Below, in pieces: positions 1 through 57,978 of a stretch of DNA of 57,978 bases. How positions within the stretch are numbered: position 1 is the stretch's first letter; each line of letters starts with the position of its first letter. Source of the stretch: Candidatus Omnitrophota bacterium (GTDB lineage: Bacteria; Omnitrophota; Gorgyraeia; Zapsychrales; Zapsychraceae); assembly GCA_020632515.1 (NCBI GenBank), contig JACKFK010000012.1, positions 1 through 57,978 of the forward strand. Direction: 5' to 3'. Made by a program: the position numbers and the translations under genes. The notes beneath the pieces were generated by a model. The model was not told the DNA's origin. It saw only the letters and a program-made list of their open reading frames with translations, and searched no databases.

Positions 1-1
1 T

Positions 2-493
2 AAAACGAATACCTCTATCGAAGAATTGATGCATCTATTAAACGATGCCACTGCGAACCGTCCCGATCATCCTGGATATTATCATCTAATGAGCGGTTGC
101 TATGACGAATTAGGAGATTTAGAAAATCAAAGACGTTCAGAAAAATTAGCCAATGAGATTAGACAAAAAAATTATAATCCCACGACAAAAGAAAATTTCA
201 AAAAATTAGATAGCCTCATTTCAGAATTTAATCTCAAGGCCTTGTTTGTTCAGTATCCAATTCGCGATCTAAATAATTTAAAAATTGTCCTTTCTGATTT
301 ACCTGGTTTTAACAACTATTATTTCGTCGACAATGAAAATTCTTTTAAAACATTAACTCAAAGCCAAGGATACGACCAAGTATTTATTGATCGCTTTGCC
401 GGTGACTTTGGCCACTGCACTCCACTTGGCAATAAATTATTAGCATCAAATGTCGCTGAAATAATTCTAAATATAATAAATAAAACAAAATGA
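2..493 (+). CDS. 5'-truncated protein, C-terminal part of a probable SGNH/GDSL-like hydrolase
   Basis: Frame is open to the window edge. C-terminal GDFGHCTPLGNKLLA resembles the SGNH block-V DxxH..G...A motif. Confidence 0.5.
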   Translation, partial: KTNTSIEELMHLLNDATANRPDHPGYYHLMSGCYDELGDLENQRRSEKLANEIRQKNYNPTTKENFKKLDSLISEFNLKALFVQYPIRDLNNLKIVLSDLPGFNNYYFVDNENSFKTLTQSQGYDQVFIDRFAGDFGHCTPLGNKLLASNVAEIILNIINKTK

Positions 494-542
494 AAAAACT
501 AAATCAACTTATATTCTATACGGAAAATTTATAATATAATTC

Positions 543-571
543 TTGCAAAAGAATACCTGGCCCTTTAATAT
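543..571 (+). promoter_or_regulatory. Putative sigma70 promoter for the radical SAM gene
   Basis: TTGCAA-17 nt-TAATAT. Confidence 0.45.
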
Positions 572-645
572 ATTTTATAAATCAACCCGTACCCCAAACA
601 ATATGCCGGGTATAATTTAACTCATCATTCTCAAATACTACCTTC

Positions 646-2169
646 ATGAAAATTGCAATTTTAAATCCTTCTTTTGGTGATAACTTTGTCAGGGTTGCTC
701 GTTGGGCTGCCAAATCTCGTGGACGCGTGCAACGCCATCCTGAATATCTTTTAACCGCGGCTCAAGTTCTCATTGATGCCGGACACGATGTGATCTATGT
801 TGAAGCTGCTGCGCGTAATTTTACCCCGGAACAGTCTTATGAAATCGTTCAGGCACATAAACCTGATCTCTTAGTTATTCACGCAACCACTCCGTCAATT
901 TACAATGATATTGAACAAGCACGAGAAATTAAAAAAAGAACATCTTGTTTAGTTGCCTTTATTGGACAACATGTTTCAGCAGAACCAGAAAATACATTTG
1001 AAATCGGCCGCGGTGTGGTGGATTTTATATTACGACATGAATATGATCATACCCTTCGTGATTTAGCTAATGGCGTACAATATGCAGAAAACTTAGGTAT
1101 GAGCTGGTGGGATGGTGCCCGTATTATTCATAATCCAAATCGTCCCTTACTTGATGTCAATGAACTTCCCTTTCCCGCCTGGCAATTAATTGAACCAGAA
1201 TGGTATCCAGACGGTGGAAAAAAATTTCCCTTTTTAACATTAATGACGGGCCGCGGATGCAATAACGGGTGCACATTCTGTCGGGATCCACAGCTAATGT
1301 ACGGATATAAACTCCGCAACAGAACCGCCATGAAAGTTGTGGATGAAATGGAACACGACTTAAAACTCCATCCACAAATTCGTGAGATTATGTTTGAAAC
1401 CGATACCTTTGCCGCTGATCGTCAGCATGTCATTGATGTGTGCAATGAAATTATCCGCCGCGGACTACATAAAAAAATCAGCTGGTCATGTAATATGCGG
1501 GTTAATACAGATCTAGAAGTCTTACCTCTTATGCGCGAATCCGGTTGCCGTATGTTGATGACAGGTTTTGAATTTGGTTATGATGAAGGATTAAAAGCTG
1601 TAGCAAAAGGCGGGGTCAACGTCAATATGGCACGTAATTATGCTGTCCGCGCCAATGAATTAGGCTTTACAATTCATGGCTGTTTTATGATTGGCGCTCC
1701 CGGAGAAACCAAAGAAACAGCTCAAGAAACTATTGATTTCGCTAAATCTTTACCGCTCGATACTGTTCAAATAACCGGTGTCGCATCGTATCCTGGTACA
1801 GCAATTTATCGCTGGGCCAAAGAGCATAATTATCTCCGAGCCGACGATTGGCGCGAATGGCTCAACGCGGAAAAAGAACAACGAACTCTTTTAGATTATC
1901 CACAATTTTCAAGCCGGGATATTGATGAGTATATTGATAAGGGATTAAAAGAATTCTATCTTCGCCCGAAACAAATGTGGAAAATGTTTATTTCAATCCG
2001 GTCCATCGGAGATTTATTGCGCAAATTATATGGTTTTAAAGCTTTTGTCGATTATTTTGCGAAAAAATTTAAAGATCTTATCAGCGCTAAAAAAGGTAAA
2101 AATACAAATATTGAATTTTCAGTTGAAACTGCAGATTCGCAATCCCAAAAAGAAACAGTCGGCGTTTAA
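646..2169 (+). CDS. B12-binding-domain radical SAM protein
   Basis: CxxxCxxC motif (GRGCNNGCTFC) after an N-terminal cobalamin-binding-like domain; GFEFG and HGCFMIGAPGET segments typical of the family. Confidence 0.85.
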   Translation: MKIAILNPSFGDNFVRVARWAAKSRGRVQRHPEYLLTAAQVLIDAGHDVIYVEAAARNFTPEQSYEIVQAHKPDLLVIHATTPSIYNDIEQAREIKKRTSCLVAFIGQHVSAEPENTFEIGRGVVDFILRHEYDHTLRDLANGVQYAENLGMSWWDGARIIHNPNRPLLDVNELPFPAWQLIEPEWYPDGGKKFPFLTLMTGRGCNNGCTFCRDPQLMYGYKLRNRTAMKVVDEMEHDLKLHPQIREIMFETDTFAADRQHVIDVCNEIIRRGLHKKISWSCNMRVNTDLEVLPLMRESGCRMLMTGFEFGYDEGLKAVAKGGVNVNMARNYAVRANELGFTIHGCFMIGAPGETKETAQETIDFAKSLPLDTVQITGVASYPGTAIYRWAKEHNYLRADDWREWLNAEKEQRTLLDYPQFSSRDIDEYIDKGLKEFYLRPKQMWKMFISIRSIGDLLRKLYGFKAFVDYFAKKFKDLISAKKGKNTNIEFSVETADSQSQKETVGV

Positions 2170-2176
2170 TTCCTAA

Positions 2177-2243
2177 TTGACAAAATATTTATCTTTGTGT
2201 TATAGTCATCCATCAATAAATTAAATTAAATTTTAGCAGGAGG
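2177..2243 (+). promoter_or_regulatory. sigma70 promoter and RBS of the ferredoxin gene
   Basis: TTGACA (2177-2182), 18-nt spacer, extended -10 TGn-TATAGT (2201-2206), AGGAGG at 2238-2243. Confidence 0.7.
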
Positions 2244-2249
2244 AAATCA

Positions 2250-2534
2250 ATGACACACGTAGTAACTCAACCATGTGTTAAGTGTAAATATACAGACTGT
2301 GTTACAGTTTGTCCGGTCGATTGTTTTCATGAAGATGAAGAAATGTTAGTTATTGATCCTGAAGTATGTATCGACTGTGGTGCTTGTGTTCCAGAGTGCC
2401 CTGTTCAGGCAATTTATCCTGAAGAAGATGTTCCCGAAGATCAAAAAAGCTATACCCAATTAAATGCAGACAAAGCGGCAAATCTCCCTGTTATTACCGA
2501 GAAAAAAGAGCCGTTAGCCAAAGACGGTCAATAA
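2250..2534 (+). CDS. fdxA: 7Fe/8Fe ferredoxin, FdxA family
   Basis: [18 protein letters not shown] and [16 protein letters not shown] match the Azotobacter FdI-type pattern. Confidence 0.92.
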
Positions 2535-2539
2535 AATAT

Positions 2540-2618
2540 AAAAATCCGGAATTTAAATTTCTAATTTCGAAACCTCCCACATTTTGTTTCGAATGGAAGC
2601 TTTAAATTTCGGATTTTT
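2540..2618. repeat. Long imperfect inverted repeat (~79 nt hairpin; terminator or REP-like element)
   Basis: AAAAATCCGGAATTTAAA (2540-2557) pairs with TTTAAATTTCGGATTTTT (2601-2618); inner TTCGAAAC/GTTTCGAA stem. Confidence 0.75.
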
Positions 2619-2637
2619 TATTCAGAGAAAAAATACT

Positions 2638-3120
2638 ATGTGGTTTTTCATGAATAGTTGTTATGTTTTAAGCATTATTTCCTTCATAGCGTTTATCATC
2701 GGCTTCTTTCAAGCTATTTTTCATTTTCATATTTTTAATGCCAACCATTTGACTTTCATGATTTTAGTTTGCATTATTTATTTTTTTACTGAAACACTCG
2801 TTATTTTCTTCTTTGTCGGAACAGGCGTAAGTGTCAAAGAATATTCGTTGGATAAAAATTTAGGCTCAGAATATCATAAACGCTCAATTAGTATTAAACG
2901 TAAAGTCTATCCCCCACTCTTATTAAACATTCTTTTTATGATTATTCTGTTTATTCTGGTCGGAGCCGTAGATACCTATCGGATTCCTGCATGGGTATAT
3001 TATTTAATTTATATTGGCAGTTTAATTCATTTAATAAAAGTTAAAATCATCCAGAATCAATGTTTCAGGGAAAATACAAAAATTATATTGGATATGTCTG
3101 GAATTCAACCTGTTTATTAA
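2638..3120 (+). CDS. Hypothetical polytopic membrane protein
   Basis: About 4 hydrophobic segments. ATG 2638 preferred because the track's TTG 2584 lies inside the hairpin. Confidence 0.7.
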   Translation: MWFFMNSCYVLSIISFIAFIIGFFQAIFHFHIFNANHLTFMILVCIIYFFTETLVIFFFVGTGVSVKEYSLDKNLGSEYHKRSISIKRKVYPPLLLNILFMIILFILVGAVDTYRIPAWVYYLIYIGSLIHLIKVKIIQNQCFRENTKIILDMSGIQPVY

Positions 3121-3125
3121 GTGCC

Positions 3126-3287
3126 ATGTATTATTTAGTAAAAATTATTCAAGCCACTGGCTTAACCATTATTCTCATTGATTTCGTAAGGAAATTTCCT
3201 CAATTAATGAATCCGCGTATATTTCTTTTAGGAATATTTTTATTTACCTTAGGCTGGGGAGTAAATCACTTACTTATACGGAAGTAA
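3126..3287 (+). CDS. Small 2-TM hypothetical protein (53 aa)
   Basis: ATG 5 nt after the upstream stop; two hydrophobic helices. Confidence 0.55.
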   Translation: MYYLVKIIQATGLTIILIDFVRKFPQLMNPRIFLLGIFLFTLGWGVNHLLIRK

Positions 3288-3292
3288 ATTCT

Positions 3293-3415
3293 ATGAAAAC
3301 AATCCTAAAATTTGATACCGGTGCAGATGGTTTTAAATTCATGATTTATGTCTTAGCGATTACCGCAGTTATAGTTTTAGGGGCGGGGATCTACTTTATC
3401 GTAACCAATTTCTAA
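3293..3415 (+). CDS. Small single-TM protein (40 aa), absent from the ORF track
   Basis: MKTILKFDTGADGFKFMIYVLAITAVIVLGAGIYFIVTNF*, fills the gap between neighbours with 5- and 9-nt spacers. Confidence 0.55.
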   Translation: MKTILKFDTGADGFKFMIYVLAITAVIVLGAGIYFIVTNF

Positions 3416-3424
3416 TTTAAAATT

Positions 3425-3751
3425 ATGAAAAAATTAAAAGCTATTTTTAATCGTCTTAAAGAAAAGTGGGGCATTCAAAGCAACTGGGATTTTTTTATTA
3501 TTAATGTTGTTTTTTCCTTAGCTGGCATGATGATTGTCCATGAACGCCGCCCCATCTTTGAGTTTTTTCACATAACAAAACAAACGCCTTTATGGTTTAA
3601 AATCATTATTTATATCCCTATCTGTTTCCCTCTTTATCAAATCAATCTACTCATATTTGGAACTCTTCTTGGAAAATTCAAATTTTTCTGGAAAAAAGAA
3701 AAACAAATAATTAAGTTTATTCTTAAACCTTTTCTAAATTTAATGAATTGA
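3425..3751 (+). CDS. Small membrane protein (DUF6787-like)
   Basis: RLKEKWG..W-F..I..VFSLAG start and P...YQ..L...G.L.G.F.FFW pattern. Confidence 0.6.
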   Translation: MKKLKAIFNRLKEKWGIQSNWDFFIINVVFSLAGMMIVHERRPIFEFFHITKQTPLWFKIIIYIPICFPLYQINLLIFGTLLGKFKFFWKKEKQIIKFILKPFLNLMN

Positions 3752-4297
3752 GAAACAAGGTTTCAGACAATAATCACTATTTTGAAACTTTGGATAAGAG
3801 CAATTTTCATGCCATTGTTGAAATTCTAACTGTCCCCAGCGAAACGGCATACGATAAACAATATTTTCAGCTTCCACATCAAAAAAAAGATCTACTCCTG
3901 TTATTCTCCCTAACCAAACTCGAATTAACAGCATCTTTTCATTAATCCATTGAATCTCACTAATCCCGTGAATATTAGTCAAATTAAAAGAAATGAGATA
4001 ATTCCGTTCCGTAAAAATTCTAATAAAATAATTACCATCTCTTTCTTTTAAATGGTACGCGTATGCTTGATTAGGAGAAAACTGAATATCGTCACCCAGA
4101 ATATCATTAATGTGTTTTATATTAACAGCACCTTTAATCATCTTCAGGATATCTTGAGCATCTTCGCCCTTTAAATGATAAATTCTTTCTTTATCCCAGC
4201 AATTTGGAGGAGTATGATATTGATTTGCGAAAAGAAGCTGTGAAGAAAAAATTAGATATATGAAAATCGAAGAAATAAAAAACGGCTTAAAAGACAT
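3740..4297 (-). CDS. Hypothetical secreted protein
   Basis: Signal-peptide-like N-terminus; overlaps the DUF420 stop; 12-nt convergent overlap with 3425..3751. Confidence 0.6.
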   Translation of the reverse strand: MSFKPFFISSIFIYLIFSSQLLFANQYHTPPNCWDKERIYHLKGEDAQDILKMIKGAVNIKHINDILGDDIQFSPNQAYAYHLKERDGNYFIRIFTERNYLISFNLTNIHGISEIQWINEKMLLIRVWLGRITGVDLFFDVEAENIVYRMPFRWGQLEFQQWHENCSYPKFQNSDYCLKPCFSIH

Positions 4298-4703
4298 ATA
4301 ACATTAAATAAATAATCACTCCAGTAATGGAAACATAAATCCATGCCGGATAAAGCCAGCGAGTGATCTGGGTGTGGCGCTTAAAATCATTCTTGATAGC
4401 ATGATAAACAGCGACACAGCAGGCCGGAACAATAATAGCGGCTAAAGGGGTATGCGTTAGTAAAATAAAAAAATAAATTACACGCAAAATACCTTCTCTT
4501 TGATAACGTGTGGGGCCTGGAGAAATATAATGATAGGTTAAATAAGACGTCAAGAATAGCGTCGAAGTAATCAGCGCGAAAATCATAAATTGCTTATGCA
4601 AGGATTGATTATTCGCCTTAATCGCTTTATAGCCAAGAAATAAAAAAACACCAGCTGTCGCGTTAAGCCCGGCATTAATCATGGGGAAAATTGTAATATC
4701 CAT
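4287..4703 (-). CDS. DUF420 family membrane protein
   Basis: P.INA.LN, H...M, FL..YL.YH, YF.IL.TH..LA, H....RW..P.W.YVS.TG motifs; typical of cox loci. Confidence 0.85.
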   Translation of the reverse strand: MDITIFPMINAGLNATAGVFLFLGYKAIKANNQSLHKQFMIFALITSTLFLTSYLTYHYISPGPTRYQREGILRVIYFFILLTHTPLAAIIVPACCVAVYHAIKNDFKRHTQITRWLYPAWIYVSITGVIIYLMLYVF

Positions 4704-4704
4704 A

Positions 4705-5295
4705 TTAGCGTTCTTTTAATAATTCCGCAGCGTCTTTAAAAAGTTTATTAACATCCAGCGTTTCTGTTCCTTCATAATAACCGCGAATATATCCGTGCCG
4801 GTCAACTAACGCAAATTTCCCACTGTGAAAGATTGGCTCTTCAATTGAACCTAATTTAAAACTATCAATAACAATTGCGCGTATATCCTCCCGGTTGCCA
4901 CTCAAAAAAAACCAATTATCTGCCTTAGCGGTGACATCATTTTCATATTTTTTTAATACGTCCGGAGTGTCATATTCAGGATTTACAGTGATGGAAACAA
5001 GAGAAATTCCCTTTACTTTTTCAAAAGTACGGCTTAATGATGCCATGTTTTTAGTCATAAGCGGACAAATATCACTACAAGTGGTAAAAATAAAATCTGC
5101 AATCCAAACCTTACCTAATAATTTTCGTGAATGAAACTCTTGTCCATGCTGATCAAGCAAAGAAAACTCTTCTACTTTTCCGATAGCTGGTAGTCTTTCC
5201 TTTTTGAGTTCCTTTTGAAAGGAATAAATTGTAAACGCGGCAAACAGTATTCCTACACTAATAGAAATTCCAATAAAAAAATTACGTTTACGCAT
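4705..5295 (-). CDS. sco: SCO1/SenC copper chaperone
   Basis: FIFTTCSDICP (CxxxC) plus IFHSGKFALVD His. Confidence 0.9.
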   Translation of the reverse strand: MRKRNFFIGISISVGILFAAFTIYSFQKELKKERLPAIGKVEEFSLLDQHGQEFHSRKLLGKVWIADFIFTTCSDICPLMTKNMASLSRTFEKVKGISLVSITVNPEYDTPDVLKKYENDVTAKADNWFFLSGNREDIRAIVIDSFKLGSIEEPIFHSGKFALVDRHGYIRGYYEGTETLDVNKLFKDAAELLKER

Positions 5296-5312
5296 AAGAA
5301 TATTTAATTTTC

Positions 5313-6179
5313 TTAGAAGTTTACATCCACAACGATCAGAAGTAATAATACTGGTAAATAATATACCGTGGTTTTAAGCAAATTCCTGGCATCTAAATTA
5401 GAGTGTGAACGAATAAATATCAGGCTTGATTGCAGAAGAAAGATTCCTGCTAATAATACACCAAAAAAATAAAACTTTCCTGACATTCCAATAAAAACAG
5501 GTATTAAAGAAACTGGTATTAAGATTAAAGAATAGATCATTATTTGTTTAAACGTACGCTTTCCATCTTCCTCGATACAGGGCAACATCTTAAATCCACC
5601 CCGTTTATAATCTTCTTTAAACATCCAGGCAATTGCGTAAAAATGAGGATGTTGCCAGATAAAAAGTATAAGAAACAGTATCCCTGCTTCAAAGCTTAAA
5701 CTTCCTGTCGAAGCAGCCCATCCTCCTAACGGTGGAAGAGCGCCTGGAATCGAACCAACGGTTGTGTTCAACCAGCTGACACGTTTCATCGGTGTATAAA
5801 CCATAATATAAAGAAATGATGTCAATAAACTCAAGAATGCTGTCAAAATATTTGTCTCGATATATAGATAGGCGACGCCAATAAGAGTGAGAATAATACC
5901 AAAAGTTAAAGCGTTAGTCGGTATAATAATGCCTGCTGGAATAGGACGGTTTTTTGTGCGCTGCATCTTTAGATCATATTCCCGCTCCATATAATGATTA
6001 AGTGCACTGGACCCAGCACAAACCAACCCGCTGCCAATCAACAAGTTTATCAATAAAGAAATAGAAGATATTCCTTTACCTCCTAAATAAAATCCAATGG
6101 TGGTTGTAACTAATACAAGTATAAGAATTCGTGGTTTCGTTAATTCAAGATAAGCTGAGATTTTTGATTTTTTTTTCAT
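5313..6179 (-). CDS. ctaB: Heme o synthase (protoheme IX farnesyltransferase)
   Basis: LTKPRI, ALNHYMEREYDLKMQRTKNRPIP, WQHPHFYAIA, DY..GG..ML. Confidence 0.95.
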   Translation of the reverse strand: MKKKSKISAYLELTKPRILILVLVTTTIGFYLGGKGISSISLLINLLIGSGLVCAGSSALNHYMEREYDLKMQRTKNRPIPAGIIIPTNALTFGIILTLIGVAYLYIETNILTAFLSLLTSFLYIMVYTPMKRVSWLNTTVGSIPGALPPLGGWAASTGSLSFEAGILFLILFIWQHPHFYAIAWMFKEDYKRGGFKMLPCIEEDGKRTFKQIMIYSLILIPVSLIPVFIGMSGKFYFFGVLLAGIFLLQSSLIFIRSHSNLDARNLLKTTVYYLPVLLLLIVVDVNF

Positions 6180-7153
6180 TGCTTAAAAAAGACTTTTTTA
6201 AATTCAAAAAAGGATATTGGTGCAACTCTTAAGAGAAACAAGAATGAAATCCCCAGGGTTGCAGCTCCAGTAAAAACATGTAAACTGGTAATAATTGGTG
6301 TTTTCATACTTAAAACTGTGATGATTCCCAAAAGAATCTGAATAATAATAACAGCGTTAAGTGTCGCGAGCGTTGATTTTACACGTACTGCCAAGTCTTT
6401 ACAGTTTAGTACAATCCAATTTAAATAACAAACGATAATAATAATAACTAAAGCCCATAATCGATGCGCGAAATGATATATAATCTGGTTTAAGGTAACA
6501 TTTTCTAAACCATTCATAAAACGCCAATCATTAATAGTGGTGAGCATTTTCTGATTAAAAAGCGGTATCCACTCTCCTCCCATTTTCGGAAAATCATAGA
6601 TCGCTAAACCAGAATGGGTGTGACGCATAACGGCTCCTAAAATAAGTTGAATATATATCGCCCCAACTAATATTACAGAACCTTTAATAATAGACGCATT
6701 AATACTAGCTTTCTCTTTCTGACGATTATTAAATTCAAAAGATAAACTATAACTTAATAAAATTGTCATTAAAAAAAATGTTTGCGCTAAAACACCGTGA
6801 GCGACAGAGACCGGTGTTGGTAAATAAAATAACACTGTAATTCCTCCTAAGACACCTTGAAGAATTACTGCCAATAATGCTACACTTCCTAAAATTTTAA
6901 CCCATCGCCTTTCCTCTTTAATCCAAAGCCAAATACACAAGACCAACATCATAAAACCAATTAAAGATGCGACCATACGATGGCCGTGCTCATAAAAAAC
7001 ACCTCCCACCATTGGTGGAAAAAATGTTCCATACGATAATGGCCAATCAGGCACAGCTAATCCTGACCCTGTGCTGGTGACCATACCTCCAATGAAAATA
7101 AGCAGAAGTGTTGAAAAACACGTAAGTTTTGCAAATATCCGTAACATAAGCAA
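6176..7153 (-). CDS. ctaA: Heme A synthase (COX15/CtaA)
   Basis: GLAVPDWP, YEHGHRM, QGVLGG.TV, VSVAHG, HFAHR, TSLHV histidine motifs. Confidence 0.9.
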   Translation of the reverse strand: MLMLRIFAKLTCFSTLLLIFIGGMVTSTGSGLAVPDWPLSYGTFFPPMVGGVFYEHGHRMVASLIGFMMLVLCIWLWIKEERRWVKILGSVALLAVILQGVLGGITVLFYLPTPVSVAHGVLAQTFFLMTILLSYSLSFEFNNRQKEKASINASIIKGSVILVGAIYIQLILGAVMRHTHSGLAIYDFPKMGGEWIPLFNQKMLTTINDWRFMNGLENVTLNQIIYHFAHRLWALVIIIIVCYLNWIVLNCKDLAVRVKSTLATLNAVIIIQILLGIITVLSMKTPIITSLHVFTGAATLGISFLFLLRVAPISFFEFKKVFFKQ

Positions 7154-7204
7154 ATTTAAAAAATTAAATTATAAAAGGGATTAAAAATATTATGAAATGT
7201 AAAC

Positions 7205-7990
7205 TTAATTCCAAAAATCGTCGTACTCTTCTGAGCCCTCGGCATCAGCAGACACCGCATGTTTGGCCAGCCAAGCATCATATTCATCTTCATGATGAAC
7301 AATGACATTACCACGCATATAATAATGTCCAATACCACACAATTGTGCACAAGCGATTTCCCATTTCCCTGATTTTGTGGGGGTAAACCAAACAGGGATA
7401 CTTAATCCAGGAATAGCATCTTGTTTAACCCGCATGACTGGAATAAAGAAACTATGAATGACATCACGAGAAGTTAAATCAATAATAACTGGCCGGCCTA
7501 TAGGCAAATGCAATTGATTAATCGTGGTAAAATCATCTTTACCGTTGGGATCATTAGGATCAATTCCCATTGGATTAGTCTGTTTATCAAAAAATTCAAT
7601 ATCAGTATTTCCAAAAATACCATCGGCTCCAGGATAATGAACATTCCAGGCGAATTGCTCGGCATTCACGCGAACATTAACAGCATTTGGTCTATTTGGT
7701 AAAGCACTGACCTGTTTAGACCAAAATGGTAAAGAAAAACCAACAAGTAATAAGGCTTCAAAAACGACAATTCCTACTTCGAGATACGACGATATATGCG
7801 AATGAACTCCATGATAATTAGCCTTATGATTTGCTCTTTTTCGAAATTTAAAAACTGCAATAAAAAAATAAATTCCCCATCCGAAAAATAAAGCAAACAT
7901 CAAAAAATGAATTAAATAGATCATCATGTCAATTTCATGACCATGCGAGGAAGCATTTATCGGTAAATAAAAGAATTCACGTAGACTCAT
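7205..7990 (-). CDS. ctaC: Heme-copper oxidase subunit II (CuA), no fused cytochrome c
   Basis: Two TM helices; DVIHSF and CAQLCGIGHYYM CuA ligands. Confidence 0.9.
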   Translation of the reverse strand: MSLREFFYLPINASSHGHEIDMMIYLIHFLMFALFFGWGIYFFIAVFKFRKRANHKANYHGVHSHISSYLEVGIVVFEALLLVGFSLPFWSKQVSALPNRPNAVNVRVNAEQFAWNVHYPGADGIFGNTDIEFFDKQTNPMGIDPNDPNGKDDFTTINQLHLPIGRPVIIDLTSRDVIHSFFIPVMRVKQDAIPGLSIPVWFTPTKSGKWEIACAQLCGIGHYYMRGNVIVHHEDEYDAWLAKHAVSADAEGSEEYDDFWN

Positions 7991-8217
7991 TTATTCTCCA
8001 GCGAATTTAAGGTGATTTTCTCATATCTTCGTAAACGAAAGATAAATTTTACAAAAAATGATAATACAAAGATTGTAATGAGTAAAAGCGTTAAAATTGA
8101 CCACTTCAAAGCATTAATTGAAGGATCATTTGAAACATTAGAAAAGCAAACACTGCAGGCATTAACAGAAATTACAGAACTAAAATAGAAAAATATTGTC
8201 AAAATTAAAAAATTCAT
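7987..8217 (-). CDS. Small membrane protein with CxxC (ACSVCF), in the oxidase operon
   Basis: 4-nt overlaps with both neighbours; signal/TM, CxxC, TM. Confidence 0.7.
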   Translation of the reverse strand: MNFLILTIFFYFSSVISVNACSVCFSNVSNDPSINALKWSILTLLLITIFVLSFFVKFIFRLRRYEKITLNSLENK

Positions 8218-8414
8218 TTTAATTGCCGTGTTTTTGAAATAAATTTAACTTCATAAAAGATCAGAGCGATTACTATAATCAATGAAGAAACTGAGGTAAT
8301 AAGATAACTTGATTGCCTTTCCATTTGATAATATCCAAAGGCCCAATACGCAAACCATCCGGATAAAAGAATTGAAAAAATAATAAAGATAATATGAAAT
8401 CCTTTAAGGGACAT
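8214..8414 (-). CDS. Small 2-TM protein in the oxidase operon
   Basis: MSLKGFHIIFI start overlapping the subunit IV stop; two TM helices. Confidence 0.65.
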   Translation of the reverse strand: MSLKGFHIIFIIFSILLSGWFAYWAFGYYQMERQSSYLITSVSSLIIVIALIFYEVKFISKTRQLK

Positions 8415-8718
8415 GATGTAATCCTTCATAAATACTATAATGACTTACATAAATTAAAAGAAGCATCGAAATGAAAAAAAATCCTGTAAATATCAATAAC
8501 CAATAAATTACAGGTCTTTCCGTTGCCAAATGCATAAAAAAACTAGCAACTAATGAAGCTTTAAAAGTTGCTATGATTAAGGCTAAAATAATTGCCAGAT
8601 GAACTGCCAGATGGAATTTAGCAGCCAACACAGTAACTACTGTGAAAATTAATAGAGCAAAATATATTTTTTTATATTTTTTGATATCTTTTTCTAAATT
8701 GTGTGCACCTGAGGACAT
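8404..8718 (-). CDS. ctaF: Cytochrome c oxidase subunit IV family protein
   Basis: 3 TM; IATFKASLVASFFMHL motif. Confidence 0.85.
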   Translation of the reverse strand: MSSGAHNLEKDIKKYKKIYFALLIFTVVTVLAAKFHLAVHLAIILALIIATFKASLVASFFMHLATERPVIYWLLIFTGFFFISMLLLIYVSHYSIYEGLHHVP

Positions 8719-8737
8719 TACATATCTCCCAAAAAAT

Positions 8738-9331
8738 TTACAGTAAATAAAGAATTGGAAATAAAAAAATCCAAACTAAATCAACAAAATGCCAATATAA
8801 TCCAACAATTTCAATACGGTTCGTAAATCGATCTGCCTGGGTCTCCCACATTTTGGAACCAGGTCCCCAAAAATAAGTTAAAACAACAATTCCACCTATA
8901 ATATGTAATGCATGTAATCCCGTTAAGGTAAAATAAATAGCCAAAAAGGTACTTTCTTTTGGAAAATGATGGTGTTCAAATTTAGCACCGTATTCAAAAC
9001 TCTTGACGACTAAAAAAAGCAAAGCTAATAAAATCGTTATTCCTAAGAAATTCTTAAATCGCGCGAAATTATTTTCCTTAAGCGATGTCCAAGAAAAAAC
9101 CATAGTAACACTCGAAGTGATTAAGACAGCCGTATTAAATGTACCTATAGGAACATTTAACAGACTAGCTCCATGAGGCCAATGCTCAGCCCCAATGCGT
9201 AAAATAACATAAGTTGAAAATAAAGCTCCAAATAACATTACCTCTGAAGCAAGAAATAACCAAATACCCAATTTTGCGTTAAAAACGCCAGTATCTTTAC
9301 GTTCTTCGACGGTATACGGAATGACATCCAT
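8738..9331 (-). CDS. ctaE: Heme-copper oxidase subunit III (short form)
   Basis: LGIWLFLASEVMLF, TGLHALH, YWHFVDLVW. Confidence 0.92.
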   Translation of the reverse strand: MDVIPYTVEERKDTGVFNAKLGIWLFLASEVMLFGALFSTYVILRIGAEHWPHGASLLNVPIGTFNTAVLITSSVTMVFSWTSLKENNFARFKNFLGITILLALLFLVVKSFEYGAKFEHHHFPKESTFLAIYFTLTGLHALHIIGGIVVLTYFWGPGSKMWETQADRFTNRIEIVGLYWHFVDLVWIFLFPILYLL

Positions 9332-11067
9332 TATTTAATATCCTTAATATTTTGCGGTGTGAAGTCCTCACTCGCCCCTGGCACACTGTATTCATAGGGA
9401 CCACGGTAAACAACTGGCAATTCTTTAAAATTACCATGCCCCGGAGGTGTTGGTGTTTGCCATTCTAAAGTTGTTGATTGCCAAGGATTGTCAGAGTCCA
9501 CATTCTTAGGTTTAACCATACTCCACAACAAATTCAGAATAAATGGAATTTGCGCAAGCCCTAATATCCACGCTGAAATGGAGACAAATTCATTCATGTG
9601 TAAAACCCCCTGCGCATGAGCGTAAGTTGCCCCACCATCATAAAGTCGACGAGAAACACCCGCAAGCCCTTGCAGGAGCATTGGGAAAAAAATACAGTTC
9701 ATTAAAACTAATGTGGGCCAAAAATGGAGATGACCTAATAAATCATTCATCTTGCGCCCAGTAAATTTTGGAAACCAATAATAAATTCCCGCAAATAACG
9801 CAAAGATAACTCCTGGAGCAACAACATAATGAAAATGTCCGATCACATAATAAGTATCATGTAAATATACGTCTGGAGCAGCTAATCCTAGTGGTAATCC
9901 AGTTAATCCCCCCATAGCAAACATTGGAATAAATGCTAATGTGAAAAGCATTGGAATATTAAAACGAATTGACCCTCCCCAGAGGGATATTGCCAAGCAT
10001 GTTAAAACGATAACGGATGGGATTGAAATAATCATGGTTGTAGCTTGAAAAAAGGCGCTGATAGCGGTTCCCATTCCAGTTAAATACATATGATGCGCCC
10101 AAACAATGAAAGACATAAAACCTAAAAAGATAACAGAATACACCATGGTTTTATATCCCCATAAGGGTTTTCTAATATTATTCGCTAATATTTCAGTTAC
10201 AATACCAATAGCTGGTAAAAGAATAACATAAACCTCAGGATGACCTAAAAACCAAAATAAATGCTGCCATAACAAAACGCTTCCACCGCCACTAACTTCT
10301 AATGGCTGTCCACTGACTAAAAGACCACTTGGTAAAAAGAAACTGGTATGAGCCACACGATCCATTAATTGTAAGATCCCTGCAGCTTCTAAAGGAGGAA
10401 ACGCTAAAAGTAATAGGAGTGAAGTAATTAATTGCCCCCAAACAAAAAATGGTAGACGCATGAAAGTTAACCCTTCAGCACGCAGTTGAATAATTGTTGT
10501 AAGAAAATTAACCGCTCCTAATAATGATGAGGTAATCAAAAAAACCATTCCTAAAATCCATACAGTTTGTCCGATTGTTGCAAAATTTGCCAATGGTGGA
10601 TATGCTGTCCAACCTGAATTGGCTGCGCCTCCAGGTAAAAAGAAACTAACAAGCATTGTGAGCCCACCAACTAAAAAGACCCAATAACTGGCCATATTCA
10701 ATTTTGGAAAGGCCATATCAGGAGCTCCTAACTGTAATGGAACAATTAAATTTCCGAAGCACCCTACTCCCATCGGAACAACACCTAAGAAAACCATGAT
10801 CGTGCCATGCATGGCCCCAAGTTCATTATAAAAAGTAGGAACCATAACACCACCAGGAGCCCGATCTTCCCCGAAAAATTTGCCAATAAATGGAATTGCT
10901 TGTTCTGGGTAAGCCAATTGCCACCTCATAAGCATCATCAAAAAAAATCCAAAAAGCAAAAAGGATAAGGATGTAACACCATATTGAATTCCAATGGTTT
11001 TATGATCTGTAGAGAAAAGATATTTTTGCCAGAAAGGCAGTTTATGTTCGTGATGTTCGTTTGACAT
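9331..11067 (-). CDS. ctaD: Heme-copper oxidase subunit I, A1-like, K-channel Lys replaced by Val
   Basis: HGTIM, GAPDMAFP, GWTAYPP, GHPEVY, WAHH, HDTYYVIGHFHY, RR all present; helix VIII reads IPSVIV rather than IPTGVK. Confidence 0.93.
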   Translation of the reverse strand: MSNEHHEHKLPFWQKYLFSTDHKTIGIQYGVTSLSFLLFGFFLMMLMRWQLAYPEQAIPFIGKFFGEDRAPGGVMVPTFYNELGAMHGTIMVFLGVVPMGVGCFGNLIVPLQLGAPDMAFPKLNMASYWVFLVGGLTMLVSFFLPGGAANSGWTAYPPLANFATIGQTVWILGMVFLITSSLLGAVNFLTTIIQLRAEGLTFMRLPFFVWGQLITSLLLLLAFPPLEAAGILQLMDRVAHTSFFLPSGLLVSGQPLEVSGGGSVLLWQHLFWFLGHPEVYVILLPAIGIVTEILANNIRKPLWGYKTMVYSVIFLGFMSFIVWAHHMYLTGMGTAISAFFQATTMIISIPSVIVLTCLAISLWGGSIRFNIPMLFTLAFIPMFAMGGLTGLPLGLAAPDVYLHDTYYVIGHFHYVVAPGVIFALFAGIYYWFPKFTGRKMNDLLGHLHFWPTLVLMNCIFFPMLLQGLAGVSRRLYDGGATYAHAQGVLHMNEFVSISAWILGLAQIPFILNLLWSMVKPKNVDSDNPWQSTTLEWQTPTPPGHGNFKELPVVYRGPYEYSVPGASEDFTPQNIKDIK

Positions 11068-11076
11068 TCCTATCCT

Positions 11077-11799
11077 TTATTTTTTATCAGGTCGTGAGAA
11101 TGTAAAATTAATTTCTTTTGTTTCTCCCTCTGCTACTGTAAAAGAAACTCGCTGGGGATCTAGTCGCTGCTGCCAGGCTTCAACAACATAATCGCCCGGA
11201 GGAAGATTATCAATAGTATACTTCCCTTCCTTGTTTGTTGTCGTAAAGTATGGGTGCTTCAAAACAGAAACATATGTACTCATCCATGGATGAACATCGC
11301 ATTTCATTGGAAACATAAATTCTTCTTTTTCGAATATTTTTGTAACTTCTTTCCGAAATTTAGGCATGGCAAGGTTAAATTCAGGATTTATTTTACATAA
11401 GGCGTGAACATTATGAAGAGTTCCATCCGGATTGAGAATTTTTACTGGTTGACCAACCATTACCCCGACAACTGGAGGATCATACATACACCCCTTTTGA
11501 TCAAGGATAACAGGCTCACTGGGAGTAGGATAATTTTTGTTGGGAAGTCCTTCAACAATGTGAAGAAAAACAAATTCCATTTCCTTGTTCGGCCCCAAAT
11601 TAATTGTTTTAGGGTTTACGGCCCCATCATGTTTTGTTAAACAAATAGGATCCGCATCCATTTTAATTTCTCGCAATTTTGGCACTTCCCCCTCATAAAT
11701 GACTGTCCCAGATACGCTGGCCGCTAATGCTAAAGAAGGAAACAATAGTGAAAAAAATAGTAAAAATAAAGATTTATCATATTTCATATATAGATCCAA
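11077..11799 (-). CDS. Secreted cupredoxin-like protein with carboxypeptidase-regulatory-like beta domain
   Basis: Signal peptide; HNVH and CDVHPWM type-1 copper-like ligand set. Confidence 0.7.
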   Translation of the reverse strand: MDLYMKYDKSLFLLFFSLLFPSLALAASVSGTVIYEGEVPKLREIKMDADPICLTKHDGAVNPKTINLGPNKEMEFVFLHIVEGLPNKNYPTPSEPVILDQKGCMYDPPVVGVMVGQPVKILNPDGTLHNVHALCKINPEFNLAMPKFRKEVTKIFEKEEFMFPMKCDVHPWMSTYVSVLKHPYFTTTNKEGKYTIDNLPPGDYVVEAWQQRLDPQRVSFTVAEGETKEINFTFSRPDKK

Positions 11800-11832
11800 T
11801 GATAGTGGGGGTTAATATTAAGTAGTAGAAAT

Positions 11833-11861
11833 AAGTTACTATAAGCCTTTTTTGATGTCAA
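11833..11861 (-). promoter_or_regulatory. Putative sigma70 promoter for the oxidase operon
   Basis: TTGACA (11861-11856), 17-nt spacer, weak -10 TAACTT. Confidence 0.4.
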
Positions 11862-11983
11862 GATAAGTTTTAGAAATTTTAGAAGAGAATTTTAGAATTC
11901 TTCTGAAGAAAAGTCTTTATAAACATAAAACCTCATTATATTTTTATTCTTGTGCAAACTCTTAATTGATTTGACTAATATAA

Positions 11984-14317
11984 TTATTTTCCTTTAAAAT
12001 TAATTTCTGGTTCCACCATTCGGACATCAATTTGTTTCGCTCTTTCCACAAGCCCCAATAATTCTCGACGATAACCAAACTTATCATTATCTAATGAATT
12101 TTCAATCCCTTCAATTACAGAATCATACGAAGCATCAGCCTTAAAATCAGAATTTCTCAACAACAACCCAAACTCCGCGACTGCAGCTGCGAATTGAAAA
12201 CCTTTCAATGGATTTTCCGTAATTTGATCGGTACTTAAACTTTTTTGAACAAGCCTGCTTTTGTTCTCATCAACTTTTTTATAACGAAATTTTACTGTTA
12301 GAAGATCTGAACTGACAACAGCATCTTTCTTTTGATAAATCAAAGGATCCACATTATTAATTTCTTCATTAGAACTAGTTCGTATAATTTCATATAATGC
12401 CGTTACGGAATGCCCAGGCCCCAACTCGCCGGCATCTTTTGTGTCGTCATTAAAATCTTCTTTTGCCAGCATGCGGTTTTCATATCCAATAAGACGATAC
12501 GCTTTTATTTGCGCCGGATTAAATTCAATTTGTAATTTGACATCTTTAGCAATAGTAAATAAGGTTGAGCCCAATTCATGAGATAACACCTTACGCGCCT
12601 CGTTCTCAGTATCAATATAAAAATAATTTCCATTACCCTTGTCTGCAATCTTCTCCATTTTATTATCTTTGTAATTCCCTGTGCCAAACCCAAGAATAGT
12701 CAAGAAAATCCCTTTTTCACGTTCATCTTCAATTAGACGAATTAATTCACTATCACTGGAAATTCCAACATTAAAATCACCATCCGTCGCTAATATTACT
12801 CGATTATTCCCTTTTTCAATAAAGTTCTCTTTTGCGATCGAATAAGCCAATTGAATACCTTCTCCACCTGCCGTCGATCCCCCCGCTTGTAATGTTTCAA
12901 TTGCTATTAAAATTTTATCTTTCGCCGAACCAGGTGTTGATTCCAATACTATCCCAGCTGCTCCAGCATAAACAACAATGGCCACTCGTTCATTCTCAGT
13001 GAGATGATTAACTAACATGGTCAATGATTGCTTTAATAAAGGCAATTTATTGGGTTGATTCATTGAACCGGAAACATCAATGAGAAAAACCAAATTACTC
13101 GGGGCTAACTGATTCGCATCCATTACTTTTCCTTGTAACCCGATACGAATAAGATGATGCTCAGAATTCCAAGGACAAACAGCCGCATCGGTTGTAACTG
13201 AAAAAAGTTCATCTTCCTGTGGTTGGGGATATTCATACGTAAAATAATTAATCATTTCTTCAATACGCACGCTATCGACCGGTGGCATTTGATTGGCATT
13301 AAGATATCGTCGGATATTACTATACGAAGCTGTATCCACATCTATGGAAAAAGTTGATAATGGAGTATCAAGGACGTTTAAAAACCCATTTTCATAAATC
13401 CGATCATACTCTTCAGTATTCATTGATTCTTGATAACCAATAATCTGACGAAGATTGATTGTTTCTTCATATTCGCCTTGCTTTGAAGATTCCATTGGAG
13501 TAATCACCAAACCACCCACTACCCCTGGCTGAATAGCATCCACCCCTGGAAAACTTTGTCTTACACCTGAGGATTCGACCGTTTGTGCAGCTGGTATATT
13601 TCTTCTTACATCCTGCAACTTTCCTTCATGCGTCCTTAGATCTCGTGATTCCTCCGTGGGTTGAAACAGATCAGCTATATTTTCGTTCATTGATATTTTC
13701 TTTAAATCACTTTTACTCGCACTCATACCTTTATCTTTATGCAAACGACCTCGTTGCGTTATACTTTGCGTCTTTTCAGAATCAAGACGACGATTTAACA
13801 TCTCTTCCTGCGTTTTTTCTTTAGATTCAAACGTGAAGCTTTCATCAACAACACTTTTAAAGTGAATAGAAGATTCCTTTTGTCCCCGCGTTAATGTGGA
13901 GACACTATCTTTCTCAGAAATATTTTTCGCCGTGCCTAAAAATTCATACTGTTCTGTTTTAGGAAAAATAATTTCTTTTTGTGGTGTATCGACCTGTGTT
14001 ATTGTCTTGGAGATAAAAAGAATTAAAAACACAGTGACTAATACCCCACCCCCAACACCATATCGCGCAAATGATCGTGGCTGAGAAAAAAATCTTTTCC
14101 CGCTGGACCCCTTTTCCATTTTCTTCTCTAGATCAAACGATAATTCTTCGTCCTTCCATTGATTGAGCGTCATTGAAAGTTTACCTAATTCACTGTAATA
14201 CCGTTGGCATTGTGCACAATGAGTAAGATGCTCTTTCAAAATTTCTTTTTCTTCACTAGTAGTTTCATTATCTAGATCAGCGCAAATCAGCATTTTAAAA
14301 TCCATATGCTCGGACAT
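11984..14317 (-). CDS. Zinc anti-sigma (HxxxCxxC)-TM-vWA protein of YfbK type
   Basis: HLTHCAQC; one TM; STFSIDVDTASY, LIDVSGSM MIDAS, TDGDFNVG, DAGELG. Confidence 0.85.
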   Translation of the reverse strand: MSEHMDFKMLICADLDNETTSEEKEILKEHLTHCAQCQRYYSELGKLSMTLNQWKDEELSFDLEKKMEKGSSGKRFFSQPRSFARYGVGGGVLVTVFLILFISKTITQVDTPQKEIIFPKTEQYEFLGTAKNISEKDSVSTLTRGQKESSIHFKSVVDESFTFESKEKTQEEMLNRRLDSEKTQSITQRGRLHKDKGMSASKSDLKKISMNENIADLFQPTEESRDLRTHEGKLQDVRRNIPAAQTVESSGVRQSFPGVDAIQPGVVGGLVITPMESSKQGEYEETINLRQIIGYQESMNTEEYDRIYENGFLNVLDTPLSTFSIDVDTASYSNIRRYLNANQMPPVDSVRIEEMINYFTYEYPQPQEDELFSVTTDAAVCPWNSEHHLIRIGLQGKVMDANQLAPSNLVFLIDVSGSMNQPNKLPLLKQSLTMLVNHLTENERVAIVVYAGAAGIVLESTPGSAKDKILIAIETLQAGGSTAGGEGIQLAYSIAKENFIEKGNNRVILATDGDFNVGISSDSELIRLIEDEREKGIFLTILGFGTGNYKDNKMEKIADKGNGNYFYIDTENEARKVLSHELGSTLFTIAKDVKLQIEFNPAQIKAYRLIGYENRMLAKEDFNDDTKDAGELGPGHSVTALYEIIRTSSNEEINNVDPLIYQKKDAVVSSDLLTVKFRYKKVDENKSRLVQKSLSTDQITENPLKGFQFAAAVAEFGLLLRNSDFKADASYDSVIEGIENSLDNDKFGYRRELLGLVERAKQIDVRMVEPEINFKGK

Positions 14318-14892
14318 TATTCACCTTCCTTAATCAGGCTTTTAAGATCAACCCGCAATTGTTCGCGCGCCCGAAAAATTAAAACTTTTACTTTTTCTAA
14401 TGAACACCCCAAGATCTCACTAATTTCTTGATAACTCAAAGAATGATACTGTCGTAAAACAATGGCTTCACGTGACTCTGGTGCTAATCGTTCAATAGCC
14501 TCTTTTACATATTCGCGTTCTTCTTTAATCACCAAAGCTTCGTGCGCCACTTTTTCTAAATCAGGAAAATCCCACTCACCAGAAGAATCTAAATCTTTAT
14601 TTTTTAAGTTTGTGGAAACAAATTTCCCACATTTTCGTAACTGATCGATGCATCGATTTCGGGTAATCGTAAACAGCCAGGTGGAAAATTTAGCCTTAGG
14701 GTTATAGGTATATTTCTTAGCAAAAAGAGACAAAAAGACATCTGCCGTTACATCCTCTGCATCCGCCCTATTACCCAAATAACGGAGAGTAAAATTAAAA
14801 ACACGCATTTTATACCTTTGATAAAGCACTTTGACAGCTTCCTCTCTTCCAGATTGAAATTCCAGCATTATCTGTTCATCATTCTGCGTCAT
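14317..14892 (-). CDS. ECF sigma-70 factor (SigW-like)
   Basis: Region 2 (DAEDVTADVF, KFSTWLFTITRN) and region 4 (LSYQEISEILG...VKVLIFRAR); stop overlaps the anti-sigma start. Confidence 0.92.
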   Translation of the reverse strand: MTQNDEQIMLEFQSGREEAVKVLYQRYKMRVFNFTLRYLGNRADAEDVTADVFLSLFAKKYTYNPKAKFSTWLFTITRNRCIDQLRKCGKFVSTNLKNKDLDSSGEWDFPDLEKVAHEALVIKEEREYVKEAIERLAPESREAIVLRQYHSLSYQEISEILGCSLEKVKVLIFRAREQLRVDLKSLIKEGE

Positions 14893-14920
14893 AAACTTCG
14901 TAACAACCTTTCATGCTTTA

Positions 14921-14946
14921 AACGTTAGGAAGGAAAAAAAGTTACA
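14921..14946 (-). promoter_or_regulatory. Putative ECF-type autoregulatory promoter
   Basis: TGTAAC-16 nt-CGTT upstream of a GAAAGG RBS and the sigma gene; matches the AAC/CGT ECF pattern. Confidence 0.65.
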
Positions 14947-15020
14947 AAATATTTAATAAGGTGATCACTCAAATAATACGCTTATTAAAAAATTGATCGG
15001 AACGAAGACTAACTTTTAGT

Positions 15021-15437
15021 TTATCGATATTTATCATATTTCAAGCCAATATGATGCAAAAATGGCTTAAATTTACGTGAAGTTTGGAAGTGGCGGAATT
15101 CACACCCGCAGCGGTAGCAATTAATAATATAGGGAACGCGACGATGCAAAAGCCAATCGATAAGAGCAAAAACCGGTAAACTTAAACCATAGCTAAATGG
15201 TACAAGAACAATTCCAATCAGCATGACCAAACATCCCAAAAATTGATTAAAATCCTTAGAAAGATAAAACTGTCGGCATTGACAAATTGGACAGTAATCA
15301 AAAATATCGTCTGGATTAGTAATAGTTCCCCATTTTGTTTGACAATGCGGGCAGGTAAGCTCCGTTAGGGAAGGAGTAATGTCCAGTGAATGATATTCAT
15401 TACATTCTTGACAATACCGGGCAATCTCAGGGTTCAC
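15021..15437 (-). CDS. Cys-rich (four CxxC) 2-TM hypothetical protein
   Basis: CQEC, CPHC, CPIC, CYRC around a TM hairpin; 4-nt overlap with upstream gene. Confidence 0.75.
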   Translation of the reverse strand: MNPEIARYCQECNEYHSLDITPSLTELTCPHCQTKWGTITNPDDIFDYCPICQCRQFYLSKDFNQFLGCLVMLIGIVLVPFSYGLSLPVFALIDWLLHRRVPYIINCYRCGCEFRHFQTSRKFKPFLHHIGLKYDKYR

Positions 15438-16207
15438 AGCGGGATCCCAAATTTAATCAAATAATATTTATACGTAATATCGCCAATCAAGATTGAACAC
15501 AACAAAACATATAAAATTCCTGTTGTAGCCTGAGTATTTTTTAGTTGAAGCGTTCCATTAGCAAAAAATAAACCAATAAATGGAAATAAAGTTCCAAAAA
15601 ATAATCCAATAAAAAGAAGAAAGCCATCCATTGTCATCATAAAATGTAGCATTGTTATCGAATCACCATCATAAATAAGATTATGGGTGAAAATATAATA
15701 AACATTCCATAACAAACGCAATAGCAAAAATCCCCATAAAAGATAAACAGATCGAATTAAATGTCCTAATTTTAAGCCATGAACATTGAGATACCAATGG
15801 CCTAAATTCATAGCAAAAAGCGCGGCACAAAAAATAAATCCCGCAAGAATTGAAATAGTTATAGCTTGCCCGTTAGAATCCAATAAAAATTTTTGTAAAT
15901 AAATATAGGCAACACTTCCTAAAAAAGAAGAAATTGTTAGCGGAAGAACTTTGGGATATTCCCTACTCCAATAATATTTAGAAACACTCCAAAAACTAAT
16001 TTTCCAAACTAATGTCCCGATTTTTATAAAATTTGGATACGGGCCGACTAAAATAAAAACTAGACAAACTCCACCCACAAAGTTGGCCACACCAAGATGA
16101 AAGCGATGAAAATTATCGCGTAATGGCTCCTTAAAACTAATCCAAAAACATAATGGATAAATAACAGCAAAAAGATAACTTGTCAGAAGAGTTACTTGGC
16201 CAAGCAT
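15434..16207 (-). CDS. Polytopic membrane protein with LGHWYL motif
   Basis: About 8 TM; MNLGHWYL; 2 nt from the multiheme gene stop. Confidence 0.75.
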   Translation of the reverse strand: MLGQVTLLTSYLFAVIYPLCFWISFKEPLRDNFHRFHLGVANFVGGVCLVFILVGPYPNFIKIGTLVWKISFWSVSKYYWSREYPKVLPLTISSFLGSVAYIYLQKFLLDSNGQAITISILAGFIFCAALFAMNLGHWYLNVHGLKLGHLIRSVYLLWGFLLLRLLWNVYYIFTHNLIYDGDSITMLHFMMTMDGFLLFIGLFFGTLFPFIGLFFANGTLQLKNTQATTGILYVLLCSILIGDITYKYYLIKFGIPL

Positions 16208-16209
16208 AA

Positions 16210-19152
16210 TTACTGCGCCGGGCTTGAAGAATTATCTGAAGAGGAATTAGTATTTTTCTTATCAGAGAGTGTGAATAAATAGTTGCGCAATACTCGAATC
16301 TGCTTGTTTTCATCACCCTCCAAAATATCCGGGGGCCCGGAATTTTCATAATCTAAAGGATCAAAGAAAGTAGGCATCTTGGTTCCTGGCAGCAAACTTT
16401 GTGGATCTTTGATCCATTGAATTAACCAATCAGGACGAAGACGCGTTTTCGCCAAAGCTAAATTAGGCGCTAAAGTTTCTTCCGATGCCGCCGGAATTTT
16501 ATTGCCAACAACGTGACATTTTGTACAATCAAAAACTTCAGTAGAAAACATCAATTCTGCGGCTTTAAATTCGTCATTGCTCAAATTTGTATCCGGCTCT
16601 GTATAAAATGTGCTTTGCTCATCATCAAGCGTTGCAAAGAATTTTAGCAATTGATTCAAATGCGCGACATTAAAGCTATACGTAGGCATACGCGTTTTTA
16701 ACCAAGGTCGTACTTTTTGAGTTGGTTGATGAAGAAAATTAAAGAGCCAGTCGGGATCTAATTTTTTTCCAATTCCTCGTAAGTTTGGCGGATTAAATCC
16801 TTCATGAACTTTTTCAGCTTCTTTACTATCTCGTCCTTCATATTTAACTAACCAATCCTGAAGGGTTGGATAAATGGCCCCACCCTCATCTTGAATAATG
16901 TGACACCCTTGACAATTAAATTGAGCAACGATTTCTTGTCCTTTTTCTTTAAATAGTCTATCAGGTGTTCGCGCAACTTTTTTCTTTTCAACTCCTGAAT
17001 CTTTGGTGAACCCTAATAAAGCCGTAACCACAGCTTCTGTTTCTTGATCAGATAAATTAAAATTAGGCATCACCAATTTTTCATCCGGGGCTTTAACTTT
17101 ACCGTGATCAAAAATACGGGGATCTTTTAATTTCTGAGTAAACCAAGCTTCTTTGGTATGATCAATATCGTGAATAAATCCAAAGTCAAGATTATGTAAA
17201 GATTTACTTCCTTCTTCCGTTAACTCAGTACCGATAGGTTTACGATTTCCAAAGCCAGAAATATTATGACAAGAATAACAACCGTACTGCCCAATGAGTT
17301 TTTCACCAGAAAATAAAAGTTTCTGCTGCTGATTCATCGCTGCTAATTCAGTTGTTGCTTTTTCTTTTGGTAAGTTCTTTTTTAAGAAATCAAAGGCGAT
17401 CTCATTTAAAACCTTATCATCAATCATTGGACTTGTTTTACTTGCAAAATTAGTATTTGTATCCGCAATTAAGAAACTGGCAATATCAGCCGCCTCCTGA
17501 TCAGTCAAACGCAAATTAGGCATTCGTGTTTGCGGATGATAACGCTGCGGATCTTTAAGCCAATCAATTAACCATTCCCGAGTCGTTTTCGTACCGATTC
17601 CAGATAAAATAGGACCAAATCTTCTTCTGAGAGAATTCGCTGTTTCCGGCTGAGCTTGCGCTTCATCCTTAAGTTGGTGACAGGCCAAACAACCAACAGA
17701 ATTAACTAAACTTTCTCCATTAATCGGATTTCCCTTTAAAGAATTTACTTCTGCGGTAAACGCCTCACTTTTTGCAAATAGATAGTGTACAATCGCATGA
17801 ATTTCCTGCTGACTTCGCAACTTGGATTCCGGATCACTATTATTAGATTGATTAAAATAACTGGGCATCCATGTCTTATGGCGGAAAGATTGCGGATCTG
17901 CAATCCACTTATAAGCCCAAGCAGGTGTTAATTTTGAAGCAATTTGTGTTAAGTCTGGTCCAGTTTTGGGCCAATCTTTATATTTATCAATAACGTGACA
18001 ATTATAACAACCCGCACGCTCGATAACATCTAATCCTAAATTTAATTTGTCAGCCCCTTTAATCGTTGATTCTCCGCTATGACATTTAAAACATCCCGCT
18101 TGAACATTCACTAACGGCAACATTGGTTCTTCCCAAAGCTCTAACTTTTCCCAATCATATTTTTCAATCCATGCTTTCTTTTGCACCGCAGAAGCAGGTG
18201 TGTGTGCTGCGCGCGAAAAATCAATACCGCGACTACGTCCGCCATGACAAACCGTACAGCCAAATTCTTCCAAAGGATGCGGGGAATCATTACCAACAAA
18301 TAACTCTAAATTCGGATGAGTTTTAAAAGGCTGAGCTTCGTCTTTATAATCTGGATTACTAATCCCCAAATGGCAAGTGATACAACGTTCCACTTTTGGA
18401 ACTGTCATGAAATTGACATCGTCCCGGACATCTTGTAAAACAACTTGCTCTATTTTTAATGAAGGATTTGCTAAATCAATAACCGGAAGATTACGAACCA
18501 TCTGCGCCATTTGATTAACAAATGACATTTCCTGAGGGTCAATCTTATTTAACTTTCGATCGAGTAAATTCTTTTTTTGAACAAGCTGACGTTTTTCTTT
18601 TTGAAGATTTTCAAGTTCTTCTCCACAAGAATCAATAATCTTTTCTTTGGAAAATAATTTCTTATTAGATTCCTCAACTTGTAAATTTAAAGTTTTGGTT
18701 TTTTCATCCAAAGCGTAAAACTCAGTACTTGCCTGTTCCAGATTTGCAGCATGATGAGATTGAGCTGTTTCATAACGATATTTAGCCGCATCCATTTCCG
18801 CTTTAGAAAATTTATACTGCTGATTTAAAATTTCATTCTCAGCCTGTAATTTGGCTAATTCTTTTTCTAATTCTTTAAACTGACATTTTTGATCAAATGC
18901 CGCTTGCGCAGTTTCTAATTTAGCTAATAACTCCTCATATTCACCATTACTGGCGAGCTTTACTTCTTCCGCATCTTTCTTCACCCTTGTCTTTTCAATT
19001 TCTAAGGTTTGAAATTCAGTTTGGTATTTTCTCCATTCTTTATCGTTATCACGAAGAAAAACCATTCCTAAAGCAGAAAGCAAAACTAAACTTGCAATCG
19101 CAAAAAGAAAATTTAACTTATTTATATTGTAATGACGTTCGTCTTGTCCCAT
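16210..19152 (-). CDS. Membrane-anchored octaheme cytochrome c subunit of the Rieske/b complex
   Basis: N-terminal TM, coiled coil, eight CxxCH (CITCH, CTVCH, CFKCH, CYNCH, CLACH, CYSCH, CQGCH, CTKCH). Confidence 0.9.
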   Translation of the reverse strand: MGQDERHYNINKLNFLFAIASLVLLSALGMVFLRDNDKEWRKYQTEFQTLEIEKTRVKKDAEEVKLASNGEYEELLAKLETAQAAFDQKCQFKELEKELAKLQAENEILNQQYKFSKAEMDAAKYRYETAQSHHAANLEQASTEFYALDEKTKTLNLQVEESNKKLFSKEKIIDSCGEELENLQKEKRQLVQKKNLLDRKLNKIDPQEMSFVNQMAQMVRNLPVIDLANPSLKIEQVVLQDVRDDVNFMTVPKVERCITCHLGISNPDYKDEAQPFKTHPNLELFVGNDSPHPLEEFGCTVCHGGRSRGIDFSRAAHTPASAVQKKAWIEKYDWEKLELWEEPMLPLVNVQAGCFKCHSGESTIKGADKLNLGLDVIERAGCYNCHVIDKYKDWPKTGPDLTQIASKLTPAWAYKWIADPQSFRHKTWMPSYFNQSNNSDPESKLRSQQEIHAIVHYLFAKSEAFTAEVNSLKGNPINGESLVNSVGCLACHQLKDEAQAQPETANSLRRRFGPILSGIGTKTTREWLIDWLKDPQRYHPQTRMPNLRLTDQEAADIASFLIADTNTNFASKTSPMIDDKVLNEIAFDFLKKNLPKEKATTELAAMNQQQKLLFSGEKLIGQYGCYSCHNISGFGNRKPIGTELTEEGSKSLHNLDFGFIHDIDHTKEAWFTQKLKDPRIFDHGKVKAPDEKLVMPNFNLSDQETEAVVTALLGFTKDSGVEKKKVARTPDRLFKEKGQEIVAQFNCQGCHIIQDEGGAIYPTLQDWLVKYEGRDSKEAEKVHEGFNPPNLRGIGKKLDPDWLFNFLHQPTQKVRPWLKTRMPTYSFNVAHLNQLLKFFATLDDEQSTFYTEPDTNLSNDEFKAAELMFSTEVFDCTKCHVVGNKIPAASEETLAPNLALAKTRLRPDWLIQWIKDPQSLLPGTKMPTFFDPLDYENSGPPDILEGDENKQIRVLRNYLFTLSDKKNTNSSSDNSSSPAQ

Positions 19153-20285
19153 TAGATATTAAAGAAAAATTCTGGTATAGCTACGATATATTTAATGTTA
19201 AAAGCCCACCGGAGAAACATTTTTATTGGTAAACTTACTGCCAATAATAAAAGAATAGTAAAAACGGAATAACGTAAAACCCCTAATCGATGATAAATAT
19301 TTTTAAATAAAGTTTTTGATAAAACTAACGGCGCTAAGCCAAAATATAGAGCAATTAAAAGAAACCCGACACCTTCACGTAATAAAATATTACTTGGCAA
19401 ACTGCGGTTAAGCCAAATCATATAAACATATTCAGATAAATTGATATTTGTTAAAGCTTCTAATTTATGTATATCCCAGTATTCAAAAGGCCCGAAGAAA
19501 TTCCAATTCGGTCCGCGTAAGAATGTACCTGTTGAAATTAGAAAAATCCATAAAACTAACCATAAAAACATAAAAATAGATACCGCCATTTTACGATCTT
19601 CAAAGGTATAATACCCACAACCTTTACGATTATTATCAATAAAAGGAATTGCCATCATACCAATCATAATTACAGTAGGAAATAACACCCCAGCCAGCCA
19701 AGGATCGAAATAAACAAGCATTTCTTGAAGACCAAGAAAATACCAAGGTGCTTTTGAGGGATTTGGAGAAACTGAAGGATTTGCCGGTTCTTCCAAAGGA
19801 GCTTTTAAAACCATTGCCCATGTTAATAAAAGCGCAGCACATAATATTAAAGCAATGAATTCAATGTAAACCAAGTCGGGCCAAACAAGAATTTTTTCTT
19901 TCGCGTCCTCAGCTTCGTTCGGAAGCTTGCCTTGAGCAATACGTTGATCATTCTCTCGGGCTTGATACATGGATAACCATAAAAAGAAAACCACAAGAAA
20001 AATTAACCCTACAATTGGAACATTATCAGGCTTAGCTACAATTTTCTGAAAATTTGGATCTGTTAAACCAAAGGCAAAAAAGCCGATTAACAAAGAAAAG
20101 AGAACAACAGCCCCCTTCTTTGTCCAGATATTATATAATTTGAGGCGCTTATTTATTTTCAACAAATAATCATTTGGTGGGAAAATAAAAAAATAAAGAA
20201 ATAATATCGATGGAAATAAAATCTTTGGATTAGTTAAAGTATTAATTATTTCTTTCAAATGTTCCATAATTATATTTTTTTCCAA
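19152..20285 (-). CDS. Cytochrome b C-terminal subunit (subunit IV/QcrC-like) with N-terminal TM extension
   Basis: VWPDLVY, APLEEPANP, SKAPWYFLG (PEWY-equivalent). Confidence 0.8.
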   Translation of the reverse strand: MEKNIIMEHLKEIINTLTNPKILFPSILFLYFFIFPPNDYLLKINKRLKLYNIWTKKGAVVLFSLLIGFFAFGLTDPNFQKIVAKPDNVPIVGLIFLVVFFLWLSMYQARENDQRIAQGKLPNEAEDAKEKILVWPDLVYIEFIALILCAALLLTWAMVLKAPLEEPANPSVSPNPSKAPWYFLGLQEMLVYFDPWLAGVLFPTVIMIGMMAIPFIDNNRKGCGYYTFEDRKMAVSIFMFLWLVLWIFLISTGTFLRGPNWNFFGPFEYWDIHKLEALTNINLSEYVYMIWLNRSLPSNILLREGVGFLLIALYFGLAPLVLSKTLFKNIYHRLGVLRYSVFTILLLLAVSLPIKMFLRWAFNIKYIVAIPEFFFNI

Positions 20286-20307
20286 TTAAATAAATTTTTG
20301 GATAATT

Positions 20308-21102
20308 TTATGTTGGTCCAGAAATCCCACCATCTTTACGAACTCTCCAAAAATGGACAATCATAAAAATCATAATAACAAAAGGCAGACCTATACAATG
20401 CAATACGTAAAATCGTAACAAAGCCCCTTCTCCAACAAAACGACCGCCTAACATGGCAAAACGCGCATCACTTGAAGAAGTAATAAAATTTACATCCCCG
20501 ATTGCTAATAATGCCGACCCCGGACCTGAGGTTCCAACCAATGGTGTAGCTCCAGCCATATTTGAACCAACCGTAATAGCCCAAATAGCTAATTGATCCC
20601 AAGGCAACAAATAACCGGTAAAACTTAATAACATCGTCAAAACCAATAACACAACCCCAATCGCCCAATTAAATTCTCGTGGCGGTTTATAAGAACCTGT
20701 CATAAAAACACGAAACATATGTAACCAGACGGTAATGACCATCAAATGAGCGCCCCAACGATGAACTTCACGCATAATTCCTAAAGGAACCTGTTCTCTC
20801 ATATCAATAATATCACCGTACGCATATTCAACAGTAGGACGATAATAAAACATTAGTAAAATCCCTGTAACTGTTAACACTAGAAAGACGAAAAAGGATA
20901 ATCCCCCCATACACCAAGTATACTTAACCTTTACCGCATGCTTGGGCAAACGCACCGGATGCAAATGAAGAAATACCCCGTTAAGCATCACCATCATTCG
21001 TTGACGGCGATTACGAGGAATTCCCGTCCGGAATATCGCCCGCCACACTTGTGTTTGCGTTATCTTTTCGATTAACGATTTTTTATTTGATTGATCTGAC
21101 AT
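20308..21102 (-). CDS. qcrB: Cytochrome b6-type subunit with heme ci cysteine
   Basis: WCMGGLS, two His pairs (second with 14 intervening residues as in b6), GYLLPWDQ, C-terminal GISGP. Confidence 0.9.
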
Positions 21103-21120
21103 AAAAACTCTCCCAACATA

Positions 21121-21669
21121 TTAAACAAGGACAAAAGATTCTGGATCGTTCCATTCCCCTTTTTCAAACTGAAATTTCTTAGTTTTATCAACAAGAAGTT
21201 CGCCTGTATCGCTCAGTTCAATTTTAAATCGTTCTAAAGGTCGAGGGGCAGGTCCTTCAAAATTAATTCCATTTTTATAAAACCCACTTCCATGACAAGG
21301 ACACTTATATTTACCTTCACTAGGTTGCCAATTCGGTGTGCAACCTAAATGCGTACAAACGGTGGATAAGGCGTAGATTTTATCTTGTTCTCTAACAATC
21401 CATACTCCAAATTGATCTTTAAATTTTTCTGAAACTTCACCCAGATTATAGTCCGTAATAAAACCAGCGCGAAATGATTGTTTAGGTTCAAATAATACAT
21501 TGGGGAATAAATAACGAAGAATTAATGAACCATATCCACCTAAAACCGCCGCAAATGCGGCCCAACCAACTGTAAGCCATTTTATAAATGATCGTCGGTC
21601 GATAGATTGGTCATTACATTTAATTTCTTTGTTTGATGATGGATCTGATGTTGTGGAAGATTGTGTCAT
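21121..21669 (-). CDS. qcrA: Rieske [2Fe-2S] protein
   Basis: Twin-Arg anchor DRRSF; CTHLGC and CPCHGS boxes. Confidence 0.93.
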   Translation of the reverse strand: MTQSSTTSDPSSNKEIKCNDQSIDRRSFIKWLTVGWAAFAAVLGGYGSLILRYLFPNVLFEPKQSFRAGFITDYNLGEVSEKFKDQFGVWIVREQDKIYALSTVCTHLGCTPNWQPSEGKYKCPCHGSGFYKNGINFEGPAPRPLERFKIELSDTGELLVDKTKKFQFEKGEWNDPESFVLV

Positions 21670-21670
21670 T

Positions 21671-22537
21671 TTATTTTGATTTCAATAATTCCAAAGCAGT
21701 TGCGCGAACTTTCATATTGGAATCTGTTTTGGATAACTCTTCTATTTTTTTATTAATTGTTGGAATATTCAGTTTACTACCAGCTTTTAAAGATTCAATT
21801 ATTAAATGATTTTCTTCTTGCTGATCAACCTCTTTAAAATTTTCTAAGTAATTTCGATCCATTAAATTTAAAAGAATTTCTTCTCCACTATCATTAAATA
21901 TATTTGCCAAGCCAATTGCCGCCCCCCATTGCACATTAACTTCTGAATCATTCAACGCTTTTTCAAGAATATTTTCACTTTCTTTGGCTTCCAAATTTCC
22001 AATGGCAACAACAGCAATTGATCGAATACGTGCATTAGGATGCGTTGAAAATGGTGTTAACGCCGGAAGAGAGGTTTTATTTTTTATCATTCCTAAAGCG
22101 TATAATAAAAAAGGAATATTTTCTTCTCGTTCTTTCTCCAAAGCCTTTATTAAAGGATTTGTATAAATTCGATTACCTGTTCTCCCCATTGCTAAGGCTA
22201 AATATTGCCGAACTCGAGGATCGTCGAGGCTGGACTGTTCAAAAACATTTTGTAATTCATGATAGAATCGATCTTCCTGTGGAAGCAGCGCAGGATTACT
22301 TAACATTTTTGAAAGCTCAAAGGCTCCTTGCCAGCGTTTTGTTGATCCTCCGGCTTTAATATCGTTTAAATAATCATAAGCCGAACGTTTTTCTCTTGTT
22401 AATAAATGCATACCAGCAAAGAGTAACAAACAAAAAACAGCAATGAGAAAAGGAATTACAAAGAACGAATGAACGATAACTTTAAAAAAAGATTTTTCTT
22501 CACTTACGTTGGCATTGGTCATTGGTTGATAGTTCAA
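21671..22537 (-). CDS. Membrane-anchored HEAT-repeat protein
   Basis: N-terminal TM then repeated VR..A..ALG-type units; start may be ATG 22522. Confidence 0.8.
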   Translation of the reverse strand: MNYQPMTNANVSEEKSFFKVIVHSFFVIPFLIAVFCLLLFAGMHLLTREKRSAYDYLNDIKAGGSTKRWQGAFELSKMLSNPALLPQEDRFYHELQNVFEQSSLDDPRVRQYLALAMGRTGNRIYTNPLIKALEKEREENIPFLLYALGMIKNKTSLPALTPFSTHPNARIRSIAVVAIGNLEAKESENILEKALNDSEVNVQWGAAIGLANIFNDSGEEILLNLMDRNYLENFKEVDQQEENHLIIESLKAGSKLNIPTINKKIEELSKTDSNMKVRATALELLKSK

Positions 22538-22598
22538 TTATAACAATCAATTTAATAATAAAAAGGAAATTCTAAATTATTTTCTGAAAGAAATTTGT

Positions 22599-22626
22599 AT
22601 TATAACTATTTTTTAAAAAATGTAAA
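22599..22626 (-). promoter_or_regulatory. Putative internal sigma70 promoter for the Rieske/b module
   Basis: TTTACA-16 nt-TATAAT. Confidence 0.5.
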
Positions 22627-22648
22627 TACCGAATAAAAATTTATTTTC

Positions 22649-22921
22649 TCATCGAGTTTTATCAACTTTTATAGCTTGATCAACCAAAATTAAAACTTCA
22701 CTACCAACATCAACTTCTAAAATTCCACTTTTAATATTAAATCTTTCCATTGATTGATTCTGTCTAACCTCAATGGTTCCGTCCTTTAAGGTAGTTACAA
22801 AAGGCGCATGATTGGCTAAGATCCCTACAGATCCTTCTTCTCCTGGAACGGAAACAGATTCAACCGATTCATCAAAAACTTTTCCGTTTGGTGTAATAAT
22901 TGAAAGATGCAGATTGGCCAT
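22649..22921 (-). CDS. atpC: ATP synthase epsilon, N-terminal beta domain only
   Basis: IITPNG, VPGEEG..GILANHAP; 90 aa, no C-terminal helices. Confidence 0.88.
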   Translation of the reverse strand: MANLHLSIITPNGKVFDESVESVSVPGEEGSVGILANHAPFVTTLKDGTIEVRQNQSMERFNIKSGILEVDVGSEVLILVDQAIKVDKTR

Positions 22922-22925
22922 AAGT

Positions 22926-24356
<1,431 letters not shown>

Positions 24357-24378
24357 TTATTTAATATTCCATCATTTC

Positions 24379-25275
24379 TTATTTTAACGCTTCAGCGCCT
24401 GCCACAATTTCTGTTAATTCCGTAGTGATCGCAGCCTGTCTAGCACGATTGCGTAATAAAGTATTCTTTTGTATAAGATCAACAGCATTTTTTGTTGCGT
24501 TATCCATCGAGGTCATCCGCGCGCCATGTTCACCTGCCCAATTCTCCAGCATCGCAAAATAAACCTTAAAATATAAAAAATGTGGAATTAAATAATTAAG
24601 TAATACCTTTTGATTAGGTTCAAATATATATCCATATTCATTTTTTGTAATATTTTCTTTGGTATCATCCCGTAAATCTCGCCGGATTAAAACAGCAGGA
24701 TCAATTGGCAAAATTTTTTCAAATATTGATTTTTGTAATAAAGGACTAAAAAACTGATTATAAACAAGATAAATCTCATGATATTCCCCAAGAATAAAAT
24801 GCTCGGCTAAATCACCTCCTATACGGACAGCAGATTCAAAACTTGGCTCATTATTCAAATTTTCATAATGGTTCTTAATTGGCAGACGTCGTTGAAAAAA
24901 GGCATATCCTTTCTTCCCACAGCAACTCACATCAATCTGATCGTACTGGCCTTGATTACGTTCAATCCACGATAATACCTGTTTATGCGCATTATGATTA
25001 AAAGCGCCGCATAACCCTCGATCAGAAGTAAAAACTAAAATTAAGGCTTTATTATTTTCCTTGTGAGTCTTTAATAGAGGATGATCATCTTTGGTTAATT
25101 GCGCGGTCACACGTGAAATTAAGTCCGTAATATGTTTAGCATAAGATTTCGCGTTTGATTGAGCTTCATTCGCTTTACGTAATTTACTCGCAGAAACCAT
25201 TTTCATGGTTTTCGTAATTTTTTGCGTATTTTTAAGACTTTTAATCTTGGAATTATATTCTTTAATGCTTGGCAT
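24379..25275 (-). CDS. atpG: ATP synthase gamma
   Basis: KITKTMKMVS, SDRGLCG, RQAAITTEL. Confidence 0.97.
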   Translation of the reverse strand: MPSIKEYNSKIKSLKNTQKITKTMKMVSASKLRKANEAQSNAKSYAKHITDLISRVTAQLTKDDHPLLKTHKENNKALILVFTSDRGLCGAFNHNAHKQVLSWIERNQGQYDQIDVSCCGKKGYAFFQRRLPIKNHYENLNNEPSFESAVRIGGDLAEHFILGEYHEIYLVYNQFFSPLLQKSIFEKILPIDPAVLIRRDLRDDTKENITKNEYGYIFEPNQKVLLNYLIPHFLYFKVYFAMLENWAGEHGARMTSMDNATKNAVDLIQKNTLLRNRARQAAITTELTEIVAGAEALK

Positions 25276-25277
25276 AA

Positions 25278-26801
25278 TTATGCGCTTTGCTGATATTTCC
25301 CTTTAAATTCTGTTAATAACTCCTGTAAGGATTTCTTGACTTCATCATTTAAAGCTTTTTCTTTTTCAAACAATTTCACAAAGTCAGTATACATTGAATC
25401 AAGGGCATCAAATAATTTTGCTTCAAAGTCTTTTACTTTATTCACAGGAATATCATCCAAATACCCATTAACGCCGGCGTAAATAATAGAAACTTGTTTA
25501 ACAACACTTAAAGGAGAATAGATACCTTGCTTGATAATCTCCATTAATCGCTGCCCCCGCTCTAACTGATGCCTGGTGGCCGCATCCAAATCGGAAGCAA
25601 ATTGAGAAAAAGCTTCTAATTCACGAAATTGAGCCAAATCTAACCGTAGTGTGCCCGCCGTTTGCTTCATCGCTTTAATCTGCGCATCGCCACCGACCCG
25701 GGAAACTGATATACCAGGGTTAATGGCTGGACGTTGGCCAGAATTAAACAAATCGGATTCTAAAAATATCTGTCCATCCGTAATTGAAATAACATTCGTT
25801 GGAATATAAGCGGAAACATCTCCTGCCTGTGTCTCAATAATTGGTAAAGAGGTTAAACTCCCTCCACCATTTTTATCATTCATTTTTGCTGAACGTTCAA
25901 GCAACCGACTATGCAGATAAAAAATATCTCCTGGATACGCTTCTCGTCCTGGAGGACGTCTTAACAATAATGATAACTGCCTATAGGCTTGTGCTTGTTT
26001 GGTCAAATCGTCATAAATAATCAAAGCATGTCGTCCGCTATCACGATAATATTCTGCCATAGCTGTTGCAGAATACGGGGCCAAAAACTGCATTGGCGCA
26101 GGATCCGACGCAGTCGCCGCCACAATGGTGGTATATTCCATGGCACCATGTTTCTTTAAAGTTTCATAAACTTGCGCTACCGTAGAACGCTTTTGTCCAA
26201 TCGCGACGTAAAAACAAAAAACACCTTGTCCTCGCTGGTTAATAATAGTATCAATGGCTAAAGAAGTTTTTCCTGTTTTCCGATCACCGATAATTAATTC
26301 CCGTTGCCCCCGACCAATCGGTGTTAAAGCATCGATAACTTTAATACCTGTTTGTAAAGGTTCATGAACATTTTTGCGTTCAATAATTCCAGGCGCTTTA
26401 ATTTCAATTTGTCGTAATTCTTTAGTTTCAATCGGCGCGTTACCATCGATCGCAACACCGAGCGCATCCACAATACGGCCAATGAGAACATCCCCAGCCG
26501 GGACTGAAGAAATTTTCTTAGTCCGTCGAACTTCATCTCCTTCTTTTATTCCTGTATCCGCACCAAAGATAGCGACCCCAACATTATCTTCTTCCAAGTT
26601 AAGCGCCATGCCCATAATTTTTGCCTGTGAAAACTCAACAAGTTCTCCTGCCATAACATTATTAAGTCCATGAATCCGCGCAATGCCATCGCCCACAGAT
26701 AAAACTGTTCCTATTTCGTAATTTTGTGATTTTTTTTCAAAATCCGTTAACTGCTGACGTAAAATCGCGGAAACTTCTTCCGGTTTAATATTTAAAGACA
26801 T
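25278..26801 (-). CDS. atpA: ATP synthase alpha
   Basis: [27 protein letters not shown]. Confidence 0.98.
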
Positions 26802-26813
26802 AGAACAAATCCT

Positions 26814-27350
26814 TTATACAGAGACAAGATTATTCTTAAATTTATCTAATAAGGATTGGATGCTAAAATCAAGCACTTGATCTTCAATCTGTAACTTAAT
26901 GCCACCAATCATGTCTTCATCCAAGAAAACATGCGGCTCAATTTCCTTTCGAAACTTTAACTTCAAATGCTGAGAAATATTACTAAGCTGTTGTTTTGAC
27001 AATTCAGTCTTTGTGATGATCCGCACACTCATTATATTTTTATGTCTTTTGTAAATTTCAGCAAATTTAAGACATATTAAAGCAAGATAATTCAGCCTCT
27101 TTTTTTTTACTAATAATAAAAGAAAGCGCATAACACTCTCATCAACTTTTGCCATGAATATTTTTTTCAGAATCATAATTTGTGAAGTTTCTTCTAGCGT
27201 CGGATCTTTAAGAAATTCTTGAAAATCAGAAGCTTGCAAAATTATTTTATGGATAAATTCCAACTCTGTGTAAATTTTGTCAAGCTCACCTTGATTTTCG
27301 ACAAATGAAAATAAAGCTTGGGCGTATCGTTGTGCTACAACAGAATTCAT
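26814..27350 (-). CDS. atpH: ATP synthase delta
   Basis: VAQRYAQALF, IGGIKLQI..D.S; canonical position. Confidence 0.9.
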   Translation of the reverse strand: MNSVVAQRYAQALFSFVENQGELDKIYTELEFIHKIILQASDFQEFLKDPTLEETSQIMILKKIFMAKVDESVMRFLLLLVKKKRLNYLALICLKFAEIYKRHKNIMSVRIITKTELSKQQLSNISQHLKLKFRKEIEPHVFLDEDMIGGIKLQIEDQVLDFSIQSLLDKFKNNLVSV

Positions 27351-27353
27351 TTG

Positions 27354-27899
27354 CTATATTTCACGAATATATTGATTAATAAGTTTTTTATTCTTCTCTT
27401 CATCCAGATTTTCTTCAATAATCTTGCTAGCTAATTTTACGATAATATCAGCACTTTCAGCGCGTAGATTTGCTCGAGCCTTCTCGACTTCATTTTTAAT
27501 CTCCCTTTGCGCGTTTTCAATAAGTATTTGACTTTCTTCACGCGCTTTTTGTTCAATATGTTTAGCAGCTTCATGTGCCGCCTTTTTTGAACGTTCAATC
27601 AGAGCCTTGCTTTTCTCTTCAGCTTCTGCAATTAAATTTCTACATTTAGCATCAATTTCTTCTAACTCCTTTTTAATCTGATCTGCATTCTTAACCGCAT
27701 CTTCAATGTGTTTTTCACGGTGATCAAGAGCGGCTAAAATCGGTTTCCACGCATACTTATACAAAACCGCTAACAATAAAAAAAAAGTAATCCAAGTTAG
27801 AAAAAGCATTGTTGCATCAGGATTAATAAATCCTGATGGTTGATCGTGATGCTCTATAGACTCTTCTAAACCTTCAACTAATAAATTGTCTTTACTCAT
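27354..27899 (-). CDS. atpF: ATP synthase subunit b
   Basis: TM then AWKPILAALDHRE and a coiled coil. Confidence 0.92.
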   Translation of the reverse strand: MSKDNLLVEGLEESIEHHDQPSGFINPDATMLFLTWITFFLLLAVLYKYAWKPILAALDHREKHIEDAVKNADQIKKELEEIDAKCRNLIAEAEEKSKALIERSKKAAHEAAKHIEQKAREESQILIENAQREIKNEVEKARANLRAESADIIVKLASKIIEENLDEEKNKKLINQYIREI

Positions 27900-27911
27900 A
27901 ATTTTAAAAGT

Positions 27912-28136
27912 TTATTTATTTAAGGCCATTAAACAAATAACCGCGCAAAAAAAGGCAACCCCTTCAATAAGCGCAGCCGCGATAATCATGGCGGTTTGTA
28001 TTTTATTTCCTGCTTCAGGCTGTCGAGCAATTCCTTCCATAGCTGAAGCAGCAATTTTACCAATACCAATTCCTGCTCCTAACGTGACAACGCCAGCCCC
28101 TATTGCAGCAAAACTTCCTGCCGTTAATGTCTCCAT
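27912..28136 (-). CDS. atpE: ATP synthase subunit c (H+-type signature)
   Basis: GAGIGIG, ARQPE, LIEGVA; lacks the Q...E-S/T Na+ motif. Confidence 0.95.
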   Translation of the reverse strand: METLTAGSFAAIGAGVVTLGAGIGIGKIAASAMEGIARQPEAGNKIQTAMIIAAALIEGVAFFCAVICLMALNK

Positions 28137-28231
28137 AATTTTGTATCCTTTCTTTTTAAATATTATAATTTTTTAGATTATATCGATTGAATAACTTCAT
28201 GTAAAGCATTACTGCTTTAAATTAAGAAAAA

Positions 28232-28996
28232 TTAATGCTCAGGATGATACATCTGGCCAATAAACATGGCCGATAGTAATGTATAAATATAGGCTTGCAA
28301 AAAAGCCACAAGAATTTCAAGTATATAAATTAATAACGCTAATAAAACAGCTGGTAAGGCGGCGTATCCTAATAAAACAACCATTCCTAATAATGAAAGA
28401 ATAACGATATGACCAGCAAGCATATTAGCAAATAGTCGAATCATCAGGGCAAACGACTTTATAAATAATCCAACTATTTCAATCGGTATCAGTAGTAATA
28501 AAACCGGCCCGGGCACGCCAGAAGGAATAAAAGCCTTAAAAAAACCGCCAAGTCCATTTTTATAAATTGCTCCAAAAATCATAAAACTTAATGTAATTAA
28601 CGCCAATCCCGCTGTCACATTAATATTCGCTGTAGCTGTTGAAAAAAGAGGAATTAATCCCATCACATTTAATGTCAAAATAAAGAAGAAAAATGTGCAG
28701 AAAAGTGGTGTCATTCGCCGGCCATCTTCTTTTCCTAAATAAGCGATGGCAATTTGATCACGGACAAATAACACAAATATTTCCAATAAATTTGTTATCC
28801 CTTTAGGAACACGCTCGTTCTTTTTATACTGAAAACAAAACAAATAGATAAGAATTAATGATGCAATAAATAACATAACCCCATGCAAGGAAATATGCTG
28901 CGGTAAATTAATCACAGGTAAGAATGGTAAATGCCACTGATCGGTATCATTTAAATGATGCAAAATATAATTGTCTAGATTAAAAGGACCTGTCAT
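28232..28996 (-). CDS. atpB: ATP synthase subunit a
   Basis: TATANINVT, RLFANMLAGH, LQAYIYTLL. Confidence 0.95.
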   Translation of the reverse strand: MTGPFNLDNYILHHLNDTDQWHLPFLPVINLPQHISLHGVMLFIASLILIYLFCFQYKKNERVPKGITNLLEIFVLFVRDQIAIAYLGKEDGRRMTPLFCTFFFFILTLNVMGLIPLFSTATANINVTAGLALITLSFMIFGAIYKNGLGGFFKAFIPSGVPGPVLLLLIPIEIVGLFIKSFALMIRLFANMLAGHIVILSLLGMVVLLGYAALPAVLLALLIYILEILVAFLQAYIYTLLSAMFIGQMYHPEH

Positions 28997-29005
28997 TGGA
29001 AATAT

Positions 29006-29353
29006 TTATTTCCTCAATAAAGATTTTCTATGCAATTGTGTAATATGATAAACCATAAATAGAAGATACACAACCATGAATGAAAAAATTAATTGTTCCG
29101 AATAAAACTTTTTCGTATTTAAAATAAAGCTTAAAATTGTTAAAAAAATAAGAAACTTTACCCCATTAAATAGCATACATTTCAAAGCAAAATTTTCTGA
29201 TTGTTTTTCTATCCTGCGACTTAAAAAAAGCGTTACTATTTGATACAATATTGCTAAAAAAATTCCAATCAAAAACTCAAAGGTATGAATTTTATAAAAT
29301 ACTAAATAAGTTAAAAGATAAGAAATTATACTGAAGGAAAGTATATTAATCAT
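29006..29353 (-). CDS. AtpI-like 4-TM membrane protein
   Basis: Position before atpB and hydrophobic profile only. Confidence 0.55.
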   Translation of the reverse strand: MINILSFSIISYLLTYLVFYKIHTFEFLIGIFLAILYQIVTLFLSRRIEKQSENFALKCMLFNGVKFLIFLTILSFILNTKKFYSEQLIFSFMVVYLLFMVYHITQLHRKSLLRK

Positions 29354-29565
29354 GAATCTTTACGGTTGGTTTCTTTAATCACTTTCCATAATTCATAAAA
29401 ACAGTAAATTAAACCGAATAGAGCTCCAATAATGGTCCAAAAAAAATCATTCCCTCTTTTTTGATCTAAATAGAAACCGCCCACGGAAAATAAAATCATC
29501 CCTCCAGCCAAATTCATTCCTAATGAAACATAAGATGTTGCTTTGCTATCAGGCTTTTTCATCAA
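29350..29565 (-). CDS. AtpZ/AtpI-family protein
   Basis: G..LD...G....TIIG.L.G pattern, 2 TM. Confidence 0.8.
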   Translation of the reverse strand: MMKKPDSKATSYVSLGMNLAGGMILFSVGGFYLDQKRGNDFFWTIIGALFGLIYCFYELWKVIKETNRKDS

Positions 29566-31243
29566 AACTTAGAATTTGGTGGATTTCATCTTCTTTATCA
29601 CTTGTTAATAAACGTTCTCTATTGGATTCTAAAGAAATAAATCTTGCCACTTGAGCAATTAAATTTAACTGCATCCCATCATCATTACTATCCGTTAATT
29701 CTAAAAATAATAGACGGACAGGCATATTATCGGGGCTACCAAAATCAATACCATCTTTCAGACGGAAAAAACATAATATAGGTGTTTTTAAATTGGGGAG
29801 CCTCGCATGTGGTAAGGCCACGCCTTCACCAATAGCTGTACTTAGACTTGTTTCTCTTTCCCAAATCGCTTTTTGAATAAGCTTAGCATTATCAATGATC
29901 TTACGTTTAGCCATTAACTTAGTAATTGCGTCAATAACCTGCTCTTTAGTTTTTCCTTGTACATCCAAAAAGATATGATCTTTATCAAAAAATTTCGCCA
30001 ATGGTCGACGAACACCTTTAATCGCCCATTTTAGAAGAGGGCCAACACCAATTGAAGTAAGCACACAAATAATCACTATACTTGAAAAAATAATCTCATT
30101 AAATACACCCAATTCAAAGCCAATTAGCGCGATAATAATCCCCATGGTTCCCTGCGTATTAAGACCGCAGGCTACCGCGAATGCATTCTTTCTACCTAGA
30201 CCACCAAGAATTGCCCCAATATAGGCGCCGCCTATTTTACAAAAAGAAGAAATAAAAAGTAAGAGAAGAATAACTATCCAACTGGTCTCTTCTGTAAATT
30301 TTAATTGCATCCCAATTAAGACAAAAAATATTGGCGCGAACACAGCAAAAATAAATTCTTGCGTCCATTGCCTCATATAAGGTGTGATTTTCTGTGATTC
30401 GCCCGCCATTAAGCCGGCCACAAAAGCTCCGAAAATAACGTGTATTCCGAGCATATGCGCGACAGCCCCATTCAAAAGCGCTAAAGAAAAAAGTAAGGAC
30501 AACGCTACCGTTGTATCCATTTTCTTATAGCCGATCATATCAAAAAATTTATCAATTACCCGAGGAGCTATCGTAAGCGTAAAAACCAAATAAACAACCA
30601 TCGTTATAATTGGTTTTAAGAATGTCTCTAAGGTAAACGTTCCTTTGATAATTAAGGATAATATCATCGCGACAATAGACCATCCCCAAATATCACTTAA
30701 AACACCTGTGGTAAGAATCTTCAACCCCACTTCCGATTGAAAGATTTTTAGATCAAAAAGTATTTTTGCAATGACTGGAATTGCCACAACTGCTAAGGCA
30801 ATAGAAATTAATAATTTCACATGGATCGGATTAATATCTTGCGGAAAGAAAGAGTGTGGCAAAAAAAATGAAAACCAATAAACCCCGATAAAAGGAAATA
30901 ACAATGCAATCAAAGACATATAAATACTTTGCTTACCTTGACGCAGTGATGCTCTTAAGTCAATCTCAAGCCCCGTAATTAACAATAAAAAAATAACACA
31001 GAGCCAAGAAATTCCCTGTAAAAGGTATGGCTGAAATCCTTCGGATGGAAATAAGAAATTAAAATGCTTAGGAAGAAGTTTCCCAAATATCATCGGACCA
31101 AGTATAATTCCAGCACCAACTTCTCCGACAATAATTGGTTGCCCTAAACGCCTGGCTAATTCACCAAATATTCTAGCTGCCAGCATAATAATGCCTAACT
31201 CTGCGACAAAAATAAATACCGCATGCTCACTTAAAACAGGCAT
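29549..31243 (-). CDS. CPA2-type cation:proton antiporter fused to a PTS EIIA(Ntr/Fru)-like domain
   Basis: GQPIIVGEVGAGIILGP, FGAFVAG, KIGG; C-terminal TAIGEGVALPHAR. Confidence 0.85.
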   Translation of the reverse strand: MPVLSEHAVFIFVAELGIIMLAARIFGELARRLGQPIIVGEVGAGIILGPMIFGKLLPKHFNFLFPSEGFQPYLLQGISWLCVIFLLLITGLEIDLRASLRQGKQSIYMSLIALLFPFIGVYWFSFFLPHSFFPQDINPIHVKLLISIALAVVAIPVIAKILFDLKIFQSEVGLKILTTGVLSDIWGWSIVAMILSLIIKGTFTLETFLKPIITMVVYLVFTLTIAPRVIDKFFDMIGYKKMDTTVALSLLFSLALLNGAVAHMLGIHVIFGAFVAGLMAGESQKITPYMRQWTQEFIFAVFAPIFFVLIGMQLKFTEETSWIVILLLLFISSFCKIGGAYIGAILGGLGRKNAFAVACGLNTQGTMGIIIALIGFELGVFNEIIFSSIVIICVLTSIGVGPLLKWAIKGVRRPLAKFFDKDHIFLDVQGKTKEQVIDAITKLMAKRKIIDNAKLIQKAIWERETSLSTAIGEGVALPHARLPNLKTPILCFFRLKDGIDFGSPDNMPVRLLFLELTDSNDDGMQLNLIAQVARFISLESNRERLLTSDKEDEIHQILSFDEKA

Positions 31244-31253
31244 TTCTTTATTC

Positions 31254-31571
31254 CTATATCTTTATTAGTTGGATTAAGGAAAGGATCAACATTAAAACCG
31301 TTATAAGCAAAAGCATTCCCGCTGGCATTACTTTTTTTGTCTTGATTAAGCGTTTAAGAAAAACAATTAATAAAATTCCACTCGTCGCAGCAATGATTGT
31401 AAGCCCGCAGTTCAAACTTTCTCGCGCCAGGAAAATTCCTGTAAAAATGAATCCCCCAGACAGAATCCCCATAATTAAAGAAACTTTACTACCTGCTTTC
31501 TTAAATCCCATATACCCACCAAAAACTAATAAAATTCCATATACCGAAAATATGATATTAAGTGCTAACAT
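31254..31571 (-). CDS. TMEM14-family membrane protein
   Basis: YG.L...GGYMGFKKAGSKVSLIMG and K.MPAG signature. Confidence 0.85.
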   Translation of the reverse strand: MLALNIIFSVYGILLVFGGYMGFKKAGSKVSLIMGILSGGFIFTGIFLARESLNCGLTIIAATSGILLIVFLKRLIKTKKVMPAGMLLLITVLMLILSLIQLIKI

Positions 31572-31585
31572 ACCTTTCCTTTCAT

Positions 31586-32926
31586 TTAAACTTTTTGTAA
31601 TTTACTGGATATCTTATTCTTTGAAAAATTCTTTTTTAAGGTTTCATTCGAAATTAACGATTTCTCTACAGTATCTGCAAGAGCCTGAATAAATCCCGGA
31701 TGGCATTCAATGGCTTTAGACATTCTGAAATCATGGATACCCAAATGATGCGCCAGTTCTCTATATTCCACATTAATTTCGCTAATCGTCTCGATATGAT
31801 CTCCAACAAACGATACTGGAATAACAATAATTTTTATAATACCACGGCGAGCGAGGGCTTTCAGCATTTGATCTGTGGCAGGTTTTAACCATTGTAAAGG
31901 CCCTACCGCGCTTTGATAAGAGATGACCCAACGATCTGTTCTATTTAATTTTTGTAAAATACCTGCAACCGTTTCGGCAATCTGAAAAGGATACGGATCT
32001 CCTTCTGTAAGAAAATACAGTGGTAAACCATGCGCTGAAAAAAGCAAATAAAAGTCATCCAAAGATTCATCAACTCTTAAAGCTTCATTAATACGCTCAA
32101 TAAAAGCTTGAATATACCCTTCATGTAAATAATATGATGAAGCATTAATAATATTTATGTCAGGATATTTAAGAGCGGCCTTTTTTAAATAAAATAAATT
32201 AGACCCTGTGGTAGCCTTAGAAAAATGCGGATACAAGCTTAAAGCTAAAAGTGTTTTCTTACGATTACGCTGAGCTTTTTCAATTGTATCTTGGGCAAAC
32301 GGTGGGCTATAGTTAAAGGAAAACGTCACATCAATATCCCTTCCTCGCCTTTTTAACTCTTGCCTTAAAGCCTGAGCTTGGGCTGTGGTAGATTTATATA
32401 TTGGACTTCCTCCGCCTATCTCCTGATATAAAGTTTTAACAGCTTTCAATCTAACTTTAATCAAAATCCAGGCAAATATTTTTTGAAATAAAAAAGACAA
32501 AGGAAAGCGTATCAATAATGGATCAGAAAATAAATGTTTCTGAAAATCTTTAACATCATCATTTGTTCTAGGGCCTCCCATATTAAGCAAAGCCACTAAG
32601 ACTTTCGAATCCTCGATGTTGTGTGGCTTAATTATGTTCAAATGATCAATTTGATCAATTTTCTCCCGTTCTTGAACAGACATTCTTTTTTGTTTCCAAC
32701 GACTTCCAATAATTTGTCCAGTAATAGCCGTGAGAATCGAAAATGGAATAATCCAAGGATTTAAATGTTCTGTAACACGAATATAAATGAGTAAGGGAAT
32801 TGAAGCATGTATCCAGAAAAACCATTTAAAGGAAAACTTTGGATATTTTTCCCGAATGTATCCACAAGGAATATTAATAAGAAAAGCGATAAATATCGCA
32901 GTAAAATAAATAAATATCTCGTGCAT
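31586..32926 (-). CDS. hemH: Ferrochelatase with an N-terminal ~80-aa membrane domain
   Basis: LLNMGGP, IGGGSPI, FSAHGLP, YQSAVGP..WL.P, FVGDHIET; in-frame hydrophobic extension. Confidence 0.9.
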   Translation of the reverse strand: MHEIFIYFTAIFIAFLINIPCGYIREKYPKFSFKWFFWIHASIPLLIYIRVTEHLNPWIIPFSILTAITGQIIGSRWKQKRMSVQEREKIDQIDHLNIIKPHNIEDSKVLVALLNMGGPRTNDDVKDFQKHLFSDPLLIRFPLSFLFQKIFAWILIKVRLKAVKTLYQEIGGGSPIYKSTTAQAQALRQELKRRGRDIDVTFSFNYSPPFAQDTIEKAQRNRKKTLLALSLYPHFSKATTGSNLFYLKKAALKYPDINIINASSYYLHEGYIQAFIERINEALRVDESLDDFYLLFSAHGLPLYFLTEGDPYPFQIAETVAGILQKLNRTDRWVISYQSAVGPLQWLKPATDQMLKALARRGIIKIIVIPVSFVGDHIETISEINVEYRELAHHLGIHDFRMSKAIECHPGFIQALADTVEKSLISNETLKKNFSKNKISSKLQKV

Positions 32927-32930
32927 AATG

Positions 32931-32963
32931 TGTGTATTCTAACACAGATCTCTCTTTCTTCAA
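32931..32963 (-). promoter_or_regulatory. Putative hemH promoter overlapped by a TGTGT-N6-ACACA palindrome
   Basis: TTGAAG-16 nt-TAGAAT with extended TG; the -10 is the N6 spacer of the palindrome (32931-32946). Confidence 0.4.
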
Positions 32964-33035
32964 GAAAAAGGAATAATGTATAAGTATAATTAAATAGTTT
33001 ATTTAGCTTCGACAAAGATTGGAAAGGAAGGAAAT

Positions 33036-33422
33036 TTATTGCTGATTTTTATAAATTAACTTTATAAAATCACGCCGGCTAACAATTCCCACTAATTTAT
33101 TATCATCATCAACAATAGGCACTCGGCGGATGGAAGTATTACTAAAAAATTCACAGACTTCAATTAATTTAGCATCAGGTTTAAAAGTTTTCACCTCTGT
33201 TGTCATAAAATTTTTAACTTTTTGAGTTTTGGTGACAATATCTCCTAATAATAACGAAAGCATATCTTTTTCTGAAATAATACCAACCAAATGATTATTC
33301 TCGTCAAGGACAGGTAATCCAGTTACATTAGACTCAATAAGAATCTTTAACGCATCCACAATAAGGGTCTCAGGACTAACAGAAAAAACATTTTTAGTCA
33401 TTATTGATTGAATCTCAAGCAT
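33036..33422 (-). CDS. CBS-pair domain protein
   Basis: Two CBS repeats (GLPVLD..LVGIIS; RVPIVD..LVGIVS). Confidence 0.88.
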   Translation of the reverse strand: MLEIQSIMTKNVFSVSPETLIVDALKILIESNVTGLPVLDENNHLVGIISEKDMLSLLLGDIVTKTQKVKNFMTTEVKTFKPDAKLIEVCEFFSNTSIRRVPIVDDDNKLVGIVSRRDFIKLIYKNQQ

Positions 33423-33456
33423 ATGGAATTCCTTTGTCTGATGCTAGCACTTAAAA

Positions 33457-33825
33457 TTAAGCTTCTCCAAAAGCCTTTTTTATTGCAGATAAAACCCGAT
33501 CTTGTTCAAATGGCTTAATTATATAATCTGTAGCACCTGCCCTAATCGCCTTCATGAGCGATTCTCGTTGATCAATGGCTGTAACCATAACAACTTTAGC
33601 ATTTTTATCAAACTCTAAAATTTCTGTCATGGCTTGAATACCATCTTTTTCAGGCATAACGATATCCATTGTGACAAGATCTGGTTTTAATTCTTTATAC
33701 TTATCAACGCCTTCTTGCCCGTTACATCCTTCTCCAACAACCTCATAATTGTTAAATTTTAATATATCAGACAGCATTAAGCGGATAATTGGCGCATCAT
33801 CCACAACTAATATTCGTTTTGACAT
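33457..33825 (-). CDS. cheY: Chemotaxis response regulator
   Basis: VVDD, TMDIVMP, KPF; Bacillus/Thermotoga-like. Confidence 0.9.
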   Translation of the reverse strand: MSKRILVVDDAPIIRLMLSDILKFNNYEVVGEGCNGQEGVDKYKELKPDLVTMDIVMPEKDGIQAMTEILEFDKNAKVVMVTAIDQRESLMKAIRAGATDYIIKPFEQDRVLSAIKKAFGEA

Positions 33826-33849
33826 AATTCCTATCCTCCTAATATTGAC

Positions 33850-34452
33850 TTAGATTGTATTACAAATGTAACTTAAAGTTTTATCACTTCCTTTGAGCGG
33901 AAGAATATACATGGCACATTTTAAATTATGTCGAACAACCATGAATTGACTTTCAATAATTAATATCTCATTACTTTCCGCAGCGATAGCCGAGATGTAT
34001 TCTTCGAATAAAGTTGCGGCAAAATCATGAACGACTTGGGGAGGGCTTGGCTTCATCTTAATCTGAAAATCACTGGAAAAAACATTAGAAATAGCACTTG
34101 CTAAAATATTTCCAACCTCCTGAACAGCACTCTGTGTTAAAGCATCCAATTCTTTTGTGGAACCAGTAGGTCGCTGTAAAATTAAGTCAGTTAGAAGTAA
34201 ACTATCATTAGTTTCAAATGTAATTAAAAATTTAAAAGGCGCATCTCCGACTAAATCAATGTAAGCACCAATAACCTCACCACCTTCAATTGCAATTTCT
34301 TCTGTCGCCTTGGTAATATCCGTTAAATAAACTTTTTCTAAGGATATCTTTGCCCCGCATTTCACCATTTTAGAAAAAACTTGCGAAGCTCGATCAATAC
34401 TCAGCTGAGCTATCAACTGTATAGCTTTACTGATTCTACTTTTATCTTCCAT
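33850..34452 (-). CDS. cheC: CheC-family phosphatase
   Basis: SAVQEVGNI second active-site motif; position between cheD and cheY. Confidence 0.8.
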   Translation of the reverse strand: MEDKSRISKAIQLIAQLSIDRASQVFSKMVKCGAKISLEKVYLTDITKATEEIAIEGGEVIGAYIDLVGDAPFKFLITFETNDSLLLTDLILQRPTGSTKELDALTQSAVQEVGNILASAISNVFSSDFQIKMKPSPPQVVHDFAATLFEEYISAIAAESNEILIIESQFMVVRHNLKCAMYILPLKGSDKTLSYICNTI

Positions 34453-34482
34453 AATTTATTCTCCATAATTAATCAGCAATAA

Positions 34483-34971
34483 TTATAATTCAACTGGTTC
34501 TTGCCCAAATATTTTACAAAGCACTTTTCCCGTATCTAAATCAAATTCGATTTGATACCCTTTTTCACCACCTGTTTTACTCGCAATAATTTTAACTCCA
34601 AACTGCTTTAATATTGTTCTGACAGCTTCTTCATTATTTTTTCCAATATCTGAAGTAACTCCTTGTAAAACCTTTGCTCCACCAAAAATCTTTGCTGATA
34701 ATCCGCTAATATCGGCATCATGTTTTACTTTTAATTCATGAATTAAATCGGGAATTCCAGTATCAGCAAACTTTGCTCTTTTTAATTCCCCCGTACGAAC
34801 AATTCCCTCTGAAGATGCCAACATTAAATGAAGCATCCCTCCAACTTTTTTTTCCTGATGATAAAGACAAACACCTATACAAGATCCTAATGTTGTTTTG
34901 ATAAGAAATGGAGCCTTACCGGTTTTAATATCCGCAATTCCGACGATAAGGACATTATCTGTCATTGTCAT
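34483..34971 (-). CDS. cheD: Chemoreceptor glutamine deamidase
   Basis: TTLGSCIGV, GGMLHLML, AKIFGGA. Confidence 0.92.
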   Translation of the reverse strand: MTMTDNVLIVGIADIKTGKAPFLIKTTLGSCIGVCLYHQEKKVGGMLHLMLASSEGIVRTGELKRAKFADTGIPDLIHELKVKHDADISGLSAKIFGGAKVLQGVTSDIGKNNEEAVRTILKQFGVKIIASKTGGEKGYQIEFDLDTGKVLCKIFGQEPVEL

Positions 34972-34987
34972 ATTTTTTCCTTTAACT

Positions 34988-37933
34988 TTATCGTGATTCC
35001 TGAATGATTGCTACTGGATCTAAAATAAGGGCTATTGTACCGTCCCCTAAAATAGAAGCTCCAGTAACGCCTTTAACTTCAGTAAAATGATTAGAAAGAG
35101 ATTTAATGACAATTTCCTCTTCACCAATAAGTGAATCTACCGCCACGCCTATTTGTGATTCACCGTCTGAAATAACTACTACTTTTAATTCTTTTTGTTG
35201 CGAACGATCTGTCCCTTTAATTTTAATAACTTTTTCTAGTTCAACTAAACTAAGGGCGTGGTCACGTAATTTAACGGTATCGTTCCCATCAATTGAATAA
35301 ATATCTTCATCTCGTGTCTTAATAATCTCAGTAACTGATTCTAGAGGTATAGCGTATGTCTCTGCCCCCACTACAACTAAAAGAGCCTGAATAATGGCTA
35401 AAGTCAGAGGAATTTTCATCAAAAAGCGAGTACCTTTATCAACTTCTGTTTCAATATCCACTACACCATTAACAGAAGTGATCATACTTTTTACTACATC
35501 CATTCCAACACCTCGACCTGAAAGACCTGTCACTTGCGCTGCCGTACTAAACCCGGGCATAAAAACTAAATTCAGTTTTTCTTTTTCTGTCATCTTATCA
35601 ATTTGGTCTTCTGCTATAATACCTTTCTTTAAAGCAGACTGAGCGATTGCTACAGGATCTAAACCTTTCCCATCATCTCCAACTTCAATACAAATATTAT
35701 TACCTTGATGCGACGCCTTTAAATATACTGTTCCGTTTCGAACTTTTCCCTTTTTAACACGGGTTTCAGGATCTTCAATTCCATGATCAACCGCATTACG
35801 AATCATATGTGTTAACGGATCACCCAAACTATCTACAATTTTTTTATCGAGTTCTGTGTCTTCCCCTTCAATCTCTAAAGAAACATCTTTTTCTACTTGT
35901 TTAGCAATATCACGGACAATACGTTTGAATCTTGTAAAGACACCTTCGATAGGCATCATCCGCGTCTGCATAACACCTGTTTGAATATCCGACGATAATT
36001 TACCAAGAGATATTGTTGTCTCATCTAATGTATGAATATGCCCCATAACATTACTCTTAGCTGTTGTCATTTCCAAATAAGCCAAACGCGAGGATAAACT
36101 CTCCATAAGCTCATTCATCTTTTCATCTTGTTTACGTTTATTACCATTACGACTGGCTATCCTTTTATATTCTCCAGTAAAAGTTTCATATTTTGTTCGA
36201 ATATCACTCAATATGCGAAGCAGTTCTTTTTGTTCAGTCAACGAGTCATTAAATAATGTGACAAGTCTGGCATACTGAGCCCGGACAATAACCAGCTCAC
36301 CTGATAGATTCATAAGTTTATCTAACTTCTGAGAATCAATTCTAATTGTCGAAATTTCAACCGAACTTGTTTTTGCTCTTGCAGCCACTTCTTTGCCAAC
36401 ATCTGTTTGTTGAACAGCAGCTCCAACTTCTACCGGTTTAGAATTTTCTTTAATCATAGTATCACTCTCTTTTTTTTCTGGTGTTGATGAAAATAATTCA
36501 TCCGCCATTAAATCAAAGGAAAGTAAATTAACCCCTTCAACGGATAAACTAGATTTTATTTTATCGTCTTTTTCTTTAGACGCGTAAACGATCCCTATAA
36601 GAATTTCTGAATTCATCTCATCTGAAATAGATTCAAATAAAGGTGAAATTTTTAAAATAGTTCCTAGCTTACGTAAATGTTCTTCAAGCAAGAAAGCTTT
36701 CATACTTTTGGTCGGACAACTACCTTCAATTTGAATAAAAATCTGATAAAATTGATCACCTTCTTTATATAAGTCTTCTGCTGATTTACGTTCTTCTTTT
36801 GAAAATTGCGATATATCAATTGTCGTTGAAATCCTTTTAATATCTTGATCCGTAGATAAACCTGGTTCAGTCATTGCGGCTGAAGCCTCTTCATTTTTTA
36901 CTAAAACATCCTGCTTATCTGGAGATGAATTCTCATTGATAATTTCTTTATAATATTTTTCTAACTCTTTACATAATTGTGTAACATCTTTATTAACCGT
37001 TTGCGTTGTTTTTAAAGAATCATACAGTTCTTTAATAACATCAATCCCCATAAAAAGAAGCGTAAACATATTTTCATAGGTTTTACCTTTTTCCCGACAA
37101 ACACCTAAAATATTTTCCATACTATGCGCTAAACTTTGAATTTCCAGAACTCCTACAATTCCAGCAGAACCTTTAATTGTATGCATAATTCGAAATAAAT
37201 TATTGATTAAATCCACTTTCGAATTGTCTTCTTCTAAATTTAGTAACTGTGCATTAAAATCCTCAATATTTTGCTCTAACTCAACCAAATATTGTTGCAA
37301 ATATTTCTCATTAATGTTTGATTTAGAGATATATGTAGCATTCTTAATTTCTGCTTCACTAATATTAGTTTCTTCCTCTTTTGCCGATGAAACTTCTGGC
37401 ATTTCGACTGATTTAGCCGGCAAAGGTTCCTGAGAAGCTTCTTGTTTTTCTGTTGACTCTACTGGGGGAAGCGTTGATTCAGTTTCGCCTTTAGTCTCTG
37501 AAGAAGCTACGGGCGCTACAGCATCTCCTTCCAATAGCGCCTTAATACGTTTCACACTTTCTTCAATATCAGTTAATTCTTGATTACTATCTTTTAAATC
37601 ATTTAATAACGACTCTAAAACATCAAATCCATCAAAAAGTATCTCAATTGCTTCCAAAGTAATTTCCATTTTATGCTCTTTAATCCGTTGCAAAATGGTT
37701 TCAGCCTCGTGCGTTAAGCCAACAACTTTCGTCAATCCCATAAAGGAAGCTGTTCCTTTAATCGTATGCGCGGAACGAAACATCGCATCTAAATCAGCAT
37801 CAGGAACTTTTTGACCTTCTTTGACTAATGATTCCGCTTCCAGAAGCTTATCATTGATCAACTGGAGATGCTCTGTGCTTTCAGCAAGAAATTCTCCAAT
37901 AATACCTTCGCGTTCCTCGGGTGTCATATTCAT
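34988..37933 (-). CDS. cheA: Chemotaxis histidine kinase with two Hpt domains
   Basis: HTIKG twice, P2-like segment, HMIRNAVDHG, GRGVGMDVV, C-terminal CheW domain. Confidence 0.95.
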   Translation of the reverse strand: MNMTPEEREGIIGEFLAESTEHLQLINDKLLEAESLVKEGQKVPDADLDAMFRSAHTIKGTASFMGLTKVVGLTHEAETILQRIKEHKMEITLEAIEILFDGFDVLESLLNDLKDSNQELTDIEESVKRIKALLEGDAVAPVASSETKGETESTLPPVESTEKQEASQEPLPAKSVEMPEVSSAKEEETNISEAEIKNATYISKSNINEKYLQQYLVELEQNIEDFNAQLLNLEEDNSKVDLINNLFRIMHTIKGSAGIVGVLEIQSLAHSMENILGVCREKGKTYENMFTLLFMGIDVIKELYDSLKTTQTVNKDVTQLCKELEKYYKEIINENSSPDKQDVLVKNEEASAAMTEPGLSTDQDIKRISTTIDISQFSKEERKSAEDLYKEGDQFYQIFIQIEGSCPTKSMKAFLLEEHLRKLGTILKISPLFESISDEMNSEILIGIVYASKEKDDKIKSSLSVEGVNLLSFDLMADELFSSTPEKKESDTMIKENSKPVEVGAAVQQTDVGKEVAARAKTSSVEISTIRIDSQKLDKLMNLSGELVIVRAQYARLVTLFNDSLTEQKELLRILSDIRTKYETFTGEYKRIASRNGNKRKQDEKMNELMESLSSRLAYLEMTTAKSNVMGHIHTLDETTISLGKLSSDIQTGVMQTRMMPIEGVFTRFKRIVRDIAKQVEKDVSLEIEGEDTELDKKIVDSLGDPLTHMIRNAVDHGIEDPETRVKKGKVRNGTVYLKASHQGNNICIEVGDDGKGLDPVAIAQSALKKGIIAEDQIDKMTEKEKLNLVFMPGFSTAAQVTGLSGRGVGMDVVKSMITSVNGVVDIETEVDKGTRFLMKIPLTLAIIQALLVVVGAETYAIPLESVTEIIKTRDEDIYSIDGNDTVKLRDHALSLVELEKVIKIKGTDRSQQKELKVVVISDGESQIGVAVDSLIGEEEIVIKSLSNHFTEVKGVTGASILGDGTIALILDPVAIIQESR

Positions 37934-37955
37934 AATTTAATACCTATTTAGATAA

Positions 37956-39014
37956 TTAATTTAAATTTAATACTTGTTTAATTCCTTGAGAAACCTGCAT
38001 AATATCTAATTGAATATCAACAGCTCCTTTTTCAAAGGCAGCCCGTGGCATTCCATAAACAACACAACTAGCTTCATTTTGTCCAATAACAAAAGAGCCT
38101 TTATTATGCATTTTAAATAACCCCTCTGTTCCATCAGCTCCCATGCCTGTCAATATGACACCGAGTGCATTAGAGGTAAATAATTCAGAAACTGATTCAA
38201 AAAGAACATCGCAAGAGGGGCAATGTCCCGAAACCTTTTCATCGCCTTGAATTTTCAACTTATAACGCCCATCATATTTTGTAACGCGCATTTGATATCC
38301 TCCAGGAGCAATATAACACTTTCCATCTTCAAGATAGTCGCCATTAACAGCTTCACAAACTTCTAACTCACAAATAGAGTTCAAACGATCAGCTAAACTT
38401 TTTGTAAAATTGGGTGGCATATGCTGCACACAAACAATAGGTTTCATTCCTTTCTTGGGAAGTTTTGTAATAACATTTTGCAACGCAAGTACACCACCTG
38501 TTGAGGAACCAATAGCGATAATATCCGTATGTTTTGGCTTAATTCTATTATTTATTTCTACTGACGATAATGTTTGCTGCTCTTTTACTGTTGCAGTAGG
38601 TCTAAAACCTAATTTAATTCGATGCCGAAAAACAATGGATTGAATTTTTTTTATCAATGCATCTATTGTTTCATCAAATTCTTGACTTCCCATAGTAGGC
38701 TTAGGTAAGAAGTCAACAGCTCCATACTCTAAGGCCCTTACCGTAACACTAGCACCTTCACTAGTTAAAGTACTAAACATAAACACTGGCAAAGGTTTTT
38801 CCTGCATAATACGTCGCAAAGCTTCCAACCCTGTCATGACAGGCATTTCACAATCTAAAATCAGAATATCCGCCTGATGAGCTTTAACCGCCTCTATCGC
38901 TTCCTTGCCGTTATTCGCTTGTGCAATGACAGAAAATTTCTGAGTCTGTTCTAATGCTTCTTTAACAACTTTCCTAAGAAAAACTGAATCATCTGCGAGT
39001 ATTACTTTAATCAC
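37956..39014 (-). CDS. cheB: Chemotaxis methylesterase with receiver domain
   Basis: GSSTGG, QHMP, LTGMGADG. Confidence 0.95.
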   Translation of the reverse strand: MIKVILADDSVFLRKVVKEALEQTQKFSVIAQANNGKEAIEAVKAHQADILILDCEMPVMTGLEALRRIMQEKPLPVFMFSTLTSEGASVTVRALEYGAVDFLPKPTMGSQEFDETIDALIKKIQSIVFRHRIKLGFRPTATVKEQQTLSSVEINNRIKPKHTDIIAIGSSTGGVLALQNVITKLPKKGMKPIVCVQHMPPNFTKSLADRLNSICELEVCEAVNGDYLEDGKCYIAPGGYQMRVTKYDGRYKLKIQGDEKVSGHCPSCDVLFESVSELFTSNALGVILTGMGADGTEGLFKMHNKGSFVIGQNEASCVVYGMPRAAFEKGAVDIQLDIMQVSQGIKQVLNLN

Positions 39015-39022
39015 AATCGCTG

Positions 39023-39898
39023 TTAAACCTTTTGATAAATGGCTGTTCCCATGGATTTAATTTTTGGCTCAAATTCACTTAATGATTCTGAAAGACTAAT
39101 AAAAATATAACCTTTCGGAGCAAGCACATCAAAAAAGTTATTAAATACTTTTGTTTTGGTTTGCTTATCAAAATAAATCATAACATTACGTATAAAAATA
39201 ATGTTAATGTTATCGACTGGAAATCGTTTTAATAAATTATGCTGCCGAAATTCAACAATCTTTTTAATTTCTGATGAAATTTTATATTTCTTTTGGTTTA
39301 TGCCCCCTTGATCCAAAATTTCCTGAGTAAAAAATTTTTTCTTAAAACTATCAGGCACATACTTTACTGCACGTTCATTATACACTCCTTCTTTAGCTTG
39401 CTGAATTACATCCGTATTAATATCCGATGCATATAATTTAAAACGCCACGAAGGATTATTTTGAAAAAAATGTTTACAGGTTATACCTAACGAGTATGGC
39501 TCTTCTCCGGTTGAAGAAGCCGCCGACCATATTGAAACTTCCTTTTTCGGAAAATTTGTTTGATTTGCAATAAATGACGGAAAAAGCACATCATGTAAAT
39601 AATTAAATTGTTTAGTATGCCGAAAAAAATATGTTTCATTGGTTGTTATTGCATTAATAAAATATTCAATTTCAGCATCTCGGTTTGGCTGTTTAAGATA
39701 TTCATAATACTGTTCGAATTTAGTAAATTTTAGTGTTTCTAACTTTTTACGAAGTCTCGAAAAAATTAAACTCTTTTTTGAAGGCGGCAAAGCTACACCT
39801 GTCAAAGAATACATAAAATCACGAAGATTATTAAATTCCTTTTCTGTAATCGGCTGAATACTTGTATCAAAAGATGATTTTGCTTCCGTATTCTGCAT
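39023..39898 (-). CDS. cheR: Chemotaxis methyltransferase
   Basis: TTNETYFFR, WSAASSTGEEPYS, RNVMIYFD. Confidence 0.95.
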   Translation of the reverse strand: MQNTEAKSSFDTSIQPITEKEFNNLRDFMYSLTGVALPPSKKSLIFSRLRKKLETLKFTKFEQYYEYLKQPNRDAEIEYFINAITTNETYFFRHTKQFNYLHDVLFPSFIANQTNFPKKEVSIWSAASSTGEEPYSLGITCKHFFQNNPSWRFKLYASDINTDVIQQAKEGVYNERAVKYVPDSFKKKFFTQEILDQGGINQKKYKISSEIKKIVEFRQHNLLKRFPVDNINIIFIRNVMIYFDKQTKTKVFNNFFDVLAPKGYIFISLSESLSEFEPKIKSMGTAIYQKV

Positions 39899-39901
39899 AT
39901 T

Positions 39902-40426
39902 CTATCCCTCACCACCTACTGGTGAAGGTTCTTGAGTACCAATCTCACTATTGATAAGGTCATTTACCGTATCAAGATCTAAAATAATAATCATTCGATT
40001 CTCTAATTCACCAATTCCGATAATACAATCACGATCAATATTCATCTTCACAGTTGGTGACGGATCAACACAGGAAGACTCAATCCGAATATTATCCAAG
40101 ATCTCATCAACAATAAAACTTATTAACGTACCCCGTATATCAGCAACTAAAATTTTACTTAAACCGTCAAATTCTTTCGTAGGAAGTTGAAATTTTCGTC
40201 GTAAATCAAAAACAGGCACAATAGTTCCACGAATATTAATAACACCTAAAGTAAATTCTGGCATTTGAGGAATAGGAGTAATACGTTGAATACGAATAAC
40301 TTCCTGTACTTGCGTTATATCAACAGCATATTCCTCAGCTGCTAACTTAAAACATACTAACTCTAAAATCTTTTCTCCTGATTTACTTCCTATTTGATGA
40401 TCCTCTACTTCGTTGGATATCGTCAT
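39902..40426 (-). CDS. cheW: Chemotaxis adaptor
   Basis: GVINIRGTIVPVFDLR. Confidence 0.93.
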   Translation of the reverse strand: MTISNEVEDHQIGSKSGEKILELVCFKLAAEEYAVDITQVQEVIRIQRITPIPQMPEFTLGVINIRGTIVPVFDLRRKFQLPTKEFDGLSKILVADIRGTLISFIVDEILDNIRIESSCVDPSPTVKMNIDRDCIIGIGELENRMIIILDLDTVNDLINSEIGTQEPSPVGGEG

Positions 40427-40462
40427 ATAAGCACTCCTTATTTAAACATTCCAAAAATAAAA

Positions 40463-42421
40463 TTAACCAAATGATAACGGCTCTTCTTCATTAGTTTTCT
40501 TTTTTTCTGCTGCTATCACTGGCTTATCTATATTTGTTTTTAAATTTTCTGTTTTTATTAAAATAGGTTTCTTTTCTATAGATTTCTCAACAGGCTTTGG
40601 TTTAACCTTTTGCAGTTCTTCAGAAATCTTAGGCTTAATAGCTACTTTTGTTGGAGAAACACTTTTCGTGACTGTATTTTGGATAGCATTATTAGTGATA
40701 TTTTTTTTTAATTCCTTCGCAGGAACAACTTTCAAAGGAATTTTGTTTTCTGCTATCGGTAACTTTTGAGAACTTTCTACTTTTCTTTCTTGTTGAATCT
40801 CTTTTGGCGGATTAACAATTTTTGAATCCAATACTTTTTTCCTGGTGTGAGTTTCTATTGATTTAGTCTCTGAAGACTTTTGTTTAACTAAAGGTTTCAC
40901 CGAAGTTGAATCTAACTTTATATTCTCAGACTTTACTTTTTTGGATTGCGTCAAAGCTTCATTAATCTTAAAAGTATTTATACTCGACAAAAGTTCATTG
41001 GCTTGTGTTGCCATTGATTGCGCTGCTAAGGCCAACTGTTCCGCTGCAGAAGCATTCGTTTCCGTAATTGAAGTATTTTCCTCTGTTGTGGCCGCTTGCT
41101 CCTGCGTTGCCGTCGATATAGAATTTAATTGTTCAGCAACCTGGTTAATATTGGTCACAATCTCCTTTAAACTCTCGCCAGCCGTACCGGAGACCACCGC
41201 CCCCTGTTCAACTTGCTTGGCACTTTCTTTCATCAAATTCGCAATATCATTAGCAGATGATGCGCTTCGTTCTGCTAGTTTTCGCACCTCATCCGCAACG
41301 ACAGCAAACCCTTTTCCATGTTCCCCAGCTCTAGCCGCTTCAATCGCTGCATTTAATGCCAATAAATTTGTTTGATCAGCGATATCCGTAATTATAACAA
41401 CAGCGTCTGAAATCTGTTTAGAACTCTTGGAAATAGCCTTCATAGCCTCAATAACGCTTTCCATCCCCTCACCAGCTTTATAACAATTCTTAGAAGCATT
41501 CTGAGCTAATTCATTTGCTGAATTTGCATTCGACGAATTTGCTTGAACCGAACTCGATAATTCCTCAAAAGAAGCAGCCTGCTGGTTTGCTCCATCTGAT
41601 ATTTTTTGAGTGTCAGAGGAAACATTTCGCGCAATATTAACACTGCTTTCTGTTAATTTCTTTACGTTAGACATCGTGTCATGCAATTTATCTAAAAAAA
41701 GATTAAAACCTTTCGCCATTTCTCCCAATTCATCATTTGAAATAACAGGTACACGCTGCGTTAAATCATTTGTGGAAGCAATATTATTTATAACGTTCAA
41801 AGAAGCTTTAATAGGCTTTGTTAAAAATTGTGCAAAATACCATGAAACTACAAAACCGAGAACAAGCGTTATAGGGATGACAAAAACAGATAAATTTCTA
41901 AGGCTTGTATTTTTTTTAGTCAAAAGCAAATTAATACGGGCAGACTCTGCGCTTGTCTTATGGATAATATCGATAAGAATCGTCTCAACTTCATGAGTTA
42001 AAACTTCTGTCTCATCAATTAATGAATTACCAAGACTGCGATTCTCTTCAATAAAAAGGTCTACCGATTTTAATATATTGGCATGAATTTTTTCAACAGC
42101 AGATTGAATTTGAGTTTTTTTATCAGAAGGTAAATTCTCAAAAGAACTTAATCCTGTTAAAAATTTCTTCATGTATTCTTCAAATTGAACTTCAGAAGAA
42201 TTTTTCCAAGTTAAAGCTAAATCCAGCCCCCAAAAACGAAAATTCTCAAAATGATTTAAAATATTTTCTTCTAATTCAAGAGTGTGCAAACTGTCTGCCT
42301 GCTGCTGGATAAACTTTTGTGTAGAATTTAATTGGAAAGTAATAACGAAAAGAGGAATTACGAATAAAAATATTAAACCTAAATTCAGTATTATCAACTT
42401 TGTTGAAATTTTAAAATTCAA
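40463..42421 (-). CDS. Methyl-accepting chemotaxis protein with a long basic C-terminal tail
   Basis: TM-periplasmic-TM-HAMP; [34 protein letters not shown]; TTG start. Confidence 0.93.
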
Positions 42422-42437
42422 ATTGTCTACCTAAAAA

Positions 42438-42839
42438 TTACTGGTTATCCTTAGTTTTCTCTTTAATATACTTATCAATGGCCATCTTATCCCGATCCGC
42501 TATACTAACAAAGGATACTCCTATACCATAAGTGTATCCTGAACGAATAATATCTGAACGTACAACCTTAGCTAAGACAACAACGGGATCAGAACGCGTT
42601 AACGTTGTTGCATAATTAAACCCTGGCACGTATTTCCGAAGGCCTTCAATCTGAATTGCTAATTTAATCAATTCACCAATTTCATAACGAATTTTGGAAT
42701 TTATAAACGCTCCGCCTGCACAAAAATCCTTAATAGCATCATTGGAAGTCTCTCCCGTTGATGGATAGCGTGAAGAAATGACTTTATGATTCTCTTCAAT
42801 ACGCTTAAATTTACGACGTTCTTCTAATACGTTTGACAT
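42438..42839 (-). CDS. PilZ-domain protein
   Basis: ERRKFKR (RxxxR) and DFCAGG (DxSxxG-like). Confidence 0.75.
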   Translation of the reverse strand: MSNVLEERRKFKRIEENHKVISSRYPSTGETSNDAIKDFCAGGAFINSKIRYEIGELIKLAIQIEGLRKYVPGFNYATTLTRSDPVVVLAKVVRSDIIRSGYTYGIGVSFVSIADRDKMAIDKYIKEKTKDNQ

Positions 42840-42849
42840 AGTTCACATC

Positions 42850-43779
42850 CTAAATAACTAGTTTATCTACTTTTTCGACAAGGTAAACAATTTCTGGTTT
42901 AGTGATTTGATCAGCAGCCCCAACTTTTTGACATTTCATCGCCATTTCCTTAGAAATAATTGACGAAAAAACGATACAAGGCAGTTTTGTTAAAACAGGA
43001 TTGTCCTTGATATTTTTAATTAAGGACAATCCATCCATTTGTGGCATCTCAATATCAGTAATAACAAGATTAAAAAATTCTGATATATCTTTACCAGGAT
43101 TTTCTTTAACAGTTTTTTCCAATAAATTCCATGCCTCTTGTCCATTTGAAACTACACAAGACTTATATCCAGCCTGTTCCGTGTTTTCCTTAAGCAATCC
43201 TTGAATAAATGCAGAATCTTCAACGATAAGAATATTTTTTGTGCCGCGATCAAAATTTACATTTTCTGAAGAAAAATTATAATGTCCTGATTCTTGTAGA
43301 CCTGTTTCCGGATTAATATCTGAAGATATTTTCTCAAAATCCAATAAAAAAATAATTTTTTGATCCATTTTAATAATCCCAATGGCGTATTTTGACTTAC
43401 TTTGAACAAGACCGCTTGGAGTTTCAACATCTTTCCAGGAAAAACGATGAATACGCGTCACATGACTAACCCAAAAACCAACTTGGATCTTATTAAATTC
43501 TGAAACAACAATCCGACTTTTTTGCGGATCATATTCCGTATTAATTTTCAAATGTTTTGCTAAATTGACGACTGGAATAATATTTCCACGAAGATTAATA
43601 ACTCCCGAAATAGCTTCATGCGATTCGGGAACAGGAACTATTCCATCGGAAACTCGAATAATTTCCCGAACTTTTGAAACATTAATTCCGTAATATTCCT
43701 TATTAACACAGAACTCAACGATTTCAAGTTCATTAGATCCTGCTTCAATAATCTTTGTTGGCATATCGTCTACCGGCAT
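42850..43779 (-). CDS. cheV: CheW-receiver hybrid
   Basis: YGINVSKVREI CheW domain plus TDIEMPQMDG receiver. Confidence 0.92.
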   Translation of the reverse strand: MPVDDMPTKIIEAGSNELEIVEFCVNKEYYGINVSKVREIIRVSDGIVPVPESHEAISGVINLRGNIIPVVNLAKHLKINTEYDPQKSRIVVSEFNKIQVGFWVSHVTRIHRFSWKDVETPSGLVQSKSKYAIGIIKMDQKIIFLLDFEKISSDINPETGLQESGHYNFSSENVNFDRGTKNILIVEDSAFIQGLLKENTEQAGYKSCVVSNGQEAWNLLEKTVKENPGKDISEFFNLVITDIEMPQMDGLSLIKNIKDNPVLTKLPCIVFSSIISKEMAMKCQKVGAADQITKPEIVYLVEKVDKLVI

Positions 43780-43948
43780 AATCTTCTCCTTAAAATTTTA
43801 GCAGTTTCAAATACATTATTACATTCTAGAGATGAATTTTAAAAATTTTTTTTGAATATTTTTTCTTAACTTTTTGAAAATCTTTATCCAAATTAAATTT
43901 AATTAAAATTCCTAATATTTAAATGTATTAATATACACAATCTATTTT

Positions 43949-43976
43949 AGTTTAAAACATGCGGCTTATATGTCAA
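43949..43976 (-). promoter_or_regulatory. Putative sigma70 promoter for the che operon
   Basis: TTGACA-16 nt-TAAACT. Confidence 0.45.
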
Positions 43977-44064
43977 TGAAATGTTAACTTTTTTTTACTA
44001 TTTAAATTATTTTCTTTAATCCTGCAACTACCGACGAGACATTAAAAAAAATACCCGATAACAT

Positions 44065-45141
44065 TTAAGAATGGATTGACATATCAGTATACGAAGCACT
44101 ATGAGAGGAATTGTAAATATTATTCTTTTCAACCTTTGCACAAAACTCAGTGTATTTTGTCTGTACAATTTTTTCAACATCCCCGACAGCGGCCATACGA
44201 ACTTCTTTATTTTGATTAACAATTTTATCTAAATCATCAATTGTAAATAAAAGAACATTACTCAGTGTAGCCACCTCAGGAGCAATATTTCTTGGCATAG
44301 AAATATCGATAAACATCATTTTTTTAAAAGAAGATTTACGAAGCACTTTTTGAACAGTTCCTTTTTCTAAGACGTAATGGGGAGCATTTGTTGAACATAT
44401 ACACAAATCGACCTCTGTTAAAGTTTCTTTAATATCACAATATTCCACAACTTCCCCGGAATATTTACTGGCAAGATTAAGGGCATTGTCAATTGAACGG
44501 TTCATCAAATAAAGTTTTTTTAATTTTTTTTGCGCTAATTGCTTTACAGCTAACTCGCTCATTTTTCCTGCCCCAAGAATCAAAACAGATTTATTTTCCA
44601 GCGTATCTAAAACTTTTTCAGCCATGGCGATCGCCGCCCAACTTACAGAAGATCCCCCATAACAAATATTTGTCTCTGTCTGAGCTTTTTTTCCAGTTCT
44701 TAATGCAATATTAGTCAACAAATTAAAGTATTTAGATAGGGCCCCTTCTGCCCTTGCAACTTCAAAGGCATCCTTAAGCTGGCCGAGAATTTGTTTTTCA
44801 CCCAACACAAGAGAATCTAATCCGCAGATTACCCGCAGAAGATGCTCTACGCTTTTTTGTTCTCGATAAATATAAATGAAATTTTTAAAAGAAAGAATCT
44901 CTTTATTTTCTTTTATTGAAGAAATTAAATTGATAACCTCTTCTAACGGATAATAAAAATCAATAACATTAAGATAAACTTCTGTTCGATTACATGTAGA
45001 AATAACAAAGGATTCTATAACGGCAGGATTATTTTTTAACTCGCTGAGAAGTAGACGCTGCTGGGTAGCGTTTAAATAAAATTTTTCCCTAATATCAATC
45101 GGGGCTGTTTTGTGGTTAATACCAATCGTAAATAAATTCAT
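44065..45141 (-). CDS. hemA: Glutamyl-tRNA reductase (short C-terminus)
   Basis: GINHKTAP, STCNRTE, LDSLVLGE.QILGQ, GAGKM; ATG 45141 preferred. Confidence 0.93.
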   Translation of the reverse strand: MNLFTIGINHKTAPIDIREKFYLNATQQRLLLSELKNNPAVIESFVISTCNRTEVYLNVIDFYYPLEEVINLISSIKENKEILSFKNFIYIYREQKSVEHLLRVICGLDSLVLGEKQILGQLKDAFEVARAEGALSKYFNLLTNIALRTGKKAQTETNICYGGSSVSWAAIAMAEKVLDTLENKSVLILGAGKMSELAVKQLAQKKLKKLYLMNRSIDNALNLASKYSGEVVEYCDIKETLTEVDLCICSTNAPHYVLEKGTVQKVLRKSSFKKMMFIDISMPRNIAPEVATLSNVLLFTIDDLDKIVNQNKEVRMAAVGDVEKIVQTKYTEFCAKVEKNNIYNSSHSASYTDMSIHS

Positions 45142-45234
45142 TTTATCATTTATAGACAGATTAAAAATATGTTTGAAGTATAACAAAAATAAATTTAACC
45201 TTCAATCCCATTTGTTCTTTTTTCTATTAGCAAA

Positions 45235-45918
45235 TTATTCTCCAATTCGATCGGGATAATCACTAAAAATTCCGTCAACACCTAACTTTTTGAAATATGT
45301 AATTTCCTGCAAATCATTAACAGTCCACACAAAAACCTTTATTCCTTTTTTATGCGCATCATTAATTAATTTTGAATTAACAATTTTGTAATTTACATGA
45401 ATAGCATATGTTTTTATTTTTTGAGAAAATTTAAGAAACCCTAGAGAACGATACAATAATAATGCTCCAATTGGAATTTTTGATTTTAATTTTCTAATTT
45501 TTTTTAATTTACTTCGCTTAAATGAAGAAATGAGAAAATCATCATATTGCCAACCATAATAATGTACATATTTTTCAATCATATGTAACACTGGATGAAG
45601 CGTACGCCGTCCTTTTAATTCAATATTCACTTTAGCCTTACGATTGATTAATTTTAAAGCACTCTCAAGCGTAGGAATCCTTTCTCCTTTTCCGGCGTCC
45701 AATTGCTGCAACTCGGCATATGACTTTCGAATGAGATATCCTTTTCCATTGGTCGTTCGCTCAAGAGTGGGATCATGAAAAAGAACAAGTTCACCGCTTT
45801 GACAGCAATAAACATCTAACTCAATAATGTCCACTTTTAACTCTAAAGCCTTCTTAATCGAAATAAGCGTATTCTCAGGTTCATACCCTGCAGCTCCACG
45901 ATGTCCTATTTTTATCAT
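45235..45918 (-). CDS. Glycerophosphodiester phosphodiesterase family protein
   Basis: GHRG, PENT, ELDV, HD, NIELK, WTVN, DGIFSDYP. Confidence 0.92.
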   Translation of the reverse strand: MIKIGHRGAAGYEPENTLISIKKALELKVDIIELDVYCCQSGELVLFHDPTLERTTNGKGYLIRKSYAELQQLDAGKGERIPTLESALKLINRKAKVNIELKGRRTLHPVLHMIEKYVHYYGWQYDDFLISSFKRSKLKKIRKLKSKIPIGALLLYRSLGFLKFSQKIKTYAIHVNYKIVNSKLINDAHKKGIKVFVWTVNDLQEITYFKKLGVDGIFSDYPDRIGE

Positions 45919-45972
45919 AATCAGTCCTTTTGCAAAATGTTTAGTTTAATATCCTTTTCTAAACCAAGCAAT

Positions 45973-46004
45973 AAAAAAAGACCAGAAGATGTCTTCTGGT
46001 CTTT
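45973..46004 (-). terminator. Rho-independent terminator
   Basis: Perfect AAAGACCAGAAGA/TCTTCTGGTCTTT inverted repeat followed by a U tract on the minus strand. Confidence 0.85.
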
Positions 46005-46032
46005 CTATTCCAATATATTCTTAATTCGAAAA

Positions 46033-46269
46033 TTAATCTTTATTTAATTTCTTAATACTTTCTTTAACTTGCTCCAATTGATTAACAAGCTTACGTTCCA
46101 AATTTACAAGATTATCTAATATAACCTCATCAATTAACCGTTTCGCTTCATGACAAGTATATCCCTGATCCTGCAGTCGTTTATAAATTCCATGCATGAT
46201 AGAGAATTGATCATCTCCTGGCATATGCGGCTTAATCCTGGACAATTCATGTTTAATAGTTGCCTTCAT
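46033..46269 (-). CDS. Orphan helical protein (~78 aa)
   Basis: Strong GAAAGGAG RBS at 46280-46287; followed by a terminator. Confidence 0.7.
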   Translation of the reverse strand: MKATIKHELSRIKPHMPGDDQFSIMHGIYKRLQDQGYTCHEAKRLIDEVILDNLVNLERKLVNQLEQVKESIKKLNKD

Positions 46270-46298
46270 AATCAATTATCTCCTTTCATCAAGAATGC

Positions 46299-46447
46299 AG
46301 AATCGAGGGTGTCAATAAATCTATGGTGAACGATCTAGTATTATTGAATTTCTCTTGAGTAGTTATCTTCAAAATGGGAAGAATATCGCCCGCCTCAGAC
46401 TTCAATTCACCAAACTATATGATTTCAGCACGTTCAACTACGATTCT
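46299..46447 (-). ncRNA. Candidate structured RNA (6S-like irregular hairpin or cis-regulatory leader)
   Basis: AGAAUCG/CGAUUCU closing stem, UGGUGAA/UUCACCA and UUGAA/UUCAA inner stems; 5' end coincides with the predicted +1. Confidence 0.45.
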
Positions 46448-46453
46448 AGGACA

Positions 46454-46482
46454 AGTATAACATGAAGGCTAGAATATGGAAA
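46454..46482 (-). promoter_or_regulatory. sigma70 promoter driving the candidate RNA
   Basis: TTTCCA-17 nt-TATACT with extended TG; predicted +1 A at 46447. Confidence 0.6.
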
Positions 46483-46564
46483 GTCATTATGATAATTTGC
46501 TATTAATTTAAGTCGTTTATTATCATATAGTTATGGTATATATTAAAAATATTTTGAGCATATG

Positions 46565-46846
46565 CTATTTTTTATATCCACAGCACTCATCTCCTGGCCA
46601 AGACTGATCAAGAACTTTACGGATTGAAACACAAACAAACTTGCGCCCACTACGGGTTTTTCGCGGACCAAATCGGTTAGAATAAATACTGCAGTAATAT
46701 CGGTTATTTTTATCTTCTACCAAATGCTCGCATGGATCCCCATCCATAGAGCCACAACAAGCCCCACAGCGAAGACATTTCGCTTCCCATATCTGCTCTT
46801 GAGACCGTTGATATTTCTGATACCTCTTTTGATCAGAATCTGCCAT
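46565..46846 (-). CDS. Cys-rich small protein (YkgJ-like metal-chelating)
   Basis: CLRCGACC, CEHL, CSIY..R pattern. Confidence 0.65.
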   Translation of the reverse strand: MADSDQKRYQKYQRSQEQIWEAKCLRCGACCGSMDGDPCEHLVEDKNNRYYCSIYSNRFGPRKTRSGRKFVCVSIRKVLDQSWPGDECCGYKK

Positions 46847-46849
46847 TAA

Positions 46850-47098
46850 TTACCCCCCTGCCACAGGCGGTATAAAAGCCACAGAATCTCCATCCTGTAA
46901 AACTGTACTCCAAGAAACAAACTCGTCATTAACCGCAACTTTTATATCTTGCTGAGATAATGAGGACGGATAGCGCCGTTGAAATTGTTTGAATATTTCA
47001 CTCGGAGACTGCGCTGATGTTTCCAAAATCTCTTCACTTCGACCACACAGCTCACGAAAGAACGCATAATACTGAATATGGATCCTCTTACTATTCAT
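46850..47098 (-). CDS. moaD: MoaD/ThiS sulfur carrier
   Basis: VAVNDEF, C-terminal FIPPVAGG; next to moeA. Confidence 0.9.
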   Translation of the reverse strand: MNSKRIHIQYYAFFRELCGRSEEILETSAQSPSEIFKQFQRRYPSSLSQQDIKVAVNDEFVSWSTVLQDGDSVAFIPPVAGG

Positions 47099-47107
47099 AC
47101 CAACTCG

Positions 47108-47743
47108 CTATATAGGTTTATTACTAGTTATAAAAGATTTTGCTTTACGCAGCTTTTCTAATTCAGATGAAGATACATTCAACAAACTTTTTTCTGGAGG
47201 AGCAATATATTCAACATCATATTCTGTTAAAAAATGCTCAAGTGAAGGCTGATTATTTTTTAATAACTGTAGAAAGTAATCACCACATTTTGAATCATAT
47301 ATTGTGCAAAGAGTTTCAACATATCCATCTGTTGAGTTTCTAAAAGTTGTCGCTAATTTTCTTTTGTTTCTTTTTGCAATAAGATCATCTAGAAGCGCAT
47401 CATTTAATCCAGGAAAATCAGCAGAAACAACAAGCCAATCAGCCTGTGGATGTTGACTCATTGCGGAAATAATGTGCCCCATTAATCCTATCCCTTCAAA
47501 AATATTAATATCATAAATAACAGGAAAGCCTGCTAAACTTTCATCAGCCGCCTGCTCTTTTGTCGCCGATATAAAAACTTTATCACAAAATTTCGACACC
47601 AACTGATAACATTTTGCAATCTGATGCTGACCCTCAATCTGTTCCGTTAAATGACTTAAACGATGCGCTGACTGATCACGGCCTAAAACAATTAAAGCAA
47701 AGAACTTCTTTTTAGGGATTACTGTAAGTCCATTCGATCTCAT
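47108..47743 (-). CDS. MobA-like nucleotidyltransferase with a degenerate N-terminal motif
   Basis: WLVVSADFP and ETLCTIY are MobA-like; the LAGGxSxRMG loop is missing. Confidence 0.6.
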   Translation of the reverse strand: MRSNGLTVIPKKKFFALIVLGRDQSAHRLSHLTEQIEGQHQIAKCYQLVSKFCDKVFISATKEQAADESLAGFPVIYDINIFEGIGLMGHIISAMSQHPQADWLVVSADFPGLNDALLDDLIAKRNKRKLATTFRNSTDGYVETLCTIYDSKCGDYFLQLLKNNQPSLEHFLTEYDVEYIAPPEKSLLNVSSSELEKLRKAKSFITSNKPI

Positions 47744-48948
47744 CGAATAACCTCCCCTACAAACCCCTTTTGAACATGCTTCAATCCTGGAGGAATCTGC
47801 ATAAACCCTTGTGCCGCAGCTACACCCCCGAGATCACCAGACCCGCCAGTGAGAATTGTTTTCGCAACTAATTGCGCTTTATCATTAGATGTAATTTTTA
47901 TGGGCATAAAATAAGTTAACGCTGTTGGAATTTCCGCATTATTGGACAACATAGCATATTCAACGTCACGCTTGATACCTAATGCATGATCAAGACCTGG
48001 CAAAACATATTTATAAGCACATACTTGCGTAGCAATAGGATTTCCTGGCAAAGCAAAAACTGGGACCTTATTATCCGCAATTCCAAACCAAAACGGCTTT
48101 CCTGGCTTCTGCTGAACTTTATGAAACAATAATTTTACACTTAATTTCTTCAAGATTCGAGGAATAAAATCAAATTTTCCCATCGAGACGCCGCCAGTTA
48201 GTATTACTATATCAAAATTTTTTAGAATTTCTGCAATTTCTTTAAATAAAATTTCTTCATTATCAGGAAAATGAAACAATTCTATCTCTACACAATTAGT
48301 CCTTTCCAATAACGCTTTTAAAAAATAAGAATTTGATTTTCGAATCTGAAATGGTTTAACCGGACTATCGATATCGACCAATTCATCCCCATTAGAAATA
48401 ATCGCTGTTCGAATCAATTGATGCACCTTAATACGATGCTTTCCCACAGAGGCTGCAATGGCAAGCCGTTCAGGAGTTAAAACAGCATTTTTGGAAATGA
48501 GACACTGCCCCCTTTTCTGATCCTGCCCTTGCCAACGGATATATTGATTTTGATTGAGAGCAATATCCTTCTTAATTACGGCGACTCCTTCCGTAATTTC
48601 AACATCTTCAATCGGAACAATACAATCCGCCCCTTGTGAAACAACAGCCCCCGTCATAATTTCCGTACATTGCTTAGATGCAAGAATTTTGAGAGCTTCC
48701 TGACCAGCGGCTTGCGTCCCAATAATTTCAAATTGTTTTATTCCAGTTTTAAAATCTTCATATTTGATGGCAACTCCATCCATCAAAGATTTATTAAAAG
48801 GAGGCAGATCACGGTCAGCATAAATATTTTCTTTAAGAATTCGAAACGTGGCTTGGGTAAGATTTACTTCTTCTTCACCAAAAACCGGCATGTGTTTGAA
48901 AATAATTTCTCGAGCAGCATCAACTGAAATAAATATGAAATTCTGCAT
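47740..48948 (-). CDS. moeA: Molybdopterin molybdotransferase
   Basis: PPFNKSLMDG, IMTGA, GDEL, TGGVSMGKFD, QKPGKP, LPGNP. Confidence 0.93.
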   Translation of the reverse strand: MQNFIFISVDAAREIIFKHMPVFGEEEVNLTQATFRILKENIYADRDLPPFNKSLMDGVAIKYEDFKTGIKQFEIIGTQAAGQEALKILASKQCTEIMTGAVVSQGADCIVPIEDVEITEGVAVIKKDIALNQNQYIRWQGQDQKRGQCLISKNAVLTPERLAIAASVGKHRIKVHQLIRTAIISNGDELVDIDSPVKPFQIRKSNSYFLKALLERTNCVEIELFHFPDNEEILFKEIAEILKNFDIVILTGGVSMGKFDFIPRILKKLSVKLLFHKVQQKPGKPFWFGIADNKVPVFALPGNPIATQVCAYKYVLPGLDHALGIKRDVEYAMLSNNAEIPTALTYFMPIKITSNDKAQLVAKTILTGGSGDLGGVAAAQGFMQIPPGLKHVQKGFVGEVIR

Positions 48949-50840
48949 TATTTGCGTTTTATCAGAGGGATGGTGAGAGTCAAAAATAAAAGCTGTACTA
49001 ATACATAAATCAATAAATTTCTCGCTAAACCAGACGTAAATCCATAGGAATGTAATCCCACACTTAGCAAATTAACCCCAAACCATGCCCACATCACAAC
49101 GATACAGCCAAGAACACTACCGATAGCCAATCCCAACGCTCCAATCATCCGTCCAACTTTTAAATGAAAAAGCATGGCAATCCATAAAACAATCAATAAA
49201 GCCCCGTTCTCCTTTGGGTCCCAGCCCCAGAACCGTCCCCACGAAGCATCCGCCCATATACCGCCTAAATTCGTCCCTAAGAAAGTCATTGTCAAACCAA
49301 AAGCCAAGGTTCCTAAAAGGATCCGTTGCGTTTCCTTAAGCAATTCCTGTTGATGTGGTCGAAAAATACTCTGTAAAATATAAATATGCCCTACAACGCC
49401 AGCGACACAGACGCCTGCATAGCCAATGGTAATTGTCACAACATGCGTAGAAAGCCAAAAGTTTGAATTCAAAACAGCTACCAGCATTTTAAGCGTATCT
49501 CCTTCTGCGGCAAAGCGGCTTGCAATCATCAAGAATACAAAACCACTAATGCTCGAAATAATGAGACCTAACCAATTTTTGCTAAATCGCTCGATAATTA
49601 ATCCAACGAAAACACTGATAAAACTAACAAATAAAAATGTCTCATATAAAGTAGAAACCGGTGGCCTTTGCAAAATAACAACGCGCATAATAAAACCAAT
49701 AGCTTGAATTAAAAAACCACCTCCAACCAAGATCCAAGCAACTCTATAAAAAACTTTGTTCGTCTTGATAAGGGCCATCATGCAGATTAAAAAGGAAAAA
49801 AGGTAAAGAAACTTTGCCCAGAAAAACGCCTGTAATTGATTCGAGAATAATTCTAAACGAAGATATTTAGATCCTGCCCCTTCTCGTTTTAATCGATTTT
49901 CAACAGAATTCGAAAATGAACGAACAGCCAAATCAAAGCGAATTTGATCCCCGCCTAACTTCGCTTGATACATATCCGATAAAAAATAAATTTCTTTTCG
50001 AATATCCGGATCATTAAAACTAAAATGAATTGTATCCCAAGGGCTTAACCAATCATGCGTTTCATGTTGAAAAAACGGGATAATATGAATGGGAAGATTA
50101 TTATAATACATCGACCACGAATATAAATTTGAAATAAGTTGATAGGCTTCCTTTTCTGTTTCAGTCCATAAAGAATTTTCCTTATTTTCTAAATCCCTCG
50201 TTAATTCATTTAATTTCTCAGCTCTTAATGCCACCATTAAAAAATTAAAATAATTCTGCGCTTCTGGAAATTCCAATTCTTTTTTTAACGTTTTATTTTG
50301 AATTTGAAAATCAGGATGCGGCGCCGCAAATTGAAAAACATGTGTTAATTGAATAAAAAGGCGTATATTTGATTCAACTCGAATGATCTCATTTTCAACA
50401 ATACTCCGATTCTTTTCGTCAATATCCCAAGCCCGTTGCGCTAAGTCGATCAATAAAGGCAAACCCTTTTCCAATTGAGCAAAACTATACCGTCGCCCCT
50501 TCTCAGGTTCAATACCCAAGGTTTCAGCAATTTCTGGATTATTAATTAAAAAAACTTTTTGTTCCAATAATTCAGGGTTTCCGAATAACACCCCTGTTAA
50601 CCACCGGATCGGTTCCTGCTTTTCATATTTTCCCTTACCGGAAAATTGCAACAAAACATGCCGAGCATAGGTATCCATAGGCTTAACACGGCCATTATGT
50701 AAAATTGCTATTGCGGAAAACTCTTTAAGCGATTTCAATTCGGCCGGTGGTTTTGCATTCAAAGGACAAATCTCCTGTGCTGAGCAAACACCCCACAACA
50801 AAACCCAAAGGAAAAAAGTTATAAAATTTTTCTTAAACAT
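48948..50840 (-). CDS. ccsA: System II cytochrome c synthase, large CcsA form
   Basis: WLSTHVVTITIGY and WADASWGRFWGWDPKE (WWD domain). Confidence 0.92.
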   Translation of the reverse strand: MFKKNFITFFLWVLLWGVCSAQEICPLNAKPPAELKSLKEFSAIAILHNGRVKPMDTYARHVLLQFSGKGKYEKQEPIRWLTGVLFGNPELLEQKVFLINNPEIAETLGIEPEKGRRYSFAQLEKGLPLLIDLAQRAWDIDEKNRSIVENEIIRVESNIRLFIQLTHVFQFAAPHPDFQIQNKTLKKELEFPEAQNYFNFLMVALRAEKLNELTRDLENKENSLWTETEKEAYQLISNLYSWSMYYNNLPIHIIPFFQHETHDWLSPWDTIHFSFNDPDIRKEIYFLSDMYQAKLGGDQIRFDLAVRSFSNSVENRLKREGAGSKYLRLELFSNQLQAFFWAKFLYLFSFLICMMALIKTNKVFYRVAWILVGGGFLIQAIGFIMRVVILQRPPVSTLYETFLFVSFISVFVGLIIERFSKNWLGLIISSISGFVFLMIASRFAAEGDTLKMLVAVLNSNFWLSTHVVTITIGYAGVCVAGVVGHIYILQSIFRPHQQELLKETQRILLGTLAFGLTMTFLGTNLGGIWADASWGRFWGWDPKENGALLIVLWIAMLFHLKVGRMIGALGLAIGSVLGCIVVMWAWFGVNLLSVGLHSYGFTSGLARNLLIYVLVQLLFLTLTIPLIKRK

Positions 50841-50847
50841 ATCGATA

Positions 50848-51975
50848 TTATTTCTTTTTTTGAAAAGATGAACTCATAAAATGAATAACAAGGCCGGCAA
50901 ATGTTAGAAAACAGGCAAAGTAAGGCAAAAACTTTCCTGGATTTTTAACAACCGCTAAAGTCGAATATTCCCGCGATAGTTTGTCAATCGCGTAAGATGC
51001 TTGATAAAAGGTATAATCTTTGTACCGTAACGGATGATTCATATAAATCAAAACCTGACGCTTTAACCCGTTTGCATCAATCTCTACTAAGCTCTCATAA
51101 CTTTTCGCCATATCTGTTCCCGGATATTTCTTCATCCTGAAATCAACAAGTTTTAATGTCAGCGGCAATTCATGTCGTTTTTTGCGTAATTGAAAATAGA
51201 CTATTTCATCATTAATACTTAGTCCTGTCGGTCGAACTTCCCCGCCAAATAGTAAAAGATTTTTGAGCTCGCCTTTTTTATCCTTAAGCAGAAAAGTTCC
51301 TCCTGCCATATTTTTTTCCGGTTCAATATTTGGAGATATTTTCTTTAATGATTTTATTCCGGAAGCATTTAAATATTCTGTGCCTTCTTGCGGCTGTTCC
51401 AAATAAGCGTCGCTGTTGGTTAAAAATTGCGTTACATGAAATTCTAATCCAAAATCATTAAGCTGCAGACTAAAACCTGGTTTCAAGAGTTTAGCATCCA
51501 CACTCGTCACATTTCTTGGATTATCTTCTCCTTTCCAAATCGACACTTCCCAATCACGATAATAAGATGATAAATTTGAACCTGCCCCTTCTAATAATTG
51601 TAAATACGTTTCTTTTGTCGCGTGAAATGTAACAAACGCCGCGAAAAAATATGACAATAAACCAAGATGTATAATAATGATTCCAATACTTTTTAATTTG
51701 TAATGAATAAACCGCGTTACCGTCACCGCCAATAAATTAAAAAAGAAAACCCATAATACCAATCGCGCGCCAGGAAAAGGAATAAAACCAAAACCTAAAA
51801 AATAAAAGGAAAAAAAGAATTTTTCCTGAGCCGCATACAAACCGTTCCCCACCTGATCAATCGTTCCCCACAAAGTCAAAATGAACAACAGAGCTAAACA
51901 TATGACTGTAATCTTTAAAGACGCCATAAAACGGACAAGGGGATTCTTAGCGAGATTTTTTATAAATAAATTCAT
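50848..51975 (-). CDS. resB: ResB/CcsB-like cytochrome c biogenesis protein
   Basis: SLKIT, WGTIDQ, IHLGL, MNHPLRYKDYTFYQAS. Confidence 0.85.
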   Translation of the reverse strand: MNLFIKNLAKNPLVRFMASLKITVICLALLFILTLWGTIDQVGNGLYAAQEKFFFSFYFLGFGFIPFPGARLVLWVFFFNLLAVTVTRFIHYKLKSIGIIIIHLGLLSYFFAAFVTFHATKETYLQLLEGAGSNLSSYYRDWEVSIWKGEDNPRNVTSVDAKLLKPGFSLQLNDFGLEFHVTQFLTNSDAYLEQPQEGTEYLNASGIKSLKKISPNIEPEKNMAGGTFLLKDKKGELKNLLLFGGEVRPTGLSINDEIVYFQLRKKRHELPLTLKLVDFRMKKYPGTDMAKSYESLVEIDANGLKRQVLIYMNHPLRYKDYTFYQASYAIDKLSREYSTLAVVKNPGKFLPYFACFLTFAGLVIHFMSSSFQKKK

Positions 51976-52637
51976 AAAGCAAGAGATTGACAAAGGATTT
52001 TAAACTTATTTAAACTTTTCTGGACTGTTTGCTTAGAACCGGTCATTTTCACAAAAACAACTTTATCCGCCGTTTCTAATATCGCTCCAATAGCGGATGG
52101 AACATCTGATGCCTCATTCTTCTGAAAATACGTCAAATCTAAAAGTTTAATTTTTAATTTGGATGTTGTCAGCATTTCTTCCTGCGCATCTAGAAATTGC
52201 TGTAAATCCTCTTTTGCTGGCGCGGGAATATTAATTTGTCCCAACCATCGTATAATATTGGCTTCAATTCCTCCAGCTGCTCCGCTTAAAGAAATAATCG
52301 ATACCTCCAAATCTTTCTCATTTGGATTGCTCGAACGAAATGTTGCCTGCCGCATACCGGACCCAGCTTCTTCTACCCACCCTTCGGGAACAACCCACCT
52401 TAAAGACACCTTTGCTGTGGACTGATCTAAAAGCGCCTGCATCTGCGGGTTATCTTTCGCTAATTGCTTCATATCCGCTTTGGTTTTCATAAACGCGTGC
52501 GGATCCTGCCCATCAAGAAATGGGGCATCAATATCTGGTTCAATAATGACTTCCCTATATTGAGAAACCAACTGTGGACGATCGCAAGAAATTAAAAAAA
52601 CTAATGTAATGAAGAAATAAATAAAATAATTACGCAT
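51972..52637 (-). CDS. Hypothetical lipoprotein heading the ccs operon
   Basis: Lipobox FLIS-C from ATG 52637; VPEGW, MRQATF, ANIIRW.GQ, FVKMTG; ATGA overlap with resB. Confidence 0.75.
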   Translation of the reverse strand: MRNYFIYFFITLVFLISCDRPQLVSQYREVIIEPDIDAPFLDGQDPHAFMKTKADMKQLAKDNPQMQALLDQSTAKVSLRWVVPEGWVEEAGSGMRQATFRSSNPNEKDLEVSIISLSGAAGGIEANIIRWLGQINIPAPAKEDLQQFLDAQEEMLTTSKLKIKLLDLTYFQKNEASDVPSAIGAILETADKVVFVKMTGSKQTVQKSLNKFKILCQSLAL

Positions 52638-52725
52638 TAAAGTTATGATTAATTTAAATTGATAGGAAAAGAATAGATATATAATAAGCACATTTAGAAA
52701 GAAAAGCAATTATTTATACTACTTC

Positions 52726-52753
52726 TTGTTAATTTATGTAACTGAATTATAAT
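52726..52753 (+). promoter_or_regulatory. Putative sigma70 promoter for the ABC genes
   Basis: TTGTTA-16 nt-TATAAT. Confidence 0.4.
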
Positions 52754-52803
52754 GAATTTAATTATAAACTCCTACATTAAATTCAAATTAATCACATTCT
52801 AAT

Positions 52804-53745
52804 ATGATCAAAATTAATTCCCTACGAATCGAGTACGACGAAATCACTGCCGTTAAAGATCTTTCCTTAGAAATTAAAAAAGGACAAATCTTCGGTTTGG
52901 TCGGTCCCAACGGCGCGGGAAAAACATCAACAATCAAAGCCCTTGCAGGAATCTTAGAACCAACGTATGGTGAAATTCTAATCGACGGTGTTGATCTTGA
53001 ACTAGAGACTCAACGCGCCTTACAAAGCATTGGCTACATGCCTGATTTCGCTCCTGTTTATGAAAATCTAAAAGTCTGGGAATATTTGGATGTATTTGCC
53101 AGCGCATATCTTCTTAACCGTGAATTACGTAAATCCCGCATTGACGAATGGATTACTCGAGTCAATCTAAGAGATAAACGCGATACTTACATCAAAGAGC
53201 TTTCCCGAGGGATGCGTCAACGCTTGGTATTAGCTAAAACCTTGTTGCATGATCCCAAAGTATTACTTCTCGATGAGCCGGCTAGTGGACTTGACCCCAG
53301 CGCTCGACGGGAAATGCGGGAGATTCTCAAATCTGTAGCGAAAGAAAATAAAGCTATTATTATTTCCAGTCATATCCTTACAGAATTAGATGATTTCTGC
53401 AACTCGATCGGCATTATGCAAAAAGGAATGATGGTTGTTTCCGGTTCCTTAGAAGAAATCCGCGCCAAAGTCAAAACCTTAGGATTGCTTACCATTCGCC
53501 TAAGCGAAAAAAGTCAGGATTTAGCCAATAAAATCCTTCAATTTTTAAGCAACTCAAAATTAATATCCAATTTACAAGGCGTAACTCTTACTGAATACAA
53601 AATGAACTTTCAGGGTGATGAAACCCAGTGCACCTGGCTTTTAGATCAATTAATCAAACATGAAATACCTATTTATGAATTTTTCCTGGAAAGACCCAAC
53701 ATTGAAGATATCTTTTTTCAAATCGGAGCTAAAGAAGTTTCATGA
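52804..53745 (+). CDS. ABC transporter ATP-binding protein (ABC-2 exporter type)
   Basis: GPNGAGKT, LSRGMRQR, LLLDEP, SSHIL. Confidence 0.93.
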   Translation: MIKINSLRIEYDEITAVKDLSLEIKKGQIFGLVGPNGAGKTSTIKALAGILEPTYGEILIDGVDLELETQRALQSIGYMPDFAPVYENLKVWEYLDVFASAYLLNRELRKSRIDEWITRVNLRDKRDTYIKELSRGMRQRLVLAKTLLHDPKVLLLDEPASGLDPSARREMREILKSVAKENKAIIISSHILTELDDFCNSIGIMQKGMMVVSGSLEEIRAKVKTLGLLTIRLSEKSQDLANKILQFLSNSKLISNLQGVTLTEYKMNFQGDETQCTWLLDQLIKHEIPIYEFFLERPNIEDIFFQIGAKEVS

Positions 53746-55355
53746 AAATTCTCGAACCACAAAATAATGCTTTATTCCTTGCCTATTGGCGTGAACGTAT
53801 GCGACCAGGCCCTCTTTTTTCTGCTTTTCTATTAATCAGCGTTATTGTCCTTTTGATTTTCGCCAATGGCCTGATGAACCCTGAGTATGTGTATCATTAT
53901 GATATCCATACAGGCGATCATTCCCAAAGAACACTGTTAGCCTGGCCTAAAAAGGTTTTGCTTGATTTATGTTACCTGCAAGGAACTATTATTTTACTTT
54001 TTGGCTCAGTATCCGTCTATCGCAAAGCAGCCCGAGAACGTTCAAGCAAAGTGATCGACTTTCACCGCTGTTCTCCAACTTCACGAATTGATCAAGCCTT
54101 AGGAATGCTTTTTGGCGGAGCATGCCTAGAATGGACTTTATTCATAGCCCTAACACTCATTGAATTCTTCCTGCTTACCTTTTCCTATTTACCTTACGGA
54201 TTCTTTCTCCAATTTATTGGTGCGTTAGTGATCTGCGCCTTATTTTTTCACTCGTTATGTATTCTCATCGCGATTTCCCAAAATCATTCCACACAGTCAC
54301 GCGTCGGTGTTGTGGGCCTCCTTATCCTTTTATATTTTGGCATTACTCTATTTACCGCATCCAAGCTATCATTTTTTTACCATATGTCCTGGGTTCCCGC
54401 CTTTGATCAACTAACACTCGCAATTAAAGGAGAACGCTATCACTACACCCCATACTATTTTAACCAACGAAAAATTCTTTATATGTTTTTTGGTTATAAA
54501 ATCAATTCTTTCTTTTTTCAAAGCATGATTCAAATTCCTTTTATCGCTCTTTTTATTCATGCTATCAAACGAAAAATCTCGGCCATTGATCATCCTCCCT
54601 TTTCTAAAGGCCAGACATTGCTCAGCATTTTTTATCTCCTCTTTCTCTTTTCTGGCAGCGCAATTTCAGCGATTATCCATGAAGAAAATTATAACCCTTT
54701 TCAGAATTACCACTACAGTCACATCAAAGAATATTTACTTTCTGGCTTTTTTTATCTTACAGTTACCTTAGGTATTCTTGGCGCTTTTTTAATAACACCT
54801 GACCGCAGTGTTTATAAAAAAGGTTTAAAACGTTGCTTAAAATTAAAAGTTCCTCGTCTTCGTTCCGGAGAAGATCCAAGTTTAAATATTAAATGGCTCT
54901 TTACTCTTTGTTTCATTATTTTCGTAAATTATATCCTTTACGCCCTTATCTTCAAAATCAGTTTCTTGACGGGCTTTCTGCATTTACTCATCCTCATGAG
55001 TTATCCTCTCTCTTTTGGATTTCTCTATCAATTTTTTCAACTCTCCCAATTCCAGCACAAAAGACTTATCTTTGGGACGATCTTGTTAATTTTCTGGATT
55101 GTCTTGCCGATCTACAGCAATATCATTAAATTTAAAGCTAAAGCCTCTTTGCTTTATCTTCTCTTTACTGCGCCTTCCCCATTCTTCGGCGGCATTATTG
55201 CTATGATCCAATCCATAACCAAAGTGCCACACACTGACTTAAAAGAGCTAATCTCTTATACTGTTATTTCAGTAGTCATAACATTATTTTCATTGGGGTT
55301 AGTATACTATTCGCGAAATCAGCTTAAAAACAAAGTTCTTAAAGAAGGTATTTAA
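53742..55355 (+). CDS. ABC exporter permease-like membrane protein
   Basis: More than 10 TM; ATGA overlap with the ATPase gene. Confidence 0.7.
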   Translation: MKILEPQNNALFLAYWRERMRPGPLFSAFLLISVIVLLIFANGLMNPEYVYHYDIHTGDHSQRTLLAWPKKVLLDLCYLQGTIILLFGSVSVYRKAARERSSKVIDFHRCSPTSRIDQALGMLFGGACLEWTLFIALTLIEFFLLTFSYLPYGFFLQFIGALVICALFFHSLCILIAISQNHSTQSRVGVVGLLILLYFGITLFTASKLSFFYHMSWVPAFDQLTLAIKGERYHYTPYYFNQRKILYMFFGYKINSFFFQSMIQIPFIALFIHAIKRKISAIDHPPFSKGQTLLSIFYLLFLFSGSAISAIIHEENYNPFQNYHYSHIKEYLLSGFFYLTVTLGILGAFLITPDRSVYKKGLKRCLKLKVPRLRSGEDPSLNIKWLFTLCFIIFVNYILYALIFKISFLTGFLHLLILMSYPLSFGFLYQFFQLSQFQHKRLIFGTILLIFWIVLPIYSNIIKFKAKASLLYLLFTAPSPFFGGIIAMIQSITKVPHTDLKELISYTVISVVITLFSLGLVYYSRNQLKNKVLKEGI

Positions 55356-56713
55356 AGAAGAGATTTGTTAGCAGAATGATACGCATTTTCAATACAGTCA
55401 TTAAAGGAAATCCCTTTAAGATAGTTCGCACAGAAATGAAGCCGCGGAAATTGAGCAGCGAGCTGCTCCAATTGATCTCGTAATGCTAAATACGTTTGAG
55501 TATATTGAGGAATTCCACGCCGCCATTTTTTAATATAAACTTGTTTCGGTGAATCTTCTGCTTTTAAAACCTGATTTATTTCTTGTAAAGCTAATGCAGA
55601 AATTTCATCCTCGGATAAATCTTCAACTTCTGGATGACGACTGCCACCAATCATCACCCTGACAAGAATTTCATCCTCAGCACAACGATTTGCAAAAATT
55701 AAACTTTCAAATAAAACTCCTAAAGTTTGCCGCCTTTCACTAGAAGGGATCAAATAACCAAAACCTTGCGGAAAATTCTTAAATGCACTTTTAGCGTAAA
55801 CCAATCCCACAACCGCAATAGGCGCGTATTCAAATTGATTTAACAACTCCGCCAAGTCTTTGTTAAGTTCTTTTAATAAATAACTGCTACCATACGCAGG
55901 CGCACAAAGAAAAATTTCATCAGCGTCATACATCTGACCATCATATTTAAAACAATACTTCTCTTCCTTTTGTAAAATTGATGCCACGTCTATTTTTGTA
56001 TGAATATATACCCGATACATTGTATACAGTTTTTCGATCACAGATCCCATGCCATCTTTAAGTGAAACTAATTTCCGTTTAATTTTCTTATCGCGTTTTT
56101 GTTTAAACAATCCTTTGATAACCGACCCGTATGTCTGTTCAAGTGCATAGATTTTTGGAAAAGCCGCGCGTACACTAATCTTCTTTGCATCGCCGGCATA
56201 AATTCCACTGACCATAGGATCTAAAAATAATTGCGCAACCCGTGGCCCGAAGCGCCGCTGAAAAAAGTCAAAAACACTTTCCTTTGGATCTGTTCCTGCT
56301 TTCTGAAAAAACTCTTGAAAAATGCGAATCTTTTCCCTGGCGCTGAATAATGGAAATTTAAACAATGCCACTGGATTCATCGGAACCGGATATAATTGAT
56401 TTTGATACGAAATAAAACGCTTTTTGGCTTGAGCTGAAGCAACAATGAGTTGATCTGCTATCTGAATTTCATGAAAAAATTCCAAGGTAAGAGGATTGAT
56501 GGTCAGAAATCCATTTGGTCCATGTTCAAAGAGATGTTTATCTACTTGCTGAGAATGAATGGTTCCGCCAGGAAACTTTTCTTTCTCAAATAATTTAATC
56601 TCAATATCGTCACGTTTGCAATATTTTCTGCAAAGATAATGCAATGTCGCCAGGCCACTAATGCCGCCACCTATAACTGCAATGCGCTTAAACTTTGATT
56701 TTTTTAAATTCAT
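55352..56713 (-). CDS. hemY: HemY-type protoporphyrinogen oxidase
   Basis: IGGGISGL, GGTIHS, EHGPNGF, GIYAGD, GFGYLIP, GIPQY. Confidence 0.92.
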   Translation of the reverse strand: MNLKKSKFKRIAVIGGGISGLATLHYLCRKYCKRDDIEIKLFEKEKFPGGTIHSQQVDKHLFEHGPNGFLTINPLTLEFFHEIQIADQLIVASAQAKKRFISYQNQLYPVPMNPVALFKFPLFSAREKIRIFQEFFQKAGTDPKESVFDFFQRRFGPRVAQLFLDPMVSGIYAGDAKKISVRAAFPKIYALEQTYGSVIKGLFKQKRDKKIKRKLVSLKDGMGSVIEKLYTMYRVYIHTKIDVASILQKEEKYCFKYDGQMYDADEIFLCAPAYGSSYLLKELNKDLAELLNQFEYAPIAVVGLVYAKSAFKNFPQGFGYLIPSSERRQTLGVLFESLIFANRCAEDEILVRVMIGGSRHPEVEDLSEDEISALALQEINQVLKAEDSPKQVYIKKWRRGIPQYTQTYLALRDQLEQLAAQFPRLHFCANYLKGISFNDCIENAYHSANKSLL

Positions 56714-57689
56714 GCACTTTATCTACAACAAACTTAAGTTTATCAACTTCCACGTCGGGAAAAACACCATGACTTAAATTAAAAATATACCGCTGGTGCT
56801 GGCTGCCTCCAAGTAAAATCTTTTCAACTTCTTTTTCCAATTGCGGATAATCCAAGTAAAGATTTCCGTTGAATAAATTTCCCTGAACCCCTTTTTGAAT
56901 TTGATTCAATGTTGCTGGCGTGCCCAAATTAACCGTGTGGTCAACGGAAAGAAAATCAGAATTAACTAAATCCAACAACGATAAAAGATGCGCTGTATTA
57001 CGGACAAAATAAATTGACGGCACTTTAAGGGCCGCAAAAATTCTTTGAACATAGGGCAAAACTAAATCCTTAAAATCTTCCTGGCTTAAAATTCCGGCAC
57101 AGGTATCAAACAATTGCACAACATCCGCGCCTGCTTTAATCTGCTGTTGCAGATATCGAATTGTATTTATTGTTAAGATTTCCATAAGTTGATGAAAGGC
57201 GTCTGTTTCCGCTTTCATATACTTAAATAATTTCTTATAACCAACAGAAGATCCCCCCTCAATCAAAAAGGATAAAACAGTAAATGGAGAACCCGCAAAC
57301 CCAATTAATGGAATATTCCGCGTCAATTTGTTTTTGACTTGTTTAATTGTTTCTGTAATATGTCCTATCTCTTCATGGTCATGAACGTCTTTCATTTTAA
57401 AATGCGTATCAATGACCGGCCCTTTTCGATCATCGAAACCAATCTTAAACCCCATAGCACCTGGTAAAGTCAGAATATCGGCAAAGAGAATCGCAGCATC
57501 AACCCCCAAAATATCAATCGGTTGACAAGTAATCTCTGCTGCTAAATCTGGCGTTTTAAACATCGTTTCAAGAGAATGCGCCGCCTTGATCGCCTGATAT
57601 TCAGGCAAGTAACGTCCAGCTTGGCGCATAAACCAGACTGGAATCGTTTCATTTGTTCCAGCAAAAGCCTCAAGGAATGGTGAGTTCAT
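56688..57689 (-). CDS. hemE: Uroporphyrinogen decarboxylase
   Basis: PVWFMRQAGRYLPEY, AAILFADIL, IGFAGSPFT, FNLSHGV. Confidence 0.95.
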   Translation of the reverse strand: MNSPFLEAFAGTNETIPVWFMRQAGRYLPEYQAIKAAHSLETMFKTPDLAAEITCQPIDILGVDAAILFADILTLPGAMGFKIGFDDRKGPVIDTHFKMKDVHDHEEIGHITETIKQVKNKLTRNIPLIGFAGSPFTVLSFLIEGGSSVGYKKLFKYMKAETDAFHQLMEILTINTIRYLQQQIKAGADVVQLFDTCAGILSQEDFKDLVLPYVQRIFAALKVPSIYFVRNTAHLLSLLDLVNSDFLSVDHTVNLGTPATLNQIQKGVQGNLFNGNLYLDYPQLEKEVEKILLGGSQHQRYIFNLSHGVFPDVEVDKLKFVVDKVHEFKKIKV

Positions 57690-57692
57690 TGT

Positions 57693-57977
57693 CTAAACTG
57701 TTCGTGAAAAACGATTTTTATTTTCATTATTTCTCGGCAAATAAGCATCAAAGCCCATACAAATATTACGAATAAATAACTTTCCTAGATCTGTTACGAT
57801 AATTTTATCAGAAGAATTCATTAATAATTCTTGATTTACGCAATTCTCAATATGCTTTATCTCGTGAGAAAAATACTCATGAAATGACTGCTTAAATACT
57901 TCATAAAATTCATTTTTATCAATCTCAAAGCGACACATAAGCGTTCGAATCACCCATTGACGAATCTGATCATCGAT
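57693..57977 (-). CDS. hemN: Oxygen-independent coproporphyrinogen III oxidase, C-terminal part (truncated by the window)
   Basis: DDQIRQWVIRTLMC, GKLFIRNICMGFDAYL, RFSRTV; frame open to the edge. Confidence 0.88.
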   Translation of the reverse strand: MDDQIRQWVIRTLMCRFEIDKNEFYEVFKQSFHEYFSHEIKHIENCVNQELLMNSSDKIIVTDLGKLFIRNICMGFDAYLPRNNENKNRFSRTV

Positions 57978-57978
57978 T

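Follow-up and report, generated by a model that had tools for sequence, protein, structure and literature searches.

In textbook A-type haem-copper oxidases, the lysine residue of the K-channel is held indispensable, as its mutation blocks reduction of the active site. A contig from a Candidatus Omnitrophota bacterium (JACKFK010000012.1, analysed from position 1 to 57,978; this stretch of 57,978 nucleotides is referred to as the window) raises the question of how an oxidase of this type can operate with a valine in place of that lysine. The protein encoded by the ORF at 9331-11067 matches Pfam COX1 (1.9e-129), and its best phmmer matches in the PDB are aa3 oxidases (1e-114). The AF2 monomer of CoxI (pLDDT 87, pTM 0.90) gives exclusively A-family oxidases among the top 50 Foldseek matches (50/50, TM 0.82-0.86). 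Hence, the catalytic core of an aa3-type oxidase bearing the A1 motif is encoded in the window. Helix VIII reads TMIISIPSVIVLTC, and in the phmmer alignment against PDB sequences its stretch sipsvivl stands opposite the mycobacterial avptgikf, placing Val354 on the K-channel lysine. This alignment, together with the GTT codon at 10008-10006, bears out the sequence-only reading, which had assigned a valine to the position of K319 in the bovine and K362 in the Rhodobacter enzyme. From helix VI to helix X, numbering of the window CoxI coincides by chance with Paracoccus numbering. The features of the subunit I gene are:

9331..11067, minus strand: coxI/ctaD, haem-copper oxidase subunit I with A1 motif GHPEVY (578 aa; Pfam COX1, PDB phmmer, AF2, Foldseek)
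10006..10008, minus strand: GTT codon of Val354 at the K-channel lysine position (K354 in Paracoccus denitrificans, K362 in Rhodobacter sphaeroides, K319 in bovine; PDB alignment and codon check)
9997..10026, minus strand: K-channel face of helix VIII with S348, S351 and C357 (alignment and codon check)
10192..10197, minus strand: T291 and E292 at the lower end of helix VI (alignment and codon check)
10228..10242, minus strand: H276 (CuB ligand), E278 (end of the D-channel) and Y280 (cross-linked Tyr) (PDB alignment and codon check)
10696..10752, minus strand: intact D-channel entry residues N106, D117 and N124, corresponding to N113, D124 and N131 in P. denitrificans (alignment and codon check)

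Apart from this position, the enzyme closely resembles canonical A1-type aa3 oxidases (P. denitrificans 1AR1/1QLE, R. sphaeroides 1M56/2GSM, mycobacterial CtaD), with which it shares the fold (TM 0.85-0.86) at 36-40% identity. Likewise shared are the Mg ligands H403/D404, the D-channel N/D/N residues, the GHPEVY glutamate, Tyr280 and all six His ligands, assigned by PDB alignment and codon check to the low-spin haem (H87 and H413), the high-spin haem (H411) and CuB (H276, H325 and H326). The claim that these His, Tyr, D-channel and Glu residues are intact is thus confirmed. H276, E278 and Y280 are invariant among 53 aligned sequences, and by its position in the motif Y280 is the predicted cross-linked tyrosine. 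Of the residues lining the A-family D-channel (Asp124, Asn113, Asn131 and Glu278, besides Tyr35, Asn199, Ser134 and Ser193; PMC3084760), the counterparts D117, N106, N124 and E278 are found in the window, as in A1-type enzymes. Membership in the A family is further evident from the Foldseek result, in keeping with a 12-TM subunit I fold nearest to aa3/bo3 enzymes, from a phylogenetic position nested among Lys-bearing A1/A2 sequences and from the COX2, COX3, COX4_pro, CtaA and CtaB genes in the operon. The B family does not fit, as D-channel and E278 are present and position 354 is Val instead of Thr.

The operon is laid out as follows, with the gene order coxI-III-IV-x-y-II differing from the canonical II-I-III:

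11077..11799, minus strand: first operon gene, a cupredoxin-like protein (HNVH...CDVHPWM) with CarboxypepD_reg domain (Pfam)
8738..9331, minus strand: coxIII, 197 aa (Pfam COX3, 7.7e-22)
8404..8718, minus strand: coxIV, 104 aa (Pfam COX4_pro, 5.7e-11)
7987..8414, minus strand: two small membrane ORFs between coxIV and coxII (66 aa at 8214-8414; 76 aa with CSVC at 7987-8217)
7205..7990, minus strand: coxII, CuA subunit lacking a cytochrome c domain, CuA motif CAQLCGIGHYYM (261 aa; Pfam COX2, 5e-14; PDB alignment with P. denitrificans and R. sphaeroides subunit II)
4287..7153, minus strand: assembly genes ctaA (6176-7153), ctaB (5313-6179), SCO1 (4705-5295) and DUF420 (4287-4703) (Pfam)

As in canonical aa3 systems, a two-TM CuA subunit II with entry Glu, subunits III and IV, and haem A genes are present, and the assembly genes noted earlier are indeed present. 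The locus forms part of an island with complex III, cupredoxin and ATP synthase genes. In the source genome, which is 72% complete, only one PF00115 match exists and a cytochrome bd oxidase was not found, leaving the aa3-type enzyme as the only terminal oxidase found.

These results bear on the possibility that the enzyme is specialised for reduction of NO or H2O2 and, hence, does not need a K-channel. K362M-type mutants keep peroxidase-like partial reactions, an argument that the sequence-only reading had put forward in favour of a different terminal substrate. However, cross-linked Tyr, which O2 chemistry requires, and CuB His together are the signature of O2 reductases, while NOR families are without the Tyr (PMC11214002). 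The six His ligands and the helix VI Tyr of the window are those of the O2-reducing haem-copper branch and do not match NO reductases (cNOR, qNOR, eNOR, sNOR, gNOR and others), which are recognised by absence of this Tyr and/or changes in the metal ligands. Considering also its status as sole terminal oxidase found, the adjoining genes for complex III, haem A synthesis and ATP synthase, and the frequent occurrence of related enzymes in lineages with names suggestive of aerobes (Vicinamibacteria, Verrucomicrobiaceae), specialisation for NO or H2O2 is very improbable.

The valine is not a peculiarity of this contig. No homologue above about 57% identity departs from I, V or L at position 354. 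The closest 120 database homologues (73-100% identity) carry a hydrophobic I or V, as read in all 97 sequences that match the helix VIII motif. The same holds, with I, V or L, for 28 Omnitrophota genomes and for 42 GTDB species representing at least six phyla, among them Acidobacteriota, Verrucomicrobiota, Marinisomatota, Planctomycetota and Hydrogenedentota. In the CoxI tree, the Lys-less sequences form a monophyletic clade of 71 tips (SH support 0.979) nested among Lys-bearing sisters (parent support 1.0), in line with a single loss of the lysine in descent from Lys-bearing ancestors. At many loci of the clade and its sisters, a homologue of the cupredoxin-like protein adjoins coxI, and one or both small membrane ORFs were detected by tblastn in the same place at many clade loci. 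Sequencing error and pseudogenisation, neither of which found any support, can practically be dismissed in view of this conservation, with about 190 independently assembled sequences all carrying the substitution. The enzyme is intact and under selection, consistent with the earlier view that it is not decaying, and has an uninterrupted frame, catalytic residues that do not vary and a complete operon. Altogether, the clade very probably represents working O2 reductases in which absence of the lysine is fixed. The assumption that this lysine is near-invariant in the A family holds for characterised enzymes but not more widely, as among the best 150 representatives at 50% identity many lineages have I, V, L, Q, A, H, E or M at position 354.

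Loss of the lysine is accompanied by further changes in the lower K-channel. Compared with the A1-type K-channel residues Lys354, Thr351, Ser291 and Tyr280 (PMC3084760), the window has V354, S351, T291 and Y280, of which Ser351 and Thr291 are conservative changes. Position 291, canonically Ser, shows no constraint among clade members (A/G/S/T/C/I/V), and position 357 (S357 in P. denitrificans, S365 in R. sphaeroides, Cys in the window) varies between A, S, C and T, whereas S291 and N357 are invariant in the 36 Lys-bearing sisters. Besides I/V/L for Lys354, this lack of conservation at 291 and 357 (canonical S357/N357) is what sets subunit I of the clade apart from canonical aa3 enzymes. As judged from these alignments, the lower K-channel has been dismantled. 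Not all of its lining is drifting, though: S351 at the T351 position is kept in nearly all clade members, S348 is clade-specific in a position with canonical Ala/Gly, and E292 is invariant. The D-channel N/D/N residues and E278 are also kept in nearly all members.

A compensating Lys, Arg or His within subunit I was considered and rejected. Among charged CoxI residues conserved in at least 80% of the clade, no new Lys, Arg or His was found relative to the Lys-bearing sisters, the sole conserved charged residue absent from the latter being E227 in a P-side loop. Accordingly, the other channel lysine, which had been named beforehand as a refuting observation, does not exist in CoxI; the candidate for compensation is a carboxylate in subunit II instead. 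Compared with mycobacterial CtaD, the loop between helices V and VI is longer by 13 residues, an insertion that is common to the Lys-bearing sisters and thus irrelevant. Two longer relatives lacking both channels (P0124 and P0127) were discarded as a test of the proton path because they are orphan coxI genes beside a cupredoxin gene, with neither coxII nor coxIII nearby.

The AF2 model of CoxII (pLDDT 89) has TM1 at residues 17-48 and TM2 at 66-93, and the CuA ligands are H179, C214, C218, H222 and M225. The residues of interest are:

7778..7780, minus strand: Glu71, the K-channel entry Glu (E78 in P. denitrificans, E101 in R. sphaeroides, E62 in bovine; aligned to pLEiaw of R. sphaeroides subunit II)
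7757..7759, minus strand: Glu78, buried midway along TM2 and specific to the clade (canonical Pro/Thr), proposed to replace the lysine in trans (sequence comparison)
7907..7909, minus strand: His28, located in TM1 and specific to the clade (canonical Leu/Phe; 95% in the clade, 1/36 outside)
7343..7345, minus strand: Gln216, replacing the canonical CuA-loop Glu, a Mg/Mn ligand (Gln in 100% of clade members; Glu in most sisters)

A fixed signature of H28, W38, V/I74, E78 and Q216 characterises subunit II of the clade, which differs from canonical aa3 enzymes in E78, H28, the CuA-loop Gln for Glu and loss of the TM2 Trp. While E71 is kept in 84% of the clade, position 78 is Glu in 97% of members and never outside (0%). 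An interior acidic residue in TM2 occurs in all 38 partners of a Lys-less subunit I, but in none of the 36 partners of a Lys-bearing one, a contrast that includes the locus L066 and reflects few independent events, two well supported and two or three with weak tree support. L066 represents an independent loss of the lysine within a Lys-bearing group (support 0.87 and 0.998). In another locus, L032, E78 is present even though E71 and the D-channel N/D/N residues are lost.

Relative to E71, E78 is displaced by seven residues, corresponding to a position about 10.5 Å higher on the same face of TM2 with helix boundaries taken from the CoxII model. Molecular dynamics gave distances of 21.5-23 Å for E101-Y288 and of 8-12.6 Å for K362-Y288 (PMC9687966), which would put E78 at about the height of the lysine. 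Subunit II helix II and subunit I helix VIII are both described as lining the K-channel and the bile-acid site (PMC6115622; PMC9961948); from these descriptions and the helical periodicity, E78 would face the K-cavity. In canonical TM2, about three more residues separate the entry Glu from the conserved Trp, making the counterpart of E78 ambiguous (either the Pro at +7 or the residue at +10). A purely structural pairing of E78 with H28 in TM1, which is equally clade-specific, is also conceivable.

The sequence-only reading had offered a D-channel-only enzyme, an alternative proton path and a different substrate, of which the alternative path agrees best with the data. We propose a working aa3-type O2 reductase with a subunit II carboxylate taking the place of the lysine in the K-path, an account that we would back about as readily as doubt. 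O2 reduction and proton pumping would be retained, and protons for the reductive half-cycle would still enter via the K-path region. The carboxylate of E78, reaching in from TM2 of subunit II, would serve as the protonatable group midway, on a route from E71(II) via E78(II), S351/S348 and the farnesyl hydroxyl of haem a3 to Y280, with smaller residues at positions 291 and 357 making room for Glu and water. The specific assignment of E78 as functional stand-in for the lysine, drawn from conservation patterns, has an even chance at best. A subunit II replacement for the K-channel lysine was not described in the literature searched.

Alternatively, the K-path might have been abandoned, with all protons passing D117, N106/N124 and E278, and with E78, H28 and W38 in a packing or other role. 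Conservation of N/D/N and E278 in nearly all clade members and the drift at S291 and N357, as expected of a disused channel, favour this explanation, and a corresponding proposal exists for Lys-less oxidases from iron oxidisers (10.1101/2020.03.01.968255). However, retention of E71(II) and S351 and the new fixation of S348 are at odds with it, and the iron-oxidiser lineages, unlike this clade, have hydrophobic residues for the entry Glu. In addition, a 97%-conserved buried Glu in a TM helix beside the channel is hard to explain as packing, a buried TM2 acid recurs with the independent loss in L066, and L032 maintains E78(II) without the D-channel entry residues. Sole use of the D-channel, raised in the earlier reading and already published as an idea, is therefore unlikely, although it retains some weight, and less likely than the remodelled K-path, given that subunit II retains its entry Glu and has gained a buried one.

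Another alternative is a path of hydroxyl groups and water resembling that of the B family, with E78(II) peripheral and no ionisable group in mid-channel. The CuA loop of the clade, C-x-Q-L-C, is similar to the CNQYC motif of ba3 oxidases. Like the window enzyme, ba3 (Thermus thermophilus 1EHK) has a K-path without Lys and a CuA-loop Gln, S348 and S351 are fixed in the clade, and B-family enzymes do function with Thr/Ser/Tyr for Lys (PMC3084760). On the other hand, the clade has bulky I/V/L and no Thr at 354, and the helix VI positions occupied by Tyr in ba3 are Ile/Thr here. While ba3 possesses a Thr/Ser/Tyr K-path and a one-TM subunit II and lacks D-channel and Glu278, the window encodes both of the latter along with subunits III and IV and an A-family fold, in line with the exclusively A-family structural matches. 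Such a path is thus quite improbable.

The remodelled K-path also has to be seen against known Lys-less enzymes. Hydrophobic residues at K354 together with a conserved D-channel are likewise found in the rus-operon CoxA of acidophilic iron oxidisers (Acidithiobacillus, Acidiferrobacter, Sulfobacillus etc.), which are considered functional O2 reductases; the enzyme has been purified from Acidithiobacillus. These CoxA proteins differ from the window enzyme in having one or two extra N-terminal TM helices and in keeping T351 as Thr, and their COX2 has V/I/W for the entry Glu that is kept in the window. Lys-less A-family COX1 sequences with several independent losses have already been catalogued (Degli Esposti 2020, 2021; PMC8239418 with the table for its Fig. 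S7; 10.1101/2020.03.01.968255). Among them is a Lys-less A1 class with a "KC-channel" from Elusimicrobia GWA2_38_7 and MAG13, Ca. Calescamantes and Methylacidiphilaceae (PMC8239418, Suppl. Table S1 and table for Fig. S7), featuring a hydrophobic residue at K354, Ser at T351, Cys/Val at S357, E292 and helix VII Ser at the M311 and G319 equivalents (PMC8239418). The window has V354, S351, C357, E292, S311 and S319. Elusimicrobia GWA2_38_7 shows Y280, A291, I354, S351, C357 and E292, then G-I-S-S (PMC8239418), and the window the same pattern with Y, T, V, S, C, E, G, M, S and S; both share the A1 motif and lack an extra N-terminal TM helix. The listed Elusimicrobia, Calescamantes and Methylacidiphilum sequences are not among the 80 named genome loci compared here. 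In that account, only the entry Glu of COX2 is tracked, with the second Glu in mid-TM2 unmentioned, and Ca. Omnitrophica is placed only in the Lys-bearing "Planctomycetian" A2 class (PMC8239418), which in Omnitrophota is a second enzyme type with about 50% identity. The enzyme would accordingly join the catalogued Lys-less A-family oxidases, with the subunit II carboxylate as an added mechanistic proposal.

Biochemical study of a clade member was not found in the literature searched. Nevertheless, a large natural clade from at least six phyla, with this enzyme as sole oxidase in many genomes, manages without the K-channel lysine, and O2 respiration in Omnitrophota, Vicinamibacteria, Verrucomicrobiota and Marinisomatota relies on this Lys-less type, which residue-based classifiers will misjudge. 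The matched and recurrent gain of a buried Glu in the partner subunit provides a hypothesis, amenable to mutation, for proton delivery in the reductive phase without Lys, and bears on whether the positive charge of the lysine is itself needed.

Acidic residues are also present in other Lys-less lineages, as Asp in TM2 of subunit II (P0169, P0135, P0200/P0147) or in helix VIII (E345 in P0213, D352 in P0220). Tentatively, and with the balance somewhat against it, a general A-family rule may be formulated in which, once a hydrophobic residue stands at the position of the K-channel lysine, the role of mid-channel proton carrier passes to a buried carboxylate. It would act in trans from TM2 of subunit II in the present clade, L066, P0169, P0135 and P0200/P0147, and in cis from helix VIII in lineages with E345, D352, E353 or E354. 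No description of such a rule was found in the literature searched. If true, the K-path would be shared between two subunits, and its key ionisable group would have switched subunit and sign of charge on several occasions. At the P0138 locus (L115), an odd insertion marks the upstream CoxII, which in TM2 has only an acid close to the P-side end; a further CoxII on this contig probably belongs to another operon.

The subunit I gene and the codon in question are located as follows.

9331–11067, minus strand: haem-copper oxidase subunit I (CoxI), 578 aa (Pfam COX1, 1.9e-129)
10006–10008, minus strand ORF: GTT codon of Val354, K-channel lysine position

When CoxI was compared with all PDB chains by phmmer, the best matches were aa3 oxidases (1e-114 to 1e-100), and 'sipsvivl' of the window pairs with mycobacterial 'avptgikf'. 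Hence, Val354 occupies the position of the K-channel lysine, as the sequence-only reading had claimed. From helix VI to helix X, where window and Paracoccus numbering coincide, H276, E278, Y280, H325, H326, H411 and H413 are present, while T291, S351 and V354 stand for canonical S291, T351 and K354. Together with H87, which binds the low-spin haem, and with N106, D117 and N124 at the entry of the D-channel, all residues previously described as intact (His ligands, Tyr, D-channel Asp/Asn and the Glu of GHPEVY) could be located. The 50 best PDB matches of the CoxI AlphaFold model (pLDDT 87, pTM 0.90) were exclusively A-family oxidases (TM 0.82–0.86). Measured against the definition of the A-type K-channel by Lys354, Thr351, Ser291 and Tyr280 (Sousa et al., 2011, PMC3084760), the enzyme departs from this residue set but shows all other A1 characteristics, and is unusual by textbook terms.

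In a 5.8-billion-sequence collection, the closest 120 proteins share 73–100% identity with the window CoxI, and among these the close homologues matching the helix VIII motif bear Ile or Val at position 354 (97/97). A GTDB scan with one genome per species returned 80 loci sharply divided by this position: I, V or L in 42/42 loci of 58–74% identity (Vicinamibacteria and other Acidobacteriota, Verrucomicrobiota, Marinisomatota, Planctomycetota, Hydrogenedentota and Thermoanaerobaculia), Lys in 35/35 loci of 44–50% identity from various taxa, and Ile in the acidobacterial locus L066 (48%). In a FastTree phylogeny of 193 near-full-length CoxI sequences, the Lys-less relatives form one clade (71 tips, SH 0.979) nested inside Lys-bearing groups (parent support 1.0), so that their loss of Lys is single, derived and old; the window oxidase is one more member of this very large lineage. 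As I/V/L is fixed across the clade and catalytic residues are kept, V354 is a genuine substitution and neither sequencing error nor decay, the latter having already been doubted from the sequence. The enzyme is very probably a functional O2 reductase. Within Omnitrophota, haem-copper oxidases were found in 64 of 201 genomes, about 28 encoding the Lys-less type (67–75% identity to the window CoxI) and about 25 a Lys-bearing A2 type (HPAVY, ~50%). Several genomes (G129, G022, G060, G068, G121 and G178) possess two A-family oxidases, and a third group (35–39% identity, ~550 aa) is also present.

When CoxI was compared between the clade (42 members) and its Lys-bearing sisters (36), the K-path residues S291 and N357 (Rhodobacter S299 and S365) proved invariant in the sisters but variable in the clade (A/G/S/T/C/I/V and A/S/C/T, respectively). 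S351 is kept in almost all clade members, A348 has become an invariant Ser and E292 is invariant. A substitute Lys or His in subunit I, suggested for inspection by the sequence-only reading, did not emerge: CoxI of these 42 members shows no gain of Lys, Arg or His at any position, and E227, located in a periplasmic loop, is the one charged residue peculiar to the clade. Judged from these residues, the bottom of the K-path in subunit I has been dismantled, which an enzyme employing solely the D-channel would accommodate, the D-channel and E278 being unaltered in nearly all members. The top, however, is retained or strengthened, and a D-channel-only enzyme, although one of the two main alternatives, is considered rather unlikely. 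An exception to the unaltered D-channel is L032 from a Hydrogenedentota MAG (coxI 1618–3297, coxII 4412–5230), where the D-channel N/D/N reads T/G/S and the subunit II (CoxII) entry Glu is Ala, while E78 of CoxII is still kept. Also inside the clade are the longer CoxI representatives P0124 (732 aa) and P0127 (691 aa), at 6001–8199 of loci L112 and L113 and 6001–8076 of L114, lacking both Lys and D-channel N/D/N but retaining E278, Y280 and all His. These are orphan genes adjoined by a cupredoxin alone, with neither coxII nor coxIII nearby, and the enzyme is possibly wired differently; the L112 neighbourhood also holds an FGE-sulfatase-like gene and a giant Cu-oxidase-like protein.

The partner subunit of the clade bears a fixed set of changes, with the following sites in the window.

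7343–7345: Q216 of CoxII, replacing the CuA-loop Glu
7877–7909: H28 to W38 of CoxII transmembrane helix 1 (TM1)

H28 (95%) and W38 (97%) are conserved in the clade, the canonical Trp of TM2 is replaced by V/I74, and E78 in TM2 is found in 97% of members versus Pro or Thr in the sisters. E71, the K-channel entry Glu pairing with 'pLEiaw' of Rhodobacter E101, is kept in 84%. When any Asp or Glu in the TM2 interior is counted, 38/38 partners of Lys-less CoxI possess such an acid, 12 or 11 residues ahead of a conserved Trp, compared to 0/36 partners of Lys-bearing CoxI. In the CoxII model (pLDDT 89; TM2 at 66–93), E78 lies on the same helix face as E71, seven residues or two turns and about 10.5 Å higher. 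In Rhodobacter simulations, E101–Y288 and K362–Y288 distances amount to 21.5–23 and 8–12.6 Å, respectively (PMC9687966, Table 3), placing the lysine about 10–13 Å above the entry Glu and thus at the height of the +7 position. Moreover, helix II of subunit II is among the helices surrounding the K-channel (PMC6115622) and, where bile acid binds, runs alongside helix VIII of subunit I (PMC9961948). In the CoxI model, eight residues separate V354 from the N-side end of its helix, a depth which would be consistent with that of E78. All these arguments on position are indirect. By helix position, H28 is at roughly the same membrane depth and could pair with E78. Every clade member reads C-x-Q-L-C-G at the CuA loop, whose canonical Glu usually serves as a ligand of the Mg/Mn site between subunits I and II as well; H403 and D404, the Mg ligands on the subunit I side, are retained. 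A similar CuA-loop motif occurs in the B-family ba3 oxidase.

L066, one of the 38, has a CoxI that branches from within a group retaining Lys (support 0.87 and 0.998) and represents a second, independent Lys loss with matching acid gain in TM2. Further Lys-less lineages were drawn from 50%-identity representatives and scored for acids in CoxII TM2 (trans) and CoxI helix VIII (cis).

Acidic residues in further Lys-less representatives (handle; trans; cis)
P0169; Asp 11 residues ahead of the Trp, the corresponding site in TM2; none
P0135; Asp 11 residues ahead of the Trp, the corresponding site in TM2; E353
P0200 / P0147; 'IVDGH' / 'AVDGT'; none
P0213; none; E345
P0220; none; D352
P0168 (K to Q); none; none

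Since tree placement of P0135 and P0200/P0147 is weakly supported, two independent events are certain and perhaps four or five occurred. Gln at the Lys position is also seen in a fairly large set of oxidases of ~800–860 aa with subunits I and III fused (P0168, P0174, P0198, P0205, P0226, P0230 and others), where N113 is often I/V/M/T; a single relative has His and another Ala plus Trp at the E278 position.

Beyond the observed pattern, its conservation, distribution and recurrence, a working, proton-pumping aa3 O2 reductase may be envisaged in which the D-channel would run as usual and the K-path would be rebuilt across the subunit interface, via E71(II), E78(II), S351/S348, the farnesyl hydroxyl and Y280. 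A neutral, buried Glu would replace the neutral, buried Lys as mid-path proton carrier. This role of the carboxylate as lysine stand-in is given close to an even chance. A path of hydroxyls and water, the other main alternative, could likewise draw on S348 and S351 and would leave E78 peripheral; it appears unlikely.

A-type oxidases without the K-channel lysine are already known from sequence catalogues. In iron oxidisers, K354 is replaced by hydrophobic residues, and these enzymes have been proposed to keep the D-channel without a functional K-channel (Degli Esposti, 2020, 10.1101/2020.03.01.968255). Subsequently, K-channel variants were tabulated and seven independent losses inferred among the archaeal COX1 analysed (Degli Esposti et al., 2021, PMC8239418). 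The 'KC-channel' A1 class listed there comprises Elusimicrobia, Ca. Calescamantes and Methylacidiphilaceae, its Elusimicrobia entries reading Y-A/S-I-S-C-E, exactly the pattern of the window clade. Ca. Omnitrophica is listed only under the Lys-bearing 'Planctomycetian' class, corresponding to the second oxidase type of Omnitrophota. For COX2, the entry Glu alone was tracked, and a mid-TM2 carboxylate was not described in the literature searched. It is the recurrent gain of this carboxylate, matched to Lys loss, which is worth keeping, as it makes a mere curiosity accessible to mechanistic testing.

The oxidase is embedded in a respiratory island also encoding ctaA, ctaB, SCO1 and DUF420.

7987–8414: two small membrane ORFs of 66 aa and 76 aa (CSVC motif) in the coxIV–coxII interval
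11077–11799: cupredoxin-like protein (HNVH...CDVHPWM plus CarboxypepD_reg domain)
11984–22537: ECF sigma/zinc-finger anti-sigma pair with vWA-YfbK domain, lying between the oxidase operon and a cluster for Rieske protein, split cytochrome b and a multihaem cytochrome c of 980 aa plus HEAT-repeat gene
22926–26801: F1 ATPase genes

In the window genome (1.66 Mb, 72% complete), one PF00115 match and no cytochrome bd were found, and the CoxI operon is the sole detectable terminal oxidase. The clade's gene order is (cupredoxin)-coxI-coxIII-coxIV-two small ORFs-coxII, in contrast to coxII-coxI in the sisters. A cytochrome c domain is absent from subunit II, and the cupredoxin-like protein is a likely electron donor; its gene adjoins coxI in Lys-less clade and Lys-bearing sisters alike (loci L004–L063). 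The small ORFs show weak tblastn matches at the equivalent position in many clade loci, which suggests conserved extra subunits or assembly factors.

Follow-up and report, generated by a model that had tools for sequence, protein, structure and literature searches.

Vertebrate TMEM14C, a Tmemb_14-family (PF03647) protein, resides in the mitochondrial inner membrane (PDB 2LOS); a study of a mitochondrial haem-metabolism complex cites it as necessary for erythroid haem metabolism and detected it in a Ppox pull-down (PMC4545792). Toxoplasma gondii encodes a small mitochondrial Tmem14c that is dispensable under standard growth and absent from Plasmodium; an accessory haem-handling role has been proposed for it, on the evidence of a drug-sensitivity phenotype and with steady-state porphyrin levels unchanged (PMC7511413). 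Plant FAX1 to FAX7, which export fatty acids from plastids (PMC4344464), have the same family and size as the protein described below, but a fatty-acid substrate and no haem tie, and FAX1 is extended by a transit peptide and one more N-terminal helix. Members of the family occur in "some bacteria" (Li et al, 2015; PMC4344464), and our literature search found no paper linking a bacterial TMEM14 to ferrochelatase.

By gene position, the nearest comparison is with the AtpI and AtpZ leaders of ATP synthase operons (PF03899, PF09527), which are likewise small hydrophobic proteins encoded, in most relatives, immediately upstream of atpB. They differ from the TMEM14 protein in having no sequence relationship to it; the real atpZ (PF09527) is a separate gene, and TMEM14 keeps with the hem genes when atp is displaced. 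Among ferrochelatases, the cyanobacterial enzyme is membrane-tethered by a fused C-terminal CAB/Hlip transmembrane helix, thought to manage pigment flow. The ferrochelatase considered here is also tethered by a fused transmembrane segment, but through an N-terminal anchor of about three helices from an undescribed family, and its partner gene is TMEM14.

We analyzed a contig of 57,978 nucleotides from a Candidatus Omnitrophota bacterium (hereafter the window; 35% G+C), in which a gene for a Tmemb_14 protein lies directly downstream of hemH (Table 1). The product scored 72.3 bits with the Tmemb_14 profile (cut-off 24.8), covering profile positions 4-90 of 92, and a whole-genome profile search recovered the same protein at 71.8 bits as the single copy in the 1.66-Mb assembly (72% complete). 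In phmmer comparisons the whole protein could be aligned with human TMEM14C (2LOS; E 2.6e-6 and 31 bits, a modest similarity) and TMEM14A (2LOO; E 1.5e-5), and a profile built from its bacterial relatives matched the two human proteins at 1.3e-11 and 3.2e-9, respectively. The window protein and TMEM14C have in common a Gly-rich motif, GGxxG(Y/F)xKxGS..SL..G, and a second motif, R...(T/S).K.MPAG. On this sequence similarity, the gene product belongs to the TMEM14/FAX family and is a genuine bacterial homologue. An earlier reading made from the sequence alone had placed a TMEM14 homologue directly downstream of ferrochelatase, and the Pfam and TIGR matches and the full-length TMEM14C alignment bear this out.

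Hydropathy analysis of the TMEM14 protein gave segments at residues 1-23, 30-49, 52-76 and 79-106, and an AF2 model built with 17 homologues (pLDDT 88) predicted helices at 2-26, 29-51, 53-78 and 83-104. A Foldseek search of this model against the PDB returned no match at E<=0.001, with 2LOS, 2LOO and 2LOP all unlisted; the NMR models, from micelles, differ from the AF2 bundle. The sequence contains no His and no other obvious haem ligand. We considered and rejected two other identities for the 105-residue protein: AtpI/AtpZ, since PF03647 was the sole Pfam match and neither PF03899 nor PF09527 matched, and a HemJ-type protoporphyrinogen oxidase, on the same Pfam result.

On the coding strand the junction between the two genes reads ...GTT TAA ATGAAAGGAAAGGT ATG..., and the 14-nt spacer contains a Shine-Dalgarno-like AGGAAAGG. 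Both elements can be read directly, and they confirm the earlier statement that TMEM14 starts 14 nt past the hemH stop with a ribosome-binding site. TMEM14 and hemH are very probably carried on one transcript, and TMEM14 is probably translationally coupled to hemH. A promoter and terminator scan of the 22-34 kb part of the window gave signals not above shuffled controls and is neutral on an internal promoter.

The upstream open reading frame (31586-32926, minus strand) encodes 446 residues, and PF00762 matches residues 111-423 at 311.9 bits. FSAHGLP and GDHIETISE are both present in the translation, and we take the SAHGLP and DHIET motifs within them to be the catalytic His and Glu sites. In the N-terminal domain that precedes the catalytic domain, a hydropathy scan (window 17, threshold 1.6) returned one segment, residues 1-24, and the count of three helices comes from reading the sequence. 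Its charge distribution (positive-inside) would put the catalytic domain in the cytoplasm. Aligned relatives share invariant W-I-H, R, G-Q and P residues, and a profile search with the domain gave 757 cluster representatives (E<=0.001). Many of these are stand-alone proteins, 85-125 residues long, and ten sampled representatives of this family all lacked a Pfam domain. One stand-alone homologue, P0130, is encoded beside dciA and tusA and not beside hem genes. Alga-like relatives of the domain bear Cys-Pro motifs of the haem-regulatory type. Presence of TMEM14 showed no association with presence of the HemH membrane domain (12:7 versus 5:5, p=0.69).

Table 1. Features of the window around hemH-TMEM14, with positions in the window.
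Feature	Position	Strand	Evidence
F1Fo ATP synthase operon (atpZ-like orf71, orf115, atpB-E-F-H-A-G-D-C)	22649..29565	(-)	PF09527 ATPase_gene1 on orf71; synteny; Pfam of L036/L038/L040/L041
CPA2 cation/proton antiporter fused to PTS-EIIA(Ntr)-like domain	29549..31243	(-)	PF00999 + PF00359
TMEM14/FAX-family membrane protein (Tmemb_14, PF03647), 105 aa, four predicted helices	31254..31571	(-)	Pfam 72.3 bits; phmmer; AF2
hemH-TMEM14 spacer, 14 nt, with Shine-Dalgarno-like AGGAAAGG	31572..31585	(-)	read from sequence
Ferrochelatase (HemH/PpfC) catalytic domain	31586..32611	(-)	PF00762 E 5e-93; TIGR00109 288.6 bits
HemH N-terminal membrane domain ("X"), ~105 aa	32612..32926	(-)	without Pfam match; about three hydrophobic helices by reading
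hemA (glutamyl-tRNA reductase)	44065..45186	(-)	PF05201 + PF01488; synteny
hemY (PgoX), protoporphyrinogen oxidase	55352-56713	(-)	TIGR00562, 292 bits
hemE	56688-57689	(-)	PF01208
hemN 3' end (last 94 residues)	57693-57977	(-)	TIGR00538 residues 364-454

Further hem genes lie at a distance in the window. The hemA gene, which is directly upstream of hemH in most relatives, is here 11 kb away with a chemotaxis cluster between, and the hemN fragment, hemE and the gene for the TIGR00562 protoporphyrinogen oxidase are 22-26 kb upstream of hemH-TMEM14. A relative, L036, encodes a true HemN of 456 residues (TIGR00538, 538.8 bits). HemN, HemY and the membrane-anchored HemH indicate the protoporphyrin-dependent branch of the pathway, whose intermediates are hydrophobic. 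The sequence-only reading had described a locus that also encodes hemA, hemE, hemN and hemY. All four are in the window, hemN as a fragment, but at 11-26 kb they are not adjacent to TMEM14, and "locus" is a loose term because the hem genes are spread over ~26 kb of a respiratory-biogenesis region. The same reading had gone on to propose a membrane haem-synthesis module; for hemY, hemE and hemN the evidence amounts to regional co-location.

On its other side, TMEM14 is followed after 10 nt by the CPA2-EIIA gene, which is inserted between TMEM14 and the atp operon and whose end overlaps the atpZ-like gene (orf71, PF09527) that leads the F1Fo operon. This insertion is shared with relatives G203 and L181 and is missing from most others, in which the atp operon lies directly 3' of TMEM14. 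Past the atp operon come a gene for a HEAT protein and then a Rieske/cytochrome b module, all on one strand.

We sampled 401 genomes across the phylum and found 29 Tmemb_14 matches, of which 22 were counted as strong; 15 of these 22 fall in the window's order. All 15 TMEM14-bearing genomes of the order have hemH, with hemH (or hemH-hemA) directly upstream of TMEM14 in every case, and no TMEM14 match was reported in genomes of the order that lack hemH. The adjacency is thus shared by all sampled TMEM14-bearing genomes of the order and is not a one-off, and the pairing first seen in the window proves to be conserved in related genomes as order-wide synteny. The ancestral block is ccsB-ccsA-moeA-mobA-hemA-hemH-TMEM14-atpZ-atpB...atpC-HEAT-Rieske/b on one strand, and metagenome contigs with close TMEM14 homologues show the same gene order. 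In 20 of 21 contexts TMEM14 starts between -14 and +134 nt from the hemH or hemA stop, with overlaps of 4-14 nt in several; the exception, G243, has a 796-nt insertion encoding a HepT/MntA-like toxin-antitoxin pair. TMEM14 is as tightly spaced from the next gene as from hemH, at -4 to +31 nt in most contexts.

TMEM14 has been separated from the atp genes in at least four separate events, and in each of them it lies beside hemH or hemA. The window, G203 and L181 have the CPA2-EIIA gene inserted after TMEM14. In G396 the inserted gene encodes an APC permease that carries an EIIA domain, and in L182 methyltransferase and glycosyltransferase genes occupy this place. In G243 the atp operon has been relocated elsewhere, and TMEM14 remained on the hem side. 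The hem side has also been broken up in one relative: L036 has hemH elsewhere, and its TMEM14 overlaps hemA by 4 nt. Among the contexts examined, there was no case in which TMEM14 had moved with atp away from the hem genes or adjoined atp only.

In a maximum-likelihood tree, all 20 hem-linked TMEM14 proteins fell in one clade (support 99/96). A second Omnitrophota TMEM14 clade is separate from it and groups with Planctomycetota sequences. Since the hem-linked copies are monophyletic, the hem linkage arose once and counts as one evolutionary event, and the hem-linked subclade is confined, as far as sampled, to one Omnitrophota order. The gene has been lost repeatedly among close relatives: six genomes keep hemH without TMEM14 (G209, G241, G282, G338, G379 and G139), and five of the six still have a membrane-anchored HemH. 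In G209 and G241 hemH runs directly into atpB, with TMEM14 and atpZ both missing, and in G379 and G338 the CPA2-EIIA gene directly follows hemH. This repeated loss in hemH-bearing relatives shows that TMEM14 is non-essential.

We estimated how readily such a linkage could arise by chance. If a random gene adjoins one of ~9 hem genes with a probability near 1%, at least one hem adjacency among the ~8-15 sampled TMEM14 lineages has a chance probability of 0.08-0.14. The gene-order evidence for a haem role is thus only suggestive, and draws its weight from its fit to a specific prior expectation.

Bacterial Tmemb_14 genes form more than 3,300 clusters. A scan of 185,579 species genomes, which used aligned non-hem-type ("GYVKAKS") TMEM14 proteins and so samples the non-hem clades only, gave 445 loci, of which the best 80 were read; these came from other Omnitrophota, Verrucomicrobiota, Cyanobacteriota (including Obscuribacterales), Myxococcota, Planctomycetota and Acidobacteriota. 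Probes for HemA, HemH, HemE, HemY and HemN (single sequences, less sensitive for HemY) matched within the ±6-kb flanks at 1 of the 80 loci, a HemH 4.4 kb away on an Omnitrophota contig. In Pfam tallies of the same best 80 of 445 loci, no hem family was among the 25 commonest immediate neighbours on either side. Adjacency of TMEM14 to hemH thus did not recur in phylogenetically independent lineages: it is found in one clade, with a hem gene within 6 kb at 1 of 80 other loci. Atp genes adjoining TMEM14 were not found at the loci read from other phyla either. The commonest arrangements were of other kinds: a Glyco_hydro_75-like gene lies downstream of TMEM14 in 36 of 76 loci, essentially in Verrucomicrobiota, and the second Omnitrophota clade has a gene for a SEC-C-motif miniprotein downstream and often an MFS transporter gene nearby.

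Taken at face value, TMEM14 and hemH co-occur strongly across the phylum (odds ratio 13, p 6e-8). We rejected this co-occurrence as evidence, as it is driven by the one clade in which the two genes adjoin. Of the 7 Omnitrophota genomes that bear TMEM14 outside the window's order, 2 encode a PF00762 ferrochelatase, on another contig, against a background of ~20%. PF00762 had no match in four TMEM14-bearing genomes that are 86-93% complete (G310, G346, G042 and G066), nor in three TMEM14-bearing genomes of Verrucomicrobiota or unassigned lineages (G401, G402 and G577); ALAD is present in all seven. A full ALAD match, denoting tetrapyrrole synthesis, was found in 12 of the 14 TMEM14-bearing genomes tested, and G098 has a 30-residue fragment at a contig end. 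We also rejected the idea that TMEM14 tracks tetrapyrrole synthesis: ALAD is clear in 5 of the 7 genomes outside the order, with the fragment in a sixth, versus a 53% background, and even 6 of 7 gives p ~0.08 with genomes that are not independent.

Our preferred reading, to which we assign a probability of roughly 0.4, is that TMEM14 in this order assists ferrochelatase at the membrane, as a helper that is specific to the clade and can be dispensed with. TMEM14 would be made from the same transcript as the membrane-anchored HemH, within a long one-strand cluster for respiratory-chain biogenesis. It would then sit at the membrane face of HemH, presumably in contact with it, and help a hydrophobic tetrapyrrole to partition or to be passed on. 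The candidate substrates are protoporphyrin(ogen) IX on its way in, or haem on its way out towards CcsBA, haem-a synthesis and cytochromes. Such a role would be analogous to that proposed for TMEM14C in mitochondria, which belongs to the same Pfam family and, like the bacterial protein, is linked to terminal haem synthesis, but the bacterial link is known from gene order alone. The dispensability of Toxoplasma Tmem14c and its absence from Plasmodium parallel the repeated loss of TMEM14 from the hemH-keeping Omnitrophota relatives, with the difference that the Toxoplasma protein is eukaryotic. Several points tell against a helper at ferrochelatase: the single origin of the hem linkage and the chance estimate above, the equally tight spacing to atpZ, the losses in relatives that keep hemH, the lack of association with the HemH membrane domain, and the absence of His or another obvious haem ligand. 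The genes around the pair are also conserved as well as the pair itself, because the whole ccsBA-hemA-hemH-TMEM14-atp block is syntenic. Bacterial HemY and HemH, moreover, both work from one side of the membrane, so that no transmembrane transport step is required; the protoporphyrinogen import proposed for TMEM14C has no direct counterpart in bacteria, which have no compartment boundary between the two enzymes. A more specific version, which we consider unlikely, makes TMEM14 a direct ferrochelatase partner that would dock on anchored HemH and take haem from it or feed it protoporphyrin, with the HemH-fused domain as part of the same hand-over machinery.

The single origin of the hem linkage and the repeated losses are equally what one would expect of a positional passenger, that is, a general small membrane protein (in FAX-like lipid or fatty-acid handling, or in membrane homeostasis) that was fixed by chance in a stable superoperon and has no tie to haem. 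The conserved partners of TMEM14 elsewhere (Glyco_hydro_75, SEC-C-motif proteins and MFS transporters) fit such a passenger, as do the TMEM14-bearing genomes without a PF00762 ferrochelatase and the near-background frequency of hemH outside the order. What such a passenger does not readily explain is that in 20 of 21 contexts, drawn from at least six families, TMEM14 has remained no more than 134 nt from a hem gene through several rearrangements, frequently with stop and start codons that overlap. Nor does it readily account for the specific match to the haem phenotype known for vertebrate TMEM14C. We regard a passenger as a real possibility, at odds of about one in three. The other flank of the gene suggests an accessory of ATP synthase, in which TMEM14 would be an atp leader like atpI or atpZ, with a part in Fo assembly, ion supply or membrane potential. 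In about 16 of 22 contexts atpZ (PF09527) or atpB comes directly after TMEM14, with gaps of -4 to +31 nt, TMEM14 and atpZ are missing together in G209 and G241, and TMEM14A has a reported effect on mitochondrial membrane potential. The breaks in the block speak the other way: at least four events part TMEM14 from atp and keep the hem side, none does the reverse, and TMEM14 did not follow the atp operon in G243. With TMEM14 kept beside hem genes at each break, affiliation with the hem side is favoured over an atp-leader role, on small numbers and in a block that is syntenic throughout. The protein also has no similarity to PF09527 or AtpI, and its relatives in other phyla are not beside atp, which makes an ATP synthase accessory improbable.

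The sequence-only reading had gone further and taken the gene pair as genomic evidence for an ancestral porphyrin-handling role of the family, from bacteria to vertebrates, with the gene marking a general bacterial membrane module for haem synthesis. The family's ties to haem, established in animals and tentative for Toxoplasma (PMC4545792, PMC7511413), are now joined by one bacterial clade and would agree with this, as would the ALAD matches in most TMEM14-bearing genomes tested. However, the count of hem genes near bacterial TMEM14 homologues showed no enrichment at the 80 loci read outside the one clade, no hem family is among the commonest neighbours there, ALAD occurs in 53% of the phylum anyway with no significant enrichment, and the plant FAX proteins act on fatty acids (PMC4344464). 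Together with the TMEM14-bearing genomes that have no ferrochelatase match and the losses in hemH-keeping relatives, these results leave neither an ancestral porphyrin role for Tmemb_14 nor a general bacterial haem module supported, and we consider both very improbable.

Because the bacterial link arose once, is confined to one clade and is dispensable, it provides no evidence that porphyrin handling was what the family did ancestrally. Elsewhere in bacteria, TMEM14 clades such as the one in Verrucomicrobiota that is paired with a GH75-like gene point to other substrates. For TMEM14C itself the candidate mechanisms include a transporter, a scaffold or something else, and the bacterial TMEM14-ferrochelatase pair offers a minimal co-expressible system. 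If TMEM14 is indeed a direct partner of ferrochelatase, this simple bacterial two-gene system would reveal the molecular job of mitochondrial TMEM14C, which has been sought since 2014.

Table: Features in and around the hemH-TMEM14 locus and its relatives
Feature	Location	Strand	Remarks
HemH-fused membrane domain	window 32612-32926	-	relatives P0131-P0280
Promoter-like TTGAAG-16-TAGAAT (with TG)	window 32927-32963	-	end 11 nt before hemH ATG
CPA2 antiporter with EIIA(Ntr) domain	window 29549-31243	-	between TMEM14 and atpZ
APC permease with EIIA and TrkA_C-like domains	L062 (G396)		between TMEM14 and atpZ
Methyltransferase/glycosyltransferase genes	L182		between TMEM14 and atpZ
HepT/MntA-like toxin-antitoxin pair	L061 (G243)		in 796-nt hemH-TMEM14 gap; translation read by eye only
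Second Omnitrophota TMEM14 clade loci	L089 1629-2241; L090; L094; L067, L069, L071		

The N-terminal membrane domain fused to HemH is a member of an undescribed family with 757 representatives (455 at E<=1e-10), many of them stand-alone proteins of 85-125 aa. We detected no Pfam match in the 10 members sampled. In longer, Ala/Gln-rich and alga-like members (P0175, P0216 and P0173), the region preceding the domain contains several Cys-Pro dipeptides (KCPFLH, GCPLR) that resemble haem-regulatory CP motifs.

The hemH-TMEM14 transcript may be nearly leaderless, since a promoter-like site lies close to the hemH start codon, which has no Shine-Dalgarno sequence ahead of it; the frequency of promoter-like sites around hemH is not above that in shuffled sequence. 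On the other side of TMEM14, its junction with atpZ, the gene leading the F1Fo atp operon, is a site of repeated insertion in the window, in G396 and in L182. An EIIA-like domain is common to the two unrelated transporters (CPA2 and APC) found ahead of the atp operon. Judging from its translation, the pair inserted in G243 would consist of a nucleotidyltransferase and a HEPN/DUF86-like protein.

We compared an AlphaFold 2 model of the window's TMEM14 protein (m10c59c8b3283) with known structures using Foldseek. The top match was 8xqw_I (E 0.23, probability 1.0), which is chain I in the Ycf2-FtsHi motor complex of the Chlamydomonas chloroplast, and a further match was 8xks_J. The TMEM14 profile gave no sequence match to either chain.

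Ferrochelatase is absent from several genomes of the second Omnitrophota TMEM14 clade, in which TMEM14 is followed by an 88-90 aa SEC-C-motif miniprotein and often adjoined by an MFS_1 transporter. Seven TMEM14 genomes (G310, G346, G042, G066, G401, G402 and G577), some of them incomplete MAGs, encode ALAD and lack a PF00762 ferrochelatase; these bacteria may use an alternative haem route or make other tetrapyrroles only. Among Verrucomicrobiota (L099-L167; e.g. L030 8001-9750), a Glyco_hydro_75-like gene encoding a ~460 aa product follows TMEM14 on the same strand in 36 of 76 loci. This is a conserved Verrucomicrobiota pair with no apparent earlier description, and the pairing points to a non-haem substrate for TMEM14.
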